From positions 1-55,322 of the forward strand of contig CAZTPC010000006.1 of NCBI GenBank assembly GCA_964615565.1: a stretch of 55,322 nt of DNA. The letters are read 5' to 3'. Both the position numbers and the translations under genes were made by a program. The notes beneath the pieces were generated by a model. It was not told the DNA's origin and did not search any database. It saw only the letters and a program-made list of their open reading frames with translations. Origin of the DNA: an uncultured Candidatus Saccharibacteria bacterium. GTDB taxonomy: Bacteria > Patescibacteriota > Saccharimonadia > Saccharimonadales > AWTP1-31. Shown piece after piece: positions 1-55,322 of the stretch. Numbering within the stretch: position 1 is the stretch's first letter; each line of letters begins with the position of its first letter.

Positions 1-2
1 TT

Positions 3-350
3 CGAGTATACCAATATGGTCGATTGCAAGCTGGGCTTGAAATGCGGAGAGTACACGAACCCGTAATTAAGGATGAAGATCAGGGTTCGAGCGTCGGGAA
101 CCAAGATGATCCAGGAGCGCCCAAAGAGCCAGTTAGATGGATACGTGCGTTCAGGGCAATAGACCCAGCTGAAATAGTCGCCGTAAAAGAAGGTGAAGAA
201 CCAGTTCTCTTTGAAGAGACTGGTAATCGCGCCAGCCTGACCATTGCGAAACTCGAAGAGATAGACCCCGCTGCTGCAGCGGTTGTCGCTGCAGTTTCAG
301 CCGACATGGATCGATTACTACTGGAATCGTTCAACGCTATTGGTAGTTAG
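3..350 (+). CDS. hypothetical protein, probably 5'-truncated by the window edge
   Basis: Frame is open from nt 3 to the TAG at 348-350. The only in-frame start inside the window is a TTG at 24. Acidic, with no motif I recognise. Confidence 0.3.
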   Translation, partial: RVYQYGRLQAGLEMRRVHEPVIKDEDQGSSVGNQDDPGAPKEPVRWIRAFRAIDPAEIVAVKEGEEPVLFEETGNRASLTIAKLEEIDPAAAAVVAAVSADMDRLLLESFNAIGS

Positions 351-367
351 TTACCGCGCTTCCCCTC

Positions 368-376
368 TGTTATAAT
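368..376 (+). promoter_or_regulatory. extended -10 promoter element (TGtTATAAT) for the ATPase gene
   Basis: TG at 368-369 and TATAAT at 371-376. AAGGAG Shine-Dalgarno at 384-389, then the TTG start at 397. Confidence 0.5.
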
Positions 377-396
377 AAGCTCAAAGGAGATTTACT

Positions 397-2265
397 TTGA
401 AGAAGATTGTTAAAAATATTGTTGGTTTTTTCAAAGAATATAAGCAATTCGGGTTTGTTCTACTGAGCGTTATTGCGGCGTTGATATTCCAGATAGCAGG
501 GATGGAGCGTGTTGGACATATTATTCTCATTGCTAGTGCTCTAATTAACCTGATTCCATTAGTGTGGGGGATGATTCAGGACTTACGGGTTGGCACATAC
601 GGCGTAGATATCTTAGCTGCGACTGCAATTCTCAGCAGTGTTTTGTTTAAAGAATACTGGGCAGGTATGGTTATTGTCTTCATGCTTACCGGTGGTGAAG
701 CACTAGAAGATTATGCCGAGAACAGAGCTCAGGCTGAGTTAACTGCCCTTCTCGACCGAGCCCCAGCAAAAGCCCATGTACTTCGTGGTCGCAAAGAAAT
801 AGATATTGCAGCTGCAAAAGTTGTTGTTGGCGACAAAGTTATTGTTAAAGCTGGAGAAGTTGTACCAGTTGACGGCGAGATTATCGAAGGAACTTCTGAC
901 TTTGACGAGTCAAGCTTAACTGGTGAGAGCCTACCAATTGCCAAAAAGGTTGGCGATCAGTTGATGAGTGGCTCCGTAAATGCCAATGGCGTTGTAACAA
1001 TTAAAGCTTCACACACTGCCGCAGATAGCCAATACAGCCAGATTGTAGCCCTAGTTAAATCCGCACAAAATAGTAAGGCGCCATTTGTCCGTATGGCTGA
1101 TCGCTTTGCCGTGCCCTTCACTCTCATGGCATTCACTATTGCACTCGGTGCCTGGGCTATTAGTGGCGATTCACTCCGGTTCCTACAAGTACTTGTTGTT
1201 GCCACCCCCTGCCCGCTCATCCTAGGCGCACCGATTGCGCTTATCTCTGGCATGAGTCGTGCAGCTAAGCATGGAATCATCATTAAGAACGGCGGCGCAT
1301 TAGAGCAACTTGCAGCTATCAAAACTCTTGGCTTCGACAAGACCGGCACCCTAACAAAAGGCTTCCCTATCGTTCAAAAAGTGACTGGCTATAATGGTTA
1401 CAAGCGTGCAGATGTCCTGCATTACGCGGCTAGTGTTGAGCAAGGCTCAAGCCATATTCTAGCTGTTGCAGTTGTTAATGCAGCGGCTAAAGATAAGGTT
1501 AAATTATCCAAAGCCAAGAACGTAACCGAGCAACCTGGAAAAGGTTTGTCATCTGTGGTTGGTGGTAAATCCGTACATGTCGGCCGCTTAGATTTACTTA
1601 AGCAACAGGGTGTTCCATTGCCCGCGAATCTAGATATTAAGAAGATCCAGAACACCGCCGCCTACGTTTCAGTAGACAATAAGCTTGCCGGTATCATTAC
1701 ATTCGAAGATGAACTTCGTCCAGAAGCTAAGCAGACTCTAGCCAGGCTCAAGCAATATGGCATGAAGCACCTCATGATGGTGACTGGCGACAATAAAGCC
1801 ACTGCCAATAGTATTGCTAAGAAAGTTGGTATCACGGATCTAACAGCCGATGCGCTACCCGCAGATAAACTATTTGCCATCGAACAAGCGCAGCATCGTC
1901 CTATTGGCTTTGTTGGTGACGGTGTTAATGACGCGCCCGTACTCACCGCTGCGGATGTTGGTATTGCTCTAGGCGCACGAGGGTCTTCTGCAGCCAGTGA
2001 ATCTGCCGATGTGGTGATCATGCTTGATGATCTCAGTAAAGTAGCCACGAGCGTCGGTATCGCCAAGAAGACCATCCGTATTGCACGACAAGCTATCATG
2101 ACTGGAATCATCCTAAGTATCATTCTGATGTTTGTCTTTGCTAGTGGTAAGTTTGCACCAATCTATGGCGCAGCTATCCAAGAGCTGGTAGATGTTGTAG
2201 TGATTATCTATGCACTACGCGCGCACAGTGAATGGCGTGAGCCAAAACTCAAAGCAGTCAAATAG
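397..2265 (+). CDS. P1B-type heavy-metal translocating P-type ATPase (no N-terminal metal-binding domain)
   Basis: DKTGTLT phosphorylation motif, GDGVNDAP hinge, TGES-like 'LTGESLP', and transmembrane motif 'ATPCPLILGAP'. Starts directly with TM helices and has no CxxC domain. Confidence 0.9.
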   Translation: MKKIVKNIVGFFKEYKQFGFVLLSVIAALIFQIAGMERVGHIILIASALINLIPLVWGMIQDLRVGTYGVDILAATAILSSVLFKEYWAGMVIVFMLTGGEALEDYAENRAQAELTALLDRAPAKAHVLRGRKEIDIAAAKVVVGDKVIVKAGEVVPVDGEIIEGTSDFDESSLTGESLPIAKKVGDQLMSGSVNANGVVTIKASHTAADSQYSQIVALVKSAQNSKAPFVRMADRFAVPFTLMAFTIALGAWAISGDSLRFLQVLVVATPCPLILGAPIALISGMSRAAKHGIIIKNGGALEQLAAIKTLGFDKTGTLTKGFPIVQKVTGYNGYKRADVLHYAASVEQGSSHILAVAVVNAAAKDKVKLSKAKNVTEQPGKGLSSVVGGKSVHVGRLDLLKQQGVPLPANLDIKKIQNTAAYVSVDNKLAGIITFEDELRPEAKQTLARLKQYGMKHLMMVTGDNKATANSIAKKVGITDLTADALPADKLFAIEQAQHRPIGFVGDGVNDAPVLTAADVGIALGARGSSAASESADVVIMLDDLSKVATSVGIAKKTIRIARQAIMTGIILSIILMFVFASGKFAPIYGAAIQELVDVVVIIYALRAHSEWREPKLKAVK

Positions 2266-2266
2266 C

Positions 2267-3040
2267 TCAGTCAAAAGCGCCAAAGACACGGTTCTCGTTG
2301 TCGTATTCTAGCGGATGAGTAGCGTGCATCGTACCAGGCTGCATGGTTGCGAGCCTCTGTGTTACTGCTTCAACAACTGTGTACTGCCCTGGCGGGTTAT
2401 GACCTTCGGGCCAAGACACAAGGTTCATTGCCATATCCACAAGCCCAACTGATGCTTGCTTAAGAATAGGTGCCACAAATCTCGAAGCGACAGACTCGGG
2501 TACTAGCTTGTCATCTGCAACGCCGGGTATCCTCTGAATGAGCCTTAGTTCACTCAAGGGGATAGTTAAGCTACCATCAATCATCAATGTTCCTCGGCCA
2601 GTAACAGCGATTACAGAACGAGGGGACTCCAGTACTGTAGGGTCATAAGATAAACTTAGGTCTCCTGCGGATCGTAGTAATTCGATGTCTGCATGCCAGC
2701 CGCTAAATGAACGCGCTGTTGTTTCTGGGCCAACTGCAAGCAAGCCAGTAGTAATCTTTCGGCCGGTTGTCTCAGACGCTCTCTCGCAAGCCTCTTCCAT
2801 AAGCACTGCGACTTCATCACGAACGGCTGGATCGATAGGACCGTAGTCTTCGCGCAGACCACTGCCTACCACGAATCGAACCGCATTGCGGTATAAGGGA
2901 TTTAGTGGGACACGTGGATCACGCAGAATCGTTGAGACCATTGATAGTACCCCACTTAATCTTGGGTTATACGGATGGACTTCACCTGCATGCGACTCAA
3001 AAGTATGTGAGCGAATGCGATTCTTCAACAAAAAAGGCAT
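2267..3040 (-). CDS. hypothetical cytoplasmic protein (HxD...GxGT...THP motif series)
   Basis: 257-aa ORF with no TM segment. TATTAT box at 3048-3053, 7 nt upstream of the ATG. See the finding on similarity to 52552-53295. Confidence 0.6.
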   Translation of the reverse strand: MPFLLKNRIRSHTFESHAGEVHPYNPRLSGVLSMVSTILRDPRVPLNPLYRNAVRFVVGSGLREDYGPIDPAVRDEVAVLMEEACERASETTGRKITTGLLAVGPETTARSFSGWHADIELLRSAGDLSLSYDPTVLESPRSVIAVTGRGTLMIDGSLTIPLSELRLIQRIPGVADDKLVPESVASRFVAPILKQASVGLVDMAMNLVSWPEGHNPPGQYTVVEAVTQRLATMQPGTMHATHPLEYDNENRVFGAFD

Positions 3041-3055
3041 AACGTCAATAATACA

Positions 3056-3688
3056 CTAGATAAGGCCGTTTGCAATGACTGCAACCAGTAGGGGGATCAA
3101 TATATTATCCGTTCCATAGACCCCTACATTTTCTACGAGTGCCAAGAATGGCGGCATGGCCAACATTACTGGCCATATAATTTCTGTGGGATGGTAGTGG
3201 TTAAAAACCGCGAACAACAGGAAAGAGACGGCTATGAACGTGCCAGTGCCTACAAGACTCTTGGTTGTCCCAAGTACTTTGTATTGTGATTTCTTGCCGA
3301 ACTCCGTACCAATCAGCCCTGCCAGCCCGTCGGCAATACACATATGGAGTACCGCAAGGGCGAACACCCAAGGCTGTTTGGCCACTACAGCCGTCGTTCC
3401 TAAGCCAACGGCATAAAAGATATCGCCCCAGGTCTTGCGTTTTACGTCTGTAATGGCATGAAAAATATGGAACTTATGAGACAGCGCTACGCCAATTAAC
3501 ATCGCCGCGCTAAGTAACTGGATCTCGCGGAATGACAAGAAGTACAGCCAGTAGGCTACGTAGCTGCCAATGATGATATGCAGCAGTTTGCGGGCAGGCT
3601 CGCCCCTAAGAATATGAGTACGCCACAAAATTTCAGACAAGAATAACAATAGTGCGACTGGTCCAGTGGCCAGGGCGAGTTCAAACAT
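3056..3688 (-). CDS. polytopic membrane protein, CTP-dependent polyprenol/dolichol kinase (CdsA/DolK/VTE5-like) family
   Basis: Multiple TM helices and the motif 'CIADGLAGLIGTEFGKK', typical of the phosphatidate cytidylyltransferase/dolichol kinase superfamily. Start moved to the ATG at 3688 because a TACAAT box (3695-3700) lies 6 nt upstream; the ORF-track start at 3718 is a TTG. Confidence 0.55.
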   Translation of the reverse strand: MFELALATGPVALLLFLSEILWRTHILRGEPARKLLHIIIGSYVAYWLYFLSFREIQLLSAAMLIGVALSHKFHIFHAITDVKRKTWGDIFYAVGLGTTAVVAKQPWVFALAVLHMCIADGLAGLIGTEFGKKSQYKVLGTTKSLVGTGTFIAVSFLLFAVFNHYHPTEIIWPVMLAMPPFLALVENVGVYGTDNILIPLLVAVIANGLI

Positions 3689-3720
3689 AAGTTTATTGTA
3701 CACCTGTCCTTGGGCCAATG

Positions 3721-4116
3721 TTAGCTATCGTGAGTAGATAACATGACCGAACCGACGACACTAGCCACAGCAACAACCTTAAGCAGACGAGCGCATGCTT
3801 CAACAAAATGCACTCGATCGGCTACCATAGGGCTATTTAGTCTGTCGGCAAGTGACTCGGCATTTGAAAATATTGCTGGGTCATTAGAGAGCTCAACGTC
3901 GGGATCTCTCTGTCCAGTTACAATCATGTCTTCGCCAACAAGCGGTATTCGATGCAAATGGACATACCCGGAATCACCAGAACCATATGGGTGGTATTCT
4001 GCACTACTAAAAAAGCGGAGGAGGTACGGCCCACGATAGGCCGCATCTCTTTCCGCTAATGTCAGTGACTGCCCAGGTAGTATTTGATCGAGGGTGCGTC
4101 GCAACCCCAACTTCAT
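3721..4116 (-). CDS. hypothetical protein with C-terminal hydrophobic helix
   Basis: 131-aa ORF, tightly packed after the stop of the upstream gene (4118). C-terminal 'LLKVVAVASVVGSVML'. Confidence 0.5.
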   Translation of the reverse strand: MKLGLRRTLDQILPGQSLTLAERDAAYRGPYLLRFFSSAEYHPYGSGDSGYVHLHRIPLVGEDMIVTGQRDPDVELSNDPAIFSNAESLADRLNSPMVADRVHFVEACARLLKVVAVASVVGSVMLSTHDS

Positions 4117-4117
4117 G

Positions 4118-4579
4118 CTATTTACTCTGTCCTACTGCGTCAGTGTTGAAGTTCACACCAGTTGTGTATGCATTCCATAATGCTTCTTTAGCAGATGTGA
4201 GTTTATTGGCTTGATCTACAAACTTCTTGGCGGTAGCTTCTTTTACTTCTACGGCTTGGCCAGTATTAATCTGAGGCGATCCAGCTTCTTGTGTGAGCCA
4301 TGTCTCTGCCGCAATAACCTTTGCATTGCTGAACTTAAGCTTGTTCTTCTTGGCGTAGGTCTGTACTGCTTTACGTGCCAATTTGCTGTATGAGTCACCG
4401 CTTTGGGCAACGTACTTATAAACCACTTCTTTAGAGGCAGTTGTCGTTTTGGCTGCTGCTGGTTTTGTCTCAGCATGAGCAATAGCAACTGGCGCAAATG
4501 CTGCAACTCCGAGCATAGTCGAGATGGCATAAATGCCAGACAGAACCAAGGTTGCTAGTTTCTTACTTAATTTAGTCAT
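4118..4579 (-). CDS. secreted hypothetical protein (signal peptide, LysM-like segment)
   Basis: N-terminal 'MTKLSKKLATLVLSGIYAISTMLGVAAFAPVAIAHA' signal peptide. The 'YVAQSGDSYSKLARK' stretch resembles LysM. GAGGG Shine-Dalgarno upstream. Confidence 0.6.
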   Translation of the reverse strand: MTKLSKKLATLVLSGIYAISTMLGVAAFAPVAIAHAETKPAAAKTTTASKEVVYKYVAQSGDSYSKLARKAVQTYAKKNKLKFSNAKVIAAETWLTQEAGSPQINTGQAVEVKEATAKKFVDQANKLTSAKEALWNAYTTGVNFNTDAVGQSK

Positions 4580-4682
4580 GAGTACCCTCTCTTATTCCCG
4601 CATATGGGACCCACCCATGTTACGTTAATGCTTTAATTCTACACCACAATTTTACTTCGGCTAAAGTTTTATGTCGTAATAT

Positions 4683-5750
4683 TTACCTTGCTTGAGAGTC
4701 TTGCAAATCAGGACGACAAGCTCTTGCAGCTGAAACAAACTCATCCTCAATTTTCATACCCTTTGACACGGATCGCATAATTGACGGTAGCCGTCGGAGA
4801 GTCCTCAGCCTACCACCTTTGCTAATAAGCTTTTTGTCACTATATTGTTTTCGTCTACTATACCCATTAGCATCCCGAGACATCTCCCGGAGTCGGTCAC
4901 GTGTACCTGTATCCATTCTGGAAACGGCTCGAAGAACGGTAGCAGCAGATTGCAAATCGGCATTCTGCTCACGGTTATGTCCAATGGCAGCATCAATTGC
5001 AACTGCGGCCATAATCGTATCCACCTGAGAAGGTTCAAGATCATCGAATCGGGGCAATACCCCGTATCGCATCATCTTTACCACTACGTTTACAACACGG
5101 TCTTCATAGAACTCATTTGTAAATACCCTGGTAACATTACCTCCTAGTTCTCTGACAGCTACACTCAGCTCTCTGTGGCCTGCGCCGTACAGCACCGCCA
5201 GCTGTTTTGGCTTGCCATCCTTACCAAGGCGGTTAGCGACAACTGCCAACTGGCGTAGTGTCAAATCTTCACGCTCGACCATGTAGCCGGCGTCGTGTGC
5301 GATCATATCACGAACATACTCATCACCTTCGTACAGTCGGTGACTGAATGCGCTTTGCGATAACTCATCGTCATCTTTAGTTCTCCCGGCATAATCATCA
5401 ACCAAGTATATTCTCGGTCTCTTAGGTAATCCTGCTATCATCTCGACTTTCTTCCTAGAGAATCTAGAGTAGCCATCGATGTACTGTACTTCGTCTTCTG
5501 TGGCGATACCCTGGACAATATGGTTCGCAGCCTTTTCGAACCGCTTGCCTGCTTGATGTTGATTTAGGCCTTCAGGAGTATCAATTCCGGCCATCTCCCA
5601 TGTGATCGCATCTGCACCTACCAGGTGAGGTGCTACCTTGGGTATGTTTGCAATTGTGTGCGCCCAATACACAAACTTAATCTCCACATTTTGTGGAAAT
5701 CGTAAACGTTCGTTGTCTCGAACAATATCTAGTTCTTGTGCGGCGCTCAT
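4683..5750 (-). CDS. hypothetical protein (weak TraB/TIKI/ChaN-like GxxH motifs)
   Basis: 355-aa ORF. 'YWAHT' and 'LYGAGH' loosely resemble the GTxH/GAxH motifs of the TraB/TIKI superfamily; I have low confidence in this function. Driven by a consensus promoter at 5760-5788. Confidence 0.65.
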   Translation of the reverse strand: MSAAQELDIVRDNERLRFPQNVEIKFVYWAHTIANIPKVAPHLVGADAITWEMAGIDTPEGLNQHQAGKRFEKAANHIVQGIATEDEVQYIDGYSRFSRKKVEMIAGLPKRPRIYLVDDYAGRTKDDDELSQSAFSHRLYEGDEYVRDMIAHDAGYMVEREDLTLRQLAVVANRLGKDGKPKQLAVLYGAGHRELSVAVRELGGNVTRVFTNEFYEDRVVNVVVKMMRYGVLPRFDDLEPSQVDTIMAAVAIDAAIGHNREQNADLQSAATVLRAVSRMDTGTRDRLREMSRDANGYSRRKQYSDKKLISKGGRLRTLRRLPSIMRSVSKGMKIEDEFVSAARACRPDLQDSQAR

Positions 5751-5759
5751 AAAGAAAAT

Positions 5760-5788
5760 ATTCTAACAGTTTTTGTGCTCTGTGTCAA
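5760..5788 (-). promoter_or_regulatory. consensus sigma70-type promoter, leaderless configuration
   Basis: On the minus strand: TTGACA (5783-5788), 17-nt spacer, TAGAAT (5760-5765), then 9 nt to the ATG at 5750. No Shine-Dalgarno. Confidence 0.65.
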
Positions 5789-5845
5789 TCACTTAACTGA
5801 GGTAGTCTCTGCCGCGAAAACCATCCCACGTAGCACTTGCCAACT

Positions 5846-5868
5846 AAAAAGAGCCTCCGAAGAGACTC
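5846..5868 (-). terminator. intrinsic terminator downstream of tRNA-Pro
   Basis: Minus-strand RNA is GAGUCUC-UUCG-GAGGCUC followed by UUUUU (7-bp stem including one G-U pair). Confidence 0.6.
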
Positions 5869-5876
5869 GTTCTAGA

Positions 5877-5953
5877 TGGTCGGGGTGAAAGGACTCGAAC
5901 CTTCGACCTCGCGGTCCCAAACCGCGCGCGCTAGCCAACTGCGCCACACCCCG
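5877..5953 (-). tRNA. tRNA-Pro (anticodon TGG), CCA encoded
   Basis: Folded by hand into a 77-nt cloverleaf: acceptor CGGGGTG/CACCCCG, D stem GCGC/GCGC, anticodon stem CGCGG/CCGCG with loop TTTGGGA, T arm GAAGG-TTCGAGT-CCTTT, discriminator A, then CCA. Confidence 0.9.
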
Positions 5954-6008
5954 AGGTGTGAATAACTAAGCCATTATACCTGTTTTACTTCGGTGAGTAC
6001 AGTCTAAT

Positions 6009-6731
6009 TTAGTCAATGCGGTAAAAACGGCTACTGAGGAGCTTCTGGAAAGGCACCCAAATTTCTTTGGCTTTTTTATGCGTGAGCGTACTGAGCTTGG
6101 CAAGTATAAGCAACAGCATGGTTAAGCCAGTGCACAATAGCGCTGCAACAACGCGTAGTAGCAAACTGTCCCCTGTGTCGAGAAACATGACGAATGACAG
6201 AGTGATCGAGAAGAGCATTAAGATAATCATCCACTCGTTTGAGAATACCTTGTTGTTTAGCTGCATGCTCAGATTGGTCCTGTTCTGCTGATTAGTAACA
6301 AGCTTTTCCAGCAGGCTGTCCATCTGAGGCTTTTCCTTACCTTTGTACTCCATAGCAAAGGTTATGAGTTTCTCGTACGATGTTTCGGCAAACTTACGGT
6401 GACCGCGAATGTTGCCCTGCATGTAGTGCGTAAACATCGTCTGCAAGTTTGTGCGGAGCTCTTTTGGCAGATCTTTGGTCATGAGCACCATGGCAAAGAT
6501 AGCATTTGATTCTGCGCGGACAATCCTGTGTAACTCTTCTATGCGAGCTTTTTGGGCAGCAAGAATTGGCGAGATATAAAAACCATATAGGAATGAGTTC
6601 ACTGAGAAAAGGGTGAGTGCTCCACCTTCGAATGCATGACGTGGCAGAATGACCGCTAAGGCAAGATAGACCACAAAGAAAATTACAAAAAACCAACTGA
6701 GGCGAATACGAGCAAGGATTGAATGTTGCAT
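6009..6731 (-). CDS. hypothetical integral membrane protein
   Basis: 240-aa ORF with two N-terminal and two C-terminal TM helices flanking a soluble region. TAGAAT at 6739-6744 lies 7 nt upstream of the ATG. Confidence 0.6.
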   Translation of the reverse strand: MQHSILARIRLSWFFVIFFVVYLALAVILPRHAFEGGALTLFSVNSFLYGFYISPILAAQKARIEELHRIVRAESNAIFAMVLMTKDLPKELRTNLQTMFTHYMQGNIRGHRKFAETSYEKLITFAMEYKGKEKPQMDSLLEKLVTNQQNRTNLSMQLNNKVFSNEWMIILMLFSITLSFVMFLDTGDSLLLRVVAALLCTGLTMLLLILAKLSTLTHKKAKEIWVPFQKLLSSRFYRID

Positions 6732-6764
6732 TGCTTACATTCTACCAACTAAGCATAAGCGTGA

Positions 6765-7364
6765 TCAACTGTTCTTTGTAAACCAGTCGGGTGGAGGAAC
6801 GTCGAATCTGACTTCTGCAATACTCGATATCTTTTCTTCTGGCAAAATATCTGGGTATTTCATCCGATACACTGATGCAACCGAGCCAAACACAGCTGTC
6901 TCCCACTTCTTGCCCATGTCCTCGGCAACTTTGCGAATAGCCGCTTCGCTGGGGCCTTCGATCTCGATATATGGGTCTATCCAGGGCCACTGATCTATCA
7001 TTATCTGGCAGTCACCCAACTTCCAGGTCTCACGCTTTGTTTCTTGCACTGAGAATTTGAACATGCCCATAGCCTCAAAGATCGCCACCGTGTCTTCGTA
7101 TGAGCTAACCGTTGTCTCGATCTCTTGAGCGCCGTGTAAGTTTCCTTCCTCTAGGCTTTTGAATGTCAGGCTAACGTGATCGCCTTCGTCGCGAATGCGT
7201 ATCCATGAGTTCTGCTTTCGCATCAACCTTCTGTCAGGATAGTCAAAGAGAGTTCGATTCATATCTTGCATGGGCAGTGCACACACAGCTCCTAGTGACT
7301 CAAGTTTTTGTCTTGTTCCCTCAATATCTACATCAAGGAAAATAGCTTCTATTTCTTCAACCAT
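6765..7364 (-). CDS. CYTH-domain protein (CyaB-like class IV adenylate cyclase / triphosphate tunnel metalloenzyme)
   Basis: N-terminal 'EIEAIFLDVD' (ExExK-like), 'WIRIRDEG', 'ETKRETW' and C-terminal 'YIEIEG' follow the CYTH strand pattern. Start set to the ATG at 7364, which has a GGAG 5 nt upstream; the track start at 7370 is a GTG. Confidence 0.7.
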   Translation of the reverse strand: MVEEIEAIFLDVDIEGTRQKLESLGAVCALPMQDMNRTLFDYPDRRLMRKQNSWIRIRDEGDHVSLTFKSLEEGNLHGAQEIETTVSSYEDTVAIFEAMGMFKFSVQETKRETWKLGDCQIMIDQWPWIDPYIEIEGPSEAAIRKVAEDMGKKWETAVFGSVASVYRMKYPDILPEEKISSIAEVRFDVPPPDWFTKNS

Positions 7365-7390
7365 AGACACTCCATCTTTTAGTTACAAAG

Positions 7391-7588
7391 TTACTTGTCT
7401 TTGTCGAGTGGGCCAGCGCCGGCAAACTGTGTGCCAACACCAAAGACCGCACCGAGTAAGAAGATGACGATACCGACAATAATCTTACTGAGAATCGCAA
7501 TGACTACGGCAACTACCAACAGAACTACAACCGACGCAATAACTTGCTTGGATCGATTTTCTTTTGGAGGAATGTCAAAGTCTGCCAT
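7391..7588 (-). CDS. small membrane protein (65 aa, two TM helices)
   Basis: Hydrophobic 'VIASVVVLLVVAVVIAIL' and 'IVGIVIFLLGAVFGV'. TAGAAT at 7596-7601 lies 7 nt upstream of the ATG, which supports expression. Confidence 0.55.
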   Translation of the reverse strand: MADFDIPPKENRSKQVIASVVVLLVVAVVIAILSKIIVGIVIFLLGAVFGVGTQFAGAGPLDKDK

Positions 7589-7646
7589 TGATTACATTCT
7601 ACAATGACAGACTGTTTGACGCTATGACCATTATTACAAAAGTTAC

Positions 7647-9161
7647 CTACTTAGCGAATTCGATGGCACGAGTCTCTCGGATTACGTTGACCTTGATAGT
7701 ACCAGGGTACTGCATGGTAGATTCGATCTTGGTTGCGATATCACGGGCTAGTTTAATGGCACTGAGATCATCGATGTTCTGTGGCTTCACAAAGACACGA
7801 ACCTCACGGCCAGCACTAATTGCGTAGCTCTTGTCGATGCCGTCAAAACTGTTGGCAACGTTTTCGAGTTCACGCATTCGCTCGGCAAAGTTCTCGGCAC
7901 TGATATTTCGAGCTCCAGGGCGTGAAGCACTGATTGCATCGACAACACGAACAATAACTGCCTCAACACTTGTAGCTTCAACATCGTCATGATGTTGTTC
8001 TGCGGCAAGTGCGACAGCCTCAGGAGCGCCATACTTGCGGAGCATCTCACCACTAATATGGTGGTGCTTGCCTTCCATCTTGTGGGTTAGTGCTTTGCCA
8101 AGGTCGTGTACAAGTGCGGCGTACTTAGTGGTGCGAACATCTGCGCCAAGTTCTTCGGCAATGATACCAGCGATGTGCGCCATCTCGGTTGAGTGTTTAA
8201 GTACGTTCTGCCCGTAGCTAGTACGAAACTTCAGCTCTCCAAGTAGCTCCAAGACTTCTTTAGGGATACCTGGAACACCTACTTCACGGGCTGCGTCTTC
8301 ACCAGCTCGTACAACTTCTTTCTGGACATTCTTCTGTGCCTTCTCAACAACTTCTTCGATGCGTCCTGGATGGATACGTCCATCTTTCATGAGCATTTCC
8401 ATAGTCTGACGAGCTACTTCACGGCGTACTGGGTCGAATGAACTCAGCACAACCATACCTGGGGTATCATCTACCATAATGTCTACGCCTGTTGCGCGCT
8501 GAATAGCTTGAATATTACGGCCCTCTTTACCGATAATACGACCCTTCATTTCGTCGTCAGTTAGCTTCATAGCAGTAATGGTACGTTCTGCAGTTACTTC
8601 ACTAGACATGCGTTCCATAGCCGATGTAATAATTAATGCAGCTTGTTCTTCGGCTGTATCACGAGCTTCGCTCTGAAGTTTTGCGATGAGACCTTTGAGG
8701 TCATTCTTGATGTCTCGCTCGGTCATGGTCATTAGCTTTTCAGCGGCATCTTCTTTTGTAAGCTTAGCCACTTTCTCGAGCTTTTCTTGTTGTTTCTTGC
8801 GGATGTCACGAATTTCATCCTTAAGACCTTCTAGCTCATCCTCTGCCTTACGCAAAGCATCGCTGCGCTTATCTAGCTGATCAAGCTTCTTATCTAAAGA
8901 CTCCTGGCGTTCGAGTAGTCGCTGTTCGATCTCCTTTACCTCACGGCGTCGGGTCTGTTCTTCTTTACGAGCATTCTCAGCCAATCGATTTGCTTCTTCG
9001 CGCGCATCGCTGATCTGCTTCTCGGCTTCTTTTTTGGCCTTCTTCAGCTCTTTATCGGCAGCGTCTTGTGCTGTCCCTAGCTTACGTTTAGTTATGGTCG
9101 TACTAGCTCCAAAGCCAATACCAAGACCAACCACTGCTAGTACAATGGAAATTGGGTCCAT
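7647..9161 (-). CDS. rny: ribonuclease Y
   Basis: N-terminal TM helix, long K/E-rich coiled coil, KH domain ('IIGKEGRNI') and HD domain ('HDLGK...HH'). Confidence 0.95.
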   Translation of the reverse strand: MDPISIVLAVVGLGIGFGASTTITKRKLGTAQDAADKELKKAKKEAEKQISDAREEANRLAENARKEEQTRRREVKEIEQRLLERQESLDKKLDQLDKRSDALRKAEDELEGLKDEIRDIRKKQQEKLEKVAKLTKEDAAEKLMTMTERDIKNDLKGLIAKLQSEARDTAEEQAALIITSAMERMSSEVTAERTITAMKLTDDEMKGRIIGKEGRNIQAIQRATGVDIMVDDTPGMVVLSSFDPVRREVARQTMEMLMKDGRIHPGRIEEVVEKAQKNVQKEVVRAGEDAAREVGVPGIPKEVLELLGELKFRTSYGQNVLKHSTEMAHIAGIIAEELGADVRTTKYAALVHDLGKALTHKMEGKHHHISGEMLRKYGAPEAVALAAEQHHDDVEATSVEAVIVRVVDAISASRPGARNISAENFAERMRELENVANSFDGIDKSYAISAGREVRVFVKPQNIDDLSAIKLARDIATKIESTMQYPGTIKVNVIRETRAIEFAK

Positions 9162-9182
9162 ATCGGTTCCTTTCTATCAGTA

Positions 9183-9226
9183 CCGACAACCTGCATCACT
9201 ATCACTTCATTAGCAGTCGTTGTCAG
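9183..9226 (-). promoter_or_regulatory. stable hairpin in the rny 5' UTR
   Basis: Minus-strand RNA forms a 12-bp stem (one G-U pair, 2-nt bulge) with an 18-nt loop, just upstream of the AAGGAA Shine-Dalgarno. A TATAGT box at 9291-9296 would give a leader of about 120 nt. Confidence 0.4.
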
Positions 9227-9343
9227 ATGTTTTATGTATTTCGGTGATTCAGGAATGTTGCTCTCAAACAATCATTACCTTCAAGTACTAACTATACACT
9301 GCAAAAGCCCGACTACACAATTGCCTGCGGATCGATTTTAAAC

Positions 9344-10255
9344 CTAAACTTGTTCGGCAAAAACAGTTACACGCTGGGTGTATTCGCCAGTTTTTGAATC
9401 ATATGGACCAGTGCAAGTCATAAGATTAATACCTGACTTGCCTTCTGTTACGGGTAGTAAGGCAGCCGTCATATCTGTCTTATTGGCGTCACTTACCACG
9501 CTCTTAACAACTTTGTATGTAAACTTCTGGCCATCGCCACGCTCTACCTCGATTGTGTCGCCTGCTTTTAGGTTCTTGATGTTATAGAATACGCCTCGTT
9601 GTGTCGGTCCAGAAACATGGCCATCTAGTAATGTAGCTCCACCTTCACCTGGCTTACTACTGTTCTCGTACCAGCCAGCATTATGCACATTCCCTGGAGC
9701 TTTTAGCGCACCGGTCTTATCGATACCCTGTCGTTGAATTCGAGCGTAAACGCCGATCTTGGAAATACGCACAGTTCGAGGCAATGATGGATCTACTTGG
9801 TAGCTGCGTACCTGTGTCTCGGTTGGTTTTTCTTCGGAAACCTGCTCCTCTTCTGCACGTTGTGTAACTGCAGCAACTTGCGCCTCGACATGTTTATTTG
9901 TCTTAAAGCCAAGTGCAGCTACTGCCATACCAGCGATGAACACCATGCTAGCCATGGCTACTAACAGCTTTTGTCCAAAAGGTTTTCGTTCTTTTTTCTT
10001 TACAACAGTAGGCATGGCCATAATGTTGCGCTGTAGTACCTCAGACCTTTCGAGCCTAGGCTTAACGGGGACAGCAACACTACGTTGGACAGTCTTTTCA
10101 GTGTAGGCAGCTGGTACAGAAGTCTCAACGACGTCGCGAATAACCGTAGGTTGCGCAGTTTGCTTTGGTACGTGTACAAATGGTGTACCGCGACTAAACT
10201 GGCGAAGTCTGCCTACAAAAACTGGATCGTCTAATGTTACTCGTGCTGTGGACAT
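9344..10255 (-). CDS. sortase (class E/F-like), membrane anchored
   Basis: TM helix 'LLVAMASMVFIAGMAVAALGF'. Catalytic region has 'LLDGHVSG' (His) and 'INLMTCTG' (the TLxTC Cys motif). Confidence 0.85.
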   Translation of the reverse strand: MSTARVTLDDPVFVGRLRQFSRGTPFVHVPKQTAQPTVIRDVVETSVPAAYTEKTVQRSVAVPVKPRLERSEVLQRNIMAMPTVVKKKERKPFGQKLLVAMASMVFIAGMAVAALGFKTNKHVEAQVAAVTQRAEEEQVSEEKPTETQVRSYQVDPSLPRTVRISKIGVYARIQRQGIDKTGALKAPGNVHNAGWYENSSKPGEGGATLLDGHVSGPTQRGVFYNIKNLKAGDTIEVERGDGQKFTYKVVKSVVSDANKTDMTAALLPVTEGKSGINLMTCTGPYDSKTGEYTQRVTVFAEQV

Positions 10256-10256
10256 A

Positions 10257-10283
10257 TTTTTTTTGTTTTTTGTTTTTTGTTTG
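10257..10283. repeat. T-rich short tandem tract (T8-G, T6-G, T6-G, T3-G), read as AAAAAAC repeats on the coding strand
   Basis: Direct reading of 10257-10283. It abuts the sortase ATG (10255), which has no Shine-Dalgarno. Confidence 0.8.
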
Positions 10284-10312
10284 AACGAACGGTTTGGGAA
10301 AGGAACTATTTT

Positions 10313-12079
10313 TTATCGACGGGCGCGCTTGGTGGCTGGCTTCATGCGTCGGGACATGATCAGGATAGCGCCGGCAGCAACTGTAGCACCAACTAATGTA
10401 GCCGTAGGATTGTTGGTGATCAGAGAAAGACCAGTGTTTGGCGTACCGGGGATTGAAACCACAGCTAGTTGGAGGTCGTTTCCGTCTCCACCCTTATAGC
10501 TTGCTCGTAGTACGTAGCCGTTTGACTTAAAGGTTGCACCTTCGGCAACTCCCTTTAGGGTTCCTGTGATTGCGTCGGTGCCGTCATTTGCAACAAGCAC
10601 ATACTTACTGCCTGCTTTAGCTTTGTAGTTGTTATAAGTCGATACGCTTACCGAACCGTCTGTCAGGTTCACTGCACCCGTAACTTTAAGTTGGTCATAG
10701 CCAGTGCAAGGATCAACCCCGCCAAGTTCGAAGTCATAGGTACCTTGCAAAGTAAAGTCGTTCGAGTTTAGGCAACCAGGGCTATTACCAGGAGCAACGA
10801 AAGATTCATCATCTACTTTTAGCTTTCCAACTGTTCCAGAGCCCTTAAGCACCGCACCGCTAGAAACATATGTGTCGCCACGCTTGCCGTTCACCGTATA
10901 GCTTGTGTATCCGCTAACACTAACGATTGCAGTCGACTCATCACCTGCAGCAATAGTCTTTGCGCGCCTAATAGGATTGATTGTTGCATTAGCAGTCTTT
11001 GAAGTATTGCTACTTCCCTGTAGGGTAAGTGACGCGTTTCCACCTTCGAGCAGGCCAATATTATAATTACCACTTATCGCGCTTTTAATTGCAATATTCT
11101 TTGTCCATGAGCTTAGTACTACATCGGCACCCAATGTAAGTGTACCGTCTAGAGTGGCACTGCCGTTGATTGGCATGGAGTTAGCCGAAAAGTATTCATC
11201 TGGAGTCACAGCACAAGGGATGAATACGAGCGCATCTTCACAACCGCCACCGCCGCCACCCATGCCACCACCTGTTGGAGGAGGGCAAGTGGTGGAGTTA
11301 ATACTGAGGTTTGAATCACCAGTGCCTGCAGTTGCATTCATTGTTATATTCAAAGACCTAGTCTGACCTTCACAAATATAGACATATAGCACGCCACTAT
11401 TGTTCACAACCACGGAGCCTCCGAAAGCACCTTGGTTAATGTATATATAAGAGCTGCCAGTAACAGTACCCGTATAGTCTGGGCTATCACCTGAAAAACT
11501 AAGCCCGCCTGTTGCTGCAGTAATATTCCCAGACCCAGTAACTGGCCCGTAAAAATTTCCACCGCCATAGCCAGAAAATGTAAGATCATGACTGCCAAGC
11601 GCGATGGTCTTATCGGTAACATCATATGATCCAAACCTTACACTTCCAGATATAGTTAGGTCATCACCAGCAGTGACAGGGAGATTGATTTGCGTATCAT
11701 ATGCAGATAAAGAGGAGTCTGTAATGCCTGTCGTTAGAGTAATTCCATTTCCACTGAGAACGTAATTTGAATCGCCACCACCCTTAGTACCAGAGAACGT
11801 AATGGAGGTAAACGAAGTTCCGGCAGTGAGGTCATTATTAGAAGCAAAACGGGCTGCACTCGCTCCGTAAGGGAACACCAAGCTATCACCTGCAGCAGGT
11901 GCTTCTCCAGTGTCAGTCGCACAGCTCCAGTTGCCGGTTGTGCTCCAGTTTGCATCAGCACCACCACCTGTCCATGTACATGCATCTGCTGCAGCATGCG
12001 CGATCATCGGCGCGAATACAAATAGCGAAGAGATACTCACTAGTATCGCTGAGACCATCGAGAATAGTCGTTTTATCAT
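10313..12079 (-). CDS. large secreted surface protein with beta-helix-type repeats and a C-terminal cell-wall sorting signal
   Basis: Signal peptide 'MIKRLFSMVSAILVSISSLFVFAPMIAHA'. G/S/T/N-rich repeats ('LTLSG..','TGSGNIT') resemble autotransporter-associated beta-strand repeats. Internal 'PPPTGGGMGGGGGGCED'. C-terminus is 'IPGTPNTG' followed by a hydrophobic helix and 'SRRMKPATKRARR'. Confidence 0.8.
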   Translation of the reverse strand: MIKRLFSMVSAILVSISSLFVFAPMIAHAAADACTWTGGGADANWSTTGNWSCATDTGEAPAAGDSLVFPYGASAARFASNNDLTAGTSFTSITFSGTKGGGDSNYVLSGNGITLTTGITDSSLSAYDTQINLPVTAGDDLTISGSVRFGSYDVTDKTIALGSHDLTFSGYGGGNFYGPVTGSGNITAATGGLSFSGDSPDYTGTVTGSSYIYINQGAFGGSVVVNNSGVLYVYICEGQTRSLNITMNATAGTGDSNLSINSTTCPPPTGGGMGGGGGGCEDALVFIPCAVTPDEYFSANSMPINGSATLDGTLTLGADVVLSSWTKNIAIKSAISGNYNIGLLEGGNASLTLQGSSNTSKTANATINPIRRAKTIAAGDESTAIVSVSGYTSYTVNGKRGDTYVSSGAVLKGSGTVGKLKVDDESFVAPGNSPGCLNSNDFTLQGTYDFELGGVDPCTGYDQLKVTGAVNLTDGSVSVSTYNNYKAKAGSKYVLVANDGTDAITGTLKGVAEGATFKSNGYVLRASYKGGDGNDLQLAVVSIPGTPNTGLSLITNNPTATLVGATVAAGAILIMSRRMKPATKRARR

Positions 12080-12169
12080 TGTTTTTCCTTTTTGATATTT
12101 TTGTTTTAGATTGCCTTACCATAAGCGTAAAACTCTGATGGATAGCTGTCAAGTAAAAATGATGTGATT

Positions 12170-12562
12170 TTACTTACGTTGTTGCGTAATGTGAACCGGT
12201 GCCCCGTATTCCGGCAAAGCTACATGATCGTCCTCATCGTTTAGCAGCGTGTCTATGCCGTCTATTATCCAGTCTTCACCTGTACCGCTCGTGATAGCTG
12301 CTGGCAAACTTGATGCCAAAGCGTTTGCAACACTAAGGCCGATACGCAGTCCCGTAAAACTACCAGGTCCTTTGTAACAAACAATACCTTCAATATCATG
12401 CCAGTCTTTATTAACAGACTGGAGTAATTGGTTAATTTTAGAGTGTAGAGTTTCTGCTAACTGGCGATGAGCTTCCCACTTTTCTTCAACAACAAGATTT
12501 TCATCATCGAATAAAGCAATCTCTGCCATGGGCTTATCTGTTCGGAGTGTCAGTATCAGCAT
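12170..12562 (-). CDS. tsaB: tRNA t6A biosynthesis protein TsaB (short, N-terminal domain only)
   Basis: 'MLILTLRTD...EIALFD' and 'GPGSFTGLRIGLSVANALA' are the YeaZ/TsaB signature. Only 130 aa. TATAAT at 12570-12575 lies 7 nt upstream of the ATG. Confidence 0.8.
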   Translation of the reverse strand: MLILTLRTDKPMAEIALFDDENLVVEEKWEAHRQLAETLHSKINQLLQSVNKDWHDIEGIVCYKGPGSFTGLRIGLSVANALASSLPAAITSGTGEDWIIDGIDTLLNDEDDHVALPEYGAPVHITQQRK

Positions 12563-12577
12563 AGAGCTGATTATACG

Positions 12578-13705
12578 CTATCGACCACTGTTAGAGGAAG
12601 CGGCGGCGGTACAAGTTGGATCAACTGTGTTCTGAACTCGTCGGTAGATCTGTGACATGCTATCGTCTTGTGTTTCGTCTATGTATGCGTGTGGTGGATC
12701 TATGATAATTCGATCTTCTGGTACGCCGCGCTTGATCAGTTCTGCCTTAACCTTTTCTGAACGAGCATTTGCGAGCTTCTGAGCAGCAGGAGTAGCATTG
12801 TCGGCGCCATAAGTTGTGCCTTCAAGGCGGAATTTCCATTGCTTATTTTCGTTATGCTTGGCAAAATCAGCCCAATCATCATAGACATCTAAGAATGAAT
12901 CTTCGTTTGTAGTGTCTGGCTTAAAGAACATGTCATCGACTTTGTTAAAGGTATACTTTGCTGGATCGTAAGTGCTGTCAAACGTCACAGAGAAAGGCTG
13001 CTTGTCGTAAGAGATCCACTTATAGTCGTCTTGTTCCAAGCAGGCCAGCGCAGCACCGGTGTCTGTCTTGGTAGTTGTCGTATCGGTCTTGCTTGAGCTA
13101 TCACTAGTCGAGCTCGCAACTAACTTAAGTTGTTGGGTATCATACACAAACCCATCTAGATACCATTTACCTGAAACGTTTATCATCTCGGTCCGGGCAG
13201 ACTTATAGTCGCCGCCGCTCAGATCATACAAAGCATAGAATTTATCGTTTTGTTTTGTTGCATCTTTAAGCTTATAGCTTCCCTTCACCTTGCTAGCAGC
13301 AGCTTCGAGGAATGTCTTATCTTCACTATCGCCACCGTTTTGTACAAAGGTCAGGGCAGTTTTGGTGTCGTTAGTTGTAATAGCTTTCATAAAGCCGTCC
13401 GAGCGAGAAGTTGCCTGAAGCACAGAGATAGCTGGCAATAGAATGAGTAGGCCAAGGATAACAATAACTGCAACGACAGCTACGATAATCCCGATAATCA
13501 ATCCTTTTTTACTTCCACCGCTCGCTGGAGCTTGTCCTGGGGCGAGAGGTTGCACCATGCCTGGCATTGGCGCCTGTGGAGATAAGGGAGCTGGTGGTTG
13601 CATCCCAGGAGCAGGTGCTGCTGGTGTAGCCGGAGCAACCGGAGGTACCGGTGGCTGCACGGGGTTAACTGGTGGAGTTGGGGCGGCTGGGCTATTTGGG
13701 TCCAT
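12578..13705 (-). CDS. membrane-anchored protein: Pro-rich N-terminus, one TM helix, extracellular domain with OmpA-like C-terminus
   Basis: About 60 aa of P/A/Q-rich sequence, then TM 'LIIGIIVAVVAVIVILGLLILL'. The C-terminal 'ARSEKVKAELIKRGVPEDRIII' resembles the OmpA/MotB peptidoglycan-binding motif. The family call is weak. Confidence 0.6.
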   Translation of the reverse strand: MDPNSPAAPTPPVNPVQPPVPPVAPATPAAPAPGMQPPAPLSPQAPMPGMVQPLAPGQAPASGGSKKGLIIGIIVAVVAVIVILGLLILLPAISVLQATSRSDGFMKAITTNDTKTALTFVQNGGDSEDKTFLEAAASKVKGSYKLKDATKQNDKFYALYDLSGGDYKSARTEMINVSGKWYLDGFVYDTQQLKLVASSTSDSSSKTDTTTTKTDTGAALACLEQDDYKWISYDKQPFSVTFDSTYDPAKYTFNKVDDMFFKPDTTNEDSFLDVYDDWADFAKHNENKQWKFRLEGTTYGADNATPAAQKLANARSEKVKAELIKRGVPEDRIIIDPPHAYIDETQDDSMSQIYRRVQNTVDPTCTAAASSNSGR

Positions 13706-13732
13706 GACCTTCTGATCCTTTCTAGTGTTAAT

Positions 13733-14212
13733 CTAGTTATGCTTTTCTGAGAGGTAGTGTACCAGACCACTTAGGTTATCTGGAATACTGATAGAAAAGT
13801 TACGGCTATCATCACCAGTGCTCGATATGCGAATTGTGACGCGATCGACTGGCAATACATCGTGTACAATATCGGCCCATTCGACAATAGTTACCGTAGT
13901 AGGATCTTGTAAGGATTCTGCCAACTCAAATTCTAAGAGGCCAGCATTCTCTAGCCGATAAAAATCATAGTGTACGATGCGTTTGTTGCCGCTGGAATAC
14001 TCTTTGTTAACCGTAAAGGTTGGGCTAGACACCTTGTCAGTACTTCCAAAGCCTTTAGCAATACCTCTGGTAAGTGTCGTTTTGCCACCTCCCAGGTCGC
14101 TAATCAGTTCAATCACTTCATGCCCTTGCAACTTCTCGCCAATATGCTCACCGAGCTTTTCGGTCTCCTCGGAGCTTGCGGTAGAGATTGATAACGTCGT
14201 ACCGGTATTCAT
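13733..14212 (-). CDS. tsaE: tRNA t6A biosynthesis ATPase TsaE
   Basis: P-loop 'SDLGGGKTTLTRGIAKG', 'SPTF' and 'HYDFYRL' motifs. Start set to the ATG at 14212 because a TACTAT box (14222-14227) lies 9 nt upstream. This overlaps the 3' end of the upstream gene by 65 nt. Confidence 0.8.
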   Translation of the reverse strand: MNTGTTLSISTASSEETEKLGEHIGEKLQGHEVIELISDLGGGKTTLTRGIAKGFGSTDKVSSPTFTVNKEYSSGNKRIVHYDFYRLENAGLLEFELAESLQDPTTVTIVEWADIVHDVLPVDRVTIRISSTGDDSRNFSISIPDNLSGLVHYLSEKHN

Positions 14213-15374
14213 ATGCACCATATAGTACCGCGAGACCGCCAACTCCCGCAATGACTGCGTTGTGAACCGCTGGTACAGCTTGTTCTTTAGCAACCGCTGG
14301 CGTGCTTGTCGCAGCAGCATCGACCTTGCCTTTTTGAGTCTTGCTGGTAGACTTTTTGCTCTTCGCTTTAGGCTTAACGGTCTTCGTAGTTTTTACAGAC
14401 TTCTTGACAGCAGCTTTTGGTTCATGCGTAGTGGCCGCATTTTTGTTTATAATTTGGTTTGCAGCGCCTGGCGAAGGCACAGTCGTCCATTGCCAACCTA
14501 GACCATCCCGTGCCCATGCCGAGCCAGTTAGTGCTTTTGGGTATACAAGCTCATCTACAACATCTCCCTTCGGGTTTTGTAGTTGAATCGTTGCCCCGTT
14601 ATTACGTAAGCTGAGCTTAGTTTGTGGAGCATAAAATACCACATAGTTACCTGGGCTCACTGATTGATCGGGCAAGATGAACGACTTTAATCCGACACGT
14701 ATCTTCCAGCCAGCAAACGTACCTATCTGAGTTCCGATTACATGTATTTCGATGTACTCACCAGTGGAATCGAGTACTGGAGCCACAGGATCAGGTAACA
14801 CCTCGGATAACTCTAGTTCTATACTCGATAAACCACTATATACGGCGTCCGAAAAGTCATTGCTAGAATTATCGGTATCAATATATTCGCCGTTCTTTGA
14901 TTGTCTACGCATTGGTGTGCCGGCTGCCGGCGCCAGAGCAGGCGTGCCCATCGCCGCAGACCCCCAGCTAACCATACCCAGCTGAGAACCTGCACCGACA
15001 AGTCGCAAGTGCCCGCCACTTGCCGCAAGCGTCGGGGAATATATTTGGTCTACCGGTAGCCCAGAGTATTCTGCCGTTGCCAAAACATACGTTTCGCGAG
15101 GATTAATGCTGCCGCTTAGGGCGATTCGGCGGGTTGGTTTACCGAAAGAAGTAGATGCTGCCGAGTAATATTCGATATACATCCCAGACAGAGACTGCGG
15201 CGTATCAGTAGTATTGGCGATTTCGATATATTCTTCGCTGGCATTAGCAGACCCACCAGTTTGAATAGCGATAATTAAGACTGGTGAGGATGCGGCACTA
15301 GCAGATTGCCAATTACTCACTACTACCAGTAAGCTGATCGAAACCGTAAGTACTACCCCTGTTAACTTGCTCAT
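14148..15374 (-). CDS. secreted protein with two lamin-tail-like (LTD) domains and a C-terminal membrane anchor
   Basis: Two copies of the LTD-like pattern ('EEYIEIANTTDTPQSLSG..', 'SEVLPDP...GEYIEIHV'), a K-rich linker, and C-terminal 'VIAGVGGLAVLYGAY' plus a basic tail. Start moved to the ATG at 15374 (MSKLTGVVL... is a proper signal peptide) with TATAGT (15382-15387) 7 nt upstream. Confidence 0.65.
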   Translation of the reverse strand: MSKLTGVVLTVSISLLVVVSNWQSASAASSPVLIIAIQTGGSANASEEYIEIANTTDTPQSLSGMYIEYYSAASTSFGKPTRRIALSGSINPRETYVLATAEYSGLPVDQIYSPTLAASGGHLRLVGAGSQLGMVSWGSAAMGTPALAPAAGTPMRRQSKNGEYIDTDNSSNDFSDAVYSGLSSIELELSEVLPDPVAPVLDSTGEYIEIHVIGTQIGTFAGWKIRVGLKSFILPDQSVSPGNYVVFYAPQTKLSLRNNGATIQLQNPKGDVVDELVYPKALTGSAWARDGLGWQWTTVPSPGAANQIINKNAATTHEPKAAVKKSVKTTKTVKPKAKSKKSTSKTQKGKVDAAATSTPAVAKEQAVPAVHNAVIAGVGGLAVLYGAYEYRYDVINLYRKLRGDRKAR

Positions 15375-15441
15375 AATTGGGACTATACACCCCAAAATGC
15401 TCGGCATGCAAAAGCGCCTTAGATCTTGCTATACTGGTATA

Positions 15442-15969
15442 GTGTTAGTCCTAACTAAGACCATTATTGATCGCCCCGTGATGAGTCTGCGAACCGGTGG
15501 CCAGGTTGCCACCACAATAAAGCCGCTTATCAACCCAAACAATCTCAAGATTGAGGGTTTTTATTGTGCAGACTCTTTTGAGAAGAAAAAACAGCTTGTG
15601 TTAGTGTATCGAGATATCCGTGAAGTACTGCCTGCCGGACTGGTGATTGATGATCACAGCGTTCTCGCCGAGCCAGAAGAGTTGGTCCGATTTCATAAGA
15701 TTATGGAAATTGATTTTGAACTCATTGGTAAGCCTGTCGTCACCGAACACGGGAAAAAACTCGGCAAGGTCAACGACTACGCCACTGAGCCAGACAGTAT
15801 GATGGTCAAAAAATTATATGTCACACAAACTCTTATTAAGAATCTCACTGGTGGTAGCATTAGCGTCGACCGAACCCAGATTGTAGAGATAACGAACCGC
15901 AAGATTGTCGTTAAGGACCCTTTAGTTCCACTAAAGTCGCCAGCTATTAGTCCTCTTCCGGCAAGCTAA
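15442..15969 (+). CDS. PRC-barrel domain protein
   Basis: 'IIDRPVMSLRTGGQVATTIKPLINPNNLKIEGFYC' and a second similar half fit PRC-barrel/YlmC-like proteins. The start is uncertain. I chose the GTG at 15442 (TATACT at 15430-15435, 6 nt upstream) because the track start at 15367 overlaps the divergent gene. Confidence 0.5.
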   Translation: MLVLTKTIIDRPVMSLRTGGQVATTIKPLINPNNLKIEGFYCADSFEKKKQLVLVYRDIREVLPAGLVIDDHSVLAEPEELVRFHKIMEIDFELIGKPVVTEHGKKLGKVNDYATEPDSMMVKKLYVTQTLIKNLTGGSISVDRTQIVEITNRKIVVKDPLVPLKSPAISPLPAS

Positions 15970-16561
15970 GCGCATCCTTAACATCGCCGTAGTTATAGCC
16001 TTGGCGCATAAGATAGGCCATCAGTTTTTGATCGTCTTGGTAGCGTGTTTGTTTGCGTTTTCGAACAACCAACTCTGCCAATACATTACGATCGTCTGTT
16101 TCGTCTTGTTCCAGCACTTGCTGGATCACATCATCGGCCACTCGTTTTACCTTAAGCTCCTGCTGCAGTCTACGCTTACTAGTACTTTTAAGCAGCCGTC
16201 TGTTTTCTACCCAACGTTTTGCAAAGTCAAAGTCGTTAAGCCACCTACCAGCATGGAGACGCTCGACTAGCTGCTGGATCATTTCTGGCTCATATTCTTT
16301 GCGCTTATAATAATCACGAATTTCCCACTCGCTTCGTGGCCTCCGTGAGATTAAGCCTAGCGCCTGATTGTATGCCTTATCATTACGGGCAGTCTCTTGC
16401 ACCTCTTTTAGCTCACTTGGGGTCAGCTCTTTGCCCACCCGTAGGCCACTGTTCATAAGTGCCGTCTCTCCTAAGCCAAATGAAAACTTACCGTCTATAA
16501 ATATCGAATAGCGGCCTTCTCGTTTGACCTGTTGTTTGATGTCAGTGACCTTCATTGACAA
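15947..16561 (-). CDS. recX: recombination regulator RecX
   Basis: Three-repeat helical protein with 'ALGLISRRPRSEWEIRDY'. Located downstream of recA. Confidence 0.8.
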   Translation of the reverse strand: MSMKVTDIKQQVKREGRYSIFIDGKFSFGLGETALMNSGLRVGKELTPSELKEVQETARNDKAYNQALGLISRRPRSEWEIRDYYKRKEYEPEMIQQLVERLHAGRWLNDFDFAKRWVENRRLLKSTSKRRLQQELKVKRVADDVIQQVLEQDETDDRNVLAELVVRKRKQTRYQDDQKLMAYLMRQGYNYGDVKDALSLPEED

Positions 16562-16564
16562 GTA

Positions 16565-16777
16565 CTAGTCGACTGGGACCACAGCTGGAGGAATTGGATC
16601 TCTGTCGACACGATGTTCTAAGCTAGTGCCAAGGTATGGCGATGCCGACCCAATGACTTCGGCTGGTGCACCAAAATCTTCATAAGAAGGATCCCCCAGT
16701 CCGTCCTCTCCCCATTGTTGCTCTGGCCTTGGCCCAACTATTTCTGGTGATGATGGATTATCTCCACTTTGTGCCAT
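16565..16777 (-). CDS. small acidic Pro-rich protein (70 aa) between recA and recX
   Basis: ATG at 16777 is preceded by AAGGAG (10-nt spacing). It begins 5 nt after the recA stop and ends 4 nt before the recX start. The longer 86-aa track version would overlap recA. Confidence 0.5.
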   Translation of the reverse strand: MAQSGDNPSSPEIVGPRPEQQWGEDGLGDPSYEDFGAPAEVIGSASPYLGTSLEHRVDRDPIPPAVVPVD

Positions 16778-16781
16778 AGTG

Positions 16782-17852
16782 CTAACTCTCCTTTGCGGCG
16801 GCAGCCACACGGACTTTGCCGGCAATTTCTTCGAGTACCTTTGGATTTTCGTCTAGGTACTTCTTGGTTGCTTCACGGCCCTGGCCAATCTTAGCTTCGT
16901 TATAGGCATACCAGGCACCCGATTTTTCTACTACATCGTGTTCGGCAGCCAGATCTAGAATATCGCCACTTCGTGAGATACCTTCGTTATACATGATGTC
17001 GAATTCTGCTTGTCGGAACGGTGGAGCAATCTTGTTCTTAACAACCTTCACTCGGGTACGGTTACCGATAATGTTCTCGCCCTGTTTAATCTGAGCGATG
17101 CGACGAATATCCATACGTACCGACGCGTAGAACTTCAACGCGTTACCACCAGTGGTGGTTTCTGGATTACCAAACATCACCCCGATCTTCATGCGTATCT
17201 GGTTAATAAAGATGACTGTTGCTTTGGAACGGCTAATTACTCCAGTGAGCTTTCGGAGCGCCTGGCTCATTAGACGAGCCTGAAGACCCATATGACTATC
17301 ACCCATGTCACCTTCGATTTCAGCCCGAGGGACAAGTGCGGCTACAGAGTCGACTACGATAATGTCTACAGCATTGCTGCGCACCAATGTTTCGGTAATC
17401 TCGAGTGCTTGCTCGCCGTTATCTGGCTGACTTAGTAAGAGATTATCTACATCGACACCAATTCGTTTGGCATATGACGGATCGAGGGCATGCTCGGCAT
17501 CAATAAAGGCAGCCGTGCCACCTGCTCGCTGTACTTCGGCAATAGCATGAAGACTTAGTGTGGTTTTACCAGATGATTCTGGACCGTACACTTCAATAAT
17601 ACGACCCTTTGGGATTCCACCACCAAGCGCGATATCGAGCGATAAACTGCCGGTTGGGATGCATTCTACTTTTACATCACCGACGTTACCAAGCTTCATA
17701 ATAGAACCCTTGCCGAATTGCTTCTCGATAGCGTCGAGTGCCAAGCCTAATGCTTTAGTCTTGCCTGTTTCTTGGCTTCCGCCCTCTGTTGTGTCGGTCT
17801 TAACAGCTTTGGCTTTCGCCGCAGTTTTCTTTACAGTTTTCTCATCGGCCAT
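16782..17852 (-). CDS. recA: recombinase RecA
   Basis: '[10 protein letters not shown]' Walker A, 'IVVDSVAAL' Walker B, and L1/L2 loop regions. GGAGGG Shine-Dalgarno upstream. Confidence 0.97.
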
Positions 17853-17953
17853 GGTTACCCTCCTATGGTGATTAATTAGAATACATCACCCACACTCTCA
17901 GTACAACAATAGTATATCAAGTTATTACAGAAGTTAATTGGTAATGATTTCAA

Positions 17954-18589
17954 CTAGACAGCGGCCGGTTCAGTATCATCGGGCGACCCTCTTCGGTGAC
18001 TACCTTCCAATGGAGGCAGAATAGATACAACTCCAAGTGCTCCAACAAATGCGCCAGCAATTCCGCCAATAGCACCAGCTGCTATCGTTCTCACGGCCAC
18101 ATCTTGACTATCGAAGTTAGCTGCATCATCACGCATAGTACTAATTTGCCCATCTAGATTATGTAGGCTAGGCATTCGAACCTTTATCACTTCGACAGCA
18201 CTTGCCACCGAAGCCCCTTCCGGGAGCTCCCAGCCTATCTCTCTAAGATCTTCGTAATCAGCCGCCCGATTGTGTAAAGCGTTTTGAACACCACAATCGT
18301 ATTGAGCTGTTTGCGGCAGCGAGGTGCTGCGAACAACGAGGTGCTGCTGATCGCTCGTTACCAGCCCAGCTAGAAAATCTCGGCATCGTTGTAAGGTATT
18401 TGCCCGGGCAGTTACCTCGCGGTTTGCTGCATGCTCCTGGCTCACCGAACCTTGATGTCCGATATAGCCGCCTAGCAGTACGCCGCTAGAGAGTGTCGCA
18501 GCCATTAGTAATACTCTCGGCCACTTTTTGTAACGCCATGCTGCGGTGGCCTTTGCTCGCTCCGGGCCGGCTTCGTTGCTGTTACTCAT
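17954..18589 (-). CDS. hypothetical double-anchored membrane protein, paralog B
   Basis: N-terminal TM, conserved 'LQRCRDF...LPQTAQYDC...LDGQI', and a C-terminal glycine-zipper helix 'AAGAIGGIAGAFVGALGVV'. Overlaps paralog A by 4 nt (ATGA). Confidence 0.65.
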   Translation of the reverse strand: MSNSNEAGPERAKATAAWRYKKWPRVLLMAATLSSGVLLGGYIGHQGSVSQEHAANREVTARANTLQRCRDFLAGLVTSDQQHLVVRSTSLPQTAQYDCGVQNALHNRAADYEDLREIGWELPEGASVASAVEVIKVRMPSLHNLDGQISTMRDDAANFDSQDVAVRTIAAGAIGGIAGAFVGALGVVSILPPLEGSHRRGSPDDTEPAAV

Positions 18590-19182
18590 GCGGCGGCTCG
18601 TCTTCGTCGGATACTTTGCTCGGCCGTATCTATGCCGATAACTGCCGCACAGCCTATTGCTGTACCCATTGCGGCCATTGCACCTGGCAGTCCCATTAGT
18701 CCACCATCGCTCGGACTAAATGTTGCTTCTGGCTGGTAGTCTTTAATCTGCCCGTCAAGTTGACTTATACTTGCAAGCTCAACAGTTGCATCAACGCCAG
18801 TAACAGTGATGGCAAAGTCTTCACCAGAACCAATGCCCTGCATATCTTCAACAAGATCTGCAGGACTTGAAATAAAGCATGTTTCCCGTGCAGTCTGGGG
18901 CACATCTTCAAGATCAATAACGAGTTTCTTCGTAGGATCAGTGGTCAGACTCATAACAAAGTTTCTACAGGTTTGCAGACGAGTAACTACCTTGGCGGCT
19001 GATCTGTTTTCGGAACGCTCCTGGCTCGTAACCCAGTTCGAGCCAACCCAATATCCACCAGCGCCACCACCTACAATAATAGAGAACATGAGTACGCTTC
19101 TGAGGTTAACCCAATCACGAACGCGTCGGGGCTTTTTTTCTGGCTGCTTGGCTGTCTCTCTACCTGTTGATTCTGTAGTCAT
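18586..19182 (-). CDS. hypothetical double-anchored membrane protein, paralog A
   Basis: N-terminal TM 'VLMFSIIVGGGAGGYWV', conserved 'LQTCRNF...VPQTARETC...LDGQI', and C-terminal 'LPGAMAAMGTAIGCAAVIGI'. Confidence 0.65.
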   Translation of the reverse strand: MTTESTGRETAKQPEKKPRRVRDWVNLRSVLMFSIIVGGGAGGYWVGSNWVTSQERSENRSAAKVVTRLQTCRNFVMSLTTDPTKKLVIDLEDVPQTARETCFISSPADLVEDMQGIGSGEDFAITVTGVDATVELASISQLDGQIKDYQPEATFSPSDGGLMGLPGAMAAMGTAIGCAAVIGIDTAEQSIRRRRAAA

Positions 19183-19240
19183 GCGGACACCCTAGCACTC
19201 AGGTTATATCCAAACTACTAATGCTTTATACTATCTATAT

Positions 19241-21028
19241 ATGCGGATTCCCGATACTCTTGTGGTCCAGCTCCTAAAAAATGTGGGTAAGCTCACCGAC
19301 GATCAGTTAAAGACGCTCAAAGAACAGGAACTGGTCGAGAAAAAGGCGCTACAAGACTTAGCTGTTAAGAATGGCCTGATTACTGAGCCTGAGCTTACCA
19401 AGTTGTACGCGCTTGAGATCGACGTCCCCTATGTCGACCTCGACCCTAAAGCTATTCGGCCAGAGCTGTTTAAGCAGATTCCTGAGCGTATTGCCCGACA
19501 ATACAAAGTAGTCTTATACGGCCAGGACGAAGCCGGCAATAAGCAGCTAGCTATGGCTGATCCAGACGATATTCAGGCAGTTAACTTCTTGCGTAAGCAA
19601 CTTGGTCCAGACATCAAGGTTCATTTAGCCACTGCAACAACTATCAATGCAGCACTTGAGCAATATCGCGGCAATATGAGTAGTGAACTACCAAAAGTTA
19701 TCACTCCCGAGAACGAGACCGAAGTCGACGACGTTAGCGCCGAAGACCTGGCCGAAGATTCACCGATTGCTCAGACCGTAAACGTACTTATTGAATACGC
19801 CGTAACCAGTAGTGCTAGCGACATCCATATTGAACCGCGCGAAAACTTTGTGTTGGTCCGATATCGTGTTGACGGCATCTTGCGTGAAGTGAATAAGTTA
19901 CCAAGGAACGTGCTTGGCGCACTGGTTTCTCGCATAAAGATCCTTTCTAACCTCAAGATTGATGAACGCCGCGTACCACAAGACGGCAGATTTAAGATTG
20001 AAATTGGCGGACAAGTGTTTGCCATGCGTGTCTCGACACTGCCGATTGTCGACGGCGAAAAAGTGGCTATGCGTATACTTAACGAGTCGGCCAAAGCAGC
20101 TACCCTGAATGAGCTTGGATTCTGGGGCAGGGCTTTAGAGACCATCCAACATGCCGTCGTGCAACCGCATGGCATGGTGCTAGTAACAGGGCCTACTGGT
20201 TCCGGTAAGTCTACCACGCTGTTTAGTATTCTGAATCAGCTCAATAAACCAGGGGTAAATATCTCGACCATTGAAGATCCAGTGGAATATAAGATCCAAG
20301 GCACCAACCAGACTCAAGTTAACTCCGCTGCAGGTATGACGTTTAGTAGTGGCTTACGTGCCCTACTCCGTCAGGACCCAAACATTATCATGGTTGGAGA
20401 AATTCGCGACAACGAGACGGCTAACCTTGCAATTCAGGCCGCTTTAACAGGGCATCTGGTGTTCTCTACACTCCACACTAACAACGCTGCGACAAGCCTG
20501 CCTCGACTACTAGATATGAACATCGAGCCCTTCCTGATTGCCAGCACTGTCCGCGCAGTAGTTGGACAACGGCTAGTACGCAAGCTTTGCACTAACTGTC
20601 GTGAGGCATATGAACCAGATGATACAGCACTCGACACCCTAAATGAAACCTTCCATACCGACGATCCAGAGGTGATTTCACACATCAACAGGCTAGAATT
20701 AGATGCCATCCGTGACGGACTTGGTGGTGAGTCTGCGGTACCCGAAAACGGCAGTAGCCAAGCATCGATAGTAAAACTTTGGAAACAGCACGATACCGGT
20801 TGCGAACAGTGCAACAACAGTGGCTACAAAGGTCGGATGGGCATTTATGAGGTTCTCGACAATACCAGTAAAGTCCAGAAGATGATCGTCGGTAGTGGCA
20901 CGAGCGAAGATATTCAAAACCAAGCTGCTGAAGATGGCATGGTACTGATGCAGACTGATGGCCTTGTAAAAGCGCTTCGCGGCCTAACCAGTATCGAAGA
21001 GATCCTTCGAGTTACGGCAGAGCAATGA
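19241..21028 (+). CDS. pilB: type IV pilus assembly ATPase PilB (GspE family)
   Basis: N-terminal T2SSE_N-like domain, Walker A 'GPTGSGKSTT', Asp/His boxes and a CxxC...CxxC tetracysteine motif. TATACT at 19227-19232 lies 8 nt upstream of the ATG. Confidence 0.93.
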   Translation: MRIPDTLVVQLLKNVGKLTDDQLKTLKEQELVEKKALQDLAVKNGLITEPELTKLYALEIDVPYVDLDPKAIRPELFKQIPERIARQYKVVLYGQDEAGNKQLAMADPDDIQAVNFLRKQLGPDIKVHLATATTINAALEQYRGNMSSELPKVITPENETEVDDVSAEDLAEDSPIAQTVNVLIEYAVTSSASDIHIEPRENFVLVRYRVDGILREVNKLPRNVLGALVSRIKILSNLKIDERRVPQDGRFKIEIGGQVFAMRVSTLPIVDGEKVAMRILNESAKAATLNELGFWGRALETIQHAVVQPHGMVLVTGPTGSGKSTTLFSILNQLNKPGVNISTIEDPVEYKIQGTNQTQVNSAAGMTFSSGLRALLRQDPNIIMVGEIRDNETANLAIQAALTGHLVFSTLHTNNAATSLPRLLDMNIEPFLIASTVRAVVGQRLVRKLCTNCREAYEPDDTALDTLNETFHTDDPEVISHINRLELDAIRDGLGGESAVPENGSSQASIVKLWKQHDTGCEQCNNSGYKGRMGIYEVLDNTSKVQKMIVGSGTSEDIQNQAAEDGMVLMQTDGLVKALRGLTSIEEILRVTAEQ

Positions 21029-22254
21029 TAACCGAGTTTATATATTCCGCGACAAACAAAAGTGGCAAGAATGTCCAGGGCAGGCTCGAAGCCAATAGCC
21101 GAGAGGAAGCACTTAAAACATTGCGTCATCAAGACCTCCGACCGTTAGCCGTTAAGCAAGCTGATAACAAGGTCGGTAAAGGGCTTTTCAACTTCGGGAA
21201 AACCGTAAAACTTAAAGAGCTTGTTATATTCACTCGCCAACTTTCGACCATGGTTTCGGCTGGTGTGCCGCTGAATCGTAGCCTCGCAACACTTCAAGAA
21301 CAAACCGAAACAGAATATTTTAAGAAGGTTTTAGCTGGTGTCAGTAAGGATGTCCAGGCGGGTAACCCGCTCGGGGAATCGTTCGCCAAGTACCCCCATG
21401 TCTTTAATGACGTGTATATCAACATGGTCAAAGCCGGAGAAGCGGGAGGCATTTTGGAAGAGATTCTTAAGCGCCTGGCAAATCAGATCGAGAAAGAGTC
21501 GAGCATCAAGAAGAAAATCAAAAGCGCCATGACCTATCCAGCCGTTATTATGGCGGTTACAGTTGTTGGATTCTTTGGCATCATGATATTTATCATTCCC
21601 AAGATTGCCGCCATCCTTAAAGATCTTGGAGGCGAGAACGCCCAACTACCGATCTACACCCGTGTCATGCTCGGTATCAGTGGCTTCATGCAGCAGTATG
21701 CCATTGTTATCTTTGCCATTCTATTATTCCTTGGCTACGTTATTAAACGCTACATCCAAACACCCGAAGGTAAATTCCAGTTCCATGCCCTCATGCTAAA
21801 AACTCCAATTGTTAATACTGTAATCACTAAGGTTGCTATTGCCCGTTTTGCTCGCACATTCGCCAGCCTGATGTCCGCCGGGGTAGGCGTACTTGATGCA
21901 TTAGAAGTCACAGGTGGCGCAATTGGTAATAAAGTTATCGAAAAAGAACTTAGAGACGCCGCAAACGAAGTAAAGAATGGCAAACAACTATCTGAGCCAC
22001 TCAGTAAAAGTAAACACTTTCCCCCAATCGTTGGCCAAATGCTTGCCGTCGGCGAAGAGACCGGCAAGGTCGATGAGATCCTTGTGAAGGTTGCTGACTT
22101 CTACGAAGAAGAGGTTACCGCTGTGATCGATGCCCTCAGCTCACTGATCGAGCCACTGATGATCATCGTTCTTGGTGGCGTAGTTGGGCTGATCGCCGCA
22201 AGCGTCATGGGGCCAATCGCAGGATTGTCCAAAAACATCCAGAGCAACAACTAA
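21025..22254 (+). CDS. pilC: type IV pilus platform protein PilC (GspF family)
   Basis: Two T2SSF repeats ('FTRQLSTMVSAGVPL', 'FARTFASLMSAGVGV') and three TM helices. 4-nt overlap with pilB. Confidence 0.93.
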   Translation: MITEFIYSATNKSGKNVQGRLEANSREEALKTLRHQDLRPLAVKQADNKVGKGLFNFGKTVKLKELVIFTRQLSTMVSAGVPLNRSLATLQEQTETEYFKKVLAGVSKDVQAGNPLGESFAKYPHVFNDVYINMVKAGEAGGILEEILKRLANQIEKESSIKKKIKSAMTYPAVIMAVTVVGFFGIMIFIIPKIAAILKDLGGENAQLPIYTRVMLGISGFMQQYAIVIFAILLFLGYVIKRYIQTPEGKFQFHALMLKTPIVNTVITKVAIARFARTFASLMSAGVGVLDALEVTGGAIGNKVIEKELRDAANEVKNGKQLSEPLSKSKHFPPIVGQMLAVGEETGKVDEILVKVADFYEEEVTAVIDALSSLIEPLMIIVLGGVVGLIAASVMGPIAGLSKNIQSNN

Positions 22255-22265
22255 TCTTTTGTTGG

Positions 22266-24035
22266 TTAGCGGTAGCCTTCGGCCTGAGCTTCGAACATCT
22301 CTTTATATAAGCCACCGTGTTGCAGTAGCTCTTCGTGTGAACCATATTCGGTAATCTTGCCAGACTCCATAACAATAATCTTATCCGCTTTTCGAACGGT
22401 ACTAAACCGGTGACTAACAATCAGTGTCGTTTTCTGTCCATGACTCTTATAGATATTATTAAAGATCATATATTCAGCCTTGGCATCGATAGCACTAGTC
22501 GGCTCGTCTAAGATGAGCATGTCCCCTTCACGCAAGAGCGCACGTGCCACACCCAATCGTTGCAACTGCCCACCAGATAAACCAGTCCCATCGTCAAACG
22601 ATGGATCAAGTCGCTGTTGGTACTTATGTGGCAAGGCGGTGATAAACTTGGTAGCGCCAACCATATCTGTAGCCTGCGTGACGGCTTTCTGATCAACTTT
22701 CCTATCAAGTCCCATTAGCAAGTTATCTTCGATACTCAGGTGGTCTACTACCAAGAAGTCCTGGCTCAGATTACTAATGGCATCGTAGTAGCTCTTTTGC
22801 TCAACATCTTTTATATCGATGCCGTTAACCGTAATCGTACCGCTGGTTGGTAGATACTGGCGAAGGAGTAGCTTAATAAGCGTGGACTTGCCAGCGCCAT
22901 TTTCACCGACTAATGCCAACTTGCTGCCAGGCACAATTAAGAAAGAGACGGCATCGAGCACTGGCTTCTTAGTCCGGGGATACGCGAACGTAACGTCCTT
23001 GAATTCTATAGTCAGTGGCCCATCTATTACTTGCGTACCATTTGGCACAGAAGGTTCGGTGTAGTAAATCTCGTGTAATTCTTTTAGGTAGGTCGCCGTC
23101 TCGTGCAGGCCCCGAGCACTATTCACAATTGATGAGGCAGAATTACTTGCTTGTTCTAGTAAGCCCCGAAGGAAGATGAAACGTTCTAGCCCAATCGTGC
23201 CAGCTATCAGGAGCTTCAGGAAGTACAAGGTCGCCCCAACACTAACCACTGGCTCAATAACATCAGTCCCTACGTCGGCCGGCATCATTTTGACGTCAGC
23301 GTCATAAATAACATTCTGTGCTCTTTCGGTGTGCGAGCGCCAAGCCTGGATAAGCCGTTTGAAGGCGGTCATTAATCTGATCTCTGGCATGGTGTTCGGG
23401 TCCATAAGCATCCACCTGGTTCGGAACGCGACTCTGTCGATTGGCTCAACCTTTTTGTTAAGCGCTTCATAAAACTTATTTTGGTACATACGCAGCATTG
23501 TTACAGGGATAATCATTACAATGATTACTAACCCAACTAACGGCGCAACCACCAGGATTGCGCCAATAGAGCTGACGAATCGCACAACCGATGAGATCAT
23601 CCATGACAGCTCAGAAATTGTACGCCACATTGAGCTCATCGCTTCACGCGCCCGAGCCAGCTTGGTGTTAAACGTCTGGTCGTCGAATTGCTCCTGGCTG
23701 AGTTCGTACATCTTCTCCATAAACAACGTATTTAGATTGATCTCCATCTGATTTTGGAGCTTCTTATCGACCAACCGGTTAATCGCCCCCATCACTGTGC
23801 CAAAGATCTCTAGGAAAATCATAATCCCCAGCCATAGATATGCCTGTCCGCCACCAGTGTGCTTGGTCGCAATCAAGGCCACTGCCGCGAGGAACTTGGC
23901 ACTCGCGTAGACAAACAGTACCGAACCTATGCCGTCATAGATACTGTTAACAATTGTCCAGGCAAAGTAACCCTTTGACTTACCAAACTGGAGCTTGAGC
24001 GCCCACCATAAGGACTTAGCGGCATTTGACTTCAT
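22266..24035 (-). CDS. ABC exporter, fused permease/ATPase (MsbA-like half transporter)
   Basis: Six-TM N-terminal domain. Walker A 'GENGAGKSTL', signature 'LSGGQLQR', Walker B 'LILDEPTSAID'. TATATT at 24044-24049 lies 8 nt upstream of the ATG. Confidence 0.9.
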   Translation of the reverse strand: MKSNAAKSLWWALKLQFGKSKGYFAWTIVNSIYDGIGSVLFVYASAKFLAAVALIATKHTGGGQAYLWLGIMIFLEIFGTVMGAINRLVDKKLQNQMEINLNTLFMEKMYELSQEQFDDQTFNTKLARAREAMSSMWRTISELSWMISSVVRFVSSIGAILVVAPLVGLVIIVMIIPVTMLRMYQNKFYEALNKKVEPIDRVAFRTRWMLMDPNTMPEIRLMTAFKRLIQAWRSHTERAQNVIYDADVKMMPADVGTDVIEPVVSVGATLYFLKLLIAGTIGLERFIFLRGLLEQASNSASSIVNSARGLHETATYLKELHEIYYTEPSVPNGTQVIDGPLTIEFKDVTFAYPRTKKPVLDAVSFLIVPGSKLALVGENGAGKSTLIKLLLRQYLPTSGTITVNGIDIKDVEQKSYYDAISNLSQDFLVVDHLSIEDNLLMGLDRKVDQKAVTQATDMVGATKFITALPHKYQQRLDPSFDDGTGLSGGQLQRLGVARALLREGDMLILDEPTSAIDAKAEYMIFNNIYKSHGQKTTLIVSHRFSTVRKADKIIVMESGKITEYGSHEELLQHGGLYKEMFEAQAEGYR

Positions 24036-24071
24036 TTACGCTCAATATAGCACAGCCATAGTGGGTCGTGC

Positions 24072-24099
24072 TTGACGGCTTACTGCTTAAGGTTATAAT
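24072..24099 (+). promoter_or_regulatory. sigma70-type promoter of the major pilin gene
   Basis: TTGACG (24072-24077), 16-nt spacer, TATAAT (24094-24099). GGAGG Shine-Dalgarno at 24141-24145. Confidence 0.6.
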
Positions 24100-24154
24100 T
24101 TAAGGTAAGCTTTAATAGCCTAAACAAATAATTAAACATAGGAGGGTGGGCTCC

Positions 24155-24622
24155 ATGGCTTCACTTCGCAAACAACAAGGTTTTACCATTGTAGAACTCT
24201 TGATCGTGATTATCGTTATTGGTATCTTGGCCACTTTGGTCTTGGTAACTTTCACCGGTATCCAACAATCAGCACGTAATACACAACGCCAAACAGACAT
24301 TAAGGCCGTAGCTAGCCACTTGGAAACATACAATGCCAAGAACGCTTTCTACCCAACGTTAACCGATCTTAACAGCGCATCATTCATCTCTGGTACCCTA
24401 AAGGGTCTAGACAAAGAATCAACACGCGATCCAAAAGCTGGCACAACTTCTGCTGACTACCAGTTTGCCGACGGCAACTCAACAAGCAAGAAGTATGGCT
24501 ACAAGGCTACTAAGGACGACGGTTCTGCTTGTGACAACGCTGTCTCAGGTGACGAGTGTACTAAGTTCACTCTTAGCTACACCGAAGAAGGTGGCAGCGA
24601 AAAGACTGTAACCAACCTTTAG
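24155..24622 (+). CDS. pilA: type IV pilin (candidate major pilin), prepilin-type N-terminal methylation motif
   Basis: 'MASLRKQQG/FTIVELLIVIIVIGILA' class III signal with Glu at +5. Two Cys near the C-terminus. Start at the ATG 24155, 9 nt after GGAGG. Own promoter and terminator. Confidence 0.9.
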   Translation: MASLRKQQGFTIVELLIVIIVIGILATLVLVTFTGIQQSARNTQRQTDIKAVASHLETYNAKNAFYPTLTDLNSASFISGTLKGLDKESTRDPKAGTTSADYQFADGNSTSKKYGYKATKDDGSACDNAVSGDECTKFTLSYTEEGGSEKTVTNL

Positions 24623-24643
24623 TAATATTTCGATATTACTGCT

Positions 24644-24674
24644 AAAGACCGGGCTCAAATGAGCTCGGTCTTTT
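24644..24674 (+). terminator. intrinsic terminator after pilA
   Basis: AAAGACCGGGCTC-AAAT-GAGCTCGGTCTTT followed by T. A second AT-rich hairpin, AGTAATAT-TTCG-ATATTACT, lies at 24621-24640. Confidence 0.7.
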
Positions 24675-24749
24675 AGTTGGCACAGTATGCCACGACCGGC
24701 TTGTTACGCTATTGCTTATTGTATTATATTATGCTATAATATTGGCATA

Positions 24750-25796
24750 ATGAGTTTTGTTGAAGATAGCGATCGGCTGGAAGTATTAGCCGAACTAGTT
24801 CCTGAACGCGCCACCATCCTTTCGGTTGTGACCAGAGAGCACGGGCCAGTACCATTTGCCCGACCGGGCGACAACCTCTACAAAGGCTACCGTGCAGCAA
24901 ACCTACTTGCTGTGGTTGATGGCGACGAATATGTGGTGAGTTTTGGCGATCGCCCTATTGATCAAGATAAAGTTGCCCTAGAGGCTTACCATGCGGCAAC
25001 ATCCGATATTTATGCAACTAATGATCCTGATTCGGTTGAATGGCTAGAAACTGCTGGTAAGAAGTCGCTGATCTTGCGCCGTCATCGTCCGCTTTTCGAA
25101 GGTCATGTAGCAATCACCTCTCGAGATGCTTTTGATGCTGGCGAGTCACATTACACGCGTGGTATGATCGGCTACACCTTACGGAATGAGACAAAAGGCA
25201 TCTTGCATACCACTGGCGTTATGCCCGATGACCCAGAATTTTTTATTCGTACTGTGGCGGCGGCAGACCCAACAGATGTAATAAACTGGCAAAGCCACTT
25301 CACCACCAAGGAAGAGCAGGATCACGATGAGATATACGGCTTAATCCTCGGTAGGATGCATCATCTAATCAAGGAAGATGGGCTCCCTGCAGAACAAGCA
25401 CTCTATCGATACCTAGACCAAACCGATGTAGACGACGATATTAGTCGTAAAATCGCGGCAGTACTCACCACAGGGGCAGATTGTGAGCCATTGAATGATT
25501 ACACCGGGATCGACAGTCTATATGCCAGCTATACCCTAGGCGAAAAGGGGCACTTACTTATACATCGTATGGAAAAGAATGGTCATTACTACTTTGAAAT
25601 GATCCGTCATTATATTGACGATCAAGGGGAAGCTGTAGTGCGTCGATACATGCAAGACTGGGGAGAACCAAACCTAATCCAGGTTAACCGACCACAGAAA
25701 AACATTGCTAATTTCGATCGTCATGATCGCCGCCTATTCCTCCTGGATCATGGCGATGCACTTGAACTGAATGCTATTCTTACAGCACTGCAATAA
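24750..25796 (+). CDS. hypothetical acidic cytoplasmic protein embedded in the pilus locus
   Basis: 348 aa with no TM segment or signal peptide. Start set to the ATG at 24750: TGcTATAAT (24732-24740) lies 9 nt upstream. The track start at 24687 would be encoded by the promoter/terminator region. Confidence 0.6.
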   Translation: MSFVEDSDRLEVLAELVPERATILSVVTREHGPVPFARPGDNLYKGYRAANLLAVVDGDEYVVSFGDRPIDQDKVALEAYHAATSDIYATNDPDSVEWLETAGKKSLILRRHRPLFEGHVAITSRDAFDAGESHYTRGMIGYTLRNETKGILHTTGVMPDDPEFFIRTVAAADPTDVINWQSHFTTKEEQDHDEIYGLILGRMHHLIKEDGLPAEQALYRYLDQTDVDDDISRKIAAVLTTGADCEPLNDYTGIDSLYASYTLGEKGHLLIHRMEKNGHYYFEMIRHYIDDQGEAVVRRYMQDWGEPNLIQVNRPQKNIANFDRHDRRLFLLDHGDALELNAILTALQ

Positions 25797-25846
25797 GCAT
25801 AACCAACAGTGGTGAAACGCTAAGCATCAGCGTATACTAGTAGGTA

Positions 25847-27430
25847 ATGCGTGGGCACCGAAAACTTCGGGAAGATTTACTACTTGATAACAGAGGCTCT
25901 ACTCTGGTAGAGCTAGTTATTGGCTTGGCTGTACTTGCCATGGTTGGCATAGGTTTTTTGCTGTTTTATAACGCTCTACTAACGGGCGCTATCGCTGCTA
26001 AACAAAAATCGATTGCCTCTACCCTAGTAACCGACCAAATGGAATATCTCAAGTCGCTTCCCTACAACAGCTTAGCGGTAGCTGGTGGCAGCATTTATGC
26101 TCAAAATCCTTTGCCGGCCAGTAGCAACAAAAAAGTAAATAATTACACCTACACCATCAAGACTAGTATTAACTACATTGATGATGCATTTGACGGCTGT
26201 ACCAACTACCCGAGCACTGCGCTCAAACAAAAGTACTGTCGCAATTACCCTGCGCCAACTGGCGCACCAAGCGTGGACCAAAACCCTCAAGATTATAAAA
26301 TTGTCCATGTTACAGCCTACAGCCGTACCAACGTAAAGCTAGCAGAAGTCGACACACAGATATCAGCACGTGTAGCCGAAACAGCGAGTAACACCGGATC
26401 ACTATTCATTACCGTCATCGACGATAGTGGCGCGCCTGTTTCTGGTGCAACTGTTCAAACAAAGAACACTACATTAGCCCCGAGCTTACTACTTTCGGAT
26501 ACGACGGATAGTGCTGGTGTGGCAATATTCTACGGACTACCGCCGGATACCACCGGTTTTGATTACAATATCACCGCCTCCAAGGATGGGTTCTCTACAT
26601 TAACAACCATTGTCCCAAGTGGTAGCTTGCAGCCAAACTATCCTAACCAGAATATCTTTGCCCAGCAGCCAAGCTATACCACACTAACTATCAGCCCGAT
26701 GACCACCAATAGCCTAGCGTATGAGACGGTCACCACCAGTGGAGCCGCACTTGATAACGTTAAACTGTACGTAAAAGGTGGCTATAAGAAGTACACCGCA
26801 ACAACCGATACCTCCTACTATTATGACAACTTGTCACCAAGTGATACTCGCCCGATATCCGACGCAAGCGGCCTGGGAAGTATTAGCAACCTAACTCCTG
26901 GTAACTACTACATCTGTGGCGACACTGGTGCCACAAGCTGCAGTAGGAGTGGCGCCACATATTACCTCGCGGCAGCTGTACCGTACGGCGGCACAACTAT
27001 CCTTGGACCAACAGATATTCCAGCTTACGACATTAGTTTGCCGACATTTGATTACGGGGGCAACCCGTTCATCCAGAAGGTGCGCCTTATCTTAACGACG
27101 AGCGCAACATTCCCGAGAGTCACTTCAGCTACTCCGGCAGAAGTCAGCCTGAATAGCGGCACGGCCAATGCCTTTATGTTCCAAATAAATGGAGCTAATT
27201 TGCCTTGTAGCACAACAGCAGCCAGCTGCAGCACGGTCGTAAAAGTAGAGCAGGGCGCAACCAGCAAGACGGCAAGCTGTACCGGCGCTTCAAGTGGATT
27301 GCGCCTGGATTGTACGGTAGATATGAGTAGTTTTGCTCAAGGCCGGACCAACCTGGTTATCACCGCAAATAGCTCCACACTCACTCTCCCTGGCAGTCCA
27401 CTACTTGGAGGGTTTAATGTTGTACTCTAA
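25847..27430 (+). CDS. large pilin-like protein (minor pilin) with prepilin N-terminus
   Basis: '...LLDNRG/STLVELVIGLAVLAMVGIGF' with Glu at +5. An internal 'ITVIDDSGAPVSGATVQ' segment looks like a carboxypeptidase-regulatory-like beta sandwich. TATACT at 25833-25838 lies 8 nt upstream of the ATG. Confidence 0.75.
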   Translation: MRGHRKLREDLLLDNRGSTLVELVIGLAVLAMVGIGFLLFYNALLTGAIAAKQKSIASTLVTDQMEYLKSLPYNSLAVAGGSIYAQNPLPASSNKKVNNYTYTIKTSINYIDDAFDGCTNYPSTALKQKYCRNYPAPTGAPSVDQNPQDYKIVHVTAYSRTNVKLAEVDTQISARVAETASNTGSLFITVIDDSGAPVSGATVQTKNTTLAPSLLLSDTTDSAGVAIFYGLPPDTTGFDYNITASKDGFSTLTTIVPSGSLQPNYPNQNIFAQQPSYTTLTISPMTTNSLAYETVTTSGAALDNVKLYVKGGYKKYTATTDTSYYYDNLSPSDTRPISDASGLGSISNLTPGNYYICGDTGATSCSRSGATYYLAAAVPYGGTTILGPTDIPAYDISLPTFDYGGNPFIQKVRLILTTSATFPRVTSATPAEVSLNSGTANAFMFQINGANLPCSTTAASCSTVVKVEQGATSKTASCTGASSGLRLDCTVDMSSFAQGRTNLVITANSSTLTLPGSPLLGGFNVVL

Positions 27431-28127
27431 CCCAAAAGGAGCACGCCCCTTGCACAGCCATGGAAAATGGAATACATATTCCCGGTTCTACCCCTCTAAA
27501 GGCATTGCTGCGCAACGCTCACGCCTCAGACGTCGTAAGTTAGAGAATGATGGGTTTACTATTACCGAGTTGACCGTTGTTATCGTGCTGATTGGCATCG
27601 TTACGCTTGTTCTGTACGGTATCTTTAATGCCTCGTTAGTGAATTTCTTAGGACTCGAGAAAGATAGTGCCCAGTTTAATACCATAGCCCAGCAAAGTCA
27701 GCGCATTGCCACAGTAGTGAGAGGTCTAACAGACATCACTACTGCCGACAATAACGACATGCAGTTTTACGCCTACTTCTCGCCTAACGACTCATACGTT
27801 TCGTATATTCACTATTATTTAGCAGGCCCGAACCCCACCTTGTATGCCGAAGTCACGCCAATGAATGGCAACCCGCCAACTGGCACATTATTGACCGCCA
27901 AAAAACGGACCTACACAATCATCGAGAAGTTCAATAACCAGCCCTCTACTCCACTGTTCCAATATCTTGATTCGGTTGGGACTACGCTTTCCCAACCAAT
28001 TGCCGATCTCCATACCATCAAGGGTGTGCGTATTAATCTTTCTCAAAAGCAAGATGTGAAGCGTCTTGGTGATACCTATGACTCAAGCCTGACAGTGTCA
28101 CTACGTAATAGGAAGACAAACTTATGA
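27417..28127 (+). CDS. pilin-like protein (minor pilin) with an unusually long leader
   Basis: '...RRRKLENDG/FTITELTVVIVLIGIVTLVLYGIF'. ATG at 27417 is preceded by GGAGG and overlaps the upstream gene by 14 nt. That leaves a 47-aa basic leader before the G/F cleavage site. Confidence 0.7.
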   Translation: MLYSNPKGARPLHSHGKWNTYSRFYPSKGIAAQRSRLRRRKLENDGFTITELTVVIVLIGIVTLVLYGIFNASLVNFLGLEKDSAQFNTIAQQSQRIATVVRGLTDITTADNNDMQFYAYFSPNDSYVSYIHYYLAGPNPTLYAEVTPMNGNPPTGTLLTAKKRTYTIIEKFNNQPSTPLFQYLDSVGTTLSQPIADLHTIKGVRINLSQKQDVKRLGDTYDSSLTVSLRNRKTNL

Positions 28128-29719
28128 GGCTTTTTAAGAAGCTAGGAAAGATCAAAAACCAAGATGGGTTTGTTCTACCGGCAGCTCTTGGATTGATTAT
28201 CGTAATCACTGTTTTCGCAGCTGCTACGTTTACTATCGTCGAGAGTAACTTGTATGTTGTAAATACGAATGTAAAGCGCCAGAAGGCTTTGAATATTGCC
28301 GAAGCTGGACTTAATTATTATCTATGGCATCTTAGCCATAGTCCGAACGACTACCAAGATGGCCGGACAGGTATCGTGCCACAAGACGCGACACTTGGAT
28401 ATGGCCCATTTGTGCACAACTATCTTGATGACAACGGACAAAATGCCGGGACGTATACCTTGTACATAAAGCCGACAGGTAGCGGCTCAACCATTGCCCG
28501 AGTACGTTCAATCGGCAAGGTGGCAAACTCCGACATTATCCGGACCATTGACGGCTACCTAGGCGCACCATCCTTCGCCAGCTACGGCGTAGTCTCGGAC
28601 TCAGCACTATGGTTTGGTAGTACCGAAAAAGCTTCTGGTCCGGTTCACTCCAACCAAGGTATCCGTATGGATGGCGTCAATACGGCCGATGTCACCAGTG
28701 CTAATACTACCTATATCCCGCCTTCTTCGCTTGGTGGTAACGGGTCATCCTCGCAGCCAGGAGTGTGGTGCAGCAGCTCGATAACATCGCCCGTAAACTG
28801 CAATACAAGATCAAAAACTGATTGGAGATACCCTGTCCCGTCGGTCGACTTTAACGTAATTAGCGGTAACCTGTGCACCATTAAAAAAACAGCTCTGAGT
28901 GCCAACGCAGCAACTAGTGCTATTGCCAGTCAGGCGACTGCCTGTTCGCAGACGCCTACTACTCGAACATCCTCTTACTTACCCCAACGCGCAACAAACG
29001 GCAGCTACAGTGCTGCCCGAGGATATCTGATCGAACTCAACACGAATGGCACTTACAACCTATATAACGTAAACGGCGAGACAGACACAAGCTCACCATA
29101 TACTAATGCACTTACGTTGGCCTCACTAGGATCAAACATCTCCATCCCTAGCTCGGGCGTTATCTTTGCCGAAGACAATGTCTGGGTGCGTACTAACCCT
29201 ACATATCACGGCCGGGTCACTATTGCAGCCGGACGTCTTGCAACCAGTAGTAACGCCAACGTTACAATCGCAGATGATGTCGTGTATAGCACCAAGAACG
29301 GTAGCGATGCTATCGGCCTTGTCGCCGAGGGACAGATTTCTATTGCGCCGTATGCACCGCCTGCTACTGGAAGTTTTAACTTTGAAGTCGACGCCGCCAT
29401 GATTGCCCAGACTGGGACGGTTGGATACCCTAATGTCTATAACTCTAACAGTAACCGCTGCACTAGAGGTTGGGGCAATGCCAATCAAACGTTCACCTTC
29501 TACGGATCAGTAGCGACTAGGCAGCAGTGGACCTGGACATGGTCGCGAAATGGCTCCTGCCCTGACTCAGTGCAAGTTAGTTCTAACGAATGGGTTTCGG
29601 GCGTATATCACAACGATACTCAGTATGACTACAACCTACTGTATGCACCGCCACCTAGCTTCCCAATAACTAGCAGTTTTTCAATTCTGTCATGGCGAGA
29701 GGTGCTCACCCGACCATGA
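28124..29719 (+). CDS. PilX/GspK-like large minor pilin or tip-associated protein
   Basis: 'KIKNQDG/FVLPAALGLIIVITVFAAATF' lacks Glu+5, as PilX_N-type proteins do. 531 aa, Ser/Thr/Asn-rich. 4-nt overlap with the upstream gene. Confidence 0.65.
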   Translation: MRLFKKLGKIKNQDGFVLPAALGLIIVITVFAAATFTIVESNLYVVNTNVKRQKALNIAEAGLNYYLWHLSHSPNDYQDGRTGIVPQDATLGYGPFVHNYLDDNGQNAGTYTLYIKPTGSGSTIARVRSIGKVANSDIIRTIDGYLGAPSFASYGVVSDSALWFGSTEKASGPVHSNQGIRMDGVNTADVTSANTTYIPPSSLGGNGSSSQPGVWCSSSITSPVNCNTRSKTDWRYPVPSVDFNVISGNLCTIKKTALSANAATSAIASQATACSQTPTTRTSSYLPQRATNGSYSAARGYLIELNTNGTYNLYNVNGETDTSSPYTNALTLASLGSNISIPSSGVIFAEDNVWVRTNPTYHGRVTIAAGRLATSSNANVTIADDVVYSTKNGSDAIGLVAEGQISIAPYAPPATGSFNFEVDAAMIAQTGTVGYPNVYNSNSNRCTRGWGNANQTFTFYGSVATRQQWTWTWSRNGSCPDSVQVSSNEWVSGVYHNDTQYDYNLLYAPPPSFPITSSFSILSWREVLTRP

Positions 29720-29749
29720 TCTACATCTGTTATACTAACCATAACGCTT

Positions 29750-30790
29750 ATGTCTAAAACATACTTTTTTCGTGACCGCCCCATCTTTGGCATAACTATC
29801 AGCCACAGTGATGTTCAAGTCATGCAAGTACTCCATAAAGACGGGAGATTAGTCATCCGAGGCTATGGCTCGGGCGTACTAGATGCAAACACCGTCAAGG
29901 ATGGCATCATTACCAACCCAGAATCAGTCGCAAGAACTATTCGCCTTCTGATAGATAATGCCATCCAGGGCAAGATTACTACCGACCGGCTTGTTCTCTC
30001 TATCCCAAGCGCTCGTACATTTAGTCGTGCTGTTACTATGCCAAACTTACCTCCTGAGCAGCTGGCCGAAGCCGTCATGCTAGAGACCGAGCAATATACA
30101 CCAGTGGCGATCGATAGCCTGTACGTAGATTACACTCCTATCAATAAGATTGATGATCAAACAGAGATTTTCACTGTCGCGGCATCGAAGCAGGTTATTG
30201 ACTCTTACCTAGAAGTCGCCAAGCAGTTGCAACTTGAACCAGTATTGATAGAAACTCGTGCCGATTCCGTACAACGGCTGTTCACTAAGACAAAGTTTGG
30301 TGGAATCCCAAGCGTCCTAATAGATTTCGATAAAGATATGGTTGATATCTCAATTGTCGACAAGCATATTGTTGCTACTGCAACAGTAACAACTGGTCCT
30401 GATTTTAATAATCAGATCACCAAAGCTCTGGCCAACAAGCCAGCACTGCCCAAACTACAACCCGTAGAAGAAGAGCCGACCACAGACACAAAAGGCGACA
30501 ACCAACTACAGCAGTTTATTAAAGAAATTCGCCGCATGGTTCGTTACTATGAAGAACGGTATGATCGTACTCGGCAGATCGAACAGATTGTACTAGTTGG
30601 CGACGAAGCACGCATTCCTAGCCTTGCCGCCCTAATGACCGACCAATTACGACTTGCGGTGCGCACCGTTGATCTGTGGCAGTTATTCGACTACGAACAT
30701 GACCTATCGCCTTTGCCTGTCAACGCAAGTGCTCCGTATATTGCCGTTGCCGGGCTTGCGAGCGTAGATCCGGGAGAGGTGTTTGCATGA
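29750..30790 (+). CDS. pilM: type IV pilus assembly protein PilM (actin-like ATPase fold)
   Basis: Size, the 'FGITISHSDVQVMQV' start and its position immediately upstream of pilN/pilO. TGtTATACT box at 29720-29736. Confidence 0.8.
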   Translation: MSKTYFFRDRPIFGITISHSDVQVMQVLHKDGRLVIRGYGSGVLDANTVKDGIITNPESVARTIRLLIDNAIQGKITTDRLVLSIPSARTFSRAVTMPNLPPEQLAEAVMLETEQYTPVAIDSLYVDYTPINKIDDQTEIFTVAASKQVIDSYLEVAKQLQLEPVLIETRADSVQRLFTKTKFGGIPSVLIDFDKDMVDISIVDKHIVATATVTTGPDFNNQITKALANKPALPKLQPVEEEPTTDTKGDNQLQQFIKEIRRMVRYYEERYDRTRQIEQIVLVGDEARIPSLAALMTDQLRLAVRTVDLWQLFDYEHDLSPLPVNASAPYIAVAGLASVDPGEVFA

Positions 30791-31380
30791 TAAATCTACT
30801 CCCCCATGAACGAAGAAGCGAAATTGGCTTTGCCCGCAAGAACTTCTGGCTACTAAAGCTGTGTGGGATCTTTGCCTTGGTAATCATTGGGGTTGGAGTT
30901 ATTACCATGTCAGGTATTTTATACCTAAGAAGTAGTGAACGATCCTTCCAGCAACAGATCAGTAGCACCAGCCAATCGCTCAACAATCAACAACTCGATA
31001 CTGTTCAAAAGCAAGCCGAGGAGATCTCTGGCAACATCAAACTAACTACAGACGTATTATCCCGACAGGTATTATTCAGTAAACTTCTGCGCCAGATTGG
31101 TGCAGCGATGCCAAGCAACACTAGCCTCAGTGATCTCAAGATCAACAAAGGTGAAAAAGGTATATCGCTCACCGCAAGTGCCGTCGACTACGATGCCGCC
31201 ACTCAGGTACAGGTAAACTTAGCCGACCCAAAGAACAAGATATTTTCTAAGGCAGATATAGTCAGTATTAACTGCGACAAAACCGGAAGCAAATATCCAT
31301 GCACCGTCGTAGTCCGTGCCCTCTTTGGTGACAACGCCTCGTACCTATTCATTACACCAAAAGCAAAGGCCAAATCATGA
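30787..31380 (+). CDS. pilN: type IV pilus assembly protein PilN
   Basis: Canonical 'MINLLPHERR' N-terminus, single TM helix and coiled coil. 4-nt overlap with pilM. Confidence 0.85.
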   Translation: MINLLPHERRSEIGFARKNFWLLKLCGIFALVIIGVGVITMSGILYLRSSERSFQQQISSTSQSLNNQQLDTVQKQAEEISGNIKLTTDVLSRQVLFSKLLRQIGAAMPSNTSLSDLKINKGEKGISLTASAVDYDAATQVQVNLADPKNKIFSKADIVSINCDKTGSKYPCTVVVRALFGDNASYLFITPKAKAKS

Positions 31381-31967
31381 CCCCTAAGCGTATCTTTATG
31401 CTCATGATTGCCGTCACCGGGCTTCTTGGTTTGGCTGTTATCGGGAGTGCTGTTACGAGTACAAATATACTAAAGAAGTACGCAGCCAACCTGATGGAAG
31501 CAAAGCTGCAGAACCGAGTACTAGACGAGCAACAAGATTCGCTAACTAGCGCAAAGAAAGATATTGACACGTACACAGAGCTTAACCTAATAGCCCGATC
31601 CGTAGTGCCACAGGATAAAGACCAAGCTAAAACCGTTCGAAGTATCAACGATGTGGCTAAAAGCCTAGGCATTAAGCTTAGTGGAATTAGTTTCCCACCA
31701 AGTACACTTGGGCAATCTTCCAAAGCGGCCAAAGCTAAAGAAACTCAAGTCACACCGGTAACTGGCCTGAAAGGTTTGTACGAGATGCAGATCACCGTTC
31801 AATCCGACAGCAATACCCCCATAACCTACGACAAGTTCATTGATTTTCTAGAAAAGCTTGAGAACAATCGCCGTACAGCCCAAGTATCCAATATCACCAT
31901 CCTGCCAAATGTCGATGGTAGTAAGCTAACATTTAACCTAGTGCTCAGTACATACATAAAGCCATGA
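31377..31967 (+). CDS. pilO: PilO-like pilus assembly protein
   Basis: Single TM helix, coiled coil, then a small alpha/beta domain. 4-nt overlap with pilN. Confidence 0.6.
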   Translation: MTPKRIFMLMIAVTGLLGLAVIGSAVTSTNILKKYAANLMEAKLQNRVLDEQQDSLTSAKKDIDTYTELNLIARSVVPQDKDQAKTVRSINDVAKSLGIKLSGISFPPSTLGQSSKAAKAKETQVTPVTGLKGLYEMQITVQSDSNTPITYDKFIDFLEKLENNRRTAQVSNITILPNVDGSKLTFNLVLSTYIKP

Positions 31968-32263
31968 ATAAAGACCTAAAAGATCTCAAACCCATGTTCA
32001 TTAATGTTTTACGTTGGTTTAGGCGATATTATGCCATAATCCTATTCATTGTTGTGGCATCGATTTATGGCTTTATGATCTTCCAGATCAATCACTTCAA
32101 CCGCGAGCAGCCAGATGAAACAGCCGTGGCCGAACGCATAAAGCAAGTAAAGCGACCTAGTATCGACAAGCAGACTGCCGAGAAGCTGAAGAACCTCGAG
32201 GATAACAGCCAGGAAGTCCACGCCCTATTCCAGGGTGCACGCCAGAACCCTTTTCAGGAATAA
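31964..32263 (+). CDS. small bitopic membrane protein, last gene of the pilMNO unit (possible PilP analogue)
   Basis: 99 aa, TM helix 'YYAIILFIVVASIYGFMIF'. 4-nt overlap (ATGA) with the pilO-like gene. Confidence 0.5.
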   Translation: MNKDLKDLKPMFINVLRWFRRYYAIILFIVVASIYGFMIFQINHFNREQPDETAVAERIKQVKRPSIDKQTAEKLKNLEDNSQEVHALFQGARQNPFQE

Positions 32264-32281
32264 AAACAACAGAGGTATCGC

Positions 32282-32310
32282 TTGACGTAGATACCGCTTA
32301 CGGTAATAAT
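32282..32310 (+). promoter_or_regulatory. candidate promoter of the second pilin gene
   Basis: TTGACG (32282-32287), 16-17 nt spacer, TAATAAT (32304-32310). ATG at 32325. Confidence 0.4.
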
Positions 32311-32324
32311 TTAGTAAAACGATT

Positions 32325-32795
32325 ATGTATTACCAAAATAAACATCACGCTAGAATCTACAAAGAACGCGGCTTTACTATTGTTGAGCTTTTGATCATCA
32401 TTATCACTATCGGCTTGCTTGTAGGTATTTTCTTTACAACATTCACCGACATCGGCCGTAAACGACGCAACAGCGAACGCCAACAAGATGTTAAGACTAT
32501 CCAGCACGCAATCGAAGATTACTATTCACAAAAAGAACGGTACCCAAGTCTAGCACAAATTAATGATGTAAACTGGCGATCCAAAAATATCAAATCACTT
32601 AGCAATGACGACATAACCGACCCAAGCTCTAAGCAGTCTGCTTTGTCGCCAGCGCCCGCTGCCAAAGTGTATAGCTATGCTCCTGCTACCACAGATGGGG
32701 CACCATGCGACAACGTCACACTAGACTGCATGAAGTATGTTTTGACTGCCACACAAGAAGACGCGGAAGCTTACGCCAAGAACAACTATAACTAG
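32325..32795 (+). CDS. type IV pilin (second pilin paralog)
   Basis: 'MYYQNKHHARIYKERG/FTIVELLIIIITIGLLVGIF'. A C-terminal Cys pair ('CDNVTLDC'). Confidence 0.85.
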   Translation: MYYQNKHHARIYKERGFTIVELLIIIITIGLLVGIFFTTFTDIGRKRRNSERQQDVKTIQHAIEDYYSQKERYPSLAQINDVNWRSKNIKSLSNDDITDPSSKQSALSPAPAAKVYSYAPATTDGAPCDNVTLDCMKYVLTATQEDAEAYAKNNYN

Positions 32796-32809
32796 TCTGG
32801 CAACCTGTA

Positions 32810-33541
32810 CTATCCGCGAATTGAATGATTAGCTTCGTCGTCGTCAGCGCCGTCGGCCGCAATAGCCCCAATGCGCATACTCGGGTTTCCTTTTCGCTGC
32901 TGCTTGCGAACAGTTGGAGCTGGAGCAGATGGGTCATGCCCGGCCGGTGAAGAACTTCGGGAATAGGCACTTGCAGTGTCACGAAGTTCTAGTTCGCGAC
33001 TGCCCATGAATTGCTGTCTAGTCTCGAGTATCAATTTAGCATAGTGATCTGCATGCGGGCAGTAGTCAAAATGAAAGTTTTCTTGCTCACCAGCGGTCTC
33101 GACAAGCAATCGGCCATAGTTAAAGAGAGTCGGAAAAACACCGTTTTTGTTTGCCGTAACGTCTTCTACACTAGACACAGCCAGCTGCGAAGTCTTCTTA
33201 CTAAATAACCCAATCTGGATAGTTTGCGTGATTGTTTTGTCGGTGACCACTAACTCACTAAGGTTATAGATCACTGTGGCGATTCCTGCGATAAACACCA
33301 TAAATACGACAACCAGTACACTAAGTAAACCAACGATATTGTATAGGCCAGCGTAATCATCAGGAGGAAAGGCGCCTGGTAACACAAAATAGATCAATGC
33401 TCCTGCGCCAATAAGACCTACAATAATCTGAAAATATAATTTAATAATGCCAAATGGGTGACGCTTGATGACTGCCAACAATTTCTCGTCGTCATCAACC
33501 TGGCCAAGGGACATGCTGTAATCTTGCTTCGGGCCTTTCAT
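32810..33541 (-). CDS. membrane protein with bacterial PH (YdbS/YdbT-like, bPH_2) domain
   Basis: 'KRHPFGIIKLYFQIIVGLIGAGAL' plus a second TM hairpin and a beta-rich domain. TATAAT at 33550-33555 lies 8 nt upstream of the ATG. Confidence 0.6.
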   Translation of the reverse strand: MKGPKQDYSMSLGQVDDDEKLLAVIKRHPFGIIKLYFQIIVGLIGAGALIYFVLPGAFPPDDYAGLYNIVGLLSVLVVVFMVFIAGIATVIYNLSELVVTDKTITQTIQIGLFSKKTSQLAVSSVEDVTANKNGVFPTLFNYGRLLVETAGEQENFHFDYCPHADHYAKLILETRQQFMGSRELELRDTASAYSRSSSPAGHDPSAPAPTVRKQQRKGNPSMRIGAIAADGADDDEANHSIRG

Positions 33542-33558
33542 TTACCGTAATTATATCA

Positions 33559-34596
33559 TTAGTTACCAGATATGAGCGATGTTTGTTCGACGTCTTGTTG
33601 CCTGCCTAAATGCTTGTAAGCTTTGGGGGTGACTTTACGGCCACGTGGTGTCCGTTCTATTAACCCAATCTGCATCAAATATGGCTCATAGAAGTCTTCA
33701 ATAGTACTACGCTCTTCGGCTGTAAGCGCCGCCAATGTTTCGATACCTACTGGGCCACCGTTATAGTTGTCGATGATCGCTGCTAACAACATTCTATCTC
33801 CAGGATCGAGACCAAGTTCATCTATTTCTAGCAGCCGCAACGCACTAGTACTAATAACGGTGTCGATTATCCCGTCACCGTTAACATCGGCAAAGTCGCG
33901 GACTCGTCGCAGTAATCGATTGGCGATACGTGGGGTTAGGCGAGCACGATGCGCCAGTTGCTCGGCGGCTGCGGCGTCTACCTTTACGTTCAAGATAGAT
34001 GCTGCTCGTTCGATGATCTGTGCAACCTCTTCTGGTGCATAAAACTCTAGTCGATGGATCATGCCAAAACGATCACGAAGTGGTGCAGCTAGAGCGCCCG
34101 TACGAGTTGTTGCGCCGATTAACGTAAATCGAGGTAAATCGAGTCGCATACTCTTCGCGCTGGGGCCCTTACCGAGCATAATATCGAGCTTGAAGTCTTC
34201 CATTGCACTATACAAAACTTCTTCGACACTGCGATGCAAACGATGCACTTCGTCGATAAATAAGATGTCGCCGTCTTGGAGGTTGGTTAATAAACTAGCT
34301 AAGTCACCAGCACGCTCTATTGCTGGCCCACTGGTAATTCGTATCTGGGCACCCATTTCGTGGGCGATAACTGAAGCCATCGTTGTCTTACCTAGGCCCG
34401 GCGGACCGTACAACAGAATATGGTCGAGCGGCTCACCACGTTTTTTTGCAGCGTCTATGGCTAGCTTGAGGTTTTGCTTAAGTCGTTTCTGACCAATATA
34501 GTTAGCAAAATCTTTGGGACGCAAAGTGTTCTCGAACTGCTCTTCGTCCGCACTTACCTCATCTATCCCCGTATCCACAATCCGTTCAATTGCCAT
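33559..34596 (-). CDS. ruvB: Holliday junction branch migration helicase RuvB
   Basis: 'GPPGLGKTT' Walker A, 'FIDEVHRL' Walker B, sensor motifs. Start set to the ATG at 34596 (TATTAT at 34603-34608, 6 nt upstream); the track start is a GTG at 34602. Confidence 0.95.
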
Positions 34597-34616
34597 AAGC
34601 ACATAATACCTTGTAT

Positions 34617-34645
34617 TTGACTAAGACAATAGTAAGTTCTAGAAT
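34617..34645 (+). promoter_or_regulatory. near-consensus promoter, leaderless configuration
   Basis: TTGACT (34617-34622), 17-nt spacer, TAGAAT (34640-34645), then 8 nt to the ATG at 34654. No Shine-Dalgarno. Confidence 0.6.
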
Positions 34646-34653
34646 TATCAGCT

Positions 34654-35283
34654 ATGCCGATTGTTTTTGGACGCCAGTTAGATTCAGACGACATGGGCTT
34701 GGTATTCCAAGCAGTTGCTGAGTTCCATGCCGAAAGTGAATTTCCGGTCATGTTTAGCTTTGAGCCGAACCCAATACAAGTTGCACCAGTTCTTGGCCGA
34801 CGTGCGTTAACAGCCCTCACAGAATTACGTGCATCTAGCGACCACGCCGAAGAACAGTATCAAAGGTTCATGGCTCGCCCAGTGTCTAGACAAGAAATAC
34901 CCTTAGATATTGGTCTTATTCTATTCATGCACCTTCCCTTAGATCAGCGTCGTGATTCCGAGGAGCGCATTGCCCTTGCCGCAGCGAGCAAAGGGTATGA
35001 GTTAACTGAAGTCCAGAAACTCAGCTTGCCCCTCGTTTTGCCTGATGGAGTACAGACTATTGACCACAAGTTTGTCCGCTGGCTGGCAAACAATGGGATC
35101 GACGATGTTAAACGCAGCCCAGCTCCACAAGATGTTGCTTGGACGACCTTAATGGATGAGAACCGCCGCTCAGAGGGGATGTTTAAACCACGCAGAGCTT
35201 TGGCGGGCAGAATATCTAGAGCAATTAAGGTTATTAGGTCTGGTCCGCTCGAGTTGGTTGAAGTCCCGGACACCATTGCTTAA
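34654..35283 (+). CDS. hypothetical protein
   Basis: 209-aa ORF with its own promoter. No motif I recognise. Confidence 0.6.
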   Translation: MPIVFGRQLDSDDMGLVFQAVAEFHAESEFPVMFSFEPNPIQVAPVLGRRALTALTELRASSDHAEEQYQRFMARPVSRQEIPLDIGLILFMHLPLDQRRDSEERIALAAASKGYELTEVQKLSLPLVLPDGVQTIDHKFVRWLANNGIDDVKRSPAPQDVAWTTLMDENRRSEGMFKPRRALAGRISRAIKVIRSGPLELVEVPDTIA

Positions 35284-35310
35284 AGTATACTTTTATAGTA
35301 TAATATATAC

Positions 35311-35877
35311 ATGATTAACGGCATCGAGTTCTACCGTGAAGTCAGTCCTTCCAGCAGATCATATCTGACGGGCAGGGCTGGTAATGCCTTAAAGACAGTA
35401 AACGCTGCTCTTGGCAGACAGACACTTGGTGAGCCAGATGTTGCCGAAGATGTTGTTATTGGATACATGGAAGTTGCCGGGCTAAGTCTACACGGAATTG
35501 CAGATGCAACAGAAAGCCTTACGGGCAACAAGCGCAACTGTGAAGTCGCACTAAAGCCAGAAGCCGCATCTTTCGAAGACGAAGGTGAACATATCGAAGG
35601 ACTACAGTTGCATGCTGGTCGTCGACTACTGGCTAAACAATCCAAAATAATGGGCAAAGCACTCCGAGAAGTTGGCATCCGACCCCATCTTGTTGTCCCC
35701 GATATGCAGCTAGCTGTGGTTCGCTTTATGCCAGATGTACTCGCAAAACTCAACACGTCGCAGGTTGAACCGATCAGCCAGACAGTCGCTCAAGACACCG
35801 GATTAGTCTATCTCGAAGGGATTCAAGCCCGTCCGATGGACGACGGCTCAGGCATGCACTTGCGTGCTGTCAGTTAA
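35311..35877 (+). CDS. hypothetical protein
   Basis: 188-aa ORF. TATAAT at 35299-35304 lies 6 nt upstream of the ATG. Its 3' end overlaps the ruvA stop by 4 nt (convergent). Confidence 0.6.
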   Translation: MINGIEFYREVSPSSRSYLTGRAGNALKTVNAALGRQTLGEPDVAEDVVIGYMEVAGLSLHGIADATESLTGNKRNCEVALKPEAASFEDEGEHIEGLQLHAGRRLLAKQSKIMGKALREVGIRPHLVVPDMQLAVVRFMPDVLAKLNTSQVEPISQTVAQDTGLVYLEGIQARPMDDGSGMHLRAVS

Positions 35878-36449
35878 CCCTTAAGGGCTGCTTTTACCCG
35901 TTCTTCAACCGATAATTCTTTATCAATATCTTTCAATGCAACCTGGGCATCGGCGTCACTATAGCCAAGTGAAACAAGCGCCTGCAGCGCTAAGTCGTTC
36001 TGGTCTATGCCTGCTCGTCCAATTAGATCTTCGGCGGCCGCCCCAACAGGAGCGCCAACCTTATCACGTAGTTCAACTACAATCTGTTCGGCAGCACGCT
36101 TACCTACGCCTTTAGCAGACTGTAGTATTTTTACATCGCCATTTGCAATTGCAGTTCGTACTAGCCCCTCGCCGCCAATGTCTAACACTGCTAGCGCGCC
36201 CTTTGGCCCAACGTTTTTAACGCTTAACAACTGCTCAAAGAGCTGTTTTGTACTCAGTGACTTAAATCCAATAAGATTGTGAGCATCCTCTTTAATGTGT
36301 TCGTAAATATACAATTTAGCCTCAGCTCCACTTGGTAACGCCCCTTGGTCGGTCGAGGTAACCATAACCCCATACCCAACAAAACCAACTTCCAGGATTA
36401 TCATGTTCCCTTGATGTTCAGTAATCGTACCAGTGAGTGTTGCAATCAT
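35874..36449 (-). CDS. ruvA: Holliday junction DNA-binding protein RuvA
   Basis: 'MIATLTGTI...VGYGV' OB-fold N-terminus and two HhH motifs ('GVGKRAAEQIV'). Confidence 0.92.
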   Translation of the reverse strand: MIATLTGTITEHQGNMIILEVGFVGYGVMVTSTDQGALPSGAEAKLYIYEHIKEDAHNLIGFKSLSTKQLFEQLLSVKNVGPKGALAVLDIGGEGLVRTAIANGDVKILQSAKGVGKRAAEQIVVELRDKVGAPVGAAAEDLIGRAGIDQNDLALQALVSLGYSDADAQVALKDIDKELSVEERVKAALKG

Positions 36450-36471
36450 GTTTCTAGCTTACCATGCCGCC

Positions 36472-36945
36472 TTAGCGGATACTCATAGCGCAAGTGATAG
36501 CTGCTGCAAGCGCATCTGCTGCATCGTCTGGTTTAGGAATTTCTTTGAGACGCAGAATCGTTCGAACCATTTCCTGCATCTGTTTTTTGTCGGCCTTGCC
36601 ATAGCCAGTTATAGCCTGTTTGATTTGCATTGGATTATATTCGTATAATTTCAATCCGTTCTGCTGACCAAGTAACAGCACTACACCGCGCGCCTGTGAT
36701 ACCGTCATAGCAGTTGTAACATTTTTGGAAAAGAATAGCTTTTCGACAGACATGACGGTTGGTTTATTGGTAATAATTATGTCTTGGAGTTCATCAAAAA
36801 TGGTCACCAAGCGAACAGCATCATCCTCTTTCACGGGCGTGCGGATTACACCTGCGTCTACCAACTGAAACGAGCCATTAGCAGCAACGTCTATAACGCC
36901 AAAACCAAGGATCCCGGTACCGGGATCAATCCCGAGTATTCTCAT
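36472..36945 (-). CDS. ruvC: crossover junction endodeoxyribonuclease RuvC
   Basis: 'MRILGIDPGTGILGFGVI' with the catalytic Asp, and 'DAADALAAAI' at the C-terminus. Confidence 0.92.
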   Translation of the reverse strand: MRILGIDPGTGILGFGVIDVAANGSFQLVDAGVIRTPVKEDDAVRLVTIFDELQDIIITNKPTVMSVEKLFFSKNVTTAMTVSQARGVVLLLGQQNGLKLYEYNPMQIKQAITGYGKADKKQMQEMVRTILRLKEIPKPDDAADALAAAITCAMSIR

Positions 36946-37747
36946 AATCGATAAGTTTAACTAGCCGGTCGTGAACCAGACTGTTACTAACTATCAGTCC
37001 ATCGCCCCAGACATTGTACTTACGCGGTTTACCGTTCATGTCTGTTGCTTTGCCCCCTGCCTCCTGGACAATTAGCGAAATAGCAGCGGCATCCCATGGG
37101 GAGCCATATACCATACAAGCAGCCACAAAGCGGCCTTCTGCGACCAGTGCACCGCCATAACTAAAGCCGGCAAACATATATATCTTGGCGCCCTGCCTTT
37201 GGAGTTCATCAAACATTATGTTCACACCTTTGTGATCAGGTTTAGTGAGTGACCTAAAGCTAAGAACAAACTGCCGTTTGAAAGTATCTTCTTTTGAGAC
37301 TTCTAGTTTGGCATCATTCACAAAGGCACCCTGGCCTTTTCGGGCCACGAACATACGATCCTGGAATGGATCGAAAACAATACTAAAGATTACGTCACCA
37401 TTATGTACGAGCGCTAATGCAAAGGTAGAAATCGGGATACCGAGCGAAAAAGGAGATGTGCCGTCAAGAGGATCAACAACCCAGAGCCACTCACGTTCGA
37501 TCTCATAGGTGTCTTCCTCGCCGTAGACTCCATGTTCTGGATAGCTCTCTTGGATCTTTGAGATAACCAGCTGGTTGATAGTTGTGTCGGCAACCGTGAC
37601 AATCGAATTGTCTTCTTTCCAGTTCTTTGCCATATCTGCAGACTGGAAGTACTTAGTAATTATCTCTCCGGATTGTCGTGCAAGATCTTTAGCAAAGACA
37701 AATGCCTTGTCCAGGTCTGCATCAGTCAATGGTGACTCCATCAGCAA
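36926..37747 (-). CDS. inositol monophosphatase family protein (SuhB-like)
   Basis: 'GEEDT', 'WVVDPLDGT' and 'WDAAA' metal-binding motifs. Overlaps both neighbours. Confidence 0.85.
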   Translation of the reverse strand: MLMESPLTDADLDKAFVFAKDLARQSGEIITKYFQSADMAKNWKEDNSIVTVADTTINQLVISKIQESYPEHGVYGEEDTYEIEREWLWVVDPLDGTSPFSLGIPISTFALALVHNGDVIFSIVFDPFQDRMFVARKGQGAFVNDAKLEVSKEDTFKRQFVLSFRSLTKPDHKGVNIMFDELQRQGAKIYMFAGFSYGGALVAEGRFVAACMVYGSPWDAAAISLIVQEAGGKATDMNGKPRKYNVWGDGLIVSNSLVHDRLVKLIDYENTRD

Positions 37748-38453
37748 TATCGAAGTTTACGTAAGTATTAGAAACGTCGTCTAGATCGTCGAGAGCGTTC
37801 ATAACCTTCATGATCTTACGAGCTACTTCTGGATCGGTTACTTCGACAGTGTTGTTTGGGACGTATGCCAGCTCGGCTTCTAGGATTTCTACTCCAGCTT
37901 CTTTCAGTGCATCGCGAACCTTGGCAAGGTTATTCTTTTCGGTATAGATTACGCTTTCTTCACCTTCATCTTCAAAGTCTTCCGCGCCTGCATCGAGTAC
38001 TTGGAGCATAAGTTCGTCACCGCCACCTTTAACGCGAATCATTCCTTTGTGGTCAAACTGGAAGGCAACTGCGCCTTTCTCGGCAATATTGCCACCGTTT
38101 TTACTAAAGGCAAGTTTAACTTCGGGGTAGGTACGATTAACATTATCGGTTGCACATTCCACTAGTACCGCCACACCACCCGGGCCATAGCCTTCGTATA
38201 GTACCTCTTGGATTTGCTCACCACCGAGCTTGCCGCTACCACGATCGATGCCTCTCTGAATGTTAGCAATAGGCATGTTAGCCGCTTTGGCTTTATCGAT
38301 CGCCAATCGAAGAGAGAAGTTCATATCTGGGTCGGCGCCGGCTCGTGCCGCAATAGCGATAGCATTACCGAGCTTTGTAAATACAGCTCCTCGGGCCGCA
38401 TCTTTTGCTCCCTTTTGACGTTTAATGGTGCTCCACTTGCTATGACCAGACAT
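37722..38453 (-). CDS. yebC: YebC/PmpR family DNA-binding transcriptional regulator
   Basis: 'MSGHSKWSTIKRQKGAKDAARG' is the canonical N-terminus. GGAG Shine-Dalgarno upstream. Confidence 0.93.
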   Translation of the reverse strand: MSGHSKWSTIKRQKGAKDAARGAVFTKLGNAIAIAARAGADPDMNFSLRLAIDKAKAANMPIANIQRGIDRGSGKLGGEQIQEVLYEGYGPGGVAVLVECATDNVNRTYPEVKLAFSKNGGNIAEKGAVAFQFDHKGMIRVKGGGDELMLQVLDAGAEDFEDEGEESVIYTEKNNLAKVRDALKEAGVEILEAELAYVPNNTVEVTDPEVARKIMKVMNALDDLDDVSNTYVNFDIADGVTID

Positions 38454-38455
38454 AA

Positions 38456-39877
38456 CTACTCCTGTTTTCTTATCTGTATTTTACTATTATGGGCTGCTTT
38501 TCGCCAGCCGAGAGCAACCACCAGTACACCCGCATACACCAGCGTCATCTGCACGCCGCTTATCCGTAGACTAATAGACGCTTTGGGTAGTCGCGCAACC
38601 AATCTAACAACGTCCAAAATATACGTAGTAACGAGTGATACCGGCCATGCCAACCAACCTGCTACAGCCGGCACAATCATGCCAGCCAAACCTGCTAGCA
38701 AGCCAAGCATCATTGCCAAAGGGATGAACGGCACAACTAAGAGGTTAGCCAGCAGTGCGACAATGGACAGCCTCCCAAAGATAAACAATATAAGTGGAGT
38801 AGTCATAATGATGGCCGAGATAGTCTCGATAATTAACGACGGTACCGGCCACTTTGCAAGTCTTCTCGAAAACAAAGGCGCCAGTAGCAACACGCCCGCA
38901 AACGCCATAAATGATAAGTACCAGCCGATATCACTCCAAATATAGATAGGTAACCAGCCTGCCGTAATCGCTGCCGTCACCAATATAAGTAGTACTGGTC
39001 GGATCTTACGACCAAAGTACCAAGCCCACAAACTCAACGTGCTTATCAAGCCAGCTCGAACAATACTAGCGCTTGTGCCGCATAGTAAAACAAAGGCCAG
39101 AATAACCAGCAGGGTTAATACGGTCGCCTGATATTTGGATCGTCTCCGCAGAAGTCGATGAACAAACTGGACCAAAATAGTTACGTTGTACCCACTCACC
39201 GCTACGATGTGCGTTAGCCCGGTCGCCGACAAACTTTCTGTGAGTGCGGCAGGTAGTGTGGTCCGCTGGCCGACAAGCAATCCTAATGAAAACGAACCAT
39301 GTGGTTCCGGCAAAGCAGACTGCATACCGTTCGCGAACTTGCGCCGAACTTTGGCAAGTAGGCTTTTAGATCGCTGGACTTTAATAACTGTTGCAAAGCC
39401 AATACTGGCCGACCGGCTCCCCCTGGTTGGATACAGTTTCCCAGTCAAGAGGAGCCGGTCACCAGCATAGACAGCAGGCAAGCCATACGAACCAACACCG
39501 ATTGTACCCGGTAACCAGGTCTTTGCAGGCTCCAGGATCTGCGCTTGCTCTGCATCGAACTTTAGTTCTTTTCTCTGCCCGTACACTGCATCGGTTTTAG
39601 CAACAACTTCTAAAACAATCTTTTTGTGAGCATATGTAGAGTAGGGAAGTAACCGCTGCTTAAATGTCGCGCCGCGTGCACACCCAAGGCTCAAACCGAT
39701 TACGGTTATGCTTAACATGCTAAGTGTATTACGGCGGAAGAGCAGGGGGATACAAACGAACGCCAAGCCGAGTATTGCCCAGCCTGGATTATAAAAACGG
39801 CCAGCAACAAGCCCAGCCAAAAACCCACAACACCCAAGACAAACTAACGTCGTCCGCCGAACTTTCCACCGCCCCAT
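38456..39877 (-). CDS. comEC: DNA internalization channel ComEC/Rec2 (no C-terminal metallo-beta-lactamase domain)
   Basis: N-terminal TM helices plus an OB-like segment, and the competence domain motif 'GLTHIVAVSGYNVTIL'. About 10 TM helices. Ends at 473 aa. Confidence 0.85.
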   Translation of the reverse strand: MGRWKVRRTTLVCLGCCGFLAGLVAGRFYNPGWAILGLAFVCIPLLFRRNTLSMLSITVIGLSLGCARGATFKQRLLPYSTYAHKKIVLEVVAKTDAVYGQRKELKFDAEQAQILEPAKTWLPGTIGVGSYGLPAVYAGDRLLLTGKLYPTRGSRSASIGFATVIKVQRSKSLLAKVRRKFANGMQSALPEPHGSFSLGLLVGQRTTLPAALTESLSATGLTHIVAVSGYNVTILVQFVHRLLRRRSKYQATVLTLLVILAFVLLCGTSASIVRAGLISTLSLWAWYFGRKIRPVLLILVTAAITAGWLPIYIWSDIGWYLSFMAFAGVLLLAPLFSRRLAKWPVPSLIIETISAIIMTTPLILFIFGRLSIVALLANLLVVPFIPLAMMLGLLAGLAGMIVPAVAGWLAWPVSLVTTYILDVVRLVARLPKASISLRISGVQMTLVYAGVLVVALGWRKAAHNSKIQIRKQE

Positions 39878-39929
39878 TCCATCAGACTACACGCGCTCTA
39901 GTTCTTAAACAAAACCGTCAAACTACCGT

Positions 39930-40847
39930 CTATTCTGCCCACGAGATACCGTTGATATCGTATCCTGCTGGCGATCGGTCCAAAATATAAGACTCATTCA
40001 TAAACTGAATATGCGCTTGTAGCGCACGACCCTCGAGCGGCTGCCGTACTGCACCTGCTTCTAGGTGGTTCTCATTAAGATATGGGTAAATCGCTGTCGA
40101 AGCAAAGTCTACATAGGTATCCCACGTAGCATCAAAAAGTGTCTTGCCAGTACCTGGCAGAATTGTAGTTAGCGCCAAGCAAACCCCACTGCCCTCTGTC
40201 CCAACCATCCGAAGGTTGGCGATTTCTTTTGCAGCTTCGACAACCCGTTGGACCCCATCAACTGGCGTGATACCTGTGTCGGCATCCGGCTTGAACCACG
40301 CGGCATCAATGTGCGTATGAGAATACCCCAGAGGCTTTTGTGACCCACGAACGAGCGCCTGAACTCGAGTGCCATCTCCAGCGATTGCAGCGCCATACGC
40401 CTTTGCCTGCTTGGCCATAGCCGGCCAATGGTCCCGGTCAATTCCCTCTCTATTGGCGATAACCGGTACCACTTCAACTATTTCACCCATGGCCTGGTTA
40501 CCGGGTCGATATCTGGAAAGCATAGCGTACGGGTCCACCATCTCCCCACGTATTCGTAGACGATCATCACTTGTGGCTTCTGCACGATCAAATGCCTTCT
40601 GATAGTTAAGCCTCTGGGCGTGATTAACAGTCCACACTGTAAGTGCTGTAGTCATCCATTCTGCAATATTTTGATATGGATTCCTCTCATCCTCGGGCTG
40701 GTCGCCACTAAGCCAATATGATGCCTCTTCAGGTATTAGTGATGCGTCTGAAACCCAGTCCAGAGATTCTCCAAACCTACCAAACTCTTCGCGTAACAAG
40801 GCGCGTCGAGAGGCTTTTACCGGTCCTGATCCTTTTATAACAAACAT
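39930..40847 (-). CDS. hypothetical cytoplasmic protein
   Basis: 305-aa ORF. TATAAT at 40857-40862 lies 9 nt upstream of the ATG. No motif I recognise, although 'GYSHTHID' could be a metal site. Confidence 0.6.
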   Translation of the reverse strand: MFVIKGSGPVKASRRALLREEFGRFGESLDWVSDASLIPEEASYWLSGDQPEDERNPYQNIAEWMTTALTVWTVNHAQRLNYQKAFDRAEATSDDRLRIRGEMVDPYAMLSRYRPGNQAMGEIVEVVPVIANREGIDRDHWPAMAKQAKAYGAAIAGDGTRVQALVRGSQKPLGYSHTHIDAAWFKPDADTGITPVDGVQRVVEAAKEIANLRMVGTEGSGVCLALTTILPGTGKTLFDATWDTYVDFASTAIYPYLNENHLEAGAVRQPLEGRALQAHIQFMNESYILDRSPAGYDINGISWAE

Positions 40848-40896
40848 AAGTCTACGATTATATAATCTTTGCTACTGCATGTCTAGAGTACATGCA

Positions 40897-40924
40897 TTGA
40901 CATTTCCGCGAAAATAACGATAAT
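40897..40924 (+). promoter_or_regulatory. promoter of tRNA-Lys
   Basis: TTGACA (40897-40902), 16-nt spacer, GATAAT (40919-40924). The tRNA starts 21 nt downstream. Confidence 0.6.
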
Positions 40925-40945
40925 GTAAGGAGTTATTTTGAGCTT

Positions 40946-41022
40946 GGGTCCATAGCTCAGCCGGTTAGAGCACCTGCCTTTTAAGCAGGGTGTCGTGGGT
41001 TCGAGTCCCACTGGACCCTCCA
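40946..41022 (+). tRNA. tRNA-Lys (anticodon TTT), CCA encoded
   Basis: Hand-folded 77-nt cloverleaf: acceptor GGGTCCA/TGGACCC, D stem GCTC/GAGC, anticodon stem CCTGC/GCAGG with loop CTTTTAA, T arm GTGGG-TTCGAGT-CCCAC. Confidence 0.9.
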
Positions 41023-41032
41023 TATAGTATCC

Positions 41033-41053
41033 AGAGGCTTCGGCCTCTTTTTT
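41033..41053 (+). terminator. intrinsic terminator after tRNA-Lys
   Basis: AGAGGC-TTCG-GCCTCT followed by TTTTTT. Confidence 0.75.
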
Positions 41054-41067
41054 GTTATCATTAAACT

Positions 41068-41715
41068 ATGAAACTCTATTTATCCTCTTATGGCCTTGGT
41101 AACCATTCCGACAAACTGGTAGAACTTATCGGTAAAAAGAATGCAAAGATCGGTGTCGTTACTAACGCACTCGACTTCTCTACCGATCTACCACGCGTTG
41201 CCAAACGGCTTGCCGATGAGATAGCCAATCTTGAAGCTCTAGGCTATGAAGCTGAACATCTGGATCTTCGGGATTACTTCGGCAATGACGGGCTAAAAGA
41301 TCGCCTGAATGCATACGATATGGTCTGGGTCACCGGTGGGAACACCTTTATCTTGGCAAAGGCTTACAGACAAAGTGGTTTCGATAAACTCTTTGATGAG
41401 CTAGTAGTTAGTGGAAAGCTTATCTACGGTGGCTACAGCGCTGCCTTCTGCGTACTCGCTAAGTCATTACGTGGCGTCGAGATCATCGACGACAAAGATG
41501 CCGTGGCCGAGGGGTATCTGCAGGGCGAAGTATGGGAAGGACTAGGAGTGATCGACTTCCACCCGATTGTACACTTCCGCTCCGACCACCATGAATCACT
41601 TGATGTCGAAAAAGAATACGAATATGTTGTCAGTGAGAACCTGCCCCATAAAACATTTCGAGACGGCGATGTGTATCTGGTCAATGGCTCAAGCCAACAG
41701 ACTTTAGCAACGTAA
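41068..41715 (+). CDS. peptidase S51 family (dipeptidase E-like)
   Basis: 'MKLYLSSYG', 'VWVTGGNTFIL' and 'GGYSAAF' (nucleophile Ser context), as in PepE-type class I amidotransferase-like peptidases. Confidence 0.7.
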   Translation: MKLYLSSYGLGNHSDKLVELIGKKNAKIGVVTNALDFSTDLPRVAKRLADEIANLEALGYEAEHLDLRDYFGNDGLKDRLNAYDMVWVTGGNTFILAKAYRQSGFDKLFDELVVSGKLIYGGYSAAFCVLAKSLRGVEIIDDKDAVAEGYLQGEVWEGLGVIDFHPIVHFRSDHHESLDVEKEYEYVVSENLPHKTFRDGDVYLVNGSSQQTLAT

Positions 41716-41786
41716 GCTTACAAATACCAATAGATTGACTAATTAGCTATATTACAGTAAAGTATACATATTAAATTGGAGTGATT

Positions 41787-42944
41787 ATGTCTGTAGCTTC
41801 GCCTGAATCTCTAGCCGAGGTGCCGCAATTTCATCATCAAAAAACACTTGAAGTCGTGCAATTCGGTACAACTGCCTTGGGCAATATTGCTGCACGTACA
41901 TATGACCCAACGACCGGCGAATACGGCGATAGTTTGCGCGTAATACACACCGACCTTACAGCAGTTCTAGACGACGTTTATGGAAAAGTTTCTGGGGTTA
42001 TGCTTGGTACTGAAGCAATCGTTCGAGGTCTAGCAACGGGTGCCGCCGGAGAGACTCTCCAACGTGCCGGAAACAGCGTGTCTCTTAACAGTGCCATCCA
42101 TGAAATTGGTCGTGGGCCAGCCGGCGTACAAGCCGCACTTCGCGCGGGACTTGATCGTCAAGTATTCGATGAAGCAGTGCAGGGGGTTAGCCTAAACTAT
42201 GGAGTTCACGCGATTGCTAACTACGGATCAACACATGGCAAACGTGCGATGCGTCTTGGTCTAGAACAACGAGTATACCTTGAGGCATTTGGTGCTGTTT
42301 CTATTAATTCTGGCGCCCACACGATTGCTAACTATGCAGCCAATAGCAGCGCCTTACGCCGTGGTCTAGACCTGAGAGTCGCACACGAAGCTGCAACTGC
42401 GGTCAGCCTTAACTCTGCTACGCATACAATCGCAAACTACGGATCATCCCCTATTGATCAGCGTCATATGCGTAATGACTTAGACCAGCAAGTCGAATCC
42501 GAGGCCATGACAGCAGTCAGCCTTAACTCTGCTACGCATACAATCGCAAACTACGGATCAACACAAGCTGCAAAGGATAGCATGCGTGAGAAATTAAACA
42601 CGCGAGTACGATCCGAAGCCGCCGATGCACATTCAGCAAGCAGTGCGCTTCAGGTAGTCCGTGGCTATGGATTCGGGCCTCAAAAAACTGTCATGGAACA
42701 AGAAGTTGCCCAAAAGTGGCTACCATCTGAGAAAGCGAAGTTAGCCGAACAGAAGAAGACTCTAGCAAAGACAGAACAGGAGCTAGATGATATCTCCGAA
42801 CTTAACATCTTTAAACGTGCAGTTAAATTCCCTGCTTCACAAAGGCTAAAGGCCAAAGCAAAGCTGTACGAAATGTTAATTTCTAGTACTAAAGCTAGTG
42901 TAACGCAACTTTCTGGCATTCTTGGGATCGAAGACCAAGAGTAA
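41787..42944 (+). CDS. repeat protein: about six 38-aa tandem repeats plus a C-terminal coiled coil
   Basis: Recurrent 'VSLNSATHTIANYGS...R.GLD..V..EA' units. Start at the ATG 41787, 5 nt after GGAG. No TM segment or signal peptide. Confidence 0.7.
   Translation: MSVASPESLAEVPQFHHQKTLEVVQFGTTALGNIAARTYDPTTGEYGDSLRVIHTDLTAVLDDVYGKVSGVMLGTEAIVRGLATGAAGETLQRAGNSVSLNSAIHEIGRGPAGVQAALRAGLDRQVFDEAVQGVSLNYGVHAIANYGSTHGKRAMRLGLEQRVYLEAFGAVSINSGAHTIANYAANSSALRRGLDLRVAHEAATAVSLNSATHTIANYGSSPIDQRHMRNDLDQQVESEAMTAVSLNSATHTIANYGSTQAAKDSMREKLNTRVRSEAADAHSASSALQVVRGYGFGPQKTVMEQEVAQKWLPSEKAKLAEQKKTLAKTEQELDDISELNIFKRAVKFPASQRLKAKAKLYEMLISSTKASVTQLSGILGIEDQE
42402..42560 (+). repeat. identical 45-nt direct repeat pair, 114 nt apart, inside the repeat-protein gene
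   Basis: GTCAGCCTTAACTCTGCTACGCATACAATCGCAAACTACGGATCA occurs at 42402-42446 and again at 42516-42560. Confidence 0.9.
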
Positions 42945-43109
42945 ATGATCTGTTTGTAGCGACGCGCATGCCAAGAACAAGCCAATCATTTTTAAAAAGC
43001 CGGTGCTAGTGCCGTCCAAATTGCTACTATTCTCGTAGACGAAGGCCTCGGTGCGTTTAGTCGGCTAGTCTCGTAATCAAATGTTACACTTGTGACATAA
43101 GGAGTCACT

Positions 43110-43865
43110 ATGCAAAAAGCGTTAATTACAGGGGCATCTAGCGGCATCGGTAAGGAGCTTGCGATCATTATGGCAAAAGCCGGGCACGATCTTGTACTCG
43201 TTGCACGCGACAAAGATGAACTCGCAAAGCTACAGCGCAGTATTACTACTGAGCACAAAGTAAAAGTGAGTGTTATTGTGGCCGATTTGTCCGTTCCTGG
43301 ATCTGCCGCTAAGCTGTACAGCCAAGCTAAAAAAGAGAAGATTCAGATCCTGGTAAACAATGCCGGTGTTGGACTAAAGGGTGATTTCTTCCATGATGAT
43401 CCAGCTCGAACTACACAATTGGCACAACTTAACGTCGTGAGCCTTATGGAACTCTCCCAACTCTTCGGGAAAGATTTTATAACGAATAACAATGGTCGAA
43501 TCCTGAATATCGCATCAATTACGGCGTTCTTTCCTGGGCCAAAACAGCCAGTCTACTATGCCAGCAAAGCATTTGTAAGGAGTCTTGGCCGAGCACTTGC
43601 CTACAATGTCCGAAATACCAATGTAACGGTTACCACTCTGCATCCTGGCGTAACCAAAACATCATTCTTTACTGCTGCGAATGCCGGCAACATAACGAAT
43701 GGTGCCTCAGCTGAGTCAGTTGCTCGCCTAGGCTATAAAGCAATGATGGCCGGGAAGATAGAGGTCACCCATGGCTTTAGTAATAAACTGCTCACCAACG
43801 TCTTTGCCCGTTTTATACCCTACCGTGCTCAGACCAGGATTGTTGGGCGTGCCTCGGACGTATAG
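43110..43865 (+). CDS. SDR family oxidoreductase
   Basis: 'TGASSGIGKE' cofactor motif, 'NNAG', and catalytic 'YYASK'. AAGGAG Shine-Dalgarno upstream. Confidence 0.9.
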   Translation: MQKALITGASSGIGKELAIIMAKAGHDLVLVARDKDELAKLQRSITTEHKVKVSVIVADLSVPGSAAKLYSQAKKEKIQILVNNAGVGLKGDFFHDDPARTTQLAQLNVVSLMELSQLFGKDFITNNNGRILNIASITAFFPGPKQPVYYASKAFVRSLGRALAYNVRNTNVTVTTLHPGVTKTSFFTAANAGNITNGASAESVARLGYKAMMAGKIEVTHGFSNKLLTNVFARFIPYRAQTRIVGRASDV

Positions 43866-43884
43866 CTAGGCTATACTGAAAAGT

Positions 43885-44670
43885 ATGAAGCTCACCGTTC
43901 TCGGTTCTGGCGCCGCCCTCTTTGATCCCACTACCCCATATCGCTTCCCTGCATCTCATCTTGTAGAGATAGATGGACAACACGTTTTGCTAGACGCTGG
44001 CCTTGGTGTATTACCACAAATAACCAAACTTGGTCTAACAATTGGCGATATTCACGCTATTGTTATCAGCCACTTTCATATAGACCACTTCAACATCCAA
44101 CCTCTGTTGCAACGCTATTTTCTAGACGGCCGATTTGCCGGCAAAAAAGTAAAGTTACACCTTATCGGGCCTCCGGGCATTGCCGAGCGTGCAAAGATTG
44201 GCTTCAACCAGTGCGGGTTTGATTTTGACGAAGACTTTTTGCCAAATGTCGACTATAAAGTTACCGAATTTGTAGATGCCCAGCCAATCATTATTGCCAG
44301 CAACGCGCGCGTTATCCCACGCAAAACCACCCATTACAAAGTCGATGCCTATGCAGTACGGCTTGAATCGGACGGTACAGTTATTGCCTACTCTGGCGAC
44401 TCAACCAACGACGACGTACTCGTGACTACAGCCAAGGATGCCGATATCTTTATCTGTGAAGCATCGGCGCAGGTCGGCAAAGATTCCGACGCAGGACACC
44501 TCAATCCAGCGGATGCAGCACAGACTGCGCACAAAGCAGGTGCAAGACAACTTGTTATAACCCACTATTCCGGACATGACTCTGTAGACGGCATACTTAA
44601 AGCCGCGCGGACTTCCGACTTTACTGGCGAGTTATCAGTGGCCAACGATCTTGATACAGTCAGTACATAG
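43885..44670 (+). CDS. MBL-fold metallo-hydrolase (RNase Z/PhnP-like)
   Basis: 'ISHFHIDHF' HxHxDH motif, with later 'D' and 'THYS' metal ligands. TATACT at 43872-43877 lies 7 nt upstream of the ATG. Confidence 0.8.
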   Translation: MKLTVLGSGAALFDPTTPYRFPASHLVEIDGQHVLLDAGLGVLPQITKLGLTIGDIHAIVISHFHIDHFNIQPLLQRYFLDGRFAGKKVKLHLIGPPGIAERAKIGFNQCGFDFDEDFLPNVDYKVTEFVDAQPIIIASNARVIPRKTTHYKVDAYAVRLESDGTVIAYSGDSTNDDVLVTTAKDADIFICEASAQVGKDSDAGHLNPADAAQTAHKAGARQLVITHYSGHDSVDGILKAARTSDFTGELSVANDLDTVST

Positions 44671-44686
44671 TATTGTTTTATGTAGA

Positions 44687-45184
44687 CTAGTGTTTCTTCT
44701 TTTTCTTGTCTTTGTCTTTGCCACCGTGGCCGCTGCCCCATAACTGCGCCAGACTAATGAGTGCTGCGCCAGAGATGAGCGCCGCCTGATATGAGCTAAG
44801 TTGAACCCAAATATCGTTACCATAGATGCCACTCGAGGTGCCAGGAGGCAGTAGGGGCACCACAAGAAAGAGTACTGATACCCCTGTTAGAAGCGCGGGG
44901 AAGATATTAATAATTGTTTTATTACTGCTAAGTGACCGATTTAAGAATAATAACGTCAGTAACACCGGTACAATCAACAAACCAATCTGGACAATAGACT
45001 GCGTTGTGCTGTTATAGCCTTTTACAAATGTCTGCACCATATCGAGAGCCGTATCACCGACGTAATTGCTAAGAATAACCCCTACTGCCAACGACATAAA
45101 CACAAAGGCCGCCTTAACACGGACAAGGACAATCAGTAACACTGGGGCTAGCCCAATAATCGCCATAAGAATAAGCGGATTCAT
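44687..45184 (-). CDS. hypothetical polytopic membrane protein with Lys-rich tail
   Basis: Five predicted TM helices and a C-terminal 'GGKDKDKKKKKH'. TACTAT at 45191-45196 lies 6 nt upstream of the ATG. Confidence 0.6.
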   Translation of the reverse strand: MNPLILMAIIGLAPVLLIVLVRVKAAFVFMSLAVGVILSNYVGDTALDMVQTFVKGYNSTTQSIVQIGLLIVPVLLTLLFLNRSLSSNKTIINIFPALLTGVSVLFLVVPLLPPGTSSGIYGNDIWVQLSSYQAALISGAALISLAQLWGSGHGGKDKDKKKKKH

Positions 45185-45259
45185 ACGGCTATAGTATCAT
45201 GACCGCCCTCAATAATGCTATTGCCATAAGCACTACTTCATGCTATAATACTGCTTGTA

Positions 45260-46162
45260 ATGACAAAAGAAACAGCCCCAATAACCGATCCTAAACTAAA
45301 CGCCCTACTTATCGGTGGTGGATCTACCTACGGTAATGGTAAAGACCTTGCCGAACAAGGGGAGCTGTTATCTGTCGGTCTAGAGATGACTGGCGAACAA
45401 AAGCCAGAAGTCCTAATTGTCCCATCTGCACGATGGATAAAAGAAGGCCCAATTGACACAATTGTTGGCCGATTTGTTGATCACTATAAAAGCCTTGGCG
45501 TTAACGCTCGTCCGCTACATGGGTTCCTCTATGAACCGCACGAGATACTATACCCAACTATTGAGGAGATGCCTGTTGTCGATAGCCGTATGCCAAGTCA
45601 CGACGAGCTCGAAGAGCGAATCCGCAAGGCAAACCTTATCTTTACCCTAGGTGGTGACTCCCACCGAATGTTGCAAGCGGTATGGAAGCCATATGGTATT
45701 GATGGCATGATGACCGATGCTATTCATAGCGGAACCATTGTAAGTGGCTCTAGTGCCGGTATGCTCTATCCATTTGCAAATATGCAGACAGACGCATCAA
45801 GCCTTAAAACTCCAGAAGATAAAGACTTCCACGTTACCGAAGGACTTGGTCTTATTCCTGACACAGTTGCTGCTGCTCACTACGACACTACTCCAAAAGA
45901 CAATCCCGGCCACCCTCGTAAGGAAGACTTTGAGGCTCGTATGGCAGACCGCCGTGAACTTGGCGAACTTGGTATTGGTGTCGACGAACACGCTGCCCTA
46001 CAGATTGTTAACGGCGGTATCTTACGTGTAGTTGCCGGTTGGGACAATGGTTCTAGTCCTCGTCAAGTACACACCATCCATTACCGCGACCCAAACCAGG
46101 CGCCTGTTATGCGCGATCTTGGCCCACAAGACGATACCTTTACGACTGCTGACTTGGTATAA
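45260..46162 (+). CDS. peptidase S51 family (cyanophycinase/PepE-like)
   Basis: 'LIFTLGGDSHRML' and 'GTIVSGSSAGMLY' (GxSAG nucleophile elbow). TGcTATAAT (45241-45249) lies 10 nt upstream of the ATG. Confidence 0.7.
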   Translation: MTKETAPITDPKLNALLIGGGSTYGNGKDLAEQGELLSVGLEMTGEQKPEVLIVPSARWIKEGPIDTIVGRFVDHYKSLGVNARPLHGFLYEPHEILYPTIEEMPVVDSRMPSHDELEERIRKANLIFTLGGDSHRMLQAVWKPYGIDGMMTDAIHSGTIVSGSSAGMLYPFANMQTDASSLKTPEDKDFHVTEGLGLIPDTVAAAHYDTTPKDNPGHPRKEDFEARMADRRELGELGIGVDEHAALQIVNGGILRVVAGWDNGSSPRQVHTIHYRDPNQAPVMRDLGPQDDTFTTADLV

Positions 46163-46169
46163 ATAGTCT

Positions 46170-46790
46170 ATGACATCACTTGTTTGGTACGCGTGCTACG
46201 GCTCTAACCTAGAGCAAGAACGTTTTATGCACTACATCGATGGTGGTACGCCTGTAGGTGGCACCCGTGATCACCCTGGCACAACCGACAAAACTCCCCC
46301 TCTAGCCACCGAAGCATTCGATATCCCCTATTCCTTATACTTTGCCGGTGAGTCTCAGAACTGGGGTGGCGGCTTTGCCTTGCTGTCGGATGAACTAAGC
46401 GATAAGCCATCTCTTGGTCGCGCTTACCTGGTCACTCTTGATCAATTCGAAGAGATAGTCGCCCAAGAGAGCTTGCGCGACATTCCTGAAAAGATTGACC
46501 CCGACCTACTAAAAAACATGGGGCAATTAGTTCTCGGTGACGGCCAAGGTCGTTACGACAAACTACTCTACTGTGGTGAGCTACTAGATATCCCGGTTAT
46601 TACCTTTACTTGTACTTCACCTCGAGAAGATATCAATAAGCCAAGTGAGGCATATCTATCCACAATTTATCGAGGGCTAACTGACTTATATCAGCTCACT
46701 CCTAGCCAAGCGGCCGATTATCTCGCAGACTGCCCAGGTATCAGGGGTGAGTATACTCACAGCCAGCTTGCAACACTATTTCAAGGATAA
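46170..46790 (+). CDS. gamma-glutamylcyclotransferase-like (GGCT/AIG2 fold) protein
   Basis: N-terminal 'VWYACYGSNL' matches the YxxYGSN(L/M) GGCT signature, with an acidic 'DQFEEIVAQE' segment. Function is tentative. Confidence 0.5.
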   Translation: MTSLVWYACYGSNLEQERFMHYIDGGTPVGGTRDHPGTTDKTPPLATEAFDIPYSLYFAGESQNWGGGFALLSDELSDKPSLGRAYLVTLDQFEEIVAQESLRDIPEKIDPDLLKNMGQLVLGDGQGRYDKLLYCGELLDIPVITFTCTSPREDINKPSEAYLSTIYRGLTDLYQLTPSQAADYLADCPGIRGEYTHSQLATLFQG

Positions 46791-46811
46791 TCGCTTACCC
46801 CTGTTAGTATA

Positions 46812-46840
46812 TTGACAAAATTACGCTTATGCTGTATAAT
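46812..46840 (+). promoter_or_regulatory. perfect consensus sigma70 promoter upstream of the ATP-grasp genes
   Basis: TTGACA (46812-46817), exactly 17-nt spacer, TATAAT (46835-46840). Confidence 0.7.
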
Positions 46841-46853
46841 GCTCGTATAAATG

Positions 46854-46895
46854 ACGTGAACCTTTGCCATATGTTTGGCACACGTTGTTTTTTTT
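46854..46895 (+). terminator. terminator-like hairpin plus T8 tract inside the leader (possible attenuator)
   Basis: ACGTG-(AACCTT)-TGCCA-TATGTT-TGGCA-CACGT, then TG and TTTTTTTT (46888-46895). Lies between the promoter and the ATG at 46920. Confidence 0.5.
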
Positions 46896-46919
46896 ATCAA
46901 CATAAGCTTTTATGTATAT

Positions 46920-48245
46920 ATGTCAGAGTTTCACGAAGCACAACAACGAGACCTAATTTTATTCGTAGGTGGCACCAAAGCTGATGCCACTGCTGTTTGT
47001 GTTAGCTACGAAACCAAGTACAAAAAACGTATCCGTGGTCTCTACCTCGGCAACACGGATTCTCCAAGTTATAACCCAAAGTCTACTGCGCTAGAGCGCA
47101 AGTACCTCATCCAACTTCCTATTGCCTTCCGTAGTATGTCTGCAGAGGAAATCTCTAATCGTCTCAAGCCATACAAGCCAAGACTCCTAACTGCTGTTTG
47201 CACCAAAGAGTACAACATTCGATATTACAAAAAAATTATTCCTCATATCCCATACGTGTTTGCTCCAACCCAAGAATCACTCGATTGGGCAACCGATAAG
47301 GTTGAGATGCGCAAGCGTATCCGTGAACACGCGCCAGAAATTAGTCCGGAATTTATGCTTATCTCAAACATGAGCGAAGCAACAATAAAAAAAGTTGAGA
47401 AGCGCGTTGGGTTCCCACTAGTTGTTAAGCCAGCAGGGCTTGCCGCAAGTAAGCACGTTACAATTTGCTATTACCGCGAAGAGTTTGAGCAGAGCGTAAA
47501 GAAAATCTTTACCTCCCTCAAGAAGATGTACAAAGAACGTGGTCGTGAAGACGCACCAAAGATTCTTGTAGAACAGTTCATGGATGGTGCAATGTATTCC
47601 ATCGACGCTTATGTAAACTCACGTGGTTTCGTATACCACTGTCCGCCAGTGTTTGTTAAAACGGGTGCTAATATTGGCTTTGACGATTTCTTTGGGTACA
47701 TGCGCATCACGCCTGTAATGCTTAAAGACCACAAGGTAGAACGCGCCAACCAAGCCGTGACCCAAGCTATACATGCGCTTGGTCTCCGCAACGTTACCTG
47801 CCACGTCGAACTTATGAAGACCGAAGATGGCTGGAAGATTATCGAAGTTGGCCCACGTGTTGGCGGCTATCGCCACACCATGTACAAACTTTCATATGGA
47901 ATCGACCACTTGCTTAACGATACTCTTATCCGTGTTCCGCAAAAGCCAATTGTTAAAGACCGTGCTCGGCAGCATGTTGCTGTACTGCAGTTCTTTGGCC
48001 GCACCGAAGGCAAGTTAGCTGCAATTGAAGGTGTTAAGCGTATACCAAAACTCGAATCATACGTAAGCGTAGATGTTCACCTAAAGAAAGGTGATGCCTG
48101 TAAGTTTGCCAAGAATGGCGGCAGCAGCGTCTTCGATGTAACCCTTGCTCATAAAACTCGTTCGCAGCTCTTAGCTGATATTCGTCGAATGGAAAAATTC
48201 ATTGTTATCCGTGTGGATAAGGCTAGCAATGCAAAAAAATCCTAA
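46920..48245 (+). CDS. ATP-grasp domain ligase (L-amino-acid-ligase-like), copy 1
   Basis: 'FPLVVKPAGLAASKHV', 'LVEQFMDG' and 'CHVELMKTEDGWKIIEVGPRVGG' follow the ATP-grasp Lys/hinge/Mg-site layout. Start at the ATG 46920 (MSEFHEAQ). Confidence 0.75.
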   Translation: MSEFHEAQQRDLILFVGGTKADATAVCVSYETKYKKRIRGLYLGNTDSPSYNPKSTALERKYLIQLPIAFRSMSAEEISNRLKPYKPRLLTAVCTKEYNIRYYKKIIPHIPYVFAPTQESLDWATDKVEMRKRIREHAPEISPEFMLISNMSEATIKKVEKRVGFPLVVKPAGLAASKHVTICYYREEFEQSVKKIFTSLKKMYKERGREDAPKILVEQFMDGAMYSIDAYVNSRGFVYHCPPVFVKTGANIGFDDFFGYMRITPVMLKDHKVERANQAVTQAIHALGLRNVTCHVELMKTEDGWKIIEVGPRVGGYRHTMYKLSYGIDHLLNDTLIRVPQKPIVKDRARQHVAVLQFFGRTEGKLAAIEGVKRIPKLESYVSVDVHLKKGDACKFAKNGGSSVFDVTLAHKTRSQLLADIRRMEKFIVIRVDKASNAKKS

Positions 48246-49524
48246 GTACCCCGATGCCAAGGTAGTAATCCTTGTCACTAACCCGCTTCACTATCAATAC
48301 TTCTTGCAGGACACCTGGCCAGAATGGCTGTATGTCGTTATTAGCCAAAAGGGTCCGGCCAATGACTACTATGCGCAAGATCAGCCTCGGGTTATTCGAG
48401 TCGATTCTATTAGTGGACCAAGTGAGCTATACGCAGCCAGTTCTCCCCTATTTCCAGATGAAACAAAGTACTTTGCCTGGAAAACGTTTGCTTTTGACGG
48501 TGAAGCTCTCGGTAATTCAAACGAGCAAGTGCGCGATCTCGAAAACAAGGTTATCATTCGCTCAACGATTGATAGCTCATTATTCCCTAAGCATCAAATT
48601 ATTGCTCCAGGCCAAGAAGTACACTTCGACCAACTTTGCGAACAGCTAGACGCCAAGGGTCTTGTGGTACAAACTGCCGTTTCTACAGGTGGTATGGGAA
48701 CATTTATGATCAAGTCTGAGGAAGAACTTCTTGATGCTGTCGAACGACATCAACTAGGTCAATCAGGCGAGTACGTCGTAAGTGAGAGAATCCCTGGTAT
48801 TTCGTATGGTCTGCAGTGCTACTTTAACGGCCAGAATTCTTTCTTCCCACCATATTGGCATAAAGATTTGGTTGGCATTGGTGGTGTCGCAAAACCAGAC
48901 AGTCCAAAGACTCAGTATAGTGGTGCCATCATCGAAAACATGCCTGTGGACATTCATGCCCAAGTTCAGAAAATTGTTGATGCATTTACGCCAGTCCTCG
49001 AACAAAATGGCTATATTGGTATATTTGGTATCGACCTAATACTCGGTGAGGATGGCACTGTCTATCTTGTAGAAATAAACCCTCGCTTCACAGCGGTCAG
49101 CCACCTTTACGCAACACTTATGCGTTCGCTGGGTGCGACCGACTACATAACCACACAACTTTCGCAGCTTATGAACGTTAGTGATCAGTCTGTTGCGCAA
49201 GTTACCAGCCCAATTGATTCCATGTATTACTACATCAAGTTGCAGAACCTCCTTGATAAGCCAGTGACGCTATCAGCTACTTGCAAGGTTGGGGTGTACA
49301 ACGAAAAATTAGAATTCAAGAATAGTCATTATGGCATAGACGGTCTCGACCAAGATGGAGATATCGCTGTCATCCCAGAGTTAGCAACCGGGCGAGAGAT
49401 CCAACCAGGCAGCCGTGGCATTAGCATTGTCGGCAAAGGTAACCCACTCGAAAATTCTGGGACACGACTGACAGACCACTACCTGCATGTCGCCAATAGC
49501 GTTCGTGCCAAATTTACAGACTAA
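48229..49524 (+). CDS. ATP-grasp domain ligase, copy 2
   Basis: 'GLVVQTAVSTGGMGTFMI', 'VVSERIPG' and 'GIDLILGEDGTVYLVEINPRFT'. ATG at 48229 is preceded by AAGG and overlaps copy 1 by 17 nt. Confidence 0.75.
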   Translation: MQKNPKYPDAKVVILVTNPLHYQYFLQDTWPEWLYVVISQKGPANDYYAQDQPRVIRVDSISGPSELYAASSPLFPDETKYFAWKTFAFDGEALGNSNEQVRDLENKVIIRSTIDSSLFPKHQIIAPGQEVHFDQLCEQLDAKGLVVQTAVSTGGMGTFMIKSEEELLDAVERHQLGQSGEYVVSERIPGISYGLQCYFNGQNSFFPPYWHKDLVGIGGVAKPDSPKTQYSGAIIENMPVDIHAQVQKIVDAFTPVLEQNGYIGIFGIDLILGEDGTVYLVEINPRFTAVSHLYATLMRSLGATDYITTQLSQLMNVSDQSVAQVTSPIDSMYYYIKLQNLLDKPVTLSATCKVGVYNEKLEFKNSHYGIDGLDQDGDIAVIPELATGREIQPGSRGISIVGKGNPLENSGTRLTDHYLHVANSVRAKFTD

Positions 49525-49556
49525 CTAACGTTAGTTACTAGCTTTTACGCGTAAAA
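49522..49556. repeat. two perfect palindromes (16 bp and 14 bp) at the convergent junction
   Basis: TAACTAACGTTAGTTA (49522-49537) contains the stop codons of both converging ORFs. TTTTACGCGTAAAA lies at 49543-49556. Confidence 0.85.
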
Positions 49557-49644
49557 AAGCCAGGATAATAAGACCGACAACAATTGCCAGGACACAGATT
49601 AGCAGCGGGATAAGCCCTTCTTGGTTGTCACGTAATTTAAGCAT
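49531..49644 (-). CDS. micro-ORF encoding a 37-aa single-TM peptide
   Basis: MLKLRDNQEGLIPLLICVLAIVVGLIILAFLRVKASN. Below the ORF-track size cutoff. TACAAT at 49652-49657 lies 7 nt upstream of the ATG, the same leaderless pattern as bona fide genes. Confidence 0.45.
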   Translation of the reverse strand: MLKLRDNQEGLIPLLICVLAIVVGLIILAFLRVKASN

Positions 49645-49688
49645 TACTTTTATTGTAGCAGCCCTGCCACCTACGGCAACCTACTGAG

Positions 49689-50570
49689 TTAAACTATGCA
49701 ACGGAGCTGGTGGCGTTGGATAGTTACCGTAACTTTCGCACTAGAGTCTATCGTATACACTTCGCCATCTAGTTGCACAGGCAGTGCCGTAACCGTACTA
49801 AATGAAAAACTTTTCGCCTGCTTCTCATGAGGGACACCAAGCATTGCAGACTTGACCATTACGCCGAGTAGTTTGGCTTTGTCTGCTTCTGCGGTTATAA
49901 CCTCGAATAGCCCATCATCAACACGCGCCGACTTACTCATCTTAAAAAACTTCGACATCTTTCCAACGTTACTGACAATGATGCTATGAAGCGTTTGTGT
50001 ACTTGCACCTATTTTTACCTCAAAAGGCTCCGACTCCAGGAATGCCTTGGCCGTAACCAAGATCTCCTTAGTTGGTGTCAGCTTAGTCTCGTTTAATGCC
50101 TTGCCAATCTCGGAAGTAATACCAAAGCCAATATAACTATGCGCAAATCGCTCCCATTGTTTGCCGTGGATGGTCGTCTGGATTTTAAGAACATCGACCA
50201 CCTGTAATTGCCCGGCTTTTAGCCTACGGATGACATACGGCTTATGCAGTGCTTTGTAATGATCGTTGGCGTTTCCGGACGGGACTAGCCCGGTAACTAC
50301 ACTATGCCCTCTTGGCTTTGGCTGCAGTGCGCCATTAACTAGCTCGTTATAGCCACCGTCCCCGCTAGACGACACAGCCAGTAATGTCTTATGCTTTTGG
50401 ACAAGGCCGGCAACAAGCTCTTCAGCATGCCCTGCGTGTGTTGTAGCTATAACTTGAACGTCGTCCGCTAACTTGGCACGCACTAGTCGTCTTCCGAAAC
50501 GCTTGGCATTACGTTCGCTCTCGCCGGTACTCTTTGGATTATATAAAACAACTGCTTGTTCAAACTGCAT
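49689..50570 (-). CDS. diacylglycerol/lipid kinase family protein (YegS/DagK-like)
   Basis: 'VVLYNPKS', 'ATTHAGHAEEL' and 'SSGDGGYNELVNG' (GGDGT-like). Start set to the ATG at 50570 (TATAAT at 50577-50582, 6 nt upstream). Confidence 0.75.
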   Translation of the reverse strand: MQFEQAVVLYNPKSTGESERNAKRFGRRLVRAKLADDVQVIATTHAGHAEELVAGLVQKHKTLLAVSSSGDGGYNELVNGALQPKPRGHSVVTGLVPSGNANDHYKALHKPYVIRRLKAGQLQVVDVLKIQTTIHGKQWERFAHSYIGFGITSEIGKALNETKLTPTKEILVTAKAFLESEPFEVKIGASTQTLHSIIVSNVGKMSKFFKMSKSARVDDGLFEVITAEADKAKLLGVMVKSAMLGVPHEKQAKSFSFSTVTALPVQLDGEVYTIDSSAKVTVTIQRHQLRCIV

Positions 50571-50628
50571 AGCTATATTATATGTTGCCTGGGCGGAATA
50601 TAATAAACATGTAAACCTGGAGGATACC

Positions 50629-51021
50629 ATGAAAGCAGTACACGGCTTTGGAAGCTACTCAGTAAAAGATGTTAATGCGGCGTTAGAATTTTATAAAGAT
50701 ACGCTAGGTTTGGCTGCAAATATCGATGAAAAGATGGGCATCATGCACGTCCCTATGCCGGGTGGCGGCGAAGTAATGATCTACCCTAAAGGCGATTCAC
50801 ACGAACCAGCTAGTTTTACAGTACTCAATCTCATTGTGACCGACATTGAGGCAAGCGTAGATGAACTGGCAGAAAAAGGTGTCGTATTCGAGCAATACGA
50901 CAGCGAATACAGTAAGACTGACACGAAGGGTATCGCCCGTACCGGAGAAGACGAAGATAGCTCAGCAATCGCTTGGTTTAAAGATCCAGCCGGCAACATA
51001 TTGTCACTAATTGAAGGTTAA
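50629..51021 (+). CDS. VOC family protein (glyoxalase/bleomycin-resistance fold)
   Basis: 'VKDVNAALEFYKDTLGL' and 'FKDPAGNILSLIE'. ATG at 50629 is preceded by GGAGGA. The longer track ORF from 50473 overlaps the divergent gene. Confidence 0.8.
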   Translation: MKAVHGFGSYSVKDVNAALEFYKDTLGLAANIDEKMGIMHVPMPGGGEVMIYPKGDSHEPASFTVLNLIVTDIEASVDELAEKGVVFEQYDSEYSKTDTKGIARTGEDEDSSAIAWFKDPAGNILSLIEG

Positions 51022-51033
51022 GTAAGAGTTTTC

Positions 51034-51834
51034 GTGCAACCACCAACCATACTTCTCCACTCTTCAAAAACAATGCAGAGCACGACAGAGTCCGGCGATC
51101 TACTGTCGCCGGTGCTGTTAGATAAAGCCAAAGTTTTGCAGACGTATGCATCTACGCTGAGCAGCAAACAAATTGCAGCATGTATGAAGGTATCTTCCGG
51201 GCTAGCCGTTAAAACCGTAGCAACCATATCGGCATGGTCTAGCGATCCGAACAAACAGTCATTGGCGATCGACACGTTTAAAGGTGATATTTACAGTGGT
51301 CTACAGGCACACGATCTAAGTAATGTCGAGCGAGAATACGCCAATAAACACCTAGTAATTTTATCTGGGCTGTATGGAATCATTCGACCATTTGACGGGA
51401 TTATGCCGTATCGTCTAGAAATGATGTACAAGTTCCCAAAGAAACCATTCGATAATTTGTACAACTTCTGGGGTTCGTCTATCGCCGAACAACTACCTGA
51501 AGTCGGACTTATTATTAACGTCAGTTCTGTCGAATACAGCAGGTTGGTAACACCATTTGTCGATGCCGCTCGGATCGTGACACCACTGTTTTACACCGTC
51601 AGTCCGAAGACTGGCGAACCAACATTTGTTACGGTACATGCCAAGATTGCTCGTGGAGCGTTTGCCCGCTGGGCAATTACATCACAAGCGGGCACCGAGC
51701 AAGAAATGAAAAACTTTGATCTATTGGGCTACAAATACAGTCCTGAGCTGAGCAAAGTAAAACAGCCTGCTTTTGTTACTAAAGACTTTGGTGGACTTGG
51801 ATTAAGTATTCGGCTACTCAACAAAGCAAGCTAG
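51034..51834 (+). CDS. yaaA: YaaA/UPF0246 (DUF328) peroxide-stress family protein
   Basis: 'ILLHSSKTM', 'GDIYSGL', 'ILSGLYGIIRP...PYRLEM' and 'KIARGAFARW' are the family landmarks. GTG start. Confidence 0.75.
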   Translation: MQPPTILLHSSKTMQSTTESGDLLSPVLLDKAKVLQTYASTLSSKQIAACMKVSSGLAVKTVATISAWSSDPNKQSLAIDTFKGDIYSGLQAHDLSNVEREYANKHLVILSGLYGIIRPFDGIMPYRLEMMYKFPKKPFDNLYNFWGSSIAEQLPEVGLIINVSSVEYSRLVTPFVDAARIVTPLFYTVSPKTGEPTFVTVHAKIARGAFARWAITSQAGTEQEMKNFDLLGYKYSPELSKVKQPAFVTKDFGGLGLSIRLLNKAS

Positions 51835-51837
51835 ATA

Positions 51838-52536
51838 CTAGCGGCCAAGCTCTTCCCAAACTTCGTCACTAAAGACGTTGTCGGTATTAAAGTATTCTTC
51901 CCAGTGCTGGTTGTAATAGGCATACATTCGCCCCATTAGCGCATCGCTCGCGTAGTATAGCTTGAGCTTTTCTGCAAGCACATCTATTGTTGCTACTGCG
52001 TCATCCACTGATTCGCCGTCGGGGATCACCAGCTCGAGTTCAGCCTTATGGCCATAGCCAGCAACAAATTCGATATCGGCCTTTAGATTTTCGTCTAGGC
52101 TGTAAAAATCTCGTAGCGAAGACCACTTGGACACAAGTATTATGCCGGCACCAACGATTGCACCATTAATACTTTCAAGGTCCTGGTCTAGAACCACTTC
52201 ATACTCCATGCGGTTCGCGGCGTGTACGGCATCCTCACCAGAGGCTGCGCCTTTTACGGCAAAGTACTTGGTGTCGTCTATTGAGCGACACTTAACCATA
52301 ATCTCGTCACAATTTTCTACCAAGGTAGTGAGGTCGGCCATCTGCGCCTCAGTGAGTAGCGCCTTACCGGCAGCCAGAATCTGATCTTTAGACTCTGCCT
52401 TTTTATAGAAGTAACTAATGACCGTCTTAGTGCCTTTTAACTCCATGCCGGGAAACAGATCTTTTAGGTTTTGGACTAAGTCTTCTCGGTCGGCTTTGTT
52501 TTTGAGTAGGTACTTTTTTTCGATCTCTCGTTGCAT
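51838..52536 (-). CDS. CYTH-domain protein (second copy in window)
   Basis: Starts 'MQREIEKKYLLKN' (ExExK motif), with a later 'AELELVIPDG'. TATACT at 52543-52548 lies 6 nt upstream of the ATG. Confidence 0.6.
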   Translation of the reverse strand: MQREIEKKYLLKNKADREDLVQNLKDLFPGMELKGTKTVISYFYKKAESKDQILAAGKALLTEAQMADLTTLVENCDEIMVKCRSIDDTKYFAVKGAASGEDAVHAANRMEYEVVLDQDLESINGAIVGAGIILVSKWSSLRDFYSLDENLKADIEFVAGYGHKAELELVIPDGESVDDAVATIDVLAEKLKLYYASDALMGRMYAYYNQHWEEYFNTDNVFSDEVWEELGR

Positions 52537-52551
52537 ATCTTAAGTATACCG

Positions 52552-53295
52552 TTAGACCGATATTGTGCTAAATAACGTAATGCGAACTGGCGGCTCAAAG
52601 TCTTCGGTGGCCAACAAATCGCTGTCAATAACAGCGGGTGTATGTGGATCGCATCCAGTCATAAACTGCTCAACAGTCCCGGCTTCGGAATACTCTCGTG
52701 GCCCGGTTAACGGCACGCCAGCTATATAGTCCCCTGCAGAGATATCAAAACCGTTTGGATCTACTGAATCTCTTGGCCATTCGGTACCCGGCCCGATAAC
52801 GGTTACCCCGTAACGGATCGCAAACGTACCAGGATCATCTACATGCAAGTCTTCATCATCATCTGTATACAGACCTGCTTGCATACGCAATGTAGGCGTG
52901 TCGGTTTGTACAATTCCGTTCCTTTGTAGGTCGTCTTGCACGACCTGTTCAAATAACGATACAACTTTTCGTAACACTTCCCTGGCCGCAGGATCAAGCA
53001 CGGGCACTCCGTCTTGCTTTGCTGCATCTGCTGCAACTTGATCATCTTCGTCCAATACGGGTGTGCCGAACTCCGTGTGCTCGAATGTTAGTGATCGCTT
53101 CAGTAAGTCGATTTGCTCATTTGTTAAACGAATAACCGCAACATGATTTGGTCCAGGACATTCGCCATCCTCCCACCATGATTCTTGACGCTGGCGCTCT
53201 TCGTCTAGATTAAGTGGTTTTTGCCGTACGTATTCTGCCTGCATGTGGTCAACCGGCTGGTCACCGCTAGCAGATGGTGCTTCAAGTGTATCCAT
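52552..53295 (-). CDS. hypothetical acidic protein (HxD...GPGT...HTP motif series)
   Basis: Start set to the ATG at 53295, the first Met after the stop of the upstream gene at 53307. The 300-aa track version overlaps that gene by about 150 nt. Confidence 0.5.
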   Translation of the reverse strand: MDTLEAPSASGDQPVDHMQAEYVRQKPLNLDEERQRQESWWEDGECPGPNHVAVIRLTNEQIDLLKRSLTFEHTEFGTPVLDEDDQVAADAAKQDGVPVLDPAAREVLRKVVSLFEQVVQDDLQRNGIVQTDTPTLRMQAGLYTDDDEDLHVDDPGTFAIRYGVTVIGPGTEWPRDSVDPNGFDISAGDYIAGVPLTGPREYSEAGTVEQFMTGCDPHTPAVIDSDLLATEDFEPPVRITLFSTISV

Positions 53296-53306
53296 TCCTG
53301 GCAAGC

Positions 53307-53720
53307 CTAGATGTTGTACAGGATCGCTGCAGCCGCCATAAGACACACTAGTGAACCACTGGCCATAATTGCGATCTTTTGGATGATCCACTTGGCTTCT
53401 GTACCGCCAAAGATAACTGCTGCCGTTTGTATTGGAACTACAAAGCCAATCCAAGCTAAAGCAGCCAGAGTATAGACCGAATAGTCAGGGAGCAGGGTCA
53501 TAAATTTTGCTAGCACTGTTGTAGTAATAAACGTAACTGCAAGCTGCACACCAAGCAGTGGCATCATATCTTTTTGCGCCTGATCTTGTTGCTTCTTACT
53601 TAGTTTTTCGAAACCATGGATATTGCGCCATGCCCGGCCAAATACTGGCATGTACCAGATTGCGCCAATAATAAATTCTGCTACCGTTGCAAGTAGTACT
53701 GTACCGAAGTTGATACTCAT
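53307..53720 (-). CDS. DUF1761-like membrane protein
   Basis: 'INFGTVLLATVAEFIIGAIWYMPVFGRAW' N-terminus and four TM helices. AGGGGA Shine-Dalgarno upstream. Confidence 0.6.
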   Translation of the reverse strand: MSINFGTVLLATVAEFIIGAIWYMPVFGRAWRNIHGFEKLSKKQQDQAQKDMMPLLGVQLAVTFITTTVLAKFMTLLPDYSVYTLAALAWIGFVVPIQTAAVIFGGTEAKWIIQKIAIMASGSLVCLMAAAAILYNI

Positions 53721-53764
53721 CTAGAGTCCCCTTTTGTTATATACCTTCAGTATAGCAAAATGAC

Positions 53765-54232
53765 TTACGCAAGATCGAGCTTGAACAGGTTTGTATCGTG
53801 GACTTGGAAACCGCGTGAATAGTACAAACCATGAGCTGGCAGACGGGCGTCACTAGACGTCAAACTAACACTAGTTACATCTCGATCACGAAACCAGTCA
53901 ATGCAAAAGTCTAAAACTGCGCCGGCATAGCCTTGTCGAAAACTATCCGGATGCGTAGCGACATCGTCGATAGTGCCACGACGTTTATCACGACCAGGAT
54001 TAATGTTCACAACGATGACACTGGCGATATATCCCAGAGGGTTGCGCGCCACCGCCAAGCCAGAAGTGGGATCAGCAACAATTTCGGGAGTATGAGAACG
54101 AAGCAACTCAGGATCAGAACCCGGGAATCCAAGAGTCCAAACTTCTACCAGTCTGTCCATGTCCGCGGTGTTGAGCATGCCTAAAATCTCAACGTTATGC
54201 TCAATGCGAGGCTTTTCTATTACATCAGCCAT
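53765..54232 (-). CDS. GNAT family N-acetyltransferase
   Basis: 'RRGTIDDVATHPDSFRQGYAGAVL' (Q/RxxGxG/A acetyl-CoA loop) and 'YYSRGF'. TGcTATAGT (54241-54249) lies 8 nt upstream of the ATG. Confidence 0.75.
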   Translation of the reverse strand: MADVIEKPRIEHNVEILGMLNTADMDRLVEVWTLGFPGSDPELLRSHTPEIVADPTSGLAVARNPLGYIASVIVVNINPGRDKRRGTIDDVATHPDSFRQGYAGAVLDFCIDWFRDRDVTSVSLTSSDARLPAHGLYYSRGFQVHDTNLFKLDLA

Positions 54233-54272
54233 AAAGCAATACTATAGCATTTTTCAGTGTATTTTTCTATAC

Positions 54273-55322
54273 CTAGGCAGCTAGGAACTCTTCGATAGTC
54301 GACCTGGTTACAGCATTGTCGACATGCTCTACACGCATCACTCCCGGCTCAATTGGCAGCACAAATCGCGTAGTTGCACCGTCGGTGTTCTTTTTGTCGG
54401 CAGCAACATGATCAACGATATCTTCAATACGAGCAACACCGTCGTAGCGGATCGGTAAACCAAATGCGTCGAGCAGAACACGTTGTTGTTCGACCACAGC
54501 TGGCTCTGCGTGACCTAGCGTGACGGCCAGCTGCGCAACGTAGTCCATACCAATTGCAACTGCTTCACCATGGAGAAGCTCCGTGTAGCCACCTGCCGCT
54601 TCTAGGCCATGCGCCAAGGTGTGCCCAAGGTTAAGTAGGATTCGTCCATCTGGTTCTTTCTCGAATGGATCTTTCTCGATAACATCACACTTTTGTTGTA
54701 CGCAGCGGGCAATAATCTTGCCAAGTAGATCAATCTTTTCTTTTGAGAATTGCCGAATATCACTAGCTGCTTCTGCAAGAATTGGGTAGAACTCGGCATC
54801 GAGCATCGCGTACTTTACAATCTCACCAAAACCCTCGATATAAACTCGGGGGTCTAGCGTTTCTAAGACAGATGGATCAGCAACGACTAGTTCGGGTTGA
54901 TAGAATGCTCCTGTTTTATTCTTCCCACCAAGGTCGATCCCAGTCTTGCCACCGATCGATGAGTCAACCATTGCAAGTAATGTAGTCGGAACATGCACTA
55001 GTGGTACTCTTCGGTTATAGGATGCAGCGACATAACCCACTAAATCCCCTATTACACCACCGCCCATTGCAATGATTGTGTCGTTTCGGTTCGCTTTTTG
55101 TCTGGAGAGCTCTAGGATAAAGTTCTGCCACTCGGTAACCGTCTTGTGCTCTTCGCCTGGTTCCATAGACATAATAGAAGCATTAACTCCAGCCTCACCT
55201 AAGGCGCTCATAACTCTTTCGCCGTACAAGCGTTCTACATTTGTATCAGTAACGACAAAGACCCTATTTTCTCCAAGGCCTTCCTGATGGGCGTGACCAC
55301 GGACTCCAAGGCAGCGACCTTC
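54273..55322 (-). CDS. aroB: 3-dehydroquinate synthase, 5' end beyond the window
   Basis: 'GGGVIGDLVGYVAA', 'VPTTLLAMVDSSIGGKTG', 'LNLGHTLAH' and 'LHGEAVAIG'. The frame stays open to nt 55322 ('...RVFVVTDTNVERLYGE'). Confidence 0.92.
   Translation of the reverse strand, partial: EGRCLGVRGHAHQEGLGENRVFVVTDTNVERLYGERVMSALGEAGVNASIMSMEPGEEHKTVTEWQNFILELSRQKANRNDTIIAMGGGVIGDLVGYVAASYNRRVPLVHVPTTLLAMVDSSIGGKTGIDLGGKNKTGAFYQPELVVADPSVLETLDPRVYIEGFGEIVKYAMLDAEFYPILAEAASDIRQFSKEKIDLLGKIIARCVQQKCDVIEKDPFEKEPDGRILLNLGHTLAHGLEAAGGYTELLHGEAVAIGMDYVAQLAVTLGHAEPAVVEQQRVLLDAFGLPIRYDGVARIEDIVDHVAADKKNTDGATTRFVLPIEPGVMRVEHVDNAVTRSTIEEFLAA

Follow-up and report, generated by a model that had tools for sequence, protein, structure and literature searches.

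In this study, we find that five open reading frames around a pair of ATP-grasp ligases on a Saccharibacterial contig (analysed over 55,322 nucleotides, hereafter the window) are intact, and we tentatively suggest that the region is the local version, rearranged and reduced, of an amidoligase/peptidase locus that Saccharimonadia conserve. The best reading of the locus, which we favor with less than even confidence, is a build-and-trim amidoligase/peptidase system, and the probable role of this neighborhood in Saccharibacteria is to assemble and then trim a short chain of amino acids without ribosomes. We infer every substrate and product, and the functional coupling itself, from what is shown: the identities and folds of the genes, their synteny, the fusions of domains and the conservation of promoters. 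All five frames (S51 peptidase, GGCT-fold protein, AG1, AG2 and a 37-aa micro-protein) lie where a preliminary description had placed them, confirming its observation as a whole. Its interpretation stood with regard to the non-housekeeping ligases, the clustering and the theme of synthesis and breakdown, but not with regard to a single unit, co-conservation of GGCT, self-containment or an antimetabolite. The features are as follows.

44687..45184, minus strand: memb165, a 165-aa membrane protein (hydropathy scan, homology)
45221..45249, plus strand: promoter-like site TTGCCA-17-TATAAT with extended TG (11/12 consensus matches)
45260..46162, plus strand: S51_300, an S51-family serine peptidase of 300 aa (Pfam S51)
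46170..46790, plus strand: GGCT-fold protein of 206 aa (AlphaFold model and Foldseek)
46812..46840, plus strand: sigma-70 consensus promoter TTGACA-17-TATAAT (12/12 matches)
46920..48245, plus strand: AG1, an L-amino-acid-ligase-like ATP-grasp enzyme of 441 aa (Pfam, PDB profile matches)
48229..49524, plus strand: AG2, a divergent three-domain ATP-grasp enzyme of 431 aa (Pfam ATP-grasp_3)
49531..49644, minus strand: single-pass membrane micro-protein of 37 aa (homologues in relatives)
49652..49679, minus strand: promoter-like site TTGCCG-16-TACAAT with TG (9/12 positions)

In relatives, the canonical order is micro-protein, a G-like ATP-grasp ligase of ~310 aa, AG1 behind its own promoter, AG2 in translational coupling with AG1, and a membrane protein with 4–5 TM segments, often adjoined by a distantly cyanophycinase-like S51 peptidase. 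The small partner ligase, a free-standing homologue of the G domain of cyanophycin synthetase, matches TIGR02068 at ~1e-55 over positions 155–470 of 862 and the CphA1 structures 7wac, 7lgn and 7lg5 at 1e-57 to 1e-62 (GshAB, 7e-55; RimK, only 5e-12). A G-like ligase was not found anywhere in the 55-kb window (hmmsearch --max); one member of the ligase set has thus been lost from the locus in this genome, which leaves the local module incomplete and the proposal that it is self-contained unsupported. Without this ligase, it may act differently or be decaying. The slot is filled here by the GGCT-fold gene, and the predicted structure of its product suggests that an unrelated gamma-glutamyl-cleaving enzyme was gained in the lost ligase's place. 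Furthermore, the micro-protein gene converges on AG2, and the genes for memb165 and S51_300 have shifted to the upstream side. Despite such changes in order and orientation, S51, AG1, AG2, memb165 and the micro-protein gene stay clustered in relatives, which supports the proposed module, but the GGCT-fold gene is not co-conserved.

There are two transcription units in this region, S51 with GGCT and AG1 with AG2. The earlier picture of four genes back to back holds within each pair, the GGCT-fold gene starting 7 nt past the S51 stop (the two are probably co-transcribed) and AG1 overlapping AG2 by 17 nt (11–20 nt in all six loci examined), but a promoter-bearing spacer of 129 nt parts GGCT from AG1. 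The consensus promoter in this spacer lies ~73 nt upstream of AG1, and both hexamers and their spacing are kept in six of seven aligned relatives (L005, L006, L007, L010, L012, L045), the sequence of L047 in the alignment keeping only the −10 region. Because this conserved promoter precedes AG1, the four genes do not form a single unit; AG1 and AG2 are a conserved unit headed by its own promoter. The site upstream of S51_300 stops 10 nt before the ATG (near-leaderless) and is a promoter predicted from its consensus match alone.

These separate promoters, and an orientation of S51 relative to AG1 that varies among genomes, would fit the absence of any functional module, the genes being neighbors only through conserved gene order. 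S51 and GGCT would then salvage amino acids from host-derived peptides, and AG1 and AG2 would serve an unrelated core function such as the addition of amino acids onto cell-envelope precursors. Saccharibacteria are amino-acid auxotrophs, S51_300 is absent within 7–9 kb of the locus in L005 and L049, the GGCT homologues have unrelated contexts, and the entire DnaK/DnaJ...ComEC/YebC/Ruv block in which AG1 sits is syntenic; with synteny so strong among Saccharibacterial genomes, adjacency counts for less than it usually would. The very high conservation of AG1 and the linked membrane proteins would fit the envelope variant, against which stands a lack of similarity to known peptidoglycan side-chain ligases (an Asl-type D-aspartate ligase model was outside the comparison). 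Taken together, the salvage and envelope proposals appear unlikely: S51_300 and memb165 were kept beside AG1/AG2 after an order- and strand-changing rearrangement in the window, and fusions to peptidases and to G-like ligases in the family of AG2 argue for real ligase–peptidase coupling.

With regard to the membrane proteins, memb165 has 4–5 hydrophobic segments in a hydropathy scan and a Lys-rich C-terminal tail, gave nothing in Pfam, and is transcribed divergently from S51. It is 26–37% identical to the gene just 3′ of AG2 (or of AG1/DUF192) in L005, L007, L010, L047, L048 and L049, so that a homologue adjoins the locus in these six and in the window, in varying order and strand. The S51 gene adjoins the ligases in the window, L006, L007 and L012 (34–40% identity to S51_300), and RimB stands in its place in L048; the link of a peptidase to the ligases is thus frequent, not obligatory.

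The ORF listing gave TTG starts for both ligases, and homology sets the ATG of AG1 at 46920 and that of AG2 at 48229. Both are overlapping Pfam ATP-grasp enzymes, as described, and both fall far under the cut-offs of all PurD, PurK, PurT, Ddl, RimK and CPS models, in agreement with the view that neither is a housekeeping enzyme. AG1 matches ATP-grasp_4 (5e-21) and, at 26.3 bits, falls under the 29.4 cut-off of LAL_C2. The suggested resemblance to L-amino-acid ligases is supported by its PDB matches, BL00235 (3vot, 1.6e-12) and BacD, its family profile finding the uncharacterised 4dim (2.6e-15) and 3vot (2.3e-13). Lys127, Lys170, Glu297, Glu309 and Arg313 are invariant in AG1, and the catalytic motifs of AG1, AG2 and S51 look intact. 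AG1 is 65–87% identical among AG2-bearing relatives and ~47–52% in many other Saccharimonadales, a housekeeping-level conservation equal to that of YebC and RuvC, which is more in keeping with a core function of the cell than with a storage polymer. Far from being an unexpected module in a minimal genome, AG1 is a widespread Saccharimonadales gene in a syntenic block.

It had been proposed that AG1 and then AG2, acting as L-amino-acid ligases, make a free di- or tripeptide, with S51 and GGCT in turnover or self-protection; such a peptide might serve as a signal or an osmolyte, resemble glutathione or be an antimetabolite. Dipeptide-forming ligases are the nearest solved relatives of AG1, tandem ATP-grasp ligases acting in sequence, such as PnaC then PnaB, are known to build tripeptides (PMC11867202), the match of the small partner ligase to GshAB is to its GshB-like half, GGCT is a gamma-glutamyl-cycle enzyme, and a VOC/glyoxalase-family gene lies 1 kb downstream, both here and in the closest relative. 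This proposal is nevertheless rather improbable, as specialised-metabolite ligases are usually patchy and fast-evolving, whereas AG1 is highly conserved in a fixed syntenic position across the class. Moreover, there is no accompanying exporter, resistance gene or precursor-supply gene, GGCT stands at the ligases in this genome only, and there is no sign of an antimetabolite coupled to self-protection.

The GGCT-fold protein gave zero Pfam, NCBIfam or PDB sequence matches, with the GGCT, AIG2 and ChaC models included. The earlier assignment from its YGSNL motif is borne out, recognisably by predicted structure only: the AlphaFold model (pLDDT 92) matches human GGCT (2i5t, 3cry, 2rbh) in Foldseek at probability 1.0, E ~6e-7 and TM 0.53/0.62, and Glu100 is invariant across its nine relatives. 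Its place in a conserved set was not upheld, since the eight homologues are at most 42% identical and the four contexts examined are unrelated.

AG2 matches Pfam ATP-grasp_3 at 2.8e-11 and NF005096 at 35.6 bits (cut-off 684), and its model (pLDDT 89) finds only generic biotin-carboxylase, PurK, PurD and LAL folds at TM ~0.6. Its family motifs include ENKxxxR, ExNPR and, at the position where an ATP-binding Lys is usual, Gln148. The orthologues are rare and 34–47% identical, some 12 Saccharibacterial representatives grouping at E <1e-140 with the next best match at 1e-46. In its wider family, fusions to a RimB-type retropepsin, FGase and MATCAP peptidases recur, and this makes synthesis next to breakdown a real theme, as had been proposed. 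Fusion to a G-like ligase also occurs: P0174 joins G-like and AG2-like ligases in one chain of 775 aa, in the same syntenic slot with DUF192, a membrane-protein homologue and ComEC, a layout that mimics the two sites of CphA1.

The peptidase fusions would also suit RimK-like tailing, in which the ligases attach amino acids to a protein or ribosomal peptide, at its C-terminus or on a side chain, and S51 erases them; the micro-protein is one possible target, a ribosomal protein such as S6 another. The slot is occupied in L048 by a genuine RimK (NF007764, 2e-98) together with a RimB-like peptidase and a G-like/AG2-like fusion, and RimK and RimB are an established ligase/protease pair acting on RpsF (RimABK; PMC7343187, PMC11957791). 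In L007 and L047 the locus has GGDEF genes as neighbors, and c-di-GMP controls RimK (PMC4741518). The micro-protein has homologues of 37–38 aa in L005, L007, L047, L048 and L049, one of ambiguous start codon in L010, and a 46-aa ORF at its position in the closest relative's contig. Those of 37–38 aa have in common a [QE]xG[FL]I[PL] motif, a single TM segment and an [RK]V tail. In L005, L010, L047, L048 and L049 the gene of the homologue directly precedes the small G-domain-like or RimK-like ligase, at a distance of 20–150 nt. We consider tailing somewhat unlikely, because the micro-protein has only a short tail without sequence conservation, neither AG1 nor AG2 matches RimK models, and the small ligase is far nearer the CphA G domain than RimK. 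As for the leaderless-type promoter attributed to this gene, the gene is conserved and the site stops 7 nt short of the ATG. This implies that the transcript is leaderless but is weak evidence on its own, 9/12 matches being equally frequent in shuffled sequence.

S51_300 exceeds the cut-off of PF03575 (72.7 bits, cut-off 23.9, E 4e-20) and has the expected GxSAG elbow as GSSAG, with an invariant His207. It falls short of TIGR02069 cyanophycinase (49.8 bits, cut-off 126.6) and of PepE (22 bits, cut-off 156), and the best PDB match of its subfamily profile is cyanophycinase 7uqv (7.6e-11); it forms part of a distinct subfamily, distant kin of cyanophycinase. At the cyanophycinase DQH pocket, whose residues reportedly bind cyanophycin in CphE, the alignment places AAH. 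The second S51 noted at 41068–41715 is real and belongs to another S51 subfamily (16% identity to S51_300).

Returning to the build-and-trim reading, each ATP-grasp enzyme would activate a carboxylate as acyl-phosphate and add an amino acid, and together the ligases would build a short non-ribosomal chain. The preferred product would be a cyanophycin-like oligomer or polymer, with the backbone made by the G-like ligase and with AG1 and/or AG2 attaching the second residue, a task of the Mur-like M domain in CphA1; a peptide tail would be the alternative. The polymer idea is strengthened by relatives, in which the constant partner of AG1 is the G-domain homologue and the S51 subfamily has cyanophycinase as best solved relative. 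The Ser-His S51 peptidase would hydrolyse the product, pairing synthesis with breakdown as in CphA/CphE, RimK/RimB and TTL/MATCAP. In this genome, AG1 and AG2 would probably be limited to making or extending a small peptide, and S51 and GGCT may form a catabolic pair for alpha/beta-Asp-type and gamma-Glu-type bonds. The chemistry of AG1 and AG2 is suggested at family level.

Among known systems, human GGCT resembles the window protein in predicted fold, YGSNL motif and Glu100, but the latter lacks a profile match, reaches only the modest TM given above and carries ~40 extra residues. In butirosin biosynthesis, the GGCT-fold BtrG removes a gamma-glutamyl group and works together with the ATP-grasp BtrJ, whereas the homologues of the window protein are unlinked to ATP-grasp genes in the four contexts examined. 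AG2 is related to the uncharacterised "biotin carboxylase-like" family PRK06524, an NCBIfam family for which a characterised member was not found. It has in common with this family ENKxxxR, V-x-Q (Gln for the ATP-binding Lys), an SGG(K/R)GT loop, ExN(P/A)R and a C-terminal domain alignable over profile positions ~80–425, but its score is low, and its orthologues form a small, well-separated Saccharibacterial branch. AG1, with its ATP-grasp_4 core and weak LAL_C2 C-terminal domain, resembles BL00235, BacD/YwfE, TabS, RizA/RizB and PnaB/PnaC, but at low identity and with scores far under the equivalog cut-offs (DdaF 35.9, cut-off 840; BacD 33.2, cut-off 850), and throughout the class it behaves as a slowly evolving, syntenic core gene rather than as part of a patchy biosynthetic cluster.

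As in RimK/RimB and eukaryotic TTL/MATCAP, an ATP-grasp amino-acid ligase is paired with an opposing peptidase, a likeness deepened by the AG2-family fusions and by true RimK and RimB in one relative's locus, but the peptidase in the window is an S51 serine enzyme, not an aspartic or metallopeptidase. In contrast to the N-G-M architecture of CphA1 (PMC9427784, PMC9262961), the locus has neither an N nor a Mur-ligase-like M domain, its second and third ligases are ATP-grasp enzymes and its proteins are split, and S51_300 stays below the cyanophycinase cut-off that would place it with CphE/CphB. Nevertheless, in relatives a second carboxylate-amine ligase and a cyanophycinase-like S51 accompany the G-domain homologue, as CphA1 is paired with CphE/CphB, and the single G-like/AG2-like chain of one relative echoes the two active sites of CphA1.

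In this analysis, we show that region 45260-49644 of the window is a reduced, rearranged copy of a locus that recurs among related Saccharimonadia, and that its best-supported reading is a build-and-trim amidoligase/peptidase system with a putative product. The preliminary description had proposed a single four-gene peptide-ligase/peptidase module. Every ORF that it described is present in the region, and for the window its claim stands as regards the genes, the GGCT fold and the non-housekeeping nature of the two ATP-grasp ligases (AG1 and AG2), and falls as regards the single unit and the co-conservation of the GGCT gene.

Features of the locus and its surroundings (coordinates, strand, feature)
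41068-41715, plus strand: second S51 peptidase, 215 aa, of a different subfamily, 16% identical to S51_300
44687-45184, minus strand: membrane protein, 165 aa
45260-46162, plus strand: S51 peptidase of 300 aa (S51_300), Pfam Peptidase_S51 (PF03575) at 72.7 bits against a cut-off of 23.9
46170-46790, plus strand: GGCT-fold protein, 206 aa, assigned from its predicted structure
From ATG 46920, plus strand: AG1, 441 aa, start set by homology
From ATG 48229, plus strand: AG2, 431 aa, start set by homology, overlapping AG1 by 17 nt
49531-49644, minus strand: micro-protein, 37 aa, one transmembrane (TM) helix

The recurring order in relatives (L005, L006, L007, L010, L012, L049 and the contig of P0011, the closest relative) is DnaK/DnaJ, the micro-protein, an ATP-grasp protein of about 310 aa (the small ligase), AG1, AG2, sometimes DUF192, the 165-aa membrane protein, and ComEC/YebC/Ruv. 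Two further loci without AG2 (L045 and L047) still have the small ligase and AG1 in the usual place. On the P0011 contig, whose AG1 and AG2 are 87% and 47% identical to those of the window, the order is AG1, AG2, small ligase (minus strand), a 46-aa ORF (minus strand), VOC and YaaA; in the window it is AG1, AG2, the micro-ORF (minus strand), a DAGK-like kinase (minus strand), VOC and YaaA. Judged against the P0011 order, the small ligase has been lost in the window precisely between AG2 and the micro-ORF, and an unfiltered profile search (hmmsearch --max) of the six-frame translation found neither the gene nor remnants of it in all 55 kb. Moreover, the micro-protein gene of the window converges on AG2, the homologue of the membrane protein is found not downstream of AG2 but upstream of S51, on the other strand, and S51 is co-oriented with the ligases, not divergent as in relatives. 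The DAGK/YegS-type lipid kinase gene (49689-50630, minus strand), which lies between the micro-ORF and the VOC gene and overlaps with its 5' end the long TTG-started VOC ORF (50473-51021), is a lineage-specific insertion, since there is no gene at that place in the contig of the closest relative. GGDEF (diguanylate cyclase) genes adjoin the ligase locus in L007 (2700-3425) and L047 (4837-5778), which recalls the control of RimK by c-di-GMP and may be coincidence.

The linkage of the peptidase is incomplete. In L006, L007 and L012, the small ligase has next to it, on the other strand, an S51 protein 34-40% identical to that of the window, and no S51 peptidase of the S51_300 type lies within 7-9 kb of the locus in L005 and L049; the co-occurrence statistics rest on about eight independent loci. 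It is possible that these genes merely share synteny and form no functional module. Within the window, the strongest case for a functional link is that S51, the membrane protein, AG1 and AG2 have stayed together in the window despite the rearrangement.

It seems that the four co-oriented genes, taken at first for one unit, form two. A TTGCCA-17-TATAAT site ends 10 nt before the start of S51, which is followed after a gap of 7 nt by the GGCT-fold gene, and the 129-nt spacer between the latter and AG1 carries a perfect TTGACA-17-TATAAT promoter (46812-46840) that splits S51-GGCT from AG1-AG2. The hexamers and their spacing are kept in six of the seven aligned relatives with diverged flanks (L047, in the sequence given, keeps the -10 region only), and an AG1/AG2 overlap of 11-20 nt is kept in all six loci compared. 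AG1's own conserved promoter, the short gap and the conserved overlap together argue for the units S51-GGCT and AG1-AG2. A 5' leader of variable length and sequence precedes AG1 in all aligned relatives (about 55-110 nt; about 73 nt in the window, 46841-46919) and holds a small hairpin in the window (46865-46880); no riboswitch or leader RNA was found by Rfam, at E values up to 1, in 44500-50800.

The GGCT-fold protein gave no sequence match in Pfam, NCBIfam or PDB even at E values up to 10, the GGCT, AIG2 and ChaC families included, and its identity was resolved solely by structure prediction. The six best Foldseek matches of the model built from its nine-sequence family (pLDDT 92) are all human gamma-glutamylcyclotransferase (probability 1.0, E 6e-7 to 3e-6), which suggests that the call made earlier from the YGSNL signature, at residues 10-14, was right at the level of the predicted fold. 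Glu100 is invariant in the nine-member family and is the putative equivalent of the human catalytic Glu. There are only eight homologues, none more than 42% identical, and the four homologue neighbourhoods inspected (two Streptomyces, two metagenomic) share nothing with the window locus, so that membership of the gene in a conserved four-gene module is rejected. In L005, L006, L007, L010 and L049 the slot that it occupies is filled by the small ligase. Its composition gives no signal of horizontal transfer (GC 0.486, GC3 0.444, like its neighbors). The GGCT gene is an unrelated newcomer to the locus and, with S51, seems to make up a catabolic pair whose origin is separate.

Neither ligase falls into a housekeeping family, as the preliminary description had also held, and the first of the outcomes that it named as refuting it did not occur: against the models for PurD, PurK, PurT, Ddl, RimK, CPSase and biotin carboxylase, AG1 and AG2 score 15-36 bits where the cut-offs are 218-1027. 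Nor are the two recent paralogues of each other (BLASTP E 0.43). The core of AG1 matches ATP-grasp_4 (PF13535; 75.3 bits, 5e-21), and its best matches in PDB include the L-amino-acid ligase BL00235 (3vot, 1.6e-12; 2.3e-13 with the AG1 family profile), BacD (8e-6) and the uncharacterised 4dim. The C-terminal domain of L-amino-acid ligases (LALs), PF18603, scores 26.3 bits in AG1, slightly below the cut-off of 29.4, and is recorded in many AG1 homologues. By its core and its PDB matches, AG1 has LALs as its nearest characterised relatives. AG1 is common, with 1434 matches at E 1e-10 or better, and its homologues fall into two tiers, one 65-87% identical and a large second one at about 47-52% in other Saccharimonadales. 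The AG1 proteins of L005, L006 and L007 are 69-73% identical to that of the window, and YebC and RuvC of L005 are 76% identical each, whereas the values for AG2, S51, ComEC and the membrane protein lie at just 34-42%; this comparison suggests that AG1 is under housekeeping-level constraint and that AG2 evolves fast. The AG1 of L005 (5678-7011) is split in the gene calls into ORFs of 326 and 121 aa that jointly align to the full protein, by frameshift or assembly error.

AG2 matches generic ATP-grasp models only. Its best NCBIfam model is the PRK06524 'biotin carboxylase' (NF005096), where 35.6 bits, far under the cut-off of 684, rule it out as an equivalog; in a motif alignment with 19 distant relatives, themselves matching NF005096 at up to 154 bits, it shares ENKxxxR, V-x-Q, SGGxGT, ExN(P/A)R and a C-terminal domain with this PRK06524-like family. 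Its predicted structure (pLDDT 89) is likewise equally similar to biotin carboxylase, PurK, PurD and LAL (TM about 0.6, generic matches only), and the family profile has a single marginal match in PDB, 3df7. Gln148, the family-wide invariant Gln of V-x-Q, replaces the usual ATP-binding Lys (VanA Lys171 in the alignment), and in the SGG(K/R)GT loop, where most members carry Lys or Arg, the window protein carries Met. Orthologues are rare: 14 clusters in a collection of 5.8 billion proteins, about 12 representatives at E <1e-140 in an exhaustive search, and at least four species among 185,579 genome representatives, a lower bound because that scan depends on motif patterns. The wider family comprises 681 representatives at E 1e-10 or better, equating to the PRK06524-like proteins, and no characterised member of it was found. 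Its members are fused to RimB-type retropepsin peptidases (P0176, P0201), an FGase-family amidohydrolase (P0230), a MATCAP carboxypeptidase (P0255), GNAT (P0177) and the G-like (small) ligase itself (P0174). In L045 (3012-5803), from a Saccharimonadales genome that lacks an AG2 orthologue, a distantly related AG2 paralogue (26% identity; hhalign probability 99.6%) is followed by a 474-aa protein without a Pfam match, upstream of the small ligase and AG1.

S51_300 has the nucleophile elbow GSSAG, of the GxSAG type, and His207, which is invariant across the aligned subfamily; the acidic third position varies (DE in the window, DN or TA in relatives). It falls short of the model cut-offs for both cyanophycinase of the CphE/CphB type (TIGR02069, 49.8 bits against a cut-off of 126.6) and dipeptidase E (PepE; NF003642, 22.2 bits against 156). 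The top match of the subfamily profile in PDB is the cyanophycinase 7uqv (7.6e-11), ahead of Lmo0363 and PepE. The beta-Asp-Arg pocket of cyanophycinase presumably consists of Asp-Gln before the catalytic His and an Arg cluster after it; in the alignment, S51_300 has AAH in place of DQH and the Arg cluster is unmatched. A 403-aa S51 protein encoded near ComEC/YebC in L005 is homologous, in its N-terminal part, to the second S51 peptidase (35% identity). With this homologue of its own and its different subfamily, the second peptidase is no duplicate of S51_300.

The gene content of the window as a whole looks saccharibacterial (Patescibacteria): it encodes a type IV pilus cluster, a sortase, lamin-tail-domain (LTD) proteins, RecA, RNase Y, RuvABC, YebC and ComEC, and the nearest relatives of its proteins come from metagenome-assembled genomes annotated as Candidatus Saccharibacteria or Patescibacteria. 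The pilus cluster (19241-31967; PilB-like ATPase, PilC-like platform protein, PilM and several unannotated ORFs) is typical of Saccharibacteria. A 305-aa acidic orphan (39930-40847, minus strand) between ComEC and tRNA-Lys has no Pfam or PADLOC match and a GC content of 0.505, slightly above its surroundings. Between the second S51 and an SDR gene lies a 387-aa protein without a Pfam match (41781-42944, plus strand), a tandem array of five or six units, each about 35 aa long, with the motif (A/G)VSLNSA(T)HTIANYG. The best NCBIfam match of an MBL-fold hydrolase (43885-44670, plus strand) is a cyclic-nucleotide-degrading phosphodiesterase (4e-33, far below the cut-off); RNase Z matches too, as does, weakly in Pfam, the anti-Pycsar protein Apyc1. 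A 3-dehydroquinate synthase homologue of 318 aa, shorter than usual, is encoded at 54273-55229 (minus strand) in a genome that otherwise looks biosynthetically minimal.

The small ligase of the relatives matches TIGR02068 at about 1e-55 over positions 155-470 of 862 and, in PDB, CphA1 structures at 1e-57 to 1e-62, GshAB at 7e-55, CphA2 at about 1e-46 and RimK at just 5e-12; on sequence, it is a stand-alone homologue of the G domain of cyanophycin synthetase. Homologues of the micro-protein, 37-38 aa long, occur in L005, L007, L047, L048 and L049, and L010 has one of uncertain start. Common to them are a basic N-terminus, a [QE]xG[FL]I[PL] motif, one TM helix and a [RK]V tail, and in L005, L010, L047, L048 and L049 their genes precede the G-like or RimK-like ligase by 20-150 nt, so that the micro-ORF is a real gene. 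Its promoter-like site, which may imply a leaderless transcript, is weak taken alone. The locus does not fit a graspetide- or microviridin-type RiPP, AG1 and AG2 matching no GRASP maturase model and the micro-protein consisting of one TM helix with a tail of 4-6 residues; PADLOC found no anti-phage defence match among ten locus proteins.

In L048, the P0174 fusion occupies the same syntenic slot as the ligase locus, in the order micro-protein, RimK-like ligase, P0174, RimB-like peptidase, true RimK, DUF192, membrane-protein homologue and ComEC. The main rival to a build-and-trim system with a product of its own is RimK-type tailing of a protein or peptide; a free di- or tripeptide product is also possible. 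We favor a cyanophycin-like oligomer or polymer, because the best solved relatives of both the small ligase and the S51 subfamily are cyanophycin enzymes, and because the L048 fusion repeats the two-site layout of CphA1 (PMC9427784, PMC9262961) with an ATP-grasp replacing the Mur-like domain. Three observations speak against such a product being a storage polymer: AG1 is very highly conserved, the peptidase is not always linked, and the window has lost the G-like ligase. In its fullest form, which we consider improbable as a whole, the cyanophycin-like reading holds that Saccharimonadia would make a side-chain-decorated polyamide or oligopeptide with a split, all-ATP-grasp synthetase: the stand-alone G-domain homologue would extend the backbone, AG1 and/or AG2 would stand in for the Mur-like M domain of CphA1, the micro-protein would prime the chain or hold it at the membrane, and the dedicated S51 hydrolase would recycle it, the lineage of the window having lost the backbone ligase and recruited the GGCT-fold enzyme. 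In the window itself, AG1 and AG2 would go no further than making a small peptide or extending one.

Saccharibacteria live as ultra-small episymbionts with almost no amino-acid biosynthesis of their own, and yet an entire class of them retains, in one conserved locus, two to four predicted ATP-consuming amino-acid ligases, with AG1 as conserved as YebC or RuvC. Their function would reveal important physiology, be it storage of host-derived nitrogen or amino acids, a surface- or membrane-anchored peptide, or regulation by protein tailing, and would assign a function to the 681-representative family of AG2. If true, the synthesis of a cyanophycin-like polymer with no Mur-type domain involved would open up a new route to polyamide biopolymers. 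For the window alone, a reduced and rearranged copy with GGCT as a newcomer, the significance is more modest. No description of the locus was found in the literature on Saccharibacteria ATP-grasp proteins or Patescibacteria amino acid ligases; the only related statement found, made at the level of KEGG annotation, attributes a 'cyanophycin synthetase' and an S51 dipeptidase E to some Saccharimonadia genomes (bioRxiv 10.64898/2026.09.16.751625). In comparison with CphA1, which has N, G and M domains, the window has no G-like or Mur-like ORF and its relatives have the stand-alone G homologue only. The fusions and the L048 locus suggest that an ATP-grasp ligase with an opposing peptidase is a recurring design in the AG2 family, and this design parallels those of CphA/CphE, RimK/RimB (PMC7343187, PMC11957791) and TTL/MATCAP.
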